Origin: Haliotis rufescens
Lineage: Eukaryota
Assembly: GCF_023055435.1 (NCBI RefSeq)
Contig: NW_025963857.1
Span: forward strand, 1,488,001-1,552,000
Length of the DNA stretch: 64,000 nt
Direction of reading: 5' to 3'
Translations under genes and position numbers: made by a program
Part shown: one piece after another, positions 1-64,000 of the stretch
Layout: each line of letters begins with the position of its first letter
Numbering within the stretch: the first letter of the stretch is position 1
The notes under the pieces: generated by a model
The model's database searches: none
Told to the model about the DNA's origin: nothing
Seen by the model: the letters and a program-made list of their open reading frames with translations, nothing else

Positions 1-879
1 TATACAAGCAGTGTTATCCATTAAGAGGTTTTGCACGAAGATTTTATTTCTGTAAATTCCAATTGTTCAGTTTTAAATACAGCAGGTTTTGGTTTGAACT
101 CTTCGCTTGGCCAAACAAATAGTTTCACAACATGACATGCACAAACAAACATTTCATCGTAGTATATACGTTCCCATGTTAATTGTATTACCACTCAGAC
201 GTCGTGTTTCAACCAGAACAATGATTTACGCGCTGTCATGACCCAGTTATTCTATACCCATAACTCAAGTAGGCGAGGTTTAACTTCCGGGTTTGCCATG
301 TACCCCACAGACGTGTACTCAGAAACATCGCCACATTACATATAACACTACAGTCCTGTCTCTGCTATCAAGATGGCATGGCCTGGTGTAGTTGACAAGT
401 GCTAAACTGTAGGCATATATCAAGAAACGTGTTTACCCAATATGAAGTCAACTCAGGGTGTAATGTGTAAAGCACATATCGGCGTCACTTTAGTTAGATC
501 GCATTTACATGAGAATGAACATTACAGACAGATCTGACACACTGAATACCCGGCACCAGTTAGTAAAACACGAGACAAATACACCTGCACACAACAGTAC
601 CTTGTGGGTGGCAAGATTCTTGTAAATGAACTCCGAGAACTGTCTAAATATATCGTGTTTAACGTGGACACAATGACACACCTGAGCGATCTCCTCGAGC
701 AGGACGGTGTCAATTGAGATTGTATACCCTGACAAAATATCCGACTGTTTCATAAGCATGTGTTTATGAATCATTATCAAATAGTGGTGATACCAGGTGT
801 TAGCGAAAACGTGCGCGTATCCTGCCTCACCAGTGGAACCCAATACAAACACGTATAAAGACAAGTCAAATGTTCACAT

Positions 880-1545
880 GAAAAAACACGGCAACATTTG
901 GTACATCTGAGTGTTTTCCACATGTCTATCATAAAACTTTTTGAAAGCTTTACCGAGGCCTTGAATTCTGTAACCTTGATCAAATCATTATTTAGGAAAA
1001 AACAACATGCTCGATTGTACCTCAAAGGTGTAGAAATGTAGAAAGCAAGGCTGGAGCTAGAGGAATTCATCAAGTGGAAAACTGAAGTCACTCTGAATCT
1101 TTATGCATTGATATGAAACAGATGAGGCGGTTTCGCTGTTCTCCTTTATGTCTTGGTCAGGCGGGTAAACAACTGGAAGGGAATTCGCCATTTGGTGGAT
1201 ATTGAATGATCTCATTTCATCTATATACCTCAAGTTTAATTTCTTGGACAAAAATCCGGACAGGAATTCCGATTAATATGCATGGGAAAATAGTTCAACA
1301 AACAGGGAAGCACAATGCAATACAATTGGTGCCTACGTCCTATCTTAATGCCCAAACCCCAAGTTCACAAATTGTTTTCTAAGCAAACTTTTGATGACTT
1401 TTAGTTTTTCACAAATTCTCATAAACATTTTTCAAATAGATATTTACCCACACCAAGTGACAAATGTCCTACTATTGTGTGGTGAAGTATATACAAAGTT
1501 GAAAAATAAAATGTTTTGACACAATTGAACATAGTTCTTTTCTGA
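880..1545 (-). mobile_element. Degenerate Penelope-like (PLE) reverse transcriptase relic
   Basis: Broken minus-strand frames give, in order, VKTFYFSTLY, VGTNC..LFVELFSHAY*SEF, LRYIDE, VYPPDQDIKE..SSVSY and YISTPLRYNRAC. These match the PLE RT motif series TFDFSTLYT / GTNCAPLLADLFLY / RYIDD / IYPxELEIK / YISQLIRYSRAC. Confidence 0.72.
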
Positions 1546-1559
1546 GATTCAAAAAAAGA

Positions 1560-2314
1560 GCAAATCAGGGTGATACGAGTATGTCAGTACAGATGTACCA
1601 ACAACAGGCGGAGCTGATAGACCAGGCTCTACAATCTGAGTGTGACATGGATGTGTATGAGATGTATCAGGGATGTGGTCAGTGAAGGTGAGAGAGGAAG
1701 AATAGTCAAGGACATTTTCAAGACAAGACAGATCACAACACAACAACCTCCTGGGCGTCCTAGATGTCATGTATGAGGATGTGTTGGGCCGGAATACCAC
1801 TCACGAATTACACGACCCAATGGACGCCAGATTGTCACACAGAGAGAGTGCAGCAGGACCTATGACGTGGCAGTGCTGGTGTGAACAGTTGTTGTCACAG
1901 ACTAACGTGCTGACGTCCATCAGTCCATTGCACAATGGTCGGGACATTTTAAAGTATCCCACTTACCTATGTACCACCAGGACAGGGAACATCCTGGTGT
2001 CTGATGGTGAATCCAACTCGGTGATGTGTCTGACCCCCAGGGGAGATGTCGTGTTCAACTACAGACCTACAGGAGACGCAGCCATGGGTAGGCCGTGCGG
2101 TATAACGAGCACCAACACAGGCGACATCCTGGTTACAGACAACTTGCAGCACAGAGTTCTACATCTGACTGAAACGGGTCAGTTTGTTAGGGACATGTTA
2201 ACATTACAAGATGGGGCAGAGGATCCATATGGAGTTTGCGTAGATGGGAGTGGGCGGATATACGTGTGTCTTCGCAATACAGGATTTATCAATACATTCA
2301 AAAATATAAACTAA
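1560..2314 (+). pseudogene. Truncated, internally deleted TRIM-NHL paralog (end of coiled coil plus last NHL blades)
   Basis: From 1581 the sequence encodes MSVQMYQQQAELIDQALQSECDMDVYEMYQGC, identical to the TRIM genes at 10-12 kb and 26-28 kb, then stops and shifts frame. ORF 1769..2314 carries YPTYLCTTRTGNILVSD...PCGITSTNTGDILVTD...PYGVCVDGSGRIYVC. No RING or B-box is present. Confidence 0.85.
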
Positions 2315-4702
2315 ATATAAGCGTAAACAGTCAGAAAGAAAGGTAAATTGTGCGATGAAAAACTATTCAACAAATGCTTTCATAGAATTGTGACACGCAT
2401 TGCCATACATGGTCCACGGTATACAAAAAACACGGTGTCAGTGTCAACAGTAATTCAACAACTAACCTCGTTCAGATTCAAGGAACCTCACGCTTAACAT
2501 GCTCATGATATAGTCTGAATCATCCAAACAACTCTGCTTTATGCAGAGATATCTATTGGATATAGAAAGGGCCTTCTCGCTTTATTTAAAGGGTTATTTA
2601 AGAGACAATACCTATGGCGATTAAATAGCTCCGACCATGTGCGTACAACTGGATAATGTACAAATGCACTTTACACAGTGTGCTACTTGAGCTGTATCTG
2701 CAAGGACGTGGGTTTTAGTGGAATAACACTACTTCACGTTTGTGTTTTTCAGTCGAACATTGTACCGTGCTCAAAGACATTTATAATATAAATTGTCAAT
2801 GTAAAAGAATAAGTCGAAACAGATTCCATTTGGCGTAAACAGCTGAAATAACTGAAAATCAGTGATGACACCAGGTGTTCGCGAAAAAGGAAACATGTTC
2901 TCACTTACCGGTAGTTCCCGCCACTCGCACAATTTACATAAAAAGTATATTAGTATATCCGTGTAAGTACGTGATACACTGCTCTCGAGCTGTGTCTGCA
3001 ACGACTGTGGTTTTAGTCGAATATCAAAGTGGCGTTTCGAGAGCTGTTCACTGACACACGTACGTGTTATTCACTCAAGTATTTGACTCTGCTCAAGGAC
3101 ACACAGAGAACTCGTGACAGAACCAGGACATGAAGGAATCGATGCGAGAACATTATGTCTCGACTACACTTTGCTATCTGTTTGTTCAACTGAACCAGTT
3201 TACAACCGTAAAGTAGTGTCACTCCATCGCTCTCTATTACATGTGATCTCGTCTTTAAATATTCGGGGGCTGAGGTGTTACCATGCATCAAATAACTTAT
3301 TCATGAACCGTATGTTTATGTGAACTGACTATATGAGACATTACTCATGTTCGGTGGTTTGTATAGCCTATGATATAAGCTTTGGTTCTTCTCTACATAT
3401 AACAACCTTCCAAACCGTGACTTTAATATTTTACCACCAAATACAGGTAACCAGGGTAACCGAGTTACTGCAAGAATGAACATCAATCAACGTCAGATAC
3501 TTGGTCAGCCCGGACACAAATCCTGCCCACTCGATCCCCAGTTAGTTGGCTCTTACGACAAGCATGCAGTTCTGGGAACCGCTATCACCCGGAATCCCTT
3601 ATAGGGTCAGTTTATAGGTACTTGCATAACAACAGAACCGTCGGAGATACGTTTTAGGGCCAACTGAATCGTGACCCTAGTGGGACCCTGGACCTGATTT
3701 TTGACCTGAATATCTGAAATATGTTGACCTGATAATGCGGTCACCCTCACGTCTGTGTAATAAATGTGTTTAAATTATCATGCTGTAAGCAGAATATATA
3801 CTATGAACGGAACAAAATACACTTTATATTGCTACAATCATTTATCTGACAATGTTATTGGTGTCAAGGTTTAAATGACATGATGACATGTCACTGGGCA
3901 TTGAGCCGGGATCCTGATACTTGGTCAACCAGTTCGGATAGTTCGTTGTCGAGGCAGCAATAACAGGATGTGTGTTCCACACAGACAGGAACAAAATCAC
4001 ACAGCGGCCAATCCCTGGCCATCATTGAGACAAAGCAACTACTTCCGCTATGAACTTTGTCACTGTGAGCCTCATTGTGTGCATGTTTGTGAATATGTTC
4101 AACTGTGACATCATAGTGCATCATGACGTCATAATTTGACTGTGGCGCTACAAAAGTGAGTCATCATACATTTGCAACGATTTCTTTCAAAACTCACTCA
4201 CTCACTCATTGCTTAGACATCACAAGACACAACTTACCCTGTCTCTATGCGTTCTTTGGTTTCGGAAAACATTTGTATGATTGATCTTTTGTCTTAAAAC
4301 AATTGAAGTATTCTATAATCACTAAACAGGGAATTCCTAACAGTAACCATGGTTACTTTGTGAGACTTCGGACACAAGAAATGCACGGCCCTCTGAGGTA
4401 TGAAGTATTGGTCACCGAGTTTCCCAGCGAACATACGCTACCTTTACAGCTCGGTCATTACGAAATTAAGCGAAATAAAGCCACGGTGCTAGACATGATT
4501 CCGAATGATAACATAGCAACTTGTACCGGTGGTTATCGCGAACACCTGGAATCATCACTATTGATAGCGATTCATAAACACCTTCTCTTGATACACTCGG
4601 AACTGAACAATCGACCCTGCTTTTAATAACGATGTCTTACGAATATGGAAAGGGTTTTGTCGTTTTTATTCATACAACTTTCTAAACTGTTGAAGTATAT
4701 TA

Positions 4703-6184
4703 TGTACTGAACCAAATTAAAAAATTCACAATCCTAAAATTTTAACATTTGTCCAGTTATCATTGTGGGCCCTTATTGTGTATTTAAACAGTAATGGCCA
4801 CGTATTGTCTTCAGATAACACCCGTTTTTTGCAGGTGAATCGATCAAAATCACGTGCGCAACACTATAGTGGCAAAATTGTTTTTTCATGTGCAACTGGT
4901 CACGTGGCCATAATACCGCACGTGTTTTCAGCTATACTTGTTAGCAGTCATTAACAACAACAAAACACAAGAAAACAAAAGTCTTTACGGCCATTTGTCA
5001 TGCCACGCCTTTCAAATGTGCAACGTGGACGTACCATCGGCATGTTGCAAACGGGAACGTCCGTAGCTGAAGTCGCAAGGACGATGGGTTGTAGTCGACG
5101 GACTGTTTATGATTTACAGACGCGTCTACAGCAAAAGAAATCCCCGGGGATCGACCCCGCCCGGTAGACCACGTGTGACGTCACATGTCTTACGTCACAC
5201 CCGTAACCGATTTTTGACGGCTACAGCAACCAGAAATGAACTGTTTAGGGGTAGACTGAGTGTGTAAACTGTTCGAAACCGTCTGAACACTGCTCACCTT
5301 CAAGCACGACGGCCATACTGCGGGCCGATTCTCACTCAATTACACAGACGTCAGCGTCAATTGTGGGCACAGCGACACTTGCGATGGACTCAGAGGAATT
5401 GGAATCAAGTCGTCTTCAGTGATGAATCCCGATTTAATCTTCGATTTGCTGATGGTAGGGCGAGGGTGTGGAGGCGCCGCCATGAACGTTACGCCCAGTG
5501 TTGTGTACAGGGAGTTGACAGATTTCGAGGTGTGGGTTACTTTCTGTGGCAATGCACGTTCCAGGCTTCTTGTCATCCGTGGCAACCTCAACGCTGCTGC
5601 GGTACTGGCACCAGAACTTCTGCCTTTAATGGCAGCACATGGACCCGGTTTGATCTTCCAACACAACAATGCCAGACCCTACACAGCAATTTTGACAAGA
5701 ATTTTTCATTAAGAATGCGGGAGTCAACGTCATGGACTGACCGTCCAGGTCTCCCGACCTCAATCCAATCGAACACGCCTCGGATGCTCTTGGCAAAAGT
5801 CTGCGCACTCTCCAGAATCAACCACAGAATTTGCAAGATCTTGGCACCATTTTCCAGCAACAATGTCGTCGTCTTCCCAATCATGTGTTCACAAGCATCA
5901 CAAGGCCCATGCGGAGGCGTTGTGTGGCAGTTGTCAACGCAAATGGTGGCCATACACGCTACTGAACGTGTGTGCCATCAGATTCTCGTGCTCGGGACTT
6001 ATGATTTAAACTGTTGATGTTATTACCGAATACCGTAGGTGCTTGGAACAAATTATGGTTACGACCGTCAATTAAAATCCTTCTTTGGACATTAATGATT
6101 AAAAATTACCTTCTCTGCATTTGTCCGTTGTATATCATATATGGGATTACTTTTAAAAATGTGAAGTTAATTTGACTCAGCATA
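4703..6184 (+). mobile_element. Tc1/mariner DNA transposon with frameshifted transposase (about 5000..5965)
   Basis: ATG at 5000 gives MPRLSNVQRGRTIGMLQTG (HTH), followed by GRPRVT, VFSDESRF, IFQHNNARP, PDLNPIEH and GGHTRY*. Several frameshifts; degenerate inverted ends at ~4703-4740 and ~6150-6184. Confidence 0.88.
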
Positions 6185-6431
6185 GTTCATTTCTATGAGT
6201 GTTCAAAATAGTTCTGATTTCACAGATGGGTTAATTTTGTTCAACGTTGCAAACATCAGTATGTCAACTCTCAAAGTATTTACGGTACTGATGTGTTTTA
6301 AGGAGGGGAATAGCTTCTGTAGTCTCCATGGATCCGAAGCCCAATATTTTCATGGATTGAAGAGTTACTAAACACGATGTGCAGAGCTGAGTGCCGGAAT
6401 CGTATGATCGTGGGTTCAAATCCCAGATCAG

Positions 6432-7705
6432 GAAGACAGGGGTGTCTGTCAGCGAGGAGGAGAAGGTGATGCGGGGGGAAGACAGGGGTGTCTGTCACTG
6501 AGGAGGAGAAGGTGATACGAGGGGAAGACAGGGGTGTCTGTCACTGAGGAGGAGATGGTGATGGGAGGGTAAGACAGGCGTGTCTGTCAGTGAGGAGGAG
6601 AAGGTGATGCGGGGGGAAAGACAGGGGTGTCTGTCAGCGAGGATGAGATGGTGATGCGAGGCGAAGACAGGGGTGTCTGTCAGTGAGGAGGAGAAGGTGA
6701 TGCGGGGGGAAAGACAGGGGTGTCTGTCAGCGAGGATGAGATGGTGATGCGAGGCGAAGACAGGGGTGTCTGTCAGTGAGAAGGAAATGGTGATGGGAGG
6801 GTAAGACAGGGGTGTCTGTCACTGAGGAGGAAAAGGTGATGGGAGGGGAAGACAGGGGTGTCTGTCAGTGAGGAGGAGATGGTGATGCGAGGCGAAGACG
6901 GGAGTGTCTGTCAGTGAGGAGGAGAAGGTGATGCGGGGGTAAGACGGGGTGTCAGTCAGTGAGGAGGAGAAGGTGATGCGAGGGGAAGACAGGGATGTCT
7001 GTCAGTGAGGAGGAGATGGTGATGCGAGGGGAAGACAGGGGTGTCTGTCAGTGAGGAGGAGAAGGTGATGGGAGGGTAAGACAGGTGTGTCTGTCAGTGA
7101 GGAGGAGACGGTGATGCGAGGGGAAGACAGGGGTGTCAGTCAGTAAGGAGGAGATGGTGATGGGAGGGTAAGACAGGTGTGTCTGTCAGTGAGGAGGAGA
7201 AGGTGATGGGAGGGGAAGACAGGGGTGTCAGTCAGTAAGGAGGAGATGGTGATGGGAGGGTAAGACAGGTGTGTCTGTCAGTGAGGAGGAGAAGGTGATG
7301 GGAGGGGAAGACAGGGGTGTCTGTCAGTGAGGAGGAGATGGTGATGCGAGGGGAAGACAGGGGTGTCTGTCAGTGAGGAGGAGATGGTGATGGGAGGGGA
7401 AGACAGGGATGTCTGTCAGTGAGGAGGAGATGGTGATGGGAGGGGAAGACAGGGGTGTCTGTCAGTGAGGAGGAGATGGTGATGCGAGGGGAAGACAGGG
7501 GTGTCAGTCAGTGAGGAGGAGATGGTGATGGGAGGGGAAGACAGGGATGTCTGTCAGTGAGGAGGAGATGGTGATGGGAGGGGAAGACAGGGGTGTCAGT
7601 CAGTGAGGAGGAGATGGTGATGGGAGGGGAAGACAGGGGTGCCTGTCACTGAGGAGGAGAAGGTGATGCGAGGGGCAGACAGGCGTGTCTGTCAGTGAGG
7701 AGGCC
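6432..7705. repeat. 46-bp G-rich minisatellite, about 27 copies
   Basis: Unit gaagacaggggtgtctgtcagtgaggaggagaaggtgatgcgaggg; starts directly after a SINE-type B box (gggttcaaatccc). Confidence 0.97.
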
Positions 7706-8255
7706 ATGCAGGATGTGGTCTTACCGATAGGAGAGATGGAGATGGGCATGTCACTACTGAAACGAAGCTGTGACGGCAAATGTGTCTTGGGTCGTATTCA
7801 TTACAGAATAGAGATATTATAAGTTGGATAATATTGGATGCTTAACGTAACCATGTGATGTGATACACAACTTCGATGCTGACATATTTCTGTCTCAGTG
7901 TTGCACATATACAGACATAGTTTCAGATCTGCAGGGCGGGTCCAGAGGAGAATAACTTGCCCCAGCTGACATTGTGTTTTTGTTTCCCTTGAGAACATCT
8001 CTAGCAAGGAGTACCGTGGTATACTATAGTATATGCAGTCGTCCTTCAAGACCATGCTGTTGCTGTGTAGTTCTCTCAGTGAGAGTTGGGACTTAACGCC
8101 GGCCTCGAGTAAATGCCCGGACTTAAACAGTTCAATGAAAATAAGAAGATAAAAATGCTCTTTGTCTGTAACATGGAAAGTTGGCCCATGCTTTATCACT
8201 GTTGAATTGTGTCCTTTATATCAAGCATCACCTGTGATCATTTTGGAGACGATAA

Positions 8256-8580
8256 TATTGGGAGGTCCTTGATTATATTGATAGGTCCTTGATTATATTC
8301 GGAGATTCATGATTATATTGGAAGGTCCTTGATTATATTGGTAGGTCCTTGACTATATTGGTAGGTCCTTGATTATATTGGTAGGTCCTTGATTATATTG
8401 ATTGGTCCATGGTTATATTCGGTGATTCGTGATTATATTGGGAGGTCCATAATTATATTGGTAGGTCCTTGATTATATCAGGAGGTCCTTGTTTATATTG
8501 ATAGATCCATGATTATATTGGGAGATCCATGATTATATTTGTAGTTCCTTGATCATATTGATAGGTCTATTATTATATTG
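8256..8580. repeat. 20-bp minisatellite, about 16 copies
   Basis: Unit close to ggtaggtccttgattatatt; two further copies at ~8990-9030. Confidence 0.92.
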
Positions 8581-9364
8581 AGATTCGAACCCAGATCCTC
8601 AGCGTGACGAACCAACCCTATAGCCACTGAAGGCTACCCTGACGGCAATAATACCAGAGGACCTGGAGATTGCGAGTTTGCAGGTATGCTATCAGACAAT
8701 GTACTGAACTTTCACACCAAATACATGATGTACCATGTTTAAAGAAACACATTTGAATATCTCGTACATACGCGGTATTCTATGTCCATAATGTTGAATT
8801 ATTTTTTATGATTTGTCCCGATTTTCATTAGGACCTAAACGTGAGTCGCCGACAGCCACGACGTCATACTTGTTCCATATTTAACTGCTGACATTGTGTT
8901 TTTGTTTCCCTTGAGAACATCTCCAGCAAGGAGTACCGTGGTATGCTGTAGTATATGTAGTCGTCCTTCAAGACCATGCTGTTGCTGTGAGGTCCTTGAT
9001 TATATTGATAGGTTCATGATTATATTTGGATCTAAACGTGAGTCGCCGACTACCATTTCAGTCAACTGGTTCAAAACATCCCCCGTGGTGGAGTGGGGAG
9101 AGCTGGAGCTTGGTGGTTCGATCCCTGGTCGCATCATACCAAAATACTCTAGAAGATGGCATATCTTGTATATCTGCCTGGCGTTCGGCTTCAAGGGGCT
9201 TCAAGTCCGGCCAATACATACATACACACACGTCACTGATAAGGAAAGTAATCTTGAACGCTACGTTACACACCATTTCACCTCATCCCACAGTGAAATA
9301 GATGCATGGCTATGTATTAAATATCTATAATTGACCAGCACGACAATGAAATATTCTACGATTG

Positions 9365-9612
9365 GCCGGGCACGGGCCGCCCAGACGTTTAAGGTGCAAT
9401 ACACAGTGCAGAGGGTGCCGGAAACCTATGACCGTAGGTTCGAATCCGTGATACGTCGTTCTGATATGTTTACATACCTGTGTTGGTGGGTTTCCCAAAC
9501 TTAATAAATGTCTCAGGTCGGTATCACTCCTAGCTCCCCCCTCCCCGCAGAAGATAACACGACGATATATAACTGATAAACTGTTCAAAGCGGCATAAAA
9601 TCCTACTGACTC
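9365..9612 (+). mobile_element. tRNA-derived SINE (family A), diverged copy
   Basis: Head gggcacgggccgcccagacgtttaag, B box ggttcgaatcc and tail aagcggcataaaatcctactgactc align with the intact copy at 40586..40865. Confidence 0.75.
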
Positions 9613-10169
9613 AAGTATGGAAGTATGAATCATTACGGATGTCAATAGAAGCCGTTCAAAAATTACTAGTAGTCCAAAACAGAACTTGCAGAACTTTAAA
9701 AATATGTTCATACAGATCAAATATCAGGTCAATCAACACAAAAACCAGCTCTGTCTGGACATCGCCTTCATCGGGGTACCCCGGTCCTACACGACCTCTC
9801 CCTCACACGACGACCCCTGGTTGTACTGTACAGAAGCAACCGCCTTTAGACTCCGCCACATGTCTGTCTGGAGGAACGTGAACCGAACCGACGCCTTGGC
9901 AGTCCTGATTACTTCACTCTGTTGATCTAGTTTGAGATACACACATGTACAGGTCTGGTATCTGAGATATGTTTAACACAAGAGTACGTTTATGTATCGT
10001 TTACTGTGAGACATGCATGTGTCTGAAATAGCCTAAATTATATCTCGACATCCATAAGGCAACTTGTGGATAATCAGTATCATTCTGTTTGGGCTTTTAT
10101 GAATTCCTCCCTAAAGACTACAGGAACCTGGGAGAGTTCTACAGACATAATTATGTATGTCACAAGTGG

Positions 10170-12542
10170 TCAGTGTTTACATGTGAACACCTTAATAACT
10201 CCTTCGCTACTGAGACAAACATACACGTGGCCATGTCCGTCTACGCACACACCCCAGGGTTGTTTGATACCGTCCTGTTGTGTCAGTATGTTTCTGACAA
10301 ACTGTCCTGACTCCGTCAGATGGATGACTCTGTGCAGAGAGGAGTCTGTCACCAGGATGTCACCTGTGCTGGTACTTGTGATACCCTGGGGATACTTCAG
10401 TGTTGTGTCTCCTGTAGGGCTGTAGTAGGTGAACACCACATCTCCCTCGGGGGTCAGACACAAGACACGCTTGGTTCCACAGTCAGACACCAGGATGTTT
10501 CCTGTCCTCGTGGTACAGAGGAATTCGGGATATTGTAAGATGTTGTTACCGTTGTGGTATGGACTGATTGATCTCAGCACGTTTCCCGTCATATCCAGGA
10601 TGTCAACACAGGGAGGAGACCGGGAACTAGCTGCTAGTGTTGATGGTGTCAGGGACGTTATGCCAAAGTACTGTTTGCTGGTTGTGATGGTTGACAGCAG
10701 CACCAGGTCACGGTTGACTTCTACTGTTACAATCTGATTGATGTTTAGGACACTGACGGCAACCTGGTTGTGTGTCAACTTTGTCAGACCCAATGGTCGA
10801 CCATCCAGACTGAGTTTACTGTGACGTGTCTGGTTATTCCTGGTGTAGAAGGACTTCACATTCATGTTGCCGTAGTCGGTGACTACAACTGTATCTGTGT
10901 CATTCACCACCATCACTGTCACGTCACGCGGGCATGGTGTGTTACTGTCTCCTGCTACTCTGACGTCAATGGTGTCCTGTAACACAGGAGTAGCCTTCAG
11001 GTCCAGCACACCCTCATACATGATGTCTATCTCACCCAGCTGTAGATCGTCCAGAGATTTACTCAGCTTGTCCATGTCCTGTCTGAATGTGACCTTGGTT
11101 ATTCTTCCTCTCTCCTTCAGGTATGTGTCTCCGACAGCCTCCACATCACCCGCCTCACATCCCTGATACATCTCATACACATCCATGTCACACTCAGATT
11201 GTAGAGCCTGGTCTATCAGCTCAGCCTGTTGTTGGTACATCTGTACTGACATCTCAACTGACTTAATGTCTGCCTTCAGTTGTCCAATGTGTTTGTCTGA
11301 CATATCTTTCAGTTCATCCAGAAGTTTCTGTTCCTTGAGTTTTATCCTTTGTATTGCCTTCAGACTTGCAGACTTGATGTCGGATTCCGTCTGTGAATGT
11401 TGACGTATTTCTTCAGCCATCACTGATTTCTTTTTCTGCACCTCTGTGTTTCGTTTGTGTCTTCTCCTTGACAAAGTCTCTTTCATCTTCATCAGCTCTG
11501 TCTTCACAGCCATCATTTCCGACTCGAGTGTGACGACCGAGTCACATTTCCTGTGGTAGATAGTGCAGCATGTCTGACAAACAGCTTTCTTACAATCTTT
11601 ACACAAATATTTGATAGTTTCGTCCTTGTGCTCTTTACATGTCACCTTGTGTCTTCTTCTGACCTTGACCTCGCCGGAGGTTTCCGTAATGACGGGATGC
11701 GGTTGTGAGCTCCAGTACATTTGTCACAGAGTGCCTCATCACAGACCGAGCACCAAACAACAGCTGGAGTTATCTCCCCTTCCTCTCTACAGTAGCTGCA
11801 GGAGGCTCTATCTGCAAATGTATATTAATCTTCAATGTGGTGTGTGTATCGTGGGGAGAAGAGGAGCCATCTATATGTGGTGTATTTCAACCATTATTCT
11901 ATTTTCACTACAATGTATTTTCTATGTTATTTGTTGAATCTACATCTGTCCAAGTTCTTCTCAAATATTCACACAGCTCATGTGAACTAGGTGATATTGT
12001 TACTGCAGACATTGCCACCATGTAAGATGAGGGTGTATCTACTATGAATTCATACTGTCAGAATATCGGCAAATACTACAAAACCACCATGGAAAAACAT
12101 GAAGCAACAATAATAACAAGTATCACAATAAAACATACACCTTCCTATGCAGAAATACATATAGGTACAGTTCTCAGTAAAATTTACTTTTTGTATATCA
12201 AATCTCAGTAAATTAGATTGCAGCCTGTTGAGACACAATCACTACTGTACCTTTAGATCCCGGACCAAACGAGTCCAAGAGTCCCTGGATGATAAAGATC
12301 GGATCGACGTCATCCGCCCACTCCTCCACTGGTCTCTCAGGAGCAGACACTTTCGTCATCTTGTTGCAGAATGGACAGAGGAGGGAATTGGCACTGATGG
12401 CTTCTGGTCTAGTTTTGGTGTATTTGACGACACATTTTCGACAGAAGGTGTGATTGCACACAAGTGTACAGGGATTATCAAACACTTCTGTGCAAATTGT
12501 ACAGGTCAGGAAATGTTCCGTTAGCTTCTGAGACGTCGCCAT
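10170..12542 (-). pseudogene. TRIM (RING, 2 B-boxes, coiled coil, NHL beta-propeller) gene copy 1, frameshifted after B-box1
   Basis: Coding exons 12542..12251 (RING: CTIC..CNHTFCRKC..CPFC; tttcag acceptor just before the ATG, GT donor) and 11811..10170 (catttgcag acceptor). Lacks 16 nt (acaaagtcattgacct) relative to copy 2 at ~11680, so the spliced frame stops at TGA 11644-11642 (153 aa). The downstream frame is open to TGA 10170; repaired length 649 aa. Confidence 0.88.
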
Positions 12543-12589
12543 CTGAAACATTTGAAGAACATTTTACACAACACATATACCTTATACAT

Positions 12590-12752
12590 GAGTGAGTATG
12601 ATTTTACGCTGATTTTATCAATATTCCAGCAATATCACAGCGGGGGACACCATAATTAAGGCTTCACTCATTGGACCCATGTCGGGAATCGATCCCGGGT
12701 CTTCGGCGTGACGAGGGAACGCTTTAATCACCAGGCTACCTGACCACCCCCC
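12590..12752 (-). mobile_element. tRNA-derived SINE (family B)
   Basis: Minus strand ggtcaggtagcctggtgattaaagcg (A box) ... gggatcgattccc (B box) ... tail cgtaaaatcatactcactc. Paralogs at ~28290-28450, ~45110-45270 and the head at 63968-64000. Confidence 0.75.
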
Positions 12753-12764
12753 TTAAAATTGAGC

Positions 12765-14165
12765 CTTCATGACATGAATATATATCCAAGTATATTCACG
12801 TGATACGATTCTTGCTCAAAAGTGGTTTGATCAAGGTTACAACATTCTAGGCCTCAGTAAAGCTTTCAGAAAGATTAACGGTACACATTTGAATGACATT
12901 TCAAAATGTTATGCATCAGTGACAAGACTGTCCGATGCAATTCCCAATGTGTTAATTCAGGTGAACAATTGACTTGCTTTTGCATGTGTTTGTTATGATA
13001 TTAGTGGTGTAGGACATTATCACCTCGTGGGTGTCACTCACTGGCGGTGTAGAGGGAAAGTGCATACCCGTGACAGAATATCCCCCATTCGGACAGGTAA
13101 AGTCTACTTCTGTGCAATATCTACACTTAAGAATTATACCGCCTCCATGATCAAGTAGAGAGAGCGTTTGCTGGCTGCCAGGATATAGTTTAAATATTGG
13201 TGACTGAGACGCAAAACAACATTCACACACATTTCAACGTAACTGTATGCCGTGAAACCTCGTTAATCCGGACAAAGTGACAAAAAAAATCCACAAAGAC
13301 TAAATGGATGACTTCAACTGTCCAGTAGTTAACTCTCCTTTATGTCGAGCAATATTCCAGAAGCACCAGCCTACTACATTTCACAACATATGAGGTACAA
13401 GTTCCGTTGATTAACGTAGACTCTCGCTACAGTACGTCACAACTGATACCGCAGCATGTAGGTCTAGTCTCAAATCTCCTCATAGTCCTTCCTTGAACAA
13501 ATATTACATTATATGTCGTATGTAATTCATGACAAGAGGGATGACTTCAACTTTCCAATGGCCAACTTTCCCTTTTATGTCAAGCAATATTTCAGCTGCT
13601 CAAGTCTGTTTGATCAGGGCCACAACGCACAGACCCGTGACCATCCGGAGTAGAATGGGTCTTCAGCAACCCATGCTTACTGTAACGGGCGACTATGCTT
13701 GTCGTAAGAGTCGGATAACGGGATCGGGTGGTCAGGCCTTGGTTGATGCATGTCATCGTATCTCAATTACGTGGATTGGTGCTCATATGTCCATCACTGG
13801 ATTGTCTGGTCGACACTCCATAATTTATAGACTGCCGTCATATAGCTGAAGTATTGCTGTGTGCGGTATTAAACAACAAACAAAACAAAACAAAACAAAA
13901 CAACCTCAGTAAAGATTCCATGAAGAGGTTACGGTAGACAAATGGAGGGTATTTCCAAATTTGACGCATCCATGGGAAAAACTATGTCCGTTGCAATTCC
14001 CTATTTTGCCTTGAACCATATGTTCCTGTGTTTGTTAAGGTGAAAAATTGACTTGCCTTTGCATGTGTTTGTGATGGGTACAATCGGTGGGGCAGGATAC
14101 ACTCAGATTTTGGCAAACACCTGGTATCGTCACCATGGGTAAATTATTCATAAACACATGCTTAC
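12765..14165 (+). mobile_element. Fragmented Penelope-like RT / 3' region relics upstream of the TRIM coding exon (paralog at ~28460-29890)
   Basis: HDKRDDFNFPMANFPF-MSSNISAA at ~13525, DDFNCPVV..SSNIPEAPAYYISQHMRY at ~13310 and KWFDQGYNILGLSKAFRKI at ~12820. The paralog adds FGVHITHILRYTRACSFYEDFKERH at ~29245. Confidence 0.7.
13633..13902 (+). mobile_element. Non-autonomous retroposon family C (no tRNA head, structured 5' end)
   Basis: cccgtga..tccgg..agaat.ggtcttcagcaacccatgctt...gtcgtaagag...aacgggatcgggtggtcagg...gcggtattaaacaacaaacaaaac; many other copies in the window. Confidence 0.8.
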
Positions 14166-15669
14166 TTTTAATTGAGATTTCCTATGACTATTGATGCCCT
14201 AAGCATGGAAGACTTTGAGTGGGATCAGTGCATTCTTGAATGATTTGTATTCTTAACCGAAATATATTACATGTACAGATATATTTTTCTTTCTCTATAT
14301 TGATATCAGTCTTGAAAAGTTTTCTGATTTAGATGATGTGGATGGAACCAGCAGAGACGTGATGAGCAGGAAGTAACAGAAAAATGGACGGAACACAATA
14401 CAGGATTAGATTTCGGCTGTTTTCGCTTGTTCTCAGCGCTATCGCGATTTTGATTCTATTTTCGTGTATTTCCACCCATGAAGATCCGGGGTAGAATAGG
14501 CCTTCAGCAATCCATGCTTGCCGTAAAAGACGAATATGCTTGTCGTAAGAGGCGACCAACGGGATCGGGTGACTTGGTTAAATTACTCTTAATGTAAAAA
14601 TATTTTACATTAAGGGTTGCGGGTTCACCCTTGTTACAATGTAATTTTTGTCCACATTAAGGGTTGAAGTGATAGATAAAAAAAGTTTACATTAACGGTT
14701 ATCCCTGTGAAATAATACTTATCGAACTTTCATGAAACTTCGCAGATTTAATTGATCATTACTTTGTCTAGATGTGCAAATGACTAATCATTTTTAGATT
14801 CCCTCTCTGCAACGACCACCTGGTTGTTATATTCTGGCTTCATAAAAGGGTTTATGACCCTTAACCCCTTTCACCGATTTTTATCAAAGTTACTGTTTTA
14901 CAAAGGTTATTTTTCGATACTCTGCAAGACGACCTCGTTACTATCCTAATACCGTAACGACGGAAAGGGGGACTCAGACCAAGCAGATCAGACCAAGTTG
15001 TAGATGATGGTTGGTTGTTAGAATGGTCCATTAACAGAGTTTCAGGCATAAAATAATGGACATTTTGATGCAGTATTACGGATATGTCAGCTAAGCATAC
15101 ACCAGAATCACCAGAAAGGAATTTCAATGCAATGATGTTTGGTTAAAAAAACAACCGTAGGTTCCTCAAGTACCGTGCCGAGTCAAATAGTTTATATATT
15201 TCGGATATGAAGTCTATACCTTTTCTATAGCAGTTTAACATATCCTGTAGTAAGACCATTGTTGATTGAAAATCGCAAAAAAGAGCATTAGGCATACGGC
15301 CTGTAGGGTATTTCATGTCAGTTAGGAACCGACCATTCGAAACTCTGTTGGAGGTGACATAAGCTCACCACGGAATTTCGTACAAGGTGAGCTGTAAATG
15401 CTTTCTTCTTTAAACATATGTTAGGTATAAATCGTATTGTGCATCGTATATCGCGCTTTGGATAATTTTGACACTTTTTGCTTGTTTTTGCACGGGCGAC
15501 AATGCGAAAACGCGACAATTCTCCCTTGAGGTATTCCATATACAACCGCAACATATTATAACATCTTTGGGGGTAAACGAGATTCCTGCATATTATAAAG
15601 AGACAGCCAATATTCAAAACAGCTAGCGACTGAAAAGAACATTTGCCAGACTCGGTTCTATGTCACTGA

Positions 15670-16030
15670 ACCCCCGACAGTTGGCACAAGAACTGCAGGC
15701 AGAGTGAGTGAACATTCCCCAGGCTACATTTCGGGATCTGACTGCTTCCATGGGACGACGATGCTAGTCTGTGTTTGACTCTCATGGTGGCCATACAAGA
15801 TATTGAATTCTACTGTTCCGTGTGTGCCATATCGAACCTGAGTCAATGACAATGACGTTTGCCAATTTTAGACAATCGGTTACCATCTATTGATAATTTA
15901 TATGATATATCAAATATATACCAGATAACAAGACATATAGAACTCTTATATCGAGGAGCTAGGGTATATTGCTAGGTCTCACATATCTTCTCAATTATAT
16001 ACTTCTCGTTCTGTTTCTATGGCTCGCGCT
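15670..16030 (+). mobile_element. 3' fragment of a Tc1 element (paralog of 33915..34300)
   Basis: Encodes the transposase C-terminus SMGRRC..HGGHTRY* and is near-identical to the right end of the element at 32775..34318. Confidence 0.75.
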
Positions 16031-16676
16031 GTGGTTTTAAACTCCTTAGCGTCAACCTTATTGTCCTGATCTGGCTCTGAGACCTCCATCTAAATAAAGC
16101 TCTAGTTGGAGCCCATTTCGACTCGAAGGATGACATCATAGCACCTCATGACAGCCAAGAGACTTCTACGAAACTAGGATAAAATCCCCTTCATGTGGAA
16201 AGGGATTATGATGAAAATGTTCCCAACTTTGTCTTTCATCTCTGACGTGAAGCAGGTTTATCGTTAGAGGTAGGTAGATGTGGCAACAAAAGGGGACATA
16301 ACTCGTCAGATAAATTATGTCACTCCCCCAGCAAAATATGAATTTGTAATATTTATTTGCAATAAAATTTCTAATCATTACGTTAAGATGATGAGAAAAC
16401 ATCGAAATGAGAAAAAGCAATAAACGGACTTGTTGTTAAAAAAAAGCAATGATTACAATAGTTACAATACGAATAGTAGTACTTTAATCATTATTCACCA
16501 TCATCACATATATTCAGATCTTATAGACTGTGTTACAAATATAACGTAGTTGTGTTCGGTTTGCACGTCGGTTCGGTCAAATGGGAATTTTCTTTGACAC
16601 GTGAGTGAGTTATACTTTAACATCGAATCTACTGTTCAGAAACCTACTGGTCAAAGCGGAGTTAAAACCCAACTCA

Positions 16677-16926
16677 CAACTACTACTACTGCCGCTGCTA
16701 CTACTACTACTACTACTACGACCCCGACGCCGACTGTTACTACTACTGCTGCTGCTACTACTACTGCTGCTGTTACTACTACTACTACGACGACGACGAC
16801 GACTGCTACCACTACTGCTGATGCTGCTACTACTACTACTGCTGTTGTTGCTGCTACTACTACTACGACTGCTACAGCTGCTACCCCTACTACTGCTACT
16901 ACTACTACTACTACTACTGCGACTAC
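16677..16926. repeat. Compound trinucleotide microsatellite (ACT/GCT/ACG)n grown from a SINE tail
   Basis: Directly follows aaagcggagttaaaacccaactcac, the shared retroposon tail. Confidence 0.9.
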
Positions 16927-17749
16927 TTTGCCTCTCTCAGAATAGATACAATAAATGATGCATGTTCTGCTGTGACACTTAATCGATCATGATCGTGAAC
17001 CACCAACTCAAAAGAATCAATGTAGAGAAAAACCTAGACAGATGTTGTTCTCATTTCGCTGAGCTGCGTGACACGTGGGATTGAGAAAAAATATACTGGT
17101 AGTTAAAAAACTGGGCTTGAGAAAACAATAAACTTGTAGTTAACAAACTGGGATTGAGAAAACAATAAATAATTAAATCATGCATACGCAGTGAACACTC
17201 CAGAACATTTCCAGGATTAAACCCCATTTGACACACTCGGATTCATTTTACAATGATGTACACAAAATATATATAGACGATGATGAGAATTTGTTTTGTA
17301 TATTTTGGGGCAATAAAACATGGACACGAAGACATTCGGCTAATACAACAGCACTCAGTTAAAAGGAAAGTTGATGTATAATTCACAAAATAGGATTCCT
17401 GTGGTGAAAATGATATCCATGTTTATACATATGAAGTCGTCTAGGTATGATAATATCTGAACTTAAACTTGATTCATTAGTGGAACATTGATGGCCCAGT
17501 CGTGTTAGGTGCCACACTTCGCCGTGCACTGAGTTGTGTCCCTTATGGCGTATGATCGTAGGAATCCCAGTTTGGTCCTGAGTGTGTTTCTAGGTTTGTC
17601 AACAACATACCCGTGATCATGGGTTTGGTAAACGTCTAAAACATGTGTAGCTTCAGGATTTTCTCCCACAATAGCTGACATTTGGTGCTATAACTGTGAT
17701 AATAGTGTATACTGTCTCAGTCTTTCAGTCTGAACTTCAGATGCCATCT

Positions 17750-18390
17750 ACACCAAGGCGTGCCTGACGGTGACGTGGAAGCAAAATCAAGCGTGTCGCT
17801 GGACGTTGTGCTCCCTCAACCTATTGCTTACGGATCTGCCACTACTTAATCTCAAACCAGGTATTGTCCGTGTTCTGAATGGGGCAGTTTGGTGTCGATT
17901 CCTTAGATGCACCAACCGAATGTGGTGTCTTGTCGAGGTGGCGTCACACGTGGACAACCGGCCCGTAGCAAGTCATGAATGTTGCCCTGCTGTAGATAAC
18001 ATCTCCAAAGAGGTGATATTGTGTTTCGAATGACATTAAAGTGTCTGACAACTTCGTTATTCTTCATTCCTGTTTTCAGCATACACACGGCGTGTAGACG
18101 GTGATTTTCAGCAAGGCGTGGCATTGCGTAAGTGTTATTTACGGTTGAACAAAAGTGTTTTTATGACCACCCGATAGCTAAACATTCATAATAAGCTGTC
18201 ATAATTACCAAAAAATCACTTGTGTTAGTATCATACTCCCAACAAACACAGAAACATCCCAAATTGTGCGCCGTACTTAACATGCACGTGCAAATTGAAT
18301 CAAGACCTTAATGTATGTGTTGAAAGATATGATTTAATTTCAGAATAAAACTATTCTACTAAACTTTATGAAGCACAGTTACTTTTTCTG
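17750..18390 (-). mobile_element. Tc1/mariner 5' fragment
   Basis: ORF 18124..17903 MPRLAENHRLHAVCMLKTG..VVRHFNVIRNTISPLW..GCPRVT (Tc1 HTH plus GRPR-like motif), continuing in broken frames. Confidence 0.8.
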
Positions 18391-18899
18391 TAAGCAAACA
18401 TTCATCCATTACATTGTAAAAATCTTGCATTCTGCTGGCTTTTCAGTATCAATTATTAGTAAAAAATATATATTTGAAAGCACAACTTTCTCAAACCCGA
18501 CAGACAGGCAATTTCAAACATTGTTTCTTGGTTGTTGTTTTCTTAACAATAGTCAGTAAAATATCCGATTTCTATCCTTGAGATCTATTAATTCTGGATC
18601 AGACAGTGGTTGATATCACGAGCAACGACGTCGGGGTACGGTGACGCAGACACTGATTCTGACCACCCAATCCATTCAATCGCATGTCACAATAAACATG
18701 GGTTGCTCGGGAACAGTTGAATCCGGAACCGCTGTGACGATGTCTATTCAACAGATAATCCCACGAAAAACAGCATTACTATAGGATGGTATACAGAGAG
18801 CTACATCAATTTCATGTCTGCAGTATCAATTGAACTTGTTTGTGGGACCGTTACAATAGTCCAAGCAAGGCATAGATGATTTTTTACCTGATATATGAG

Positions 18900-19600
18900 T
18901 CATTTAGTATCAACGTGATTATCAATAAACAGGTTTTGCACGAAGATTTGATTCCTGTAAATTCCAATTGTTCAGTTTTAAATACAGCAGGTTTCGGTTT
19001 GAACTCTTCGCTTGGCCAAACAAATAGTTTCACAAAATTACATACACTAACAAACATTTCATGGCAGTAAATACGTTCCCATGATATTTGTATTACCACT
19101 CAACCAGTGGTCGTGTTTCAACCAGAACAATGATGAACGCGCTAACATGACCCAGTTATTCTATACCCATACCCAGATTTAACTTCCGGGTGTGCTACGT
19201 ACCCCACAGACGTGTACACAGACACATCTCCACATTACATATAACACTACAGTACTGTCACTGCTATCAAAATGGCATGGCCTGATGTAGTTGACAAGAT
19301 ACACATGTGCTTATACTGCAGGCATATATCAAGAAACATGTTACCAGTATGAAGTCAACTCAGGGTGTAATGTGTAAGTTAGATCGCATTTATCTAACAA
19401 AGCACTTTACAGACAGATCTGACACACTGGATACCCAGCCCCATCCAGGAAAACACGAGGCAAAAACACCTGCACACAACATTACCTTGCTTGTGATGAG
19501 ATTCTGGTAAACGTAGTCCGAGAACTGTCTGAATACCCCGTGTTTCACGTAGACACAATGACAACCTGTGTGATCCCCTCTAGTTGGGTGGGACACTGTG
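18900..19600. repeat. Paralog of window positions 1..700 (segmental duplication anchor)
   Basis: Colinear near-identity, e.g. ggttttgcacgaagatt..tgtaaattccaattgttcagttttaaatacagcagg and aacttccggg..taccccacagacgtgtac at both places. Confidence 0.92.
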
Positions 19601-19889
19601 CACAAAGTACAAAGTCCATGACATGTCTATGTGCGTCGGCAGTCATTTGTTATCTTGGGTCAAAAGTTTGTTAAAGGGTTTTTAAAAAGGATACGAATTG
19701 AGCATAATTCTTACATAATGCCATTTAAACATGAATTTATACTAAATCTGAAGTATCAGGTGTCATGAATGTGTTCTTTTATAACATTCAATATATTTGT
19801 TCTGGTCAGAATCAAATTTTATTTTATTAATTCCGTAATTGTAACCATTTTAGGTTTCATAGTGATCTTTGAATAATCATTTCAGACAA

Positions 19890-20155
19890 ATATTAACAGA
19901 TAATCTTCTTCCAATTACCAAGGCCATCATATCTCCATTCTATTATGATAAACACCCTGTATCTTCCGAATTATTGAGAAAGCTGACAAGGTGAATTGGC
20001 GCAGATCAACCTTGGTGCACCTGAACCAAGTAGAAAGCTGATCTACCGTGAGGTTGACAATAGTCTCCAGATACTGAAAGATCAACTGCACCAAGGAAGG
20101 AAAAGTCCAATCCAGTTCCTTGATGCTGCAGGTCACCTATTGAAGCTTGGATACC
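19890..20155 (+). mobile_element. C-terminal remnant of a MULE-like DDE transposase
   Basis: Broken frame HPxIFRIIE..LAQINLGAPEPSRKLIYREVDNSLQILKDQLHQGRKSPIQFLDAAGHLLKLG resembles the C-terminus of invertebrate MULE/FLYWCH transposases (recognised by eye). Confidence 0.5.
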
Positions 20156-21009
20156 CATTATCCGCCATTATGATGCGTTGAATGTTGAATTATGTTATTA
20201 ATTCTTGTTAAATATGGTTCTTATTTATAATATCATGTTGAATAAACCATACTAATTTATTAATTACTTTTCTGATGTACAATTTGTTTTCTTACAATCT
20301 GCAAATGAATTAGCACAAGTTCATTCATAATTATAATCCTGGTGTTCCCTATAATTTCAAACTTAAACATAAACACAGTTAATGATCTGTGTGGAACAGT
20401 TCATATTGACAGGTAGAAGGCAGGGGATTTGTGGTCCTGTCATGCACATCCTATATTGTTATAAGCTGTATGACACATGGCCTGTATGACTGATGGCACG
20501 ATACCGTATCAACAGAATATGATTGATGGCTTCCCACTCACTCTGCGCTGCTGCACATACATATCTGGAGACAAATCCAGTTTTGCGAAATAAATTACAT
20601 GCTGAGCTTTTGATTGGACAAAACCCTTGCTGACGTAATCCTGTTAATCGAAGCAATCATGTCCAGTTGGTCCATGGTATTTATCGCAATTGAATGGACA
20701 TGCAATAGCCAGGATCTTGATGGGATATTATAAGATTTATGATTCAGGGAATCTAATAAATAACATTGTGAGAATATGTCCACAGCTCTGACCTGTACTA
20801 TCCTCGTTAAAATATGTCAACACATAATCTTGTGCATGTATTTACATATTATTTTGACATTTCTTCTTAACTATAGTGGCAGTTCCTAAGGCAAAATTAT
20901 ATCTCACAAGACGCATTCAGACATTATCTGTCAGTAGAACCATAAGTCTGATGTATGAACTGAAATCATAAGTGTCTAATGTATGACCTAAAATCATAAG
21001 TGATTGATG

Positions 21010-21754
21010 TATTTAGGTGGTCTATAGTACTTGAATTCTGCCACTTCTTCAGATGGAAAGTATTCCCTTGTTGCAATTACCACAAATGATGGTACAGGAC
21101 GACGATAATGTTTATTAGCCTTCCATGGATCCATCTGGTAAATCGGTTGTATGCCACATGACTAGTGTTCTTAATCGGTGATATGAAATTGTATAAATTT
21201 GTTACCATACCGGAATAAATTATGTTCAGATGTCATAATTCATTGCTACTCGATCTTGGTTATTATGGCCAGCACGTATCTGTGAAGTCCGTGTACACAT
21301 TGTATTAATTGAGCACTTTTGTATGTTAAGAAATGGTATGCAAATTAAATATTTTCACCTTCAGTTTTGTGCTAGTTATTCCTTAATTTGATCGCAGGTC
21401 TTTGGAACTGATCACACTTTATTCACTCGCTGACAGTTTAGAAGAATATCTGATGCAGTACAATGATAAGGAAATGTCAATATTAATCTATGCAGCAAAA
21501 TTTACTATGGTTATAGTTATTATCATCAGTAAAGAAGGAACATACTTATGAAGTGGTTCGTTATCGTGTTATGGGCCTGCCAAGCTGACTTCCAGGAGCG
21601 TCAACTGTATGTTGGTGAACTTTACTGAGAATCTTTCATGTTGAGTTACGAAACCCAAAGGTTCAGCTCCATTTTCTCTCTCGCCCCAGCAGTAACATGC
21701 AAACATTTGGACTCAGTTCGCGTTGACATGGCCATGCCGTTGCCACAGTCACAC
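21010..21754 (-). pseudogene. P2X7 ballast-domain-like (KolX/nanor-type) Cys-rich protein pseudogene, two exons
   Basis: Exon 21754..21546 reads CDCGNGMAMSTRTESKCLH..REKMEL..VTQHERF..NEPLHK followed by a gtatg donor. The exon from ~21169 reads SHVAYNRFTRWIHGRL / KHYRRPVPSFVVIATREYFPSEE. This matches the family pattern WCxCGxCxxMPTxxExxCC ... RHxAYRxFxxWxHGxLGxxxRxxIPSCxVxxIRxxFP. Frameshifts and lost cysteines. Confidence 0.75.
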
Positions 21755-21879
21755 CTACCAACAAAATTATGATCTAGCTAATAATATGCAAACCTATAAT
21801 TTCTTCATGGAACAGTTCCCTTGAAATAACGGCATTATTACAATAACAACCCAAATCCTGTAAACATGCGAAACGCACG

Positions 21880-22727
21880 ATCGTCGCACGAGTTAAATAC
21901 GTATGCATGAATGTTAGGGTGCCTTATTAGAACACACGAGAAAACACCGGAAAACACATTCTTTTTCCTACGTTTATCTTTAAAACAAATGCCAAGAATC
22001 CCCAAATACACTCGTGACAGAGCCATCGGAATGTTGCAAGTAGGCATGCGTACTGCAGACGTTGCATTACATGTTGGTGCGTCCGTGAGGCCAGTACAAC
22101 GTCCGAGGGAACGTTACAATGCAACTGGAGTCCGAGAGTTGACGTCCACGTCTAACAACGCCAGCTATAAACCGCTATATTGGGACGTCACATTTACGCA
22201 ATCGTTTTCTCCCATCAACTGTGACTGCACTTAACAAACTGTTCGCAATCGGCTGTGACAATATGGTCTCAGATCCAGGGGCCATACGTTTGGCCAGTTT
22301 CTAGCCAACGTCGAGAGTGGGCTCGTGCACGTCTGCGTTAGACTCGACGTTAATGGCAGAGCGTGCTCTGTAGTGACGAATTCTGTTTTTCACTCTCCAG
22401 AGGTGACGGTCGACGTTGGGTGTATAGACGGATGAAGGGAACGTTATGCTGACGCTTGTGTTTCTGACAGAGATCGTTTTTAAGGAGCTGGATTGGAATT
22501 GTTTGGGATGGAACTGCACACGGTCATAGCACAGCTCTTGTTCCTATTTGTAACAATATGAATGCGATCCGCTACAGGGGCGAGATTCCTGCTCAGCATA
22601 TGCATGGTGTCCCTTACCTCAACGCCGTTTCAGCATGGCAATGCCACAAGTCACACCACGCGCATCACACGGGACTTCCCGCAGGCTAACCACGTGGATG
22701 ATATGCCTTGGCCGGCCAAACGTCCGG
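21880..22727 (+). mobile_element. Tc1/mariner transposase relic, cut by a family C retroposon at 22728
   Basis: ATG at 21989 gives MPRIPKYTRDRAIGMLQVGMRTADVALHVG; later TVRNRL, SDE, FQHGNATSHTTR and MPWPAKRPD in broken frames. Confidence 0.85.
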
Positions 22728-24049
22728 ACCGTGAATATCCAGGGTAGAATAGGGCTTCAGAAACCTATGCTTGCCGTAAAAGGCGACTTTGCTTGTCGTA
22801 TGTTGGTATGACGTGTGACATTGCCGATTGTGTCGCACCGTGTCCAAACAGCATGCATCGTTGCTCATGCTGTCAATCACTGATTTCTCTGGCCCAGGCT
22901 GCCAAGATGCAGTTGAAATATTGCGGACTGAGCCGTAAAACAACATGCACGCAGTAATTGTAAACCGTTAAACCCTGTTAATCCAGATAGAACCTGGTTC
23001 AGTGTAATCGATCCACGGGTTCGTATTCAAATATATCTGTGACGTCCTCCATTGTTTAAGAGCTCCATTATTTTTTAAGAATGTGGTTGGCTATCAATTA
23101 CACTTTCTATTGAACCAACATTTCGGTTGATTGTCACTCGGAACAGACTGATCTATAGTTCTTATTTGACAATCAAGTGAATGATTACTAATGTTATCGG
23201 AGCATGTGTCTCCAGCGTGGCTAGAATCCGATTAGTATGATTTGATGACGTGTGATAGTTGACCTCGGATACGGCGACACGTCACAGTGAAATTAGCTAT
23301 TTTATCATTTCCAATATCCAAAATCCTTAAAAGCTCAGAACGTGATATGCATAATGTCGTGTTACATCCTGTTACCTGTTACAATGTTCGCGTTTAAAAA
23401 AGCTAGATAAACCTTTGACGAGAAGAAACTAAGGATCAGATAAACATATAAATCCTTGTACCAAATATATTTGGGATAACACTGGCAGTGTGGGTTGGAA
23501 TCCCGGACGGGACTCAACTAAAAAACGTATGAGAATCTATACTTTAATAAAGAAAGTGTTATCCCAAATATGTTACATTTGTTACACTTTCTAAATGGCA
23601 TTGTGTGTGCAATATATATCCTTGTCAGGGCCCATTAATTCTAGTTACCGTGTATTTAAAACGTGCAAGCGATTTCAAAAGTACACGCTTAGGTCCCCAC
23701 GTAATTGGATAGAGTCGTGAACCTCGTATCGTTACGATCAGCTCTCGACGAAGCCTTTGCGCACGTGCAACAGCAGCAGAAATCATAATCCACGTACATC
23801 ACATCACGACTCAAACACTGTAAATACAGGCGACAAACATTTCTGGTTAAGTTTTCAAATAATTTGTTTGAGAATGTTTTGTCAAAGTATTAACGGTAAC
23901 GGTGTGTTTTAAGGAGAAGAATAGCCTATGTAGTCAAAGGTCCAATATTTTCAAGGATTGAAGAGTTACTAAACACCATGTGCAGAGCTGCGTAAGTCAG
24001 GAGTGCCTGGATCCTATTATCGTGGGTTCAAATCCCAGATGGGAGATGG

Positions 24050-25055
24050 AGGCATAGAGGAGAGGAGTGTCTGACAGTGATGAGGAGATGGTGATAGGAG
24101 AAGGTGATGCGAGGGGAAGACAGTGGTGTCTCTTCAGTGAGGAGGAGATGGTGGTGCGAGGGGAAGACAGTGGTGTCTGTCAGTGAGGAGGAGAAGGTGA
24201 TGCGAGGGGAAGACAGGGGTGTCTGTCAGTGAGGAGAAGAAGGTGATGCGAGGGGAAGACAGGGGTGTCTGTCACTGAGGAGGAGAAGGTGATGCGAGGG
24301 GAAGACAGGGGTATCTCTTCAATGAGGAGGAGATGGTGGTGCGAGGGGAAGACAGTGGTGTCTGTCAGTGAGGAGGAGAAGGTGATGCGAGGGGAAGACA
24401 GGGGTGTCTGTCAGTGAGGAGGAGAAGGTGATGCGAGGGGAAGACAGGGGTGTCTGTCAGTGAAGTGGAGAAGGTGATGCGAAGGGAAGACATGGGTGTC
24501 TCTCAGTGAGGAGGAGAAGGTGATGCGAGGGGAAGACAGGGGTGTCTGTCAGTGAAGAGTAGAAGGTGATGCGAGGGGAAGACAGGGGTGTCTGTCACTG
24601 AGGAGGAGAAGGTGATGGGAGGGGAAGACAGGGGTGTCCGTCAGTGAGGAGGAGAAGGTGATGCGAGGGGAAGACAGGGATGTCTGTCAGTGAGGAGGAG
24701 ATGGTGATGCGAGGCGAAGACAGGGGTGTCTGTCAGTGAGGAGGAGATGGTGGTGCGAGGGGAAGACAGGGATGTCTGTCAGTGAGGAGAAGAAGGTGAT
24801 GCGAGGGGAAGACAAGGGTGTCTGTCAGTGAGGAGGAGATGGTGATGCGAGGGTAAGACAGGGATGTCTGTCAGTGAGGAGGAGAAGGTGATGCGAGGGG
24901 AAGACAGGGGTGTCTGTCAGTGAGGAGGAGAAGGTGATGCGAGGCGAAGACAGGGGTGTCTGTCAGTGAGGAGGAGAAGGTGATGCGAGGGGAAGACAGG
25001 GGTGTCTTTCAGTGAGGAAGAGAAGGTGATGCGAGGGGAAGACAGGGGTGTCTGT
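24050..25055. repeat. 46-bp minisatellite, about 22 copies (paralog of 6432..7705)
   Basis: Same unit and the same upstream flank ccaatattttc..ggattgaagagttactaaacac..gggttcaaatcccagat. Confidence 0.97.
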
Positions 25056-26010
25056 GCAAAGCGTGCTGAAATCATACGATCGTGGATTGGTGGGTTTCAC
25101 AAACTTAATAAATGTCTCAGGTCTCTATCTCTTCTGGCTCTCCTCCCACATGAAGATAGCATGCCGTAATATAACTGAACTACTGTTTAAAGTGGCGTAA
25201 AATCATACTGACTCACTTCTTAAAGTATGGAAGTATGAATCATTGTGGATGTCAATAGAAGCCGTTTCTAAAATTACCAGTTGTCAAAAACAGAGCCTGC
25301 AGAACTTTAAAAATATATGCACAGATCAAATTTCAGGTCTATCGACAATGATTAATAGCAAGCAAAAGTGAAAGTAAAAAATGAATGACCGTCCACCACG
25401 AGTCTCGGCAATCCTGATTACTTCACTATGTTGATGTATTTTGAGAGAAACATGACAGTCCAAAACAGCACTTGCAGAACTTTAAAAATATATTGATACA
25501 GATCCAATTTCACGTCTATCAACATATATTTTTATAACACATACAAGTAAAATCAAAACATGTATGACCGTCAACGGGGAAAAGAATACTACAGACATAT
25601 CGTTATTTTCACACAAAAAATACATCGTTTCATTATGCCGTGACTTTGGGGTTGCAATGTTTCAAATTTTCTAGGTTCTGACACACCCCACACAGGTTGA
25701 CACAAAAAAACAGCTCTGAGATAGCCTAAATTATATCTCGTTATCCATAAGGCAACTTGCGGATAATCAGTATCATACAGTTTGGGCTTTTATGAATTCC
25801 TTCCTAAAGACGACAGGAACCTGAGAGAGTTCTACACACATATGTATGTCACAAACACACGTTGTCAGTGTTTACATGTGAACACCTTAATTACTCCTTC
25901 GCTTCTCATACCAACATACACGTGGCCATGTCCGTCTACACACACACCCTGGGTGTGGTTGATACCGTCCTCTTGTGTCAGTATGTTTCTGACAAACTGT
26001 CCTGACTCCG

Positions 26011-28247
26011 TCAGATGGATGACTCTATGTAGAAGGTAGTCACCAGGATGTCACTCGTGCTGGTACTTGTGATACCCTGGGGATACTTCAGTGCTGTGTC
26101 TCCTGTAGGGCTGTAGGTGAACACCACATCTCCCTCGGGGGTCAAACACACGAAACACTCGGTTCCACCGTCTGATACCAGGATGTTTCCTGTCCTCGTG
26201 GTACAGAGATAGTTGGGTCTTTTTAAGATGTTGATACCATTTTGGAGTGGACTGATTGACCTCAGAACGTTTCCCGTCATATCCAGGATATCAACACAGG
26301 GAGGATACCGGGAACTAGCTGCTAGTGTTGATGGTGTCAGGGACGTTATGCCCCAGTACTTTTTGCTGGTTTTGATAGTTGACAGCAGCACCAGGTCAGG
26401 GTTGACTTCTACTGTTACATTCAGTTTGATGTTCCGGACAGTGACGGCCACCTGGTTGTGTGTCAACTTTGTCAGACCCCGTGGTTTACCACCCAGACTG
26501 AGTTTACTGTGACGTGTCTGGTTATTCCTGGTGTAGAAGGACTTCACACTATCGTTGTTGTGGTCGGTGACTACAACTGTATCTGTGTCATTCACCACCA
26601 TCACTGTCACGTTTCTTGGGGATGATGTGGTACTGTCCCCTGTTACTCTGACATCAATGGTGTCCTGTAACACAGGAGTAGACTTCAGGTCCAGCACACC
26701 CTCATACATGACGTCTATCTTAACCAGCTGTAGATCGTCCAGAGATTTACTCAGCTTGTCTGTGTCCTGTCTGAATGTGACCCCGGTTATTCTTCCTCCC
26801 TCCTTCACATCTACGTCTCCGACAGCCTCCACATCATCCGCCTCACATCCCTGATACATCTCATACACATCCATGTCACACTCAGATTGTAGAGCCTGGT
26901 CTATCAGCTCAGCCTGTTGTTGGTACATCTGTACTGACATCTCACCTGACTTGATGTCTGCCTTCAGTTGTCTGATGTGTTTGTCTGACATCTCTTTCAG
27001 TTCATTTAGAAGTTTCTGTTCCTTGAGTTTTATCCCTTGTATTGCCTTCAGACTTGCAGACTTGATGTCGGATTCCGTCTGTGAATGTTGACGTATTTCT
27101 TCTGCCATCACTGATTTCTTTTTCTGCACCTCTGTGTTTCGTTTGTGTCTTCTCCTTGACAAAGTCTCTTTCATCTTCACCAGCTCTGTCTTCACAGCCA
27201 TCATTTCCGACTCGAGTGTGACGACCGAGTCACATTTCCTGTGGTAGATAGTGCAGCATATCTGACAAACAGCTTTCTTACAATCTTTACACAGATATTT
27301 GATAGTTTCGTCCTTGTGCTCTTTACATGTCACCTTGCGTCTTCTTCTGACCTTGACCTCGCCGGAGAGGTCAATGACTTTGTGTTTCCGTAATGACGGG
27401 ATGCGGTTGTGAGCTCCAGTACATTTGTCACAGAGTGCCTCATCACAGACCAAGCACCAAACAACAGCTGGAGTTATCTCCCCTTCCTCTCTACAGTAGC
27501 AGCAGGAGGCTGTATCTGCAAATGTACATTAATCTTCAATGTGGTGTGTGTATCGTGGGGAGAAGAGGAGCCATCTATATGTGGTGTATTTCAACCATTA
27601 TTCTATTTTCACTACAATGGATTTTCTATGTTATTTGTTGAATCTACATCTGTCCAAGCTCTTCTCCAATATTCACACAGCTCATGTGAACTAGGTGATA
27701 TTGTTACTGCAGACATTGCCACCATGTAAGATGAGGATGTATCTACTATGAATTCATACTGTCAGAATTTCGGCAAATACACCAAAACCACCATGGACAA
27801 ACGTGAAGCAACAATAATAACAAGTATCACAATTAAACATACACCTTCCTATGCAGAAATACATGTAGGTACAAGTTCTCAGTTAAATTTACTTTTTGTA
27901 TATCAAATCTCAGTAAATTAGTTTGCATCCTGTTGAGGCACAATCACTACTGTACCCGTAGATCCTGGACCAAACGAGTCCAAGAGTCCCTGGATGATAA
28001 AGGTCGGCTTGACGTCATCCGCCCACTCCTCCACTGGTCTCTCAGGGGCAGACACTTTCGTCATTTTGTTGCAGAATGGACAGAGGAGGGACTTGGCACT
28101 GATGGCTTCTGGTCTGGTTTTTGTGTAGTTGACGACACATTTTCGACAGAAGGTGTGATTGCACACAAGCGTACAGGGATTATCAAACACCTCTGTGCAT
28201 ATTGTACAGGTCAGGAAATGTTCCGTTAGCTTCTGAGAGGTCGCCAT
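26011..28247 (-). CDS. TRIM (RING, 2 B-boxes, coiled coil, NHL beta-propeller) E3 ligase-like gene copy 2, C-terminally truncated by a frameshift
   Basis: Exons 28247..27956 (RING, 292 nt) and 27515..26011 give 598 aa in frame with GT-AG sites. A 4-nt deletion at ~26040 causes an early TGA; the ancestral frame continues open to TGA 25867-25865 (...VIKVFTCKH*). Confidence 0.85.
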
Positions 28248-29349
28248 CTGAAACATTTGAAGAACATTTTACACAATACATATACCTTATACATGAGTGA
28301 GTATGATGAGTGATAGCCATATTCCAGCAATATCACGGCGGGTGACACCATAAATGGGCTTCACTCATTGTACCCATGTCGGGAATCGATCCCGGGTCTT
28401 CGGCGTGACGAGGGAACGCTTTAATCACCAGGCTACCTGACCGCCCCCTTATAATTGAGCCTTCATGACATGAATATATATCCAAGTATATTCAGGTGAT
28501 ACGATTCTTGCTCAAAAGTGGTTTGATCAAGGTTACAACATTCTAGGCCTCAGTAGAGCTTTCAGAAAGATTAACGGTACACATTTGAATGACATTTCAA
28601 AATGTTATGCATCAGTGACAAGACTGTCCGATGCAATTCCCTATGTCTAATTCAGTTGAACAATTGACTTGCTTTTGCATGTGTTTGTTATGTTATTAGT
28701 GGTGTAGGACATTATCGCCTCGTGGGTGTCATTCACTGGCGGTGTAGAGGGAAAGTGCATACCCGTGACAGAATATCCCCATCCGGACAGGTAAAGTCTA
28801 CGTCTGTGCAATATCTACACTTAAGAATTATACCGCCTCCATGGACTATTAGAGAGAGCGTTTGCTGGCTGCCAGGATATAGTTTCAATATTGGTGAGAC
28901 GCAAAACAACATTCACAGACATTCCACAAAGACTAAATGGATGGCTTCAACTGTCCAGTACTTAACTTTCCTTTATGTCGAGCAATATTCCAGAAGCACT
29001 AGTCTACTACATTTCACAACATATGAGGTACAAGTTCCGTTGATTGAACTCGCGAAATAACGTAGACTCTCACTACAGTACGTCCCAACTGATACCGCAT
29101 CATGTGGGTCTAGTCTTCTCATAGTCCTTCCTTGAACAAATATTACATGATATGTAGTATTTAATGCATGACAAGAGGGTGACTTCAACTTTCCAATGGC
29201 CAACTTTCCCTTTTATGTCAAGCAATATTTCAGCTGCTGAAGTCTTTGGTGTCCACATAACACATATTTTGAGGTATACTCGAGCATGCTCTTTCTATGA
29301 AGATTTCAAAGAGCGTCATTTGTTGTTTGATCAGGGCCACAACGTACAG

Positions 29350-29620
29350 ACCCGTGACCATCCGGGGTATAATAAGTCTTCAGCAACCCATGCTTGCTGT
29401 AACAGGCGACTATGCTTGTCGTAAGAGGCGGATAACGGGATCGGGTGGTCAGGCTCGCTGACATGGTTGATGCATGTCATAGTATCTCAATTACGTGGAT
29501 TGATGCTCATATGTCCCTCACTGGACTGTCTGGTCGAGACTCCATAATTTACAGACCGCCGTCATATAGCTGAAATATTGCTGAGTGCGACGTTAAACAA
29601 CAAACAAAACAACAACAAAA
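29350..29620 (+). mobile_element. Retroposon family C, full-length copy
   Basis: Paralog of 13633..13902, inserted at the same point in the PLE relic; ends gcgacgttaaacaacaaacaaaac. Confidence 0.8.
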
Positions 29621-30539
29621 AAACTCAGTAAAGCTTCCATAAAGAGGTTACGGTAGACAAATGGGGGGTATTTCCAAATTTAACGCATCCATGGGGAAAA
29701 CTATGTCCGTTACAATTCCCTATTTTGCCTTGAACCATATGTTCCTGTGATTGCTAAGGTAAACAATTGACTTGCCTTTGCATGTGTTTGTGATGGGTAT
29801 CATCGGTGAGGCAGGATACACTCAGCTTTTAGCAAACACCTAGTATCGTCACTATGGGTAAATGATTCATAAACACATGCTTACTTTTAGTTGAGATTTC
29901 CTATGACTATGGAAATGCTTGTTTGTCATCGCGTTTATCTCATGAGCTCTTAAGGAAGACGCTAATGGATGCCCTAAGCCTGGAAGACCTTAAGTGGGAT
30001 CACCGCATTCTTGAATGAGTTGTATTCTTAATGGAAACAAATGACGTACAGATATTTTTCTCTTTTTCTATAGTCATATCAGTCTTGAAAAGTTTTCTGT
30101 TTTAGATGATGTGGATGGAACCAGCAGAGACGTGATGAGCAGGAAGTAACAGAAAAATGGACGGAACACTATACAGGATTAAATTTCGTCTGTTTTTGCT
30201 TGTTCTCGGTGCTATCGCAATTTTGATTCTGTTTTCTTGTATTTCCACCCGTGAAGATCCGGGGTAGGATTGGTCTTCAGCAACCCATGCTTGTCGTAAA
30301 AGGCGAATATGCTTGTCGTTAGAGGCGACAAGGGATCGGGCGACTTGGGTAAATTACTCTTAATGTAAATAATTTTACATTATGGGTCACGTGTTAACTC
30401 TTGTTACAACCCTTAATGTAAAAATTACTCTTTATGTAAAAATATTTACATTATTCAAAGTTCGGATCTGGTGATTTGGGATCCTGATACGTCAATTCTT
30501 AGTTCTTACATGTCACGTGTCACATGTCACATGTCCCCC

Positions 30540-32360
30540 ACCTCACCAAGATTACCCTGAACACCCACTGGTTCAGAATTCAGCGACGAGAAATAGTCCC
30601 CCAAGTCTTGTATATCAATAGGGTTGGGTCGTTGCGGTCGTCCAGACACACGCGTTATCTTGTCCCAGAAACGTTTAGAGTCTACCGCTGCTGCATTTTC
30701 TAGGTCACTCCTTTTACATTGTGCAAACTGATCCTTCTTGATTCCACACAGTTATCTGTATTCTTGCAAACTTTATTATACTTAAAAAGGTAGGAGTTAT
30801 CTTCTTTCTTCTGAACGCATTTAAATTATGGCATCGTTCAGTTTTTTTTACAGAGCCATTTATCATCATCGGGGAACATGTCACTCGATGCTAAACAATA
30901 ATATATATCAGAACTAAACCCAAAATGTCCAATAGGGGGCACGGGTGGCCCAGTCGTCTAAAGCGCAGCGATTCGCTGTGCAGAGTTGCTTCCCTTGGGC
31001 ACACCAGAAACCTTTGATTGTGGGTTCGAACCCCGGTTCGCCCCTATTATGTTGCTAGGTTTGTCAGCACCATACCCGTGCTCGTGGGTTACATCGATTT
31101 GGGTTTGGGTTTTTTGTTTAACGCCGCACACCAATATTACAGCCCATTGACGGCGGTCTGTAAATAATCGAGTCTGGACCAGACAATCCAGTGATTGATA
31201 TCATGAGCATCGATCCACGCAATTGGGATCGATGACATGCATCAACCAAGTCAGCAAGCCTGACCACCCGATCCTGTTAGTCGCCTTTTACGACAAGCAT
31301 AGTCGCCTTTTACGGTTACTGAAGACCTATTCTTCCCCAGATCTTCACGGGTCGGGGTTTCATCGAAGTGGCAAACGTCTGAGGCCTGCATCACTTGGGG
31401 CTTTCCTCCAACGTTTAGCTGCAACGCCGTGATATAACGGGAATACTGTTAAAAGCGGAGTTAAAACCAACTAAATAAATGTTGGTAATGTTGGTAATAA
31501 ATGTACAGTCACCGATTTGATAGTCAGTTCCAAATCTTCCATTCACAATATGTATGTTCAAATTTGAACACGTTTTCAAAAGATTTTTCAAAGGTATTTA
31601 GTAATTTATCACATGAATATCTTTCCATCTCAAATTGTGTAAATAACTCTACAAAGTAAATATTACTTTCAGCATGGTGAATAACATCGTTCTCCACATA
31701 GTCCGTGAAGATCCGGGGTACAAAAGCTCTTCAGCAACCCATTGTTGAGTGCGGTGTTAAACAACTAACAAATAAACAAACAAATCCAAGTACAATGATA
31801 GAAACAGCTGGGTACTCTTACAGTGTACTCAATAAAAAATACAGCAAAATCTCTACCCCATTTTGTCTATCTTTGTTGTCACACCAGGTCGATTTCTACG
31901 GATGGATATATGTAAACACACATAATGTAGCTCTACTGAAACCAAACATACTTTTATCCAACAGAATAGTAATAACATGTTCTCTGTATCGAACATCAAT
32001 AACATGTCTTACGAGTGAATATTGTATCAAAAGTATACCTCCCGAATACCTCCCGAACTTGAACCTTTTTGTGGCTTCTATATTCCTTGCAATGTAAGAT
32101 ATGCTTTTGCATAACCTTCGACCTTGACGGCAGCACCCGCTCCTGATCCACAGTTGACGATGTTCCACTTGAGTCGCGATCTGCAACTGGAGCCGACAAC
32201 TGATGCTCATCACCTTCCAGAGTAGTAGCTGGCATGTCCTCAATGACGAGCCTGCCATTCTTATAATAGCCCCTCTTGTTCTCAGGTCTGAGCAAAGTCA
32301 GTTTCTCACGCTGTCGCTTATTACGAATAATTGCAAGAAACCGAGCAAAAAAATAAAAAA
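30540..32360 (-). mobile_element. APE-type non-LTR retrotransposon (LINE) relic interrupted by SINEs; clade not determined
   Basis: Endonuclease-like FGRYSGGILLI..ITILLDKSMFG..LCVFTYIHP at ~32060-31890; linker-like DSKRFWDKITRVSG..IDIQDLGDYFSSLN at ~30690-30570; ORF1-end-like KRGYYKNGRLVIE at ~32270. Confidence 0.6.
30935..31480 (+). mobile_element. tRNA-SINE family A with a nested antisense family C element (31098..31354)
   Basis: A box ggtggcccagtcgtctaa and B box ggttcgaaccc. The body is split by an antisense family C copy flanked by a 12-bp duplication, gggttacatcga (31086-31097) / gggtttcatcga (31355-31366). Confidence 0.88.
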
Positions 32361-32774
32361 CATGAAAATAGCAAAAAGGATCCTACATTTCCAATCAAAC
32401 TTGGATGTCAATTACTGGATTGTCGGGTCCAGACTTGATTATTTACAGACCGCCGTCATATAGCTGGAATATTGCTGAGTGCAGCGTTAAACAACAAACG
32501 GAGAAATGAAATCGTGTATTCCGAGTGTCCAAATGACTAATACATTGACAATATAAAAGAAGTTAGGTATATCAGTATCCAGACCAGACTATCTGTCAGT
32601 GTGAACATTAACATAATTTCACTCTATCGCAACTGTCTGTAACTGACTTGACATTATATGTGAACCTATATCTTCATTGACCGCTGCTTCCGTACGGAGA
32701 GATGACGTGTGTAGCTCCAGAATGTACAGTACGTGAAAACACTCACAACTCCCAATGAAGTGTACATTAGGTGA

Positions 32775-34318
32775 TATACTCTGCGAAAAAAGTAACGCAG
32801 AAGAAGTAAAATCGTAAATATTGCCGTCATCAGTAAATATCTGACAGAATGTTGCCGACATCAGTAAATATCTGACAGAGTGCTGTCGACATCAGTGAAT
32901 ATCTGACAGTGTTGCTGACATCAGTAAATATCTGACAGTGTTGCTGACATCAGTAAATATCTGACAGTGTTGCTGACATCAGTAAATATCTGACAGTGTT
33001 GCCGACATCAGTAAATATCTGACAGTGTTGCCGATATCAGTAAATATCTGACAGTGTTGCCGACATCAGTAAATATCTGACAGTGTTGCTGACATCAGTA
33101 AATATCTGACAGTGTTGCCGACATCAGTAAATATCTGACAGTGTTGCCGACATCCATGCAACATTAATACCAAATTTGGTAGTTTCTGCAAGGATTGGGA
33201 TTGATTTGTGTGGAAAGAATGAGGTACTGCAGACATTTGGTGAAAAGATGAAAAAAATGCAAAAACACTACCACGTTAGACAGCACGTGACCTTCCCATA
33301 TCCGGTCGGCCACGTATCACAACTAGAGCACAGGACAGATTCATACGGCTACGGCACCTACTTCAAAGAACCACCACGGCCACCTCTACAACTGACAATA
33401 CCAGGATTGCGTAGGATATCAGTCCAGACTGTCAGGAACCGTTTGCGCGAGGGTATTCGCGCTTGACGGACCTACATCGTCGGCGGCGACGTCAATGGTG
33501 TCAAGGTCACAGAGCATAGCCTCAACTGCGATGGAGACAAGTTTGGTTTAGTGACAGTCACGTTTTATGCTTCGCCTTGCGGATGGAAGACGTCGTGTTT
33601 ACAGGTGTCACGGTGAATGTTATGCACGACACTGCATACAGGAAGTGGACAAATTTGGTGGTGGTGATGTGATAATGTGAGAGTTTAACGGCACAACATT
33701 ACACGGTTGAGATTCTTCGGCCACAAGTCCTTCCCATTATGCTGCTAGTGAATGTAATTTTCCATCAAGACAACGCCGGATTTCACACGAGAAGACTGAC
33801 AACAGCCTTTTTCAGGAATCACAACATCCAGGCCTTGCCACGGCCCTCCAGATTAAAACCCAATATGGGATGCACTGGATCAGCGACTGCGACCACGTCA
33901 GCAACAACCACATAACCCCCGACAGTTGGCACAAGAACTGCAGGCGGAGTGAGTGAACATTCCCCAGGCCACAATTCGGGATCTGACTGCTTCCATGGGA
34001 CGACGATGCTAGTCAGTGTTTGACTCTCATGGTGGCCATACAAGATATTGAGAACAGATGATCTTCACCTTGAAACTCTAGTGTTCCGGGTGTGCCACAT
34101 CGAACCTGGGTCAATGACAATGACGTTTGCCAATTTTAAACAATTGGTATCCATCTGTTGATTATTTATATGACATATATAATATAAGCCAGATAACAAG
34201 ACATATAAAGCTCTTATATCGAGGCACTAGGGTATATCGCTAGTTCCCACATCTCTTCTCAAAGTACATACTTCTCGTTCTGTTTCTATGGCTCGCGTTT
34301 CTTTTGGCGGTGAGTATA
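32775..34318 (+). mobile_element. Internally deleted Tc1/mariner element with TA ends
   Basis: Left end TA-tactctgcgaaaaaagtaacgc; right end gcgtttcttttggcggtgagta-TA. Relic motifs VQTVRNRLRE, WRQVWFSD, FHQDNAG and HGGHTRY*. Confidence 0.85.
32813..33152. repeat. 29-bp minisatellite (about 11-12 copies) inside the Tc1 left end
   Basis: Unit tgttgc(c/t)gacatcagtaaatatctgacag; the first units are 31 bp. Confidence 0.95.
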
Positions 34319-34527
34319 GTTATCATGTGACTGACAGTGCTGAGTGAAACTGTATCCCTTCTTAACATAAGAGTTTATCTCACTACTGTAACATCGCACA
34401 TAACTAGAATTTATGTAATGACATTGTTTTTTTTATTATTGATGAGTGGTAATTCTCTGGCGTTGACATTGTATATTTCAAGCATCATAAAACATCGCAT
34501 ATGGTTAAATGGACATTTCTTGTTACA

Positions 34528-37215
34528 AGGTCGGCAATATCACAGCTGTCATTGCAGACTGCAATGTGTGATCATATTTGATGGAGGTCAACAACATCAC
34601 ACCTGTCACTGCAGCCTGCGATGTGTTATCAGGCCTGGAGGTCAGCAATATCACAGCTGTCACTGCAGCCTGCAATGTGTGATCTGACCTGATGGAGGTC
34701 AGCAATATCACAGCTGTCACTGCTGCCTGCAAAGTGTGATCAGACCTGGAGGTCGGCAATATCACAGCTGTCACTGCTGCCTGCAATGTGTGATCAGACC
34801 TGATAGAGGTCAGCAATATCACAGCTGTCACTGCAGCCTGCAATGTGTGATCACATCTGATGGAGGTCAGCAATATCACAGCTGTCACTGCAGCCTGCAA
34901 TGTGTGATCTGACCCGATGGAGGTCAGCAATATTACAGATGTCACTGCAGCCTGCAATGTGTGATCACACCTGAAGGTCAACAATATCACAGTTGTCACT
35001 GCAGCCTGCAATGTGTGATCTGACCCGATGGAGGTCAGCAATATTACAGATGTCACTGCAGCCTGCAATGTGTGATCTGACCTGATGGAGGTCAGCAATA
35101 TCACAGCTGTCACTGCAGCCTGCAATGTGTGATCTGACCCGATGGAGGTCAGCAATATTACAGATGTCACTGCAGCCTGCAATGTGTGATCTGACCCGAT
35201 GGAGGTCAGCAATATTACAGATGTCACTGCAGCCTGCAATGTGTGATCACACCTGAAGGTCAACAATATCACAGCTGTCACTGCAGCCTGCAATGTGTGA
35301 TCTGACCTGAAGGAGGTCAGCAATATCACAGCTGTCACTGCAGCCTGCAATGTGTGATCTGAACTGAAGGAGGTCAGCAATATCACAGCTGTCACTGCAG
35401 CCTGCAATGTGTGATCTGAGCTGATGGAGGTCAGCAATATCACAGCTGTCACTGCAGCCTGCAATGTGTGATCTGACCTGAAGGTCAACAATATCACACC
35501 TGTCACTGCAGCCTGCAATGTGTGATCAGACCTGAAGGAGGTCAGCAATATCACAGCTGTCACTGCAGCCTGCAGTGTGTGATCAGACCTGATGGAGGTC
35601 AGCAATATCACAGCTGTCACTGCAGCCTGCAATGTGTAATCTGACCTGAAGAAGATCAGCAATATCACAGCTGTCACTGCAGCCTGCAATGTGTGATCAG
35701 ACCTGAAGGAGGTCAGCAATATCACAGCTGTCACTGCAGCCTGCAATGTGTGATCTGACCTGGAGAAAATCAGCAATATCACACCTGTCACTGCAGCCTG
35801 CAATGTGTGATCAGACCTGAAGGAGGTCAGCAATATCACAGCTGTCACTGCAGCCTGCAATGTGTGATTAGACCTGATGGAGGTCAGCAATATCACAGCT
35901 GTCACTGCTGCCTGCAATGTGTGATCTGACCTGAAGAAGATCAGCAATATCACAGCTGTCACTGCAGCCTGCAATGTGTGATCTGAGCTGATGGAGGTCA
36001 GCAATATCACAGCTGTCACTGCAGCCTGCAATGTGTGATCAGACCTGATGGAGGTCAGCAATATCACACCTGTCACTGCAGCCTGCAATGTCTGATCTGA
36101 CCTGAAGAAGATCAGCAATATCACAGCTGTCACTGCAGCCTGCAATGTGTGATCAGACCTGAAGGAGGTCAGCAATATCACAGCTGTCACTGCAGCCTGC
36201 AGTGTGTGATTAGACCTGATGGAGGTCAGCAATATCACAGCTGTCACTGCAGCCTGCAATGTGTGATCTGACCTGAAGAAGATCAGCAATATCACAGCTG
36301 TCACTGCAGCCTGCAATGTGTGATCAGACCTGATGGAGGTCAGCAATATCACAGCTGTCACTGCAGCCTGCAATGTGTGATCTGACCTGAAGAAGATCAG
36401 CAATATCACACCTGTCACTGCAGCCTGCAATGTGTGATCAGACCTGAAGGAGGTCAGCAATATCACAGCTGTCACTGCAGCCTGCAATGTGTGATCACAC
36501 CTGAAGAAGATCAGCAATATCACAGCTGTCACTGCAGCCTGCAATGTGTGATCTGACCTGAAGAAGATCAGCAATATCACACCTGTCACTGCAGCCTGCA
36601 ATGTGTGATCAGACCTGAAGGAGGGTCAGCAATATCACACCTGTCACTGCAGCCTGCAATGTGTGATCTGACCTGATGGAGGTCAGCAATATCACAGCTG
36701 TCACTGCAGCCTGCAATGTGTGATCAGACCTGATGGAGGTCAGCAATATCACAGCTGTCACTGCAGCCTGCAATGTGTGATCAGACCTGATGGAGGTCAG
36801 CAATATCAGAGCTGTCACTGCAGCCTGCAATGTGTGATCTGTCCCGATGGAGGTCAGCAATATCACAGCTGTCACTGCAGCCTGCAGTGTGTGATCTGAC
36901 CTGATGGAGGTCAGCAATATCACAGCTGTCACTGCAGCCTGCAATGTGTGATCTGACCTGATGGAGGTCAACAATATCACAGCTGTCACTGCAGCCTGCA
37001 ATGTGTGATCTGACCTGATGGAGGTCAGCAATATCACAGCTGTCACTGCAGCCTGCAATGTGTGATCTGACCTGATGGAGGTCAGCAATATCACAGCTGT
37101 CACTGCAGCCTGCAATGTGTGATCAGACCTGATGGAGGTCAGCAATATCACGGCTGTCACTGCAGTCTGCAATGTGTGATCTGACCTGAAGAAGGTCAGC
37201 AATATCACATCTGTT
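34528..37215. repeat. 57-bp (some 54-bp) minisatellite, about 47 copies
   Basis: Unit gaggtcagcaatatcacagctgtcactgcagcctgcaatgtgtgatctgacctgatg; one minus-strand frame is stop-free (TSIRSDHTLQAAVTAVILL). Confidence 0.97.
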
Positions 37216-38076
37216 TGCATTGGCAATGGAAGTCATGCTTTAATGTCTATATGATTATATCTAAGGTTGTCCAATGCATGTGGGCCCTAGAAGTGGTCAG
37301 TCACAGCACTGCAGTCTCACGCACATGCGCAACACACATGATGACGATAAAAGAAAAACAATATGTCTGTGCAGTTTCCTTTATTTACACAGTAACATTT
37401 TCCGAAAATATGTAACACTGGTAACAACAACCCTGTAGTACCATGACAACGGTTGTCATGGTTACTGAAAGGGGACACATCTGTTTGGAGCCCACTGGCA
37501 GGTTTACATAGGGGTATATGTACAATTGGTGACATAAAGACACCTGTAGAAGGGGAACAGCATGCTCCCAGAGGTATGTTTAGGGGCTGGATAATAAGAT
37601 ACTTTGTACCATTACACTGTTAGAGAGTCAATAGGGATTGTCTCAAAAGTCTGCAATCAACAGCTAGCTTAAAAACATAAGCATAAAAATTTAAATCTAG
37701 ATTTGACCACCCGACTATCATGAATATCCACCTACCTAAAACATGGAAAATAATCCTCAAATTGTGATAAGTCTTTCATTGTAGTGTTCAATGTAAATAC
37801 AATTCACAATTCAGACAAGAATCAAAATTACCTGTTTTGTTAATTTATAATGCAGGAAATAAAAACTTGAGAATACAATGTTGATCACGCTGACCACACT
37901 GAATGCACTGGAGAAGAGTCAGAAATACAAACAGATATTTCTCAAATACATCAGTGATCACTAAATACACGTTACAAAAAGATCGAAACTAATGGGATTC
38001 CCAACCAGACACCTACTATATAAAAGGAATTTCAACTTTTGTGACAACCTCTACCATGCCCACTCTGCCTCCATCA

Positions 38077-40347
38077 TCAAACATCAAGGAGGAGGCAGCT
38101 GAACCTATTGTCCAGCTCACACGCTGCTTGCACCATCTCGGGCAGATCATTGTCTGAGTTCTCAGAGCGCACATCAGACTTGGCATAGTCAGTCTTCTTC
38201 TTGTCTCCCTTCTTCTTCCCTTTCTTCTTGGAGTTTTTCTTCCCTGTTCCTGTTTCCTGAAAACAATCCTCCCCAATGTGTTTAGAAATGAAAGATTCCA
38301 TCTGAGTGAAGACAGCTGACATGGGCGACTTCGGTCCGAGAATGTCACTGATGTAGGAAAGAGGTTTTGACCTTGACCTCAGTTCCTTGGTGAAGTTGTA
38401 GAGGAAGACCCCACTGAAGAAGGTGTGAGGTCGGGGATGTTCCAGAGGACTCTGCAGCAGCTGGTTGATATGGAGACCGTCCAGGAGACAGGCCTGGAAC
38501 TGAGATGAACCATGAGTGATGGCAGACTCCACTGGGCTGCACTTGGTGACAGGAGCAAACTTGGCATGGTGTTTGTCAACCTTCTGTAGAAACTGTGTCA
38601 GCTGTGACTCGGTTGCCTTCTCACAAGCTGACCGTACACATATCTGTGAGATGGGATCTGCCTCTTGGCAGGACTGTTTGGACTGCGTCTTTGGATCACT
38701 TAATCCTTCATTAGATGTTGAACTTAAAATATCATCCTTTGAAACATCTTCTGTTTCTTGTTCATGTTTGTAATGTCTAGAATTCTGCTTAAGTTGACGA
38801 ATTCTTGTCTTTGACTGTAGGAGTATTATGCACACAAGTAAGGCATGATAATGATACCTTGTCACTTTGGGTTGGGACTGAAGAATCCAGTACACAATCA
38901 CACATGCAAGAAGCTGCAGAGGAGGTGACCACAGTTCTAGGAAAGTGTTTGGAACAGAAAGAACCTCAAGTATCATATCTACACGCTGCCCAGTAGAAAT
39001 ATTTCCAAGCTGAGATAGTCCTGGAAGTTGGCCAAAATTTGGTAAAGAGTTGACAGATTCAAGAAGAGTCTTCTTCAGGTTCTTACTCTCATCTCGCGTG
39101 TATTCCAAGATGTGTGTATCCTGGCTTGGACCAGAAAGATTATCAATCGGAGTACAAGAATCATCCTTCAGAAGAATGCCGTACATGACCTGTCTAATCC
39201 TTTCAGAAGTGGAGTACGAGGAAGCAACCTTCATGTTTTCCACCTGAGTCAGTAGAACATTCCGATGAAGCACCACAGTGTTGAGAAAAAACGGATGGAT
39301 TGCACCAGATCGATGAGCACTGATGAACCAGGATGGAGCTAGGCTGCCATTATAACTCTTTATCTCATCAGTCCGCTGCTGCAACGCAGTGTTACTATCA
39401 CTATCAAAGAAGTCGCTCAAACTGAAGGACTCCTCCAAGTCTATATAGAATCGGATACATCTGTGAATGAGTAGTCTTAGATTGTCTCTTGATTCTTTCG
39501 GAACATACGTGAGGATCTTCTCCACCGCATCTTCCCACGACTTGTAGTCCTCACACCAGCTCAATATGGCTGCCAGCCTTTGATGTCTCTGTGGCAGAGA
39601 TTTAGACCAGGCTGATTTCAGGGTGTGGAAAAAGTTTTCAAATAATGACGACTCAATGAAGTCATTCCCTAGAAGGACTGCAATGACAGGCAATAAAGTT
39701 TTATCAAATCCTGGAAACTCTTTAGCAAAGTGGTCGATGTGATACAACTGGACAGACAAGCAGTGGTAGGTTTTGCCAGTTTGCGGGTCTTCTGGGGAGG
39801 CTAATCGAAAATCTACATAGTCAAACAGTATGAAACCACCTCTCAGGTCGAACACAAAAAAATCACTATCATTACTCATTACAGGGCAGTGCCAATGGTT
39901 GGCTAGCTTGACAATCTGACTATCAGCCTCAAAGTCACACACAATATACGGAACTCCCATGTCAACCAACACAGTCTTAAAGGTTTCGTATGCCAAGATT
40001 GGCAAAATCCTTCCTCTACCTCCATGAGAAATAAATCCTGCAAGGTGAATTCTGTTTTTGGCTCGAGTGAGTGTTGTTTTTAACTTTTTCCCATCTGCTT
40101 CATATCCTCCATCAAAGACGATAAATGGTTTAATGTCACATTCTTCAAACATCTGAAATATTTCTTTGACCTTTTTATAGAAGACATCATAGTCTCCTCC
40201 ATAATGGTGTTTGACATGCAGATACTGGTACAGGAAGTGGTAGAAGTTGTTTCCATCAATCACAACTCTTGTGCAGTGCAGGTTGTGATCCTGAAGGAGT
40301 CGATTGTTGTTGCTGTCAACAAAACTTGTGAAGCCTCGGATGCCCAT
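38077..40347 (-). CDS. ASTE1: Protein asteroid homolog 1 (XPG/FEN1-like PIN nuclease), 756 aa, single coding exon
   Basis: MGIRGFTSFV start, VVIDGNN, GGDYD, IVFDGG, CDFEAD, PVMSNDSDFFVFDL, AVLLGNDF, QFQACL..NQLLQSP, then a Lys-rich tail and NRF near the end. 5'UTR acceptor at ~40370. Confidence 0.93.
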   Translation of the reverse strand: MGIRGFTSFVDSNNNRLLQDHNLHCTRVVIDGNNFYHFLYQYLHVKHHYGGDYDVFYKKVKEIFQMFEECDIKPFIVFDGGYEADGKKLKTTLTRAKNRIHLAGFISHGGRGRILPILAYETFKTVLVDMGVPYIVCDFEADSQIVKLANHWHCPVMSNDSDFFVFDLRGGFILFDYVDFRLASPEDPQTGKTYHCLSVQLYHIDHFAKEFPGFDKTLLPVIAVLLGNDFIESSLFENFFHTLKSAWSKSLPQRHQRLAAILSWCEDYKSWEDAVEKILTYVPKESRDNLRLLIHRCIRFYIDLEESFSLSDFFDSDSNTALQQRTDEIKSYNGSLAPSWFISAHRSGAIHPFFLNTVVLHRNVLLTQVENMKVASSYSTSERIRQVMYGILLKDDSCTPIDNLSGPSQDTHILEYTRDESKNLKKTLLESVNSLPNFGQLPGLSQLGNISTGQRVDMILEVLSVPNTFLELWSPPLQLLACVIVYWILQSQPKVTRYHYHALLVCIILLQSKTRIRQLKQNSRHYKHEQETEDVSKDDILSSTSNEGLSDPKTQSKQSCQEADPISQICVRSACEKATESQLTQFLQKVDKHHAKFAPVTKCSPVESAITHGSSQFQACLLDGLHINQLLQSPLEHPRPHTFFSGVFLYNFTKELRSRSKPLSYISDILGPKSPMSAVFTQMESFISKHIGEDCFQETGTGKKNSKKKGKKKGDKKKTDYAKSDVRSENSDNDLPEMVQAACELDNRFSCLLLDV

Positions 40348-40585
40348 TATTGATTGGAAAGTGGCGTAGCTGAAATTATAGAACAGGACAATCCAAAGTA
40401 TCAGTCATTGAACAGTCTATACACAATCTGAATAGCATCTTGAATGTATTATAGTGAAAAACGCGAACCAATATCAAATTAACAGTGGCAATTCTAACAT
40501 GTTTCTTTCAACAACAATGACATGTTTCAAGTTTCCTATGACAAAACTTACAGGTGACATGTTTGTCTCTGGCTTGATGCCTTCA

Positions 40586-40865
40586 AGGGAGCACGGGTGG
40601 CCCAGTCGTCTAAGGAGCCGCGATTTGCTGTGCAGAGTTGCGTCCCTTGGGCACGCCAGAAACCTACGATTGTGGGTTCGAATCCCGGTTCGCCCCGATT
40701 ATGTTTCTAGGTTTGTCAGCACCATACCCGTGCTCGTGGGTTTCACCGAAGTGGTAAACGTCTGAGACCTGCATCCCTTCGGGCTTTCCTCCCACATTAA
40801 GCTGACACACCGTGATATAACTGGAATACTGTTAAAAGCGGCGTAAAACCCAACTCACTCACTCA
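40586..40865 (+). mobile_element. Intact tRNA-derived SINE (family A) with a 13-bp target site duplication
   Basis: A box ggtggcccagtcgtctaagg, B box ggttcgaatccc, tail gcggcgtaaaacccaactcactcactca; TSD cttgatgccttca at 40573-40585 and 40866-40878. Confidence 0.92.
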
Positions 40866-41539
40866 CTTGATGCCTTCATGTTTAACCCATTCTAAAGTGT
40901 CAGTAAACTTTGATGACCTGACTAATACTAATTAATTATAATGCTACATTGAATAAACTATTATCAAAATATCCATAAGTGCTGTATGATAGACAAGACA
41001 CATGACATGTTGAAACTCTTAATCTAATAATTTGGTTTTACAGAATCATGAAATACATCTGAATTAATTTTAAAGAATTTAAAATAAGAATTAATTTGAA
41101 ACAGAAACATTTACATTTGCGGTTAACCTCTCAGTGTCTGATGAATAGAAGTTACCGCATGACGTATTGTAAGCTGATAAATAGACAGTAAAACTTGTAT
41201 GTGGCTGTAGCCTAGAACCACAAACGGGATTCTAACGGATATTCTTATACCATTTAAAATGCCATTTAGAAGATCAATACGTACACAGAGACAAAACCTT
41301 GTCAGCGGCCATCCACATGTCACGCCTTTTCAGTCTTTCGGGAACCAGTGCTGAGAGTGCTCTCCCTTGAAACTCTTTAAATATATTGTCCACGAGTGAA
41401 ATAGTTCTAGATACAATATTTCTGGACTAAGGAGCCTGAAAACGCAATACTTATATTTTTGTATTAATTAAAACGGTTTTATATGATTACATGTCGTTTG
41501 GTACGTGTAAAACAACATATTGTATTTGGTTTGAGATTT

Positions 41540-41830
41540 ACCTGAAATCCAACATGGCGGCAAAATTAAACAATCTCAGCATGTTGTCGGAATCGTGAAA
41601 TGAAATGTACACTTGTGATTACTTTGTTGACATATCGTGTATCGCGCGGCTGGATTCACGTATGCACACATTTTCTTTTCTTCTATCATAGCTCCTATCG
41701 TATGTTTCTTCAAGTAAAATCTGGATTCCTGCTTTATCCGCATACCCTTTGATCATCATCATCTTCATGATTAAATGAACATGAACGCGTGCAGGTTACG
41801 TCTCAACTGCCAAGTTCCGTATTTTTTCAT
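41540..41830. promoter_or_regulatory. Likely bidirectional promoter for ASTE1 and PIGM
   Basis: Lies between the head-to-head genes. YY1-like ccaacatggcggc at ~41549-41561, minus-strand donor CAG|GTAAAT at 41542/41541 (candidate ASTE1 non-coding exon 1), locally CpG-richer. Confidence 0.5.
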
Positions 41831-42612
41831 TCGGAGTGGCTAGTATGGCATTGTGGCTGCAACACAAGAATATTTGAACAATTGACTTTGCAACGCACAT
41901 TGAAGCTGTTCATGACCGAACCACGGAATTGATAGTGTAAAAGAAAACCGTTATCGCAAAGTCAATTTGTTAGAAGCTTCACATCGTACTCATTAATCTC
42001 TGTTGTCGTTACAAAACTGTAGGTACGACCCTGCTTGGTAACACTTGATATCATATTATCATGATTTTTATTGATGTAGATTTTTTGTTGTGCTTTTGTA
42101 TAAAACGTGGTAAAAGATGTCAAAGAAAAAACTGTAAAAATCAATGCCCAGTTGTGAAGTGAGACCAATTACACATGAACTGGGTCTAAATTGTTACTCT
42201 TTTTCTTCTTCTTTTTGTGCTGAGATTAAGAAAATGCACCTCAAACTTTGCAAATTATGTTACTTATCATGCTAAATGTTGAGGAACCATATTATCACGT
42301 GCTGGAGATAAGGGGGAGATAATTTTGATTCAGTTTCCTCAGTGAAATTATCTCCCTTTGCTCAACAAGAACTTCAGGTTTGACAGGAATTAATTTCATA
42401 CACAAAATCCTTGATGAAATGTCAACAAAGATTTTTATGTGTTCACACTTTGTAGAAATAAAAACTAGTCAGCATCCCTAGAACATTTGCCTGATTGAGT
42501 CTGGAAGTCAAATGTTATCTACTAGTACACAGCTTGATGTCTTGCTTCAGTGAATAAATTCAGTTAAGATATTCATGACTGTATTTTTACTCCCAGATTT
42601 GTCCAAGTGACC

Positions 42613-45600
42613 ATGTGGAAGTACTGTGTCCTTGGCCTAGTAGCAAGACTGGTTCTCTTGCTGTACGGAGAATGGCAGGACCGCACTATGGAGGTCAAAT
42701 TTACAGACGTTGACTACTTTGTCTTTGACGATGCAGCATCTTTTGTTATTAAGGTAATATTTATTTAAAAAACACCATTAAGAAGTACTTATGAAGTACT
42801 AATAGATCTGATGATGTGAAAAGTTCAAGAATGGCTTGTGTAAGGAAGAAACAAGGCTAGTTGTCAGATATTTGTACTTGTTTGATAATTGTCATTCCAT
42901 TATTCTCAACATTTTCAGTTGGCCAAGAGAAAACCTGATCCTACTCATCCTTTAGCATATTGAGAGTATGCTAGACTTGGCTGATTCTTAAACAAAGAAA
43001 CTGACCTGGTTCGACTTTGTCAATGAAGAAATCATATTTGCATGTCATGAGTGATCTCCCTTGGACCATACATATTTTTTCTTCCTATTTCAGGGACAAT
43101 CCCCTTATGACCGAGCCACTTACCGCTACACCCCACTGTTAGCCTTCATGCTTCTACCAAACAAATGGTTTCACAGCTTCGGGAAAATCCTTTTCATCAT
43201 ATTTGATGTGATGACAGGGGCTCTGACATATTCCCTTGTTTCCTCCAAGGGTCATAGTCACAAGACTGCAGTGGTTTGCGCCTGTCTCTGGTTGTTCAAC
43301 CCCCTCCCAATGGCTGTGTCTAGTCGAGGAAATGCAGAGAGTATCATGTCCTTTCTAGTGCTTGCAACTCTTCAGCTGATAGAAAACCGCCACGTTTTCA
43401 TGTCTGCAGTGTCATATGCTTTAGCAGTTCACTTTAAGATATATCCCATAACATATGCACTGCCATTGTACTTACTATTGGGGAAGGATTTTGAGAAGGA
43501 CAAGATTCAGAGGACAGCAAGATCAAAATTTACTCAGCTGAAGAAAAGGACAAGAGAGGATGTATTAGTCTGGAGGGAAGTATTACTGGACTTAATCCCC
43601 AATATCAACAGACTGGTGTTTATGTTGGTGGGGGCTACAGTGCTGGGAGGACTCACTGCAGTATTCTATGCATGGTAGGTTATGTAGCCCGTTTATGGTT
43701 CATGTCTCCATACTGTATCGAGTGATATAAGATAGCTAAAAATCAATGAAGAGCAAAGCAATGTTTATTTGACGATAATACATTGTTTTATCATGACGTC
43801 ATTTCTGGAGGTTCGAATATGCGCTCGCAACTTGATGACGTCATGTTTTGGACAACTTATTGTTAGCCCTTAGGGCAGGGTCTAGTGAGTTAGATGTAAC
43901 TGTGGTACGCAGATAAACGCTGTTGCCGAACAATCCCATCCAAAATTGGGAGAGATATGACAATCAGTAATAGGAAAAAAAGGGAAAAAATCGATGTGAG
44001 GATTGTGAGAATATGCGTGAAATACCAAACTTAACCCACCTGTTCATAAATAGACTTGTCCGACATTGACAAGGTCGATTTCTATTCTGCGGGAGTCATC
44101 GTTGTTAAAATTAACTATTTTTAAATCTTGCACATTTTATAAACATCCTTTAAGTGGCTGTACATAATGTTGATATCTCATATTAGAAAACAACGATCAG
44201 TGCTGTGTTTTATTGTACGATAAACAACCCCGACTCCCATATATTTATATATGCTATCTACGGGTTGAAAGTGTTATTGGTTTTAACGTGTTTAGTTATT
44301 CAAACCTTTTTACATACCATGGAAAGATTAATTGCACCCATTTTCTGTTTTTGTGAGTGTTGTATTTTGCATCCATTAAACCCATGCAAATATTTCATGT
44401 TTATCTTGAAAATGAACCAGTGGATTAGTTGGTAGAATTTGACATAGAATCTCTGCAAGTAAACATAACTAGTAATATTAATCACGCTCCTTGTTGAGAC
44501 TGTCCGCCAACCACTGTTGTTCATTGTGTCTCTGTGTGCAGGTATGGCTGGCAGTTCCTGTACGAGACCTACCTGTATCATGTGTTTCGGCAAGATACAC
44601 GCCACAACTTCTCCCCATACTTTTACATGCTGTATCTGATGGGCGTGGCTCACACGTCCACATGGATCAAGATCCTCGCCTTCCTGCCACAGTGTCTTCT
44701 CATCCTCACATTCGCCATCAAGTACTATAGAGACCCACCCTTCTGCTGGTTCCTCATTACATTTGCTTTTGTAGCTCTCAATAAAGTGTGTACGTCACAG
44801 GTGAGAAGTCTTTCACAAGTGTTTACCATTTGTTTTAATACTTATTAACTTAACAGTCATCATTAGGACACACATGGAAAGATACTACTGCATCTTTGTT
44901 ATAAAATAATTTAGCAACATATATTAACAAATCAGTAGTTTTAAAAAGTTGGATTAATGCTGTTTTATAATAATCATAAAAGGTTTATAGAATATCTCTA
45001 AACATGTTTATCAAAGAATTGTTTTGCTTTTTTTTTGTAAACATTTGTAGATATGACCTTTAGATAAATGAAAGTACATGTGTGAAGAAATAATAGTTGG
45101 CACTGAGGTCAGAATTGTAGCCTAGTGGTTAAAGAGTTGATTGTTCACACCAAAGACCGGGTTCAATTCCCCACAAGGGTACCGGTACTATGTGCGAAAC
45201 CCATTCTGGTGTTCCTCGTGATTTAACTCAAATAATGCTATAAAAAACAGCATGAAAACATACGCTCTCCTACACTGCTGTATGATTTAAAGAGTTCCAT
45301 CACCTGTTGACAATGACTGACTACACCCTGCTGTGTCTCGTTTCAGTACTTCCTGTGGTACCTGTGTCTGGTGCCCCTCATTCTCCCCTCCATCAACATC
45401 TCCGTGTCCCGGGGAGTCATGCTGACCTCTCTCTGGTTCCTCGGCCAGGTATTATCATCTATTCTTACTCAACCTCTTCAAGAACCTCATTCAGTTTTGT
45501 TGGGATTTTGGCCTCCCGCCATGAAGTGGAAGGAGATATAGGAATGGGTGCCTACCATCCATCTGTCACATTTCGTTTCTGGGGCGGAACTCAAAAGCCA

Positions 45601-46414
45601 TGAGAGATATCTTAAGCAAAATTTATTTTTCGAGTTTCCATGGCAGCGACTTTGACTTAGACTGAAAACATGGAAAATGGCGGTAGTGCTCCTTTCCGGA
45701 GCAGATCTTGAAAACCGTACAATATTTCGTCACCAAACTTGGCACATAGATAGGTCTGGCAGTGAACTGGTGCCTTTAATAATGTGGGATATTTGAAAAA
45801 TTTATTTTCGATTTTCCATGGCAGCGACTGAAAATGGCGGTATTTCCCGTTTCCAGAGATAATCTTGAAACCCATACAATATTTCTTGCCCTGCACACAA
45901 CCACACGTCATATTGGCGGGGGATATGAGTATTTCATGCTTGTTTATTATGTAGAAGAATCAATGTGACACATTATGTGACATGCATTTAATAATGGCAC
46001 TTATTGCTAAGTGTATGAATTATGAAATACTAAAAGAACATTTTTCAAACTCTATTGTTTGTTCACTATTTCCAGAATGGTTAACCTTGTTAATACATAG
46101 TATTAATACTCAATAGCCTTTGTGACCACCCAGTCTTCAGTTTCATCAACTCTATTTGATTAGAAGAATATTTGCAATACTGAATAAGTCATCTCTGAAT
46201 CATCTTTGTGGAAAAATTATATTTTCAGGGTATTTGGCTTTTACCAGCTTACTACCTGGAGTTTGAAGGTGTCAACACGTTCCTGTACATCTGGGGCGCT
46301 GGACTGGCATTCTTCACCATCAACAGCTACATCCTCTACATTCTCATCACCAACTACAGGCCGGTGTACAGTCAAAGCACGAGCAAAGCCAAACTTACAA
46401 TGAAAGTACAATGA
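42613..46414 (+). CDS. PIGM: GPI mannosyltransferase 1 (PIG-M), 5 coding exons, 422 aa
   Basis: Exons 42613-42753, 43094-43674, 44542-44800, 45347-45448 and 46229-46414 total 1269 nt, all GT-AG and in phase. Motifs KFTDVDY (DxD), [74 protein letters not shown]. Confidence 0.96.
45507..45945 (+). mobile_element. Non-autonomous element of the Pearl/CvA/HINE (Helentron-associated) type in PIGM intron 4
   Basis: Subterminal inverted pair cctcccgcc / ggcggggg, a ccatccatctgtc microsatellite relic and internal tandem core repeats (tttccatggcagcgact..gaaaatggcggta, twice). Confidence 0.55.
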
Positions 46415-46816
46415 TTTCATCAAATTGTTGTAACCATGGTAACCTCAGCCTGCTTGTCAAGTACTCAGATGAAAATACTGCAGACACTGTTGTATGTTTC
46501 TCTGTGTTAAGTGTGTTACAGATCAATCAAACAGTTAATTATTACCCTAACTACACTAAAGGGACTGATTACAATAAGTGTCACTTGCTCGCTTCAATAA
46601 AGTGACACCTTTTTATCACGGCATTCTGGATTTCAGTTGACCTTAAAATAAGATGGTGTTTAAACATTTCAAAGGTAGGGCTACTGGCATGATCCATTCT
46701 AGATGACTGGCATTAATTAGGTGATGGGTTAGTATGGGTATGGGTTCATTGTTGTTTAAAAAAGTACATTGTGCCCATGTACAGTACCAGGTATTAACAT
46801 TGATAGTGACAAATAT

Positions 46817-46828
46817 TTCTCTCTCTCT

Positions 46829-46875
<47 letters not shown>
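46817..46875. repeat. (CT)n(CA)n microsatellite
   Basis: Read directly from the sequence. Confidence 0.95.
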
Positions 46876-46879
<4 letters not shown>

Positions 46880-49800
46880 GGTTAGAACTAAACTGAAAGG
46901 CTTCACTAGGCCCAGTAAAGATAAAATGCGTTTGTTAAAACAATGGGGACATTGCAAAATTTGAACTAGCCCACAGGAACTTGTACTAGCCCCGGTCTAG
47001 CGGGCTAGTGTTAATTTCTAACGCTGGGTTGAAATCAATTCCCTAGAGCTGTTAATTCGTTGCACAGAATTTAATTAAGAAATATATGTTAAAGCTGTCA
47101 TGACTTTTGAAATAGATTTTGAAATAGTTTGTTATGACTGTTGGTACTTTATATCCATGTTTATTATGACCATGATCAACTGTATTGTCTGATCAGCACT
47201 TGGAGGAATAACTCACGGACAGCAGTTAGATCAACTCTGAACATGATGAACCCTGTTCGAATGAAAATAACAACCCATATATGCCCTTCTGTATGTCTGG
47301 GGTTTGCGTGACAGATGACCCATCCCACCTGCTTCTAGGCTTTTGTTCTGTGTTTCGATTTAGAGTTCAGTTAACTGATAACTGTATTGAACTTTAATAT
47401 TGTTATTTAATATGTTTTATAACATTATTTGTGTTATTATATATACGTATATTATTAATCACTATTTATTTTACTTGTTAAATTTGTGTTTGTATGTTTT
47501 GTGTCTTTATCGTAATGTCACCATTTTCATGTTAAGCATTATTAAGTTATGTTTCTTTCCAGTTAGGAATAAAGATGACAGAAATTAAATAAAATTTGAA
47601 TACAACATTGCAATTTTGATCTTTCTTTGGAGAGAAGTTGTTACATCCATAATGTTGTTTGCTTGTTTGTTAAAACCTCACTCATCTATGTCCCAGCTGG
47701 ACCAAAGATACCAGTGAATGCTATATGAACAACGATCCACGCTGTCCTCGAATGCTGACTCACAGACCATTTGGTCACCTCTTGCAGCCTGGGAAGCTTG
47801 CTGGGGATCCGTTCTAACCTGGAATCCACACAGTGCAGATGCATAATGGCACAATGTTATTCAATGATATTCAAAATCACTCCATTTACAACTATACATG
47901 TATATTAATAAAAGTGACAAAACCTTTCCCAAAATTATACGAAATCTTCTAAAAGCAGAGTCCATTGTTAGATTCCACCTATCATGAACATGAGTTTATG
48001 AATCACTATCAAACAGAGATGGTACCACGTGTTTGTGAAAAGGTGAGCGTATCCTACCCCACCACAAACACGTGCAAAGGCATGTCAATTGTTCACCTGA
48101 CAAAATATGGGAACATATGGTTCAAGCCAAAGTAGGGGATTGCATTGGACATAATTTTTTTGTCACTGATGTGTCTTCTATATCTATGTCTTAGTATAAC
48201 TGATATCAATAAGTAATACAATTATACAATTATTCTAAACTATGAATCAGCCTCATTGTAGCTCTATGTTAGCTAGCTAAAGTTAAAAATGTACAACCTA
48301 TTGCAATGAGCAATCAAAAACGAATGTGATTTCCAATTGTGGAATTCGATTGAGCCCAGATTGTACATGCTGTATGTCTCAGTCCAACAGTCCGTCGGTA
48401 TTCTCGTAATTAAAACATATAAATGAACACCCAGAACCTTCAAGTAAAATATGAATATATTTATTCAGTAACCATGGTAACTGGTACCAACAATCATCTA
48501 TAACATTCAAATAAGATCAATGCAAAAACTATTGGGTATTCATTACACTGACTGCCAACAATCCAGATACATGTTATTTGTGTTAGACACTGATATAAAG
48601 TCATCCCTCTCTGTCGCCACTGTTGTAATCTGCTGCAGTTTCCAGACACTACAGTCTCCAGCCTCATGGTTTCATCATCATGCCAACACACCCTACAGGA
48701 AGCTCTGATGCTCTCAGTGTTGCTATTGTGTTCGCTAGAATACAACAGTGGAATTTCCTGTGCATCATGTTTCCATGTGTGATGTATTAGATCAGTGCTT
48801 TAACTATTGATCAACAAAAAATAAAGATGAATGTTCTTTGTCACCTGTCAGCAGTTTGTGCAAGTTCTCCTGTAATGTTGGTATGTGTCCAGTGCACACA
48901 CCTCATGGTATCTCTCAAGTTCATCTGTCATCGATCTTATGGCGTTTTGTTTTCTGTTACTTGTTTATCCTAAGAAATAGGTCTATATGTTTTTTCATTA
49001 ATGCCAGGCCTGATAATGACACTCTTGAATTAAATATCACACATTTGTAACTGCCTGACTCAGAAAAGTGGTATTTGCTCACAGACAAGTGGTATTTGCT
49101 CACAGACAAGTAAGTCTCCTGCAAATACTATTGATAGCTGCACCAGTTCTCCGGGACATTCTTCAATGGTAAATGCTGTACAATTCTGACCTGCCAGTCA
49201 TATTTCCAAAAGAACAAGAAATTAAATGTTTATTTATATCTCTTTCTATCAACCCTATATTTGTTAAAAAAATACAGCAGAAAGATTTAATTGGAGGTTT
49301 TAATTTCATTGTATATCTTTATCTCAACCACCACCCAAATGACATAAAAGAAATGTCTCAGAATCATATACTAAAAGTCCCATAGAGGATCCAGCATGGC
49401 AAATGACATAAAAGAAATGCCTCGAATGTGGAAGAAGAGACAGATTCGACCGACATACATTACACATGGAAGTGTCGGCAATACTTGGACATTATCAACA
49501 GGGCACTCTACAAGTTAGTGAGTTAATAAAAAAAACATACAACTTTATGATCAAGCTAGAGTGATCACTCCAGCTTGACAACGGTGTTAGAATATACATG
49601 GAAATGCTGCTAGATGAAATAAACAGGAAATTGTTTTCTTAGCAGGGTCATACAGTCATCTAATATTCAACTCTGAAGCGTTCCATAATCAACAGAAACA
49701 GTTAGTGTTTAGTATGTTAACAACTGGTGGAACCTCTCCACAGGCAGTATGTCGTGCACTGACATGGTATGTATACTACTCAAAAGAAATTAAAGAACAC

Positions 49801-51523
49801 ATTTCTTCATGACGAGTTAATCTGTAATGAAAAGAGTCAGGTGTTGTTTAACCTTTTTTGAGTAGTACATGCAGAGAGACCATGCTACACTGCCTGGTGG
49901 CTGTTTTCCAGTCCAGGACAAGCGAAATGTGACGCACTTCTTGAATAAATAGGCTGAACATTAACGGCTTGATCGGTAAGTGTTAGTCAGCAGACAAAAG
50001 TGTTTCAACTCCATCTGCTAGGACTGGCAATCAGCCCAAGGATGGCACCCAACACAGCCTCTTGCTGCAACACTACATCCAGTATTTGAAAACACCAGGA
50101 AGTCTCCCCATGGACGTAACTGGCTTTCTTCAACTCGAGTTCCCTGGGAGGAGCAGTTAAACACAGGGACGACTACTTCAGGAATATCATGCAATGTGCT
50201 GCCTGTGAGTCGTGTAATCCACACACCTGCAGTTCAATATGGAGTAGTTTTCAATAGGGATGTAGTGATACACTTCGTGGCAATACAATACAATACACTA
50301 TAATTCAATACAAAGGGTACAATGGATGTACATTGTACATCGATGATGGTGAGAGGGAGCTGTTCGTAAGTTTCATGTCTGATAAAAATCTTCATTCTGT
50401 AAGTTTGGGTGGGGGTTAACATGTTGGCAGTTTCATACAGCACAATCAGTTTTACAGTTCAAGGCAATAAATAACAGTCAACAGGTACACTGTGGGTCCA
50501 ATACAAGGAAGGTTATTCCAGTTGAAAGATCTTCCTTCTGTTGGGCTATGTGTTGATGACATATATAATAATAATAATTTATGTAGGGATACTTAATAGC
50601 CGTGAAATCAGGTCCCCTGAAGCACTTGTTAAATCATCATCATCATTATCAACTCTGATATGTTTTTCTTTCTCAAATACATTTGAGGATGGGAGATTGG
50701 TAGAGGGGCAGGGGTATATCTCAAAATATGGAATTCAGGTTTCCATCACAAATAAAGTTTGTGAAATACTCCCTTTGCTCAAAATAATTAACAAACATGA
50801 AAAACTCAACACTCACAGATGGCATTATCAGTGGGAATGACAGGAGACCCTGACAATATATATTTTGTAAACCTGAGTTAATCAAACTGAGACATTCTTG
50901 AAGAGACAGCATTTCACAACTGTCTATACCACTACCATGATATGATACTGGTATGCTGGCATACCAAAACTGTCACAAATCAATACAGCCTTGTGTGAAC
51001 ACTGAACAGGTAGTAAAGACTGGTATGCTGGCATAACAAAACTGTCACGAATCAATACAACCCTGTGTGAACACTGAACAACTATTAAACACTGGTATCT
51101 CTCTGGTGATGCTAGACATTGACTTTAAGTTCTTGTATCTAATAAGAAATAGTAAAAAATAAAATACCTCTTGGATAAATTCTTTTATAAATTTGAGTAA
51201 AAATAACAATAAATTACATTTTGGCCTTAAATGTTAAGTTTTATTATACGCATATTAATAATGCTCAGTTATGAAGCTGGCTCCAAAAAAAGGGCCCCAT
51301 AAATAAGCCAATCAAAGACCAGACTGCGTTCATGGAAGGAAGCATCCAGGTGAGCTACAGATGCTCAGGATGCAGGGAATACTACAGAAGACAAAACTGA
51401 TGTCAAAAAGGTGACATGAGATCAAACTGTGACTATCTACATAACACAGAAGACCAGACTCAATTACTCTATTCTTTTACGGATCTTCTTGGACAATATG
51501 CAAGGCGAGAAGTCTAACATACA

Positions 51524-51772
51524 TACAGTGGAAACCTGTTGATCCAGACAATACAGCTCCCAGTGAACAAATGTCTGGATTAAAGAGTCCTTGTCACGAA
51601 AAACATTCTTTGTATGTATGTAGTCTGTGCCAAAAACCTTTGAGTCTGCAACCAAGCTTGACTGTAAGCATCACTTTCTGTAAATTGTTATAATTGGACT
51701 ATTACTGGCTAAGCTTACGAACGAACAGAATGTTTCTAGACTGGAGGTACGTGGATACAGGGTTTCACAGTA
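51524..51772. mobile_element. Tc1/mariner-type MITE
   Basis: Ends tacagtggaaacctgt ... acagggtttcacagta, an imperfect inverted repeat bounded by TA. Confidence 0.5.
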
Positions 51773-53477
51773 CAAGTAGCTGGGGTTGATCTGAGGTAAT
51801 TTCCAAAAGAAAACCCTTGAAATAATAGTTTTACCAATATTCAACCACAGATGGGGAATAAACATATGTCCAATTTTGCCTTATTTTACTTTTTCCAAAA
51901 CTTGGCTGCATTTGGCCATAAAACAATAAAATAATTTGGTCTGGCCCTAATATCATATATAAAGTGACCCAAGCATGCATACTGCCAACAATATTGTCCT
52001 GATGTAATGTGCCCCAAAATGGACAATACAATGCTTAAGTGCTCATAATGCTTTGGAACATTTCTCAAAGTACCAAAATTTCACTTTCATTTTCCTATAA
52101 CAAAATATATATTCTTAAATTGCTATGGAAACCAAACTCCATGATAGTGTTTTTTCAGTCTCTGTATCTGTCTACAGTATACAGGAATTGAGCATTCAGA
52201 CAAAGGCACTATATGGGATAGATATATATACAACACCTCATTCTGCAATAGTACAGCTACTAGTATATCACAGCAGTCGGGGAGTAACCACTGACAATCA
52301 GACACCTGGTAGTGGTAAACAGGACGCTATGGCCCAGCTGACACATTGCAACCACACAGCCACTCATCTTACATAAGCTAGGTGTACTGGCGAGAAATAT
52401 TATGCTGAAAAATCTAACAAGACAGAGATCGATGTTGTAACATAATCCATACCAAGCACAACACAAAGAAATATATATCTTGTTTATAATTACAAAAATC
52501 CCGGAACAGCCTGAATAAGAAATATCAAATGTCACAATATCAAAATCCATACTTATCTTGACAATAAATGAAAAAAAACTAAATAAGCAAACTTGAAACA
52601 TTCCTAGGCTATCTCAAAACTTTCATAGAAACAAATTTTATGATGTGTTTCTGACTACTGAAGGAATAACAGTGTAATATAAATATGCACACATATAAAA
52701 TTGGACTGACGTTTAGAATGTAGTAAGCAATGCATAAATACTTTAGCTTCAAAATATTTAATTACCTTATACAAATAATAAGAACAACAACAGATTTGAA
52801 GAAATCTCTATTTTCTATATTACCGTATTTTCTTGAGTATAGTGCGCACTTTTTTTCGAAAAAACACAGCTGTGTAGAAGGGGGTGCGCATTATACACGA
52901 ATTATGAGTTTGGATGTTTTTTCCATATATATATCCAATACTTCAATTTCTTATCTACATCAGCATCCAGTGAGCGGCAAGTTCTGCCTCACGAGTTGCA
53001 TCGACAGAGAAGCCATGTAAGCCCAGGTGATACCGTTCCCCGTGAACTTTTCCCGATTAACAATCTGTGTTTCAGAGTAATATCATTTGCGAACATATTT
53101 TCTTTGTTGTTTTTTTCTTTGTCTGTTTAATACCATGCTCAGCAATATTCCAGCTACATGATGGTAATCGAGTCTGTGCCAGACAATCCAGTGATTGACA
53201 TCATGAGCATCAATCTACACAATAGGGATACAATGACAAGCATCAACCAAGTCAGCAATCCCATCAGTCACCTCATGCAACAAGCATGGGTTGCTGGAGA
53301 CAAATTCTAACCTAGATCTTCACGGGGTTAGCAAAAGGGTACATGCTCAATCATCCAGAAAGCAGGGTGTGTGGACTAACAAGGTTTCTTTGTAACAAAC
53401 TTGTGTCAAGCAGTGGCAGTAATACGTGAAATGTGGTTCTCAAAACAAGGGTGCACTTATTGGAGCGGAGAGTATCA

Positions 53478-53997
53478 TACCGTATTTCCTCTGTTAAAAG
53501 CCAGCCTCTATTGCAGCCAATGTTTACAGATAAGATGACCAAGCTAATTATTTCTCCCCATTACAATTGAATGCCATAAGGTTTTTAAACCAAGCCGACA
53601 TAGAATCAATAAGGTCTGGCACTCTGCCTCTGATATGAACGAGTGAGTGAGTTCGACTTAACGTCACTTTGAACAGCTTTGCAGTCATATGATGGCATGT
53701 CAGCTTGATGCGGAGGAAAGCCGTAAGCGGTAAGTTATGAGGTCTTAGATGTTTACCATTTAGGTGAAACCGATGAGCATGGGTTGGGTGCTGACAAACC
53801 TAGAAACATAAATAGGACAAACCGTGATTCAAACCCACAATGACAGATTTCTGGCATGCTTCAGGGACGCAACTCAGCACAGCAAAGAGAATGACCTTTA
53901 TAAGACAACTAGACACCTTCTCCTCAGCCTCTGATACAAGCCGGGTCTGATAGTAAAGTTAATATGGGCCCAGTCTCTTAACAGAGGAAATACGGTA
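53478..53997. mobile_element. pogo/Tc1-type MITE with perfect 20-bp inverted ends, containing an antisense family A SINE
   Basis: taccgtatttcctctgttaa (53478-53497) and ttaacagaggaaatacggta (53978-53997); SINE at ~53640-53920. Confidence 0.75.
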
Positions 53998-54020
53998 CTC
54001 TGAGTATGGAAAATATTTTC

Positions 54021-57000
54021 CTACTGGCTTTCCCCCATTAGAGAAAGCAGCTCATTGGTCAATTCCAGTCGGACACCCTTCCATGTAAAATGAGTCGGAG
54101 GATTAGTTTCCCCTTTTTCAAACTCAAAGTCTCGACTTAATTCGATGGCAAGGCTGGATTTGATCAATCCTACGCCCCCAATTACTGGGGCTGCAGGATG
54201 GTAGACTCTCCCACTGGAAGGTAGCATGCATACTTTCTCTGGTTCAAAGCGCACAGTCAGTAACTCTCCAGCACCCCCATAGGAGAGGAGGCTGGACCCA
54301 TCTGCTTGTCGGGAAGGGAGGATTTTGGTGTAGACTACAGGTTTGTCATCACATCGAATGAAGTTCCTCTCTCGACCACACGGGGACAGATAAGGAAATT
54401 CCTCTCGGAAGCGATCAGTCTCGTTCATCTTCAGCCGAGAGAAGAAGAATGCAAGAAAGGCCTTCTCTGGAAAAGAAGATGCTGTAGTTGGTTTGATAAA
54501 GTAATATATCATTAATATGAGTACACTTCCAGCGTATGCAACACACTGATGACTGAGTTGCATAAAACTAAATGAAGTTACCTGCAAGTGGTGTTTGCCC
54601 TTGGGGAAACTTGGAGGCCCAAATTCAATCCCATAGTAGTTAATGACAAGTAAAATTACAAGGTTCAATTACCAAGAGATGGTTAAAGGTATCCTTTTGA
54701 ATTTTTAAACCAACCCCTATGAAGCCAACTTTCAAGTAAAATTTGCATCTTTAAACATAGCACAAAAAAGGAAAACAGAATGAATTTCCTGATATTCCAC
54801 CATTGTCCTTCTTGAGGCCAACACAACAACTGAGTTTCAACACTTCGGTTGAAGTCAAACATATGATTCATCCAAACTTAGAACATCAAAAACTGCTACA
54901 AGATTCAGTAATAGCTGACATTATGGTGAAGGTCAGAGAAAAACATACCTTTGAAACAGGAAGTGAAATTCTTCATTTTGGAATCATCCAGGAAAAGCTA
55001 CAAAACAACATCAATCACATTGACCACAACAAATATAGTATCATATTGTCCCTTTCCATAGTAATGAGAGGGTGAACAAATATAGTTTCATATTGTCCCT
55101 TTCCATAGTAATGAGAGGGGTGAACAAATATAGTTTCATATTATCCCTTTCCATAGTAATGAGAGTAATGAACAAATATAGTTTCATATTGTCCCTTTCC
55201 ATAGTAATGAGAGGGTGAACATATATAGTTTCCATAGTAATGAGAGGGGTGAACAAATATAGTTTCATATTGTCCCTTTCCATAGTAATGAGAGGGGTGA
55301 ACAAATATAGTTTCATATTATCCCTTTCCATAGTAATGAGAGTGATGAACAAATATAGTTTCATATTGTCCTTTTCCATAGTAATGAGAAGGGTGAACAA
55401 ATATAGTTTCATATTGTCTCTTTCCATCATAATGAGAGGGGTGAACAAATATAGTTTCATATTGTCTCTTTCCATAGTAATGAGAGGGTGAACAAATATA
55501 GTTTCATAGTGTCCCTTTCCATAGTAATGAGAGTGATGAACAAATATAGTTTCATATTGTCCCTTTCCATAGTAATAAGAGTGGTGAACAAATATAGTTT
55601 CATATTGTCCCTTTCCATAGTAATGAGAGTGATGAACAAATATAGTTTCATATTGTCCTTTTCCAAAGTAATGAGAGGGTGAACAAATATAGTTTCATAT
55701 TGTCCTTTTCCATAGTCACGAGAGGGGTGAACAAATATAGTTTCATATTGTCCCTTTCCATAGTAATGAGAGTGATGAACAAATATAGTTTCATATTGTC
55801 CTTTTCCATAGTAATGAGAGGGGTGAACAAATATAGTTTCATATTGTCCCTTTCCATAGTAATGAGAGGGTGAACAAATATAGTTTCATATTGTCCCTTT
55901 CCACAGTAATAAGAGTAGTAAACAAATATAGTTTCATATTGTCCTTTTCCATAGTAATGAGAGTCGAACAAATATAGTTTCATATTGTCCCTTTCCATAG
56001 TAATAAGAGTGGTGAACAAATATAGTTTCATATTGTCCCTTTCCATAGTAATGAAAGTGGTGAACAAATATCGTTTCATATTGTCTCTTTCCATAGTAAT
56101 GAAAGTGGTGAACTAATATAGTTTCATATCGTCCCTTTCCATAGTAATAAGAGTGGTGAACAAATATAGTTTCATATTGTCCCTTTCCATAGTAATGAAA
56201 GTGGTGAACAAATATCGTTTCATATTGTCTCTTTCCATAGTAATGAAAGTGGTGAACTAATATAGTTTCATATTGTCCCTTTCCATAGTAATAAGAGTGG
56301 TGAAAAAATATAGTTTCATATTGTCCCTTTCCATAGTAATGAAAGTGGTGAACTAATATAGTTTCATATTGTCCCTTTCCATAGTAATAAGAGTGGTGAA
56401 CAAATATAGTTTCATATTGTCCCTTTCCATAGTAATGAGAGTGATGAACAAATATAGTTTCATATTGTCCTTTTCCATAGTAATGAGAGGGTGAACAAAT
56501 ATAGTTTCATATTGTCGTTTTCCATAGTCATGAGAGGGGTTAACAAATATAGTTTCATATTGTCCCTTTCCATAGTAATGAGAGTGATGAACAAATATAG
56601 TTTCATATTGTCCTTTTCCATAGTAATGAGAGGGGTGAACAAATATAGTTTCATATTGTCCCTTTCCATAGTAATGAAAGTGGTGAACTAATATAGTTTC
56701 ATATTGTCCCTTTCCATAGTAATAAGAGTGGTGAACAAATATAGTTTCATATTGTCCCTTTCCATAGTAATGAGAGTCGAACAAATATAGTTTCATATTG
56801 TCCCTTTCCATAGTAATGAAAGTGGTGAACTAATATAGTTTCATATTGTCCCTTTCCATAGTAATAAGAGTGGTGAACAAATATAGTTTCATATTGTCCC
56901 TTTCCATAGTAATGAAAGTGGTGAACTAATATAGTTTCATATTGTCCCTTTCCATAGTAATAAGAGTGGTGAACAAATATAGTTTCATATTGTCCCTTTC

Positions 57001-60000
57001 CATAGTAATAAGAGTGGTGAACAAATATAGTTTCATATTGTCCCTTTCCATAGTAATGAAAGTGGTGAACTAATATAGTTTCATATTGTCCCTTTCCATA
57101 GTAATGAGAGTGGTGAACAAATATAGTTTCATATTGTCCCTTTCCATAGTAATGAAAGTGGTGAACTAATATAGTTTCATATTGTCCCTTTCCATAGTAA
57201 TAAGAGTGGTGAACAAATATAGTTTCATATTGTCCCTTTCCATAGTAATGAAAGTGGTGAACTAATATAGTTTCATATTGTCCCTTTCCATAGTAATAAG
57301 AGTGGTGAACAAATATAGTTTCATATTGTCCCTTTCCATAGTAATGAAAGTGGTGAACTAATATAGTTTCATATTGTCCCTTTCCATAGTAATAAGAGTG
57401 GTGAACAAATATAGTTTCATATTGTCCCTTTCCATCATAATGTGGGGATGATCCAAAATATACAGTTTTAATTTCATTGAATGGTGTTTATATATCTGGA
57501 GCATCATGTAGCAGAATAAAGGATTAAGAAATAACAAGACATCTAAACATGCAAGACAATTTGAAGATTGAAAGATGAGCAGTTATTGTTGGGATTGAGA
57601 TGAGTGCAAGGACAAGCTGATCTTACAGGACAGGTAGAAACTTTACTTGACTCTGGCTCGGACTAGTAGCTAAATTCAAAGACTGCTGTCAGTCATTGAT
57701 AGGCCTGACTGTGTGATAGCTCGGACTCCATTAAAACCTTTAAAGAACTGGCATCATGCATGATCTGGCGTAGGCCAGTGGGCAAGTATGATTCAATTTC
57801 CTAGTCAGTCAAAACCAACTTTGTCTGAATACTCAAAGTTAGTGATATCAGTCAAGTAGTGAATGATTATCTTTAATCACTTTAATCTGGATGCTTTGAT
57901 GTCATATTACATTGATTTGTAAACTAACATGCTGAAAACAAAACTTTGCAGTTTTTTTTGTAGATATACAAAGTGTTACATGATGATTATGTTATACAAG
58001 GTGTTACATGATGATTATGTTCCAAGCCTATGACAAATTGTAATGATACAAGAGAGTCGTGGTTGACATGACACGCCCAGTAATTTGAGTGTGGCACTGA
58101 AATTTACATACACCTTTAAATGTGTTAATAAACAGGAAAAGTTCTTAATTTCACAAACACCACTAATAACAATATGTTGTATTCTATAATTTATACCTAG
58201 ATTGAAATGAGCATCAGAAAGTGGAGAATAGTATCTGATCTTTTGGTGTAAAGCAATGTCTGTCTCTGTCAGCATAAAGAGGGTGTTAGGGCCAAAATAT
58301 GTTTGACTTTTTTAACTGAAGAGTTCAATACTTGACTTTATATTTGAGAAAAAAACGTGGACCAGCATAAAATAAACTGCTGAAATGTTGACCTTCTTAA
58401 AGGGGCACTGATCTAACGCATTTCCCCGGACTGGTTGTTGCCTTTGTTATTGTTTTTCCCCCGTGAGTACCCGGATGATACGCAACGCAACTGAGCGTGA
58501 CCAGAGACTGGGCTACCGTCTGCAAGTACAGCTAAATAAACTTTGGAGGCTGGAGGCAATATTTGTTTTACGCATTTTTGAACACTGATTGGTTAACTGT
58601 GATCTATAAAGATTTCTTCAAAGGGCGCATGTTAATTAATTTCTTCAGCCTAAACAAACAGACAAAAAGAACGGTGGAGCTCATCGGATGTCGTCATTTG
58701 GAAATACCCCAGGCGGTTATAGTTTAATATAAAAAAAAGTATCCATGCAGTGAAAGCATTTTCGGATTTCGGATTGCGTCGATAATACGATTACTACTCC
58801 CTTGATGTCATCCACGTTTTCTGGTATAACCCTACACTTGTGTATTTGTCGTCATTCACTAGATGCTCAGTTAATGAATTTATTACAGGTACAATTAGTG
58901 GTAGCACCACTTAGATTACCCGACAAAGGTTCCCATTTGGCATTTATTGTGTCTGGGGTATATTATTCAATCAAAATCCAGGTTTGAAGTGAGGTGAAAT
59001 TTGTGTTATGTTATATGCACGTGGCAGCCCAGCAAGAGGTGAATGATCGGTTGATTTACTTATTTTTGTAAATCAACGGATCGTTCCTAGTCATCAAAGG
59101 AATAACAGGAAATACGTGGATTGATTAATCACTGTTATCTTGCACAGTGGATATGTTAAAAGTGAGTGTTTACATGTCTAGGTTTACTAAAACAAAGGGA
59201 ATACACTCATATCATGGCGTGAAGTGCTGATGTAAAAACAACATACTTTGTTCAAAGGGTTAACTGATAATACGTTGATTGATTGCTCATTGTTATCTAT
59301 CACTCAATGGATTTTTTTAGAAACCGTGGACGTTATGAAAATAGTTGTCACGTGGGCTTTCTCAGCCGACCTTTGAGACCTTACACCTACATGTATGTGA
59401 AACACCTGAAACAATCTAAGTGATCAGTTGAGAAACGAACACGGGTTATAATATTCCGAAACGATGTATATCTTGATTGTTGCAGAGACACGTGACATCG
59501 AATAAGTTTCTTTGTACAGCTGCAGACGAGTGGGCTATTGTTCCTTTGTGTGGATATTCACGGATACATTACTCGAACAAGGAAGCTGCCTAAAATTTAG
59601 ACACATAAATTTGGTAGGTTGTACTTATGGTATTTGCATTTTGTTTTCCTTCATTTGCTGTAGCATTGAACCGATTCGTCCTTGTTTTTCTACGTCTTGG
59701 TTGGGAAATTCTTCAATGCGCGATAGACGTTGTGTTCACAGGCCTTTTCCCTTGTAGGCGTGTATATATTACCGTCAATTTGTAAAATATAATTCTCTCA
59801 GGCAATTTATAAAATGTGTAAATATTTCAGTCATTTTGACTAAAAAAATCTGTCCAGATTGATTTAGACGATCAAAAGGGCCTACAAACATCACAACAGA
59901 TTATTATGTAGGATTAGAAGCCAAACAACACAGAAATGTACTTTTCAGTCTCTTGGTGATGACATTAAACATCAAAATGTTTCGAATTCGTTATCATAAT

Positions 60001-60827
60001 AATACAGATGGAAATGTTTTTCAGTCACTTTGTTAAATAACTGAATATTTAGGCGTTTAATAAATTTTAAAATGTTACACATTTTGACAAAAATATACAC
60101 ACTATCAAAAAGCAATGCTCAGGTGAAACTTTGTGTTGCAAGTTAAAATAGTGTAAACGAAAATCGCAAAATTACCAAGCAAGTGACTTATCAAAACTAC
60201 GTCACCATTACCGATGCTACCCACAAAGATACTTACATTTCCTTATTATCTCGAAAACTGTATTTCATTTTGTTGATCAATGTGACCATACGCCCTTATT
60301 ACTACCCATACAAGTGACTAATGCGCTTACAAATGGCGCAGCAGAGTTCGCGAACTAGTCTAGATTTCTGCTATACATCCGGGTACTCACTGGGAAAAAA
60401 ACAATAACAAAGGCAACAACCAGTCCCGGGGAATTGCGTTAGATCAGTGCCCCTTTAATAATGGTAGCACTGAAAACATATCCGTCAAGCTACAGTAACC
60501 TGAAACTGATCAACTAATTATTCTGCTTACAGATGACAACTGATCACTAACAACCCTTATTGATGAATACGAAAAAAAAATTCTCTGGTTGTTACTCTTC
60601 AGTAATAGATCTAGTTATCTGATAGGTCATTTTTTGCTACACCAAGTAATCATCTTGATGAGCAACTAGTCAATTACCTGTCCTTGATGATCAATAAAGT
60701 AAAAGTATTCTCTGATTTTCGGTTCAGGGGACTGTCCCTGGACATAATGGATGAATCTGGCTGTGCTAAGAAAATGTCTGCGTGATGTCAAATTGAACAA
60801 ACTTCTTGTAAATTTGACAGTTGTCAT
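54021..60827 (-). CDS. C8orf82: UPF0598 protein C8orf82 homolog, 3 exons, 214 aa
   Basis: Exons 60827-60678 (MTTVKF..YVQGQSPEPKIREYFYFIDHQGQ), 54997-54949 (LFLDDSKMKNFTSCFK) and 54466-54021 (EKAFLAFFFSRL..FPYLSPCGRERNFIRCDDKPVV..GRVYHPA..GGVGLIKSSLAIELS..PTHFTWKG); 645 nt, GT-AG, in phase. Confidence 0.93.
55026..57452. repeat. 48-bp (some 47-bp) minisatellite, about 50 copies, in C8orf82 intron 1
   Basis: Unit gaacaaatatagtttcatattgtccctttccatagtaatgagagtggt. Confidence 0.97.
58401..60454. mobile_element. Non-autonomous Kolobok-type DNA transposon (TTAA TSD, about 80-bp TIRs)
   Basis: TTAA|aggggcactgatctaacgcatttccccggactggttgttgcctttgttattg..gagtacccggatg and its reverse complement ending ..gatcagtgcccct|TTAA. 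AG..CT termini fit Kolobok rather than piggyBac (CCC). Confidence 0.85.
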
Positions 60828-61121
60828 GCTTCCCAGTTTTGTTTACATCGGAAGTTTTCAATACGCATGTCACGCGCACTGTTTCCGGAAAGTTATTAGT
60901 AAACTAAAATTCAATTGGCTAGAAGGAACTATCTGAGCCAATCATGGACAGGCTTATACACTGCGTCGGCGGTTTTCTCCCCATATTTCCATGTCGGAGT
61001 CATGAATGGGAATCTTACCATGTGATAAAACAATGATTTTGTGTTATATTTGACGTTTCACATAACATCTAATGACGTCTTTAGGAAATTAATGTTCATT
61101 TTAGAATAATTAACTTATAAA
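60828..61121. promoter_or_regulatory. Compact bidirectional promoter for C8orf82 and KATNB1
   Basis: Only 294 bp between divergent ATGs; ETS-like ttccggaa (~60882), opposed CCAAT boxes attggct (~60915) and agccaatca (~60936). Confidence 0.65.
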
Positions 61122-62729
61122 ATGTCACAAACGAAGCGAGCATGGAAACTACGTAAGTATTTAAACGATCCGCTGACATGCCAAATAAGACTAGAAATGA
61201 TTTCTCCTCACAAAATCTTGACTGACATAAAAAGGATGTGTATCTATGCGATGTTAGGATCTATGCCATGTTTTGCTATACGTGATAGTATGTTTTTCAT
61301 TCTTATGGTCACTTTGATTAAGATAACCCGATGACAGTTAACATGTGTTAAAACGCACAAATTGACAAAACACAATATTTTCATGTGAATTGGAAGATCT
61401 AGGTTCATTCACTCTGGTTGGTGTATCATCCCCTGTGTGTTAAACCAACCTCTTGAAACAGGTAGTAGAATAAGAGGTATACTTGCATGTGGTAAATCCA
61501 AATATACAAGAGCTAAAAAGATGAGTGCCATGTTAATACACATTTAATTATATACTGGTTATTGGAGAATATAATTTCATTTTCTTCAGAACATTGACAA
61601 CTGAACTTGTTTATCCTGGGGCAAATAGAGATTGGAAAGGAACATGATAAATGTTATAAATTCTGCCTGCTTACAAATTAATGAACACGGTTGTAATAAC
61701 TGATGATAGATGTGTCACCATTTGCATAATTAGTGTCATAAATGTGATTAATATCTATCTTCTTGTTTTTAGCATGGGAAAACTAGCTTACAAGGGATAT
61801 TAGTAAACTGATATATTGAATTTATTAATCATTTTTATTGACAATGCTAATGAATTTAAGCAAATTTGCTTTCTCTTTTCACATCAAATGAGTAGCTTTG
61901 GTTTGAAATGTTATCTGAAGTGAATTTGGGAGGAGAAACGTGTAAATAAAATTAATTATTTCACCATGTTCAAAGCTAAAGATTTTTTTATGATAAGTTT
62001 GTTCTTCACTTAACAATTGCATGTGAGCTAAGGACTGAAGGTACTAGTGGTTAAAGTTATGGTAGTATGGCCGAAGACCTGGATTCTGTTTCCATCCTTT
62101 GTACAAACCCATGAAGATCCGGTGTAGAACAGGTCTTCAGCAACCCATGCTTTCTGTAAGAGGCGACTATGCTTGTCGTAAGAGGAGACTACAGGATCAG
62201 GTGGTCACGCTCGCTGACTTGGTTGATGCATGTCATCATGTCCCAATTGCGTAGATGGATGCTCATGATGTCAATCACTAGATTGTCTGGTCTGGACTTG
62301 ATTATTTACAGACCGCCATCATACAGCTGGAATATTGCTGAGTGCTGCGATAAACAGCAAGCAAACATCATGTGTACCATATGTACAATGGCTGCAGCAC
62401 TCTCTTGGTGTCCCGACATCTTGTAGCAGAATAATGGATATACAAATAAGACTGATAACCAGAAATCTACCAATAAACGTTATCAAAGAAGAAATATCCT
62501 TAAATAATATTTTTGTGAAAAGGTAAAAAAATACTAGTTAAGAAACCAAGAAAAGCTGGTGTTAGAATTGATGAGTGTTTTTATTTCTGTTTTGACAGAG
62601 GAGTTTGTGGCTCACAGTGCCAATATCCAGTGTCTGGCAATGGGTCACAAGTCCGGCAGGGTCATGGTCACTGGTGGGGAAGACCGGAAGGTCAACCTAT
62701 GGGCCCTCGGCAAGCCACATTGCATCATG
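61122..62729 (+). CDS. KATNB1: Katanin p80 WD40 subunit B1, first two coding exons (gene continues beyond the window)
   Basis: Exons 61122-61152 and 62599-62729 splice to [54 protein letters not shown], the conserved KATNB1 N-terminus. Confidence 0.93.
62108..62365 (+). mobile_element. Retroposon family C copy in KATNB1 intron 1
   Basis: cccatgaagatccgg..agaacaggtcttcagcaacccatgc..atgcttgtcgtaagagg..cagaccgccatcatacagctggaatattgctgagtgc. Confidence 0.8.
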
Positions 62730-63967
62730 GTAGGTGTACCAGTTTATATATGGCAGTTGACTTGATGAACACTGAAATGACACAGTCTTCAGAGAGGCCA
62801 CTTTGTGTCTTGACAGAGTCAAAAACAAATGTTTCATGTCAGCCTTGTTTTTCTAACTATGCTAACCGTCCTTGTATTTGACAAATAATAAGTTATGCAT
62901 TCTGAATACGGAGCAAAACATTGATCTTGTTTTTAATGGAACTTGATTTAGATTGACAAGATTGCTATTACAAATACTGATACATCTTTTTTAAAAGAGG
63001 GTGTGCACTTGTAATATAAAAAATGAATGGACAATTTGTGAATCAATTTATGTTTGTTAGCCAAAATTTAATCAATCATTTTTGATGACATGATAAGGTT
63101 TTTACCATGACTTACAGAAGTGGAGGTCCAAGGGACCCCCAATAATTAATTTTAAGGGTCGTTGCAGGCAGTATGAGGGTCCTGTGAAGTAATGAAATGG
63201 TGTCGTGTACTGTACGTTTACATAAGTACTTGAGAGCCTGGAATGAATCAATGGTCATGTGGACTGTGGTCATGATTGATGGACAAAATATCAGACCCCA
63301 CAACTGCCTTGATGTGCTGTAGGTATGATGAATATCATTTTCAGCCCTTGGGACATGCATGTAGTACACATTTTTTTCTGCATCCATTATCTACGTTTGT
63401 GCATACTGGACATCCATTTGTGCATCGCGTTAAACCCTGCATCATGTGGCTTTACTTAAGTCGGTTATATGTTTGTTTATACATCAACATGCTGTGTATG
63501 TTTCTAAAAGGGAAATAGTACGCATGCACAGACTCTCTCACACGACTTGGTTGATGCATGTCATCGCATCCCAATTGTGTGGATTGATGCTCATGATATC
63601 AATCACTGGATTGTCTGGTCCAGACTTGATTATTTACAGACTGCCGTCATATAGCTGTAATATTGCAACAAACCAACTAACCAACAACCAGTTTTATACC
63701 GATAAAATTAGGCTTGGACCGGTAATTCTTGTGACGCCAGTCCCTGTGCAAATAAAGTACTTATAAATCACATCGGTGATGATCCATATAAGTACATTTT
63801 TCAAACAAAGTCAGCTTGTCTGTTACCATCCAGGTTTCCCCTTGTCTATTTCTAGGTTAAATACCCATTTGTAGCGACTTCATCTCGAAATATTTAAAAA
63901 ACAGAGAAAACTGTGCCTGGAGTTTGTGTGAATGATGTATAGATCTAACAAAGTTACTTCAGAGATG

Positions 63968-64000
63968 GGGGGGCGGTCGGGTAGCCTAGTGGTTAAAGCG
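63968..64000 (+). mobile_element. Head of a family B tRNA-SINE, cut by the window edge
   Basis: gggggcggtcgggtagcctagtggttaaagcg (A box) matches the family B head at 12590..12752. Confidence 0.65.

Follow-up and report, generated by a model that had tools for sequence, protein, structure and literature searches.

What does the head of a retroposon do when it has neither a tRNA nor a Pol III promoter at its front? A window of 64,000 nucleotides from Haliotis rufescens, the whole stretch of DNA analysed here, raises this question at position 13633, where one copy of a short repeated element begins with a compact pseudoknot and hairpin. The initial annotation proposed a 5'-processing ribozyme, an internal promoter or an IRES-like element. 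Its options omitted an exonuclease block, which fits the positions of the motif best. According to the analysis, the head is a conserved RNA motif that animal LINEs and SINEs have in common with unrelated RNA viruses, and it could quite possibly be an xrRNA of a new fold that blocks a 5'-to-3' exonuclease.

Copies of the element in the window

The nine copies listed from the sequence were all recovered by BLAST and by a covariance model, and the family is real. The model gave 11 head matches in the window at E<=0.1: the listed nine plus 3530-3607 and 47759-47836, both on the minus strand. The nine stand for no more than seven insertions, because the pairs 13633/29350 and 14475/30248 sit in a segmental duplication (10022-14639 versus 25715-30409, about 89-93% identity by self-comparison). 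More paralogues of this segment were seen on the same contig (L008, L015).

The named copy is a full-length but decayed LP-type SINE, with head, body, LINE-like tail and (CAAA)n, which occupies 13632..13904 on the plus strand and is duplicated with its flanks at 29349. Its P1 stem is formed by 13634-13637 pairing with 13646-13649, a pairing supported across lineages, with an unpaired U inside P1 at 13638. The 5' strand of the pseudoknot helix (13639-13645) carries two substitutions, the linker (13650..13657) has AGAAUA at its end with the final base altered in this copy, and the 3' strand of the 7-bp helix, where covariation was found, is 13658..13664. Two tandem 22-nt units followed by UAA and GGG fill 13673..13722 (hairpins 13679-13693 and 13701-13715), and the tail, which resembles the 3' end of an I/Nimb-type LINE called L307 below, runs with its microsatellite end from 13820 to 13904. 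The decay is visible in the fold: 5 of the 7 pseudoknot pairs are kept, and the score of 21.4 bits is the lowest the model gave in the window.

On the plus strand, BLAST and the covariance model also recovered the full-length segmental duplicate of this copy (29349..29625, approximate end), a head-only copy whose body is missing (14473..14577), its duplicate (30246..30345) and a further full-length copy (62106..62370). A diverged copy (22726..22975, approximate end) and an internally deleted one (31700..31787) came from the covariance model. On the minus strand lie a full-length copy with an internal deletion (31090..31353, approximate end), which has the window's top model score of 61.5 bits, and a copy with a single hairpin (53085..53328, covariance model, approximate end). 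Two old, diverged minus-strand matches were new to the list, both from the covariance model: a head variant at 3530..3607 and a copy at 47655..47836 (head 47759-47836, approximate end).

The order of P1, loop pseudoknot and hairpin agrees with the first description. The hairpin is mostly duplicated in tandem, as had been claimed, being double in 6/9 copies, single in 2/9 and missing in one, 31703, where the pseudoknot half is fused to the tail. The head was said to be without a tRNA, and zero tRNAs were found across the 64 kb. The claim that Pol III boxes are absent stood in part: the full-length copy L012 has no strict A box, but its head holds two loose A-box matches, each with one mismatch, and a B-box-like 9-mer is found at +149. 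The self-comparison also showed several tandem arrays in the window, at 6431-7703 (~92 bp), 24057-25055 (~92), 34527-37214 (~57), 32821-33154 (~91) and 8251-8586 (~60).

Genome-wide abundance and relation to published LP-SINEs

A 106-nt query run against the 1.33-Gb genome gave 1973 candidates, and all 40 of those scored matched at E<=8e-34. With the covariance model, 56 matches were found in 40 unselected 10-kb stretches, several of them from one tandem array; extrapolated, this gives a copy number of about 10^5. The element is about 255 nt long plus a (CAAA)n end.

This family is close to one already in print. LP (LINE-promoter) SINEs have a head of about 70 bp that also stands at the 5' end of three LINEs, two of them Nimb and one RTE (PMC4758252), the named carriers of this 5' domain being Nimb-17_LMi, I-3_DR and RTE-9_CPB (Matetovici et al. 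2016, PMC4758252). The families described are Hdi_LP, Hmi_LP, Lsa_2, Oco/Oed_LP and Sgl_LP, and the Haliotis consensus is 255 bp. Because of this length, close to the ~255-nt unique part of the window SINE, the latter is probably Hdi_LP or a sister family. Like the LP-SINEs, it has a head without a tRNA, and its homology is confined to the first ~65-70 nt. The head corresponds to the ~70-bp LINE-derived "Nimb-17 homology" domain of Fig. S2 in PMC4758252, in which the pseudoknot, linker and hairpin can be made out by eye. Target-site duplications are variable and the 3' end is a short tandem repeat, (CAAA)n; the tRNA head with A and B boxes that marks the 5' end of a tRNA-derived SINE (SINE2) is absent. 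By eye, the scallop head of Fig. S2 and the Pan_3 head of Fig. S7 in that paper have the same motif with different paired bases.

What differs is the interpretation. The text of PMC4758252 suggests a promoter role for the LP head, leaves the partner LINE unidentified and gives no structure, viral copies or upstream HDV-like ribozyme. A review of LINE-derived SINE parts (PMC5786205) does not, in the part consulted, cover the LP-head motif. The initial annotation had called the head uncharacterised. This holds for the fold, of which no description was found, and for its place outside Rfam, but the head sequence and the tRNA-less SINEs were published as LP-SINEs (PMC4758252). Its suggestion of a similar motif at RTE-like 5' ends elsewhere was borne out by the Nimb and RTE elements named in that paper and by LINE 5' ends that share the head. 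The structured RNA motif on this known retroposon head is real, and its fold is undescribed in the literature found; neither the fold nor its viral copies were described in the matches of full-text searches, mostly listings and abstract openings, a body that leaves out figures, most subscription papers, bioRxiv supplements, Repbase and Dfam, so that an earlier description may exist.

Two variants of the motif were seen elsewhere in tandem. At L298-L299 (G000:C57:2176600-2194000) there is an array of ~640-bp units with one mostly intact motif variant per unit, and at L401:4264-4713 the hairpin part has grown into a 33-bp tandem array within one SINE copy.

Fold of the head and covariation

The head is modelled as a motif of ~65 nt with a short P1, a 7-bp loop pseudoknot, the AGAAUA linker and a small hairpin, predicted to be of the H type. 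Covariation between lineages supports this fold as that of a conserved structured RNA. The main alignment has seven lineages with identical spacing (the SINE, the LINE, four short viral records and one large viral record) and is gap-free, anchored on AGAAUA alone. In it, 48/49 pseudoknot cells are paired, where shuffling gives 30.7 on average, and this count was reached by 49 of 200000 shuffles, about the rate of the identity permutation. An intact SINE copy was used here; the run with an indel-bearing copy had 50/56 cells pairing. When 12 lineages anchored on a sequence word were added, 114/133 cells paired versus 77.9 when shuffled, and 0 of 200000 shuffles reached this value. By pair count, the seven lineages were 97.1% paired versus 77.2%, with slid controls at 26-54%, and changes on both sides were seen in 7/7 pseudoknot pairs and 2/4 P1 pairs. 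Among 14 non-viral rows, 85.7% was paired versus 78.6%, with both-sided changes in 5/7 pseudoknot pairs.

The pseudoknot had been described as a helix of 8 bp. The loop pairing stood, but 7 bp plus one unpaired U describes it better, because this U never varies, whereas the base proposed to pair with it is A in 8, C in 5, G in 3 and U in 3 sequences (n=19). This first loop U shows no covariation and probably makes up the single-nucleotide loop of an H-type pseudoknot. The CCC/GGG stem fared less well, with modest support: 260/20000 shuffles reach its score and it is absent in 2/16 lineages. The AGAAUA linker is invariant in alignments A1-A3, though the search patterns demanded AGAAUA, and because the hairpin was a search pattern too, its invariance is not evidence from covariation. 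About 20 bases of the motif are invariant, an invariance imposed by the search patterns, and these could equally be compatible with a catalytic core or a protein-binding site.

The head lies outside every Rfam family. Rfam gave no match over the window copies at E<=5, and none over the motif in 9 viral loci or 10 other loci.

Where copies of the element start

The 5' edge of the SINE is sharp. Target-site duplications of at least 10 nt were found for 14/65 copies, and in 13 of these 14 the gap from the end of the duplication to P1 is 0-2 nt. Among 18 copies taken without selection, position -1 is A in 17 and position -2 is G in 10; from -3 on, the base composition is close to background. A metagenome family from another animal (30 copies) has A at -1 in 77% and is at background from -2, and the scallop alignment in PMC4758252 Fig. 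S2 shows the same sharp edge. Small-RNA reads on one SINE copy numbered 2, 19 and 1, with no pile-up of starts at these low counts.

The LINE that shares the head

Searches of the same genome found a full-length autonomous LINE, L307, with the SINE's head; the head is common to LINE 5' ends. The ORF1 frame of L307 spans 453 aa, and its ORF2, of 1229 aa, contains endonuclease, RT and RNase H, an architecture that we take to be that of the I/Nimb group. The element is flanked at both ends by a 13-nt duplication. Exact patterns counted 713 and 1002 LINE heads in the genome. The SINE and L307 have their first 62 nt in common at 78% identity, and the SINE tail (copy L014) aligns to the 3' end of L307 with a score of 46.5, where the best of 2000 shuffles reached 41. 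Because the end repeats differ, the true partner LINE is likely a relative of L307.

In the LINE, the motif follows directly, with no spacer, behind a minimal HDV-like ribozyme. The RF02682 model gives it 28.5-30.5 bits, short of the gathering threshold of 44, and its P4 is minimal. By its sequence, this upstream module has the P1/P3/L3 core, the catalytic C in J4/2 and the start at G1 of an HDV-like ribozyme, and LINE copies begin at its first G. When LINE copies were chosen with a pattern lying downstream of the motif, the ribozyme was complete in 30/30; in six further variant copies it is whole in 4, partial in 1 and absent in 1, so that 35/36 copies retain it wholly or partly. One compensatory pseudoknot change separates LINE subfamilies (3/64 rows).

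Some observations on this LINE stand by themselves. The minus strand of L307 at 7613-7670 (G000:C2 ~22565600) and ~1000 sister heads have a minimal HDV-like ribozyme with almost no P4, and the I/Nimb-type family has many near-identical full-length heads with the ribozyme at the exact 5' end. Small-RNA reads on the LINE head numbered 0 and 92 in two runs. In run X22, 85 reads at L307:7578-7606 were one 29-nt antisense species over the pseudoknot, with zero in run X21; the 85 could be copies of one molecule.

The motif in viral records

A search of IMG/VR with an 18-nt hairpin pattern, which demanded neither pseudoknot nor linker, matched 9 records, and 7/9 had the full pseudoknot and linker upstream. 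A looser pattern matched 12 records; the motif is present in 8 of them (7 distinct), and the other 4 have the hairpin only. A model built from non-viral copies alone gave a best match of 34.7-69.4 bits in each of the 8 viral records, and 17-25 bits in the 4 chance records with only a hairpin.

In 6/7 distinct records the motif is on the coding strand behind the last ORF, and in these six short records the hairpin is 55-174 nt past the last stop codon and 14-119 nt from the contig end. Across all 8 records, the motif lies on the coding strand in a viral 3' UTR or between genes, and in two (L418 and L425) it is repeated in tandem. Marker domains of RNA viruses (Peptidase_A21, RdRP_4, Capsid-VNN, Viral_coat and RdRP_3) were identified in five of the distinct records, the nearby ORFs matching a tetravirus-type capsid, RdRP_4, a nodavirus capsid, an S-domain coat and RdRP_3. 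One distinct record has no Pfam match. The other is a large DNA-virus record of 212,482 bp with HhH/BRCT domains nearby, in which the motif (L420:1454-1530) lies between genes, ~120 nt upstream of a long open frame, and no retroposon body is evident in the flanks shown.

A stop-codon readthrough element was considered and rejected because the spacing to the stop codon varies among the viral records. Looser viral patterns (65 matches; at least 120; at least 120, of which 100 were scored with the model) returned only chance or already known records, with no hairpin variant among the matches listed for them. The phage collection gave one chance match of 25 nt.

Metagenomes and prokaryotic assemblies

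Metagenomes gave at least 123 matches, mostly from several repeat families with unrelated flanks. In prokaryote genomes (GTDB), 15 pattern matches were found and 5/15 carry the motif, one per genome: two at contig ends beside simple repeats, two on short contigs and one at a LINE 5' end. A prokaryotic occurrence was therefore rejected, and these cases are read as eukaryotic contamination, given the contig ends, the short contigs, the single match per genome and the LINE on a symbiont scaffold. This LINE, L670 (G003:C4 ~518900-525050), is intact, ~6 kb long and likely host DNA contaminating the scaffold of a bacterial symbiont. Its ORF1 is 40% identical to that of the related LINE, and the similarity starts at the motif, the HDV core upstream being absent in this single copy, for which no target-site duplication was found.

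A proposed block to 5'-to-3' decay and its alternatives

Position and topology are the basis for reading the motif as an exonuclease block. It is preferred because it fits the 5' edge of the SINE, the place in the LINE behind the ribozyme and the place in viruses behind the last ORF. The SINE, with no Pol III promoter at its front, would be transcribed by read-through from host promoters; Xrn1 or Xrn2 would trim this transcript to the base of P1 and then stall, leaving a stable RNA of unit length with a uniform 5' end, which an I/Nimb-type LINE protein could copy by way of the LINE-like tail. For the LINE, the motif may be a second guard behind the 5' end made by the ribozyme, and in viruses a short RNA from the 3' UTR would be left over, as with the xrRNAs of flaviviruses and plant viruses. 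Known xrRNAs in 3' UTRs, some of them repeated, stop Xrn1 at the nucleotide preceding hp1 (PMC10520033), and in another class, a stem-loop whose loop pairs with a 3' strand, Xrn1 comes to a stop exactly at P1's base (PMC12397905). The wider proposal, that a new RNA fold which blocks 5'-to-3' decay has passed between retrotransposons of animals and RNA and DNA viruses unrelated to one another, is possible but open to some doubt. Several points weigh on the exonuclease block. The motif in L420 lies between genes and upstream of an ORF; simple H-type pseudoknots are, to our knowledge, not generally proof against Xrn1; and the LINE keeps the motif, compensatory change in 3/64 rows included, although the HDV-like ribozyme already makes its 5' end. 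The product of an HDV-like ribozyme has a 5'-OH and is not a substrate of Xrn1. This apparent redundancy is the weak point of the exonuclease block; it hints at a different or further function and keeps a translation role alive.

Such a role, though unlikely, would make the motif an element for cap-independent translation that recruits ribosomes or initiation factors: LINE RNA left uncapped by HDV-like cleavage, and viral RNA by way of a 3' enhancer, would be translated through it, and SINEs would retain it to encounter the LINE protein on ribosomes. The motif is indeed retained immediately after the ribozyme in the LINE and just past the last stop codon in RNA viruses, and its numerous invariant unpaired bases suit protein binding. 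We know of no likeness between it and the named classes of cap-independent enhancers, and translation leaves unexplained why several non-coding SINE families start 0-2 nt from P1. The 3' cap-independent enhancers of tombusvirids do occupy similar sites past the stop codon (PMC10520033). The same sharp SINE edges, with the many invariant bases, could be produced by a new class of self-cleaving ribozyme with its cut site immediately 5' of P1, which was the main idea of the initial annotation. Ribozyme satellites have a ribozyme once per tandem unit, as the motif occurs once per unit in the 640-bp array, and in the single copy L670 similarity begins at the motif with no HDV core upstream. This idea is weakened, and now looks quite improbable, because 35/36 LINE copies keep an upstream ribozyme that efficient cutting at P1 would strip away; cleavage in the 3' UTR of a linear virus would moreover cut off the end of the genome, and the Rfam models of pistol, twister, hammerhead and hatchet have no match.

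An internal promoter acting as DNA, with the RNA fold secondary, as suggested for the LP head, would account for starts right at the domain, since a start of transcription would likewise be compatible with SINE starts at A or G. A dual role is conceivable, the 77-bp element of ingi/L1Tc having promoter and ribozyme activity together (PMC4758252). A promoter-only role was nevertheless weakened to the point of being very unlikely, because a DNA promoter predicts neither compensatory pairing nor a place behind the last ORF of RNA viruses, and in the LINE the motif is 58 nt inside the 5' end defined by the ribozyme. There is finally a small chance of a mobile RNA module that does something else: the motif might bind a protein of the host or a reverse-transcriptase protein, or serve in packaging, localisation or escape from immunity. 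Its carriers are patchy (Nimb and RTE LINEs, several SINE bodies, and viruses with unlike marker proteins), and the s2m element, swapped among viruses, is a parallel; no mechanism for the sharp 5' edge is offered by it.

If the exonuclease block is right, animal genomes encode an xrRNA, this one about 10^5 times, and the 5' end of a SINE can be made with neither promoter nor ribozyme, through trimming by the decay machinery. Whichever explanation wins, a structured RNA common to LINE 5' UTRs and RNA-virus 3' UTRs has no precedent in the literature found. It bears on two questions about LP-SINEs, the origin of their 5' end and the LINE clade that mobilises them. The motif is small, its fold is backed by covariation and natural variants exist in animals and viruses, which makes the question tractable in vitro. 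As of a 2021 review, xrRNAs were known from viruses and cellular ones were still to be found (PMC8374639, in the part consulted); a 2025 paper calls for new xrRNA classes and for contexts beyond +RNA viruses (PMC12397905).

Comparison with known RNA classes

The head falls outside the HDV, hammerhead and twister folds, as had been judged by eye: the Rfam models have no match, and an HDV topology for the SINE head, tried by hand, was rejected, the nested double pseudoknot, L3 core and catalytic C being absent. HDV-like ribozymes stand at the 5' ends of non-LTR elements (R2, L1Tc; RF02682), and one of them forms the very start of the LINE with the shared head; in that LINE the ribozyme is a separate upstream module, and the SINE head is not HDV-like. 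In the pistol ribozyme, the P1 loop forms a pseudoknot and an A-rich linker follows. The motif has this same layout, but its pseudoknot partner comes directly after the linker with no P2 strand between, and Rfam gave no pistol match.

Because membership in xrRNA classes 1-3, the coremin class, the HDV-like ribozymes and the other Rfam ribozymes fails, the claim is worded as one of function: the motif, whose sequence matches no known xrRNA class, could quite possibly work like an xrRNA. The three-way junction and double pseudoknot of classes 1 and 2 are absent in alignments A2 and A3, and Rfam has no match. Class 3 xrRNAs of Tombusviridae and Solemoviridae (PMC12397905) are nearer, with a 5' stem-loop that pairs through its loop with a strand farther downstream, a non-coding site in viruses, and an Xrn1 stop at the base of P1, which is where SINE copies begin. 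They have a P2 helix and a J1/2 bulge that docks into a hairpin (L2B) in the apical loop; the motif has none of these, its 8-9-nt loop lying wholly in the pseudoknot, which has 7 bp against 9 in class 3 (ST9a). Also unlike class 3, it has an extra conserved 3' hairpin domain, is found in host retroelements, and has a putative resistance. The linker (8) and the partner strand (7) add up to 15 nt versus ~15 nt for the xrRNA ring, which is suggestive only.

The coremin xrRNA (xrRNA-C, PMC10520033) is likewise a small conserved motif that occurs in repeats, with a GUC/GAC stem and then a UAA-containing spacer, in the 3' UTRs of tombus-like, noda-like and dsRNA viruses. The motif differs from it in having a pseudoknot before the hairpin and a hairpin loop that begins with GU in all aligned copies, not the YGAD/YGNNAD of the coremin hp1 loop. 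A separate module drew attention in the published SINEs: the core of the Nin domain in several mollusc SINEs (PMC4758252 Figs S7 and S9) has a GUC/GAC stem, a 10-nt loop and an A-rich spacer. By eye, it resembles the coremin signature (PMC10520033) and is possibly a second xrRNA-like SINE module.
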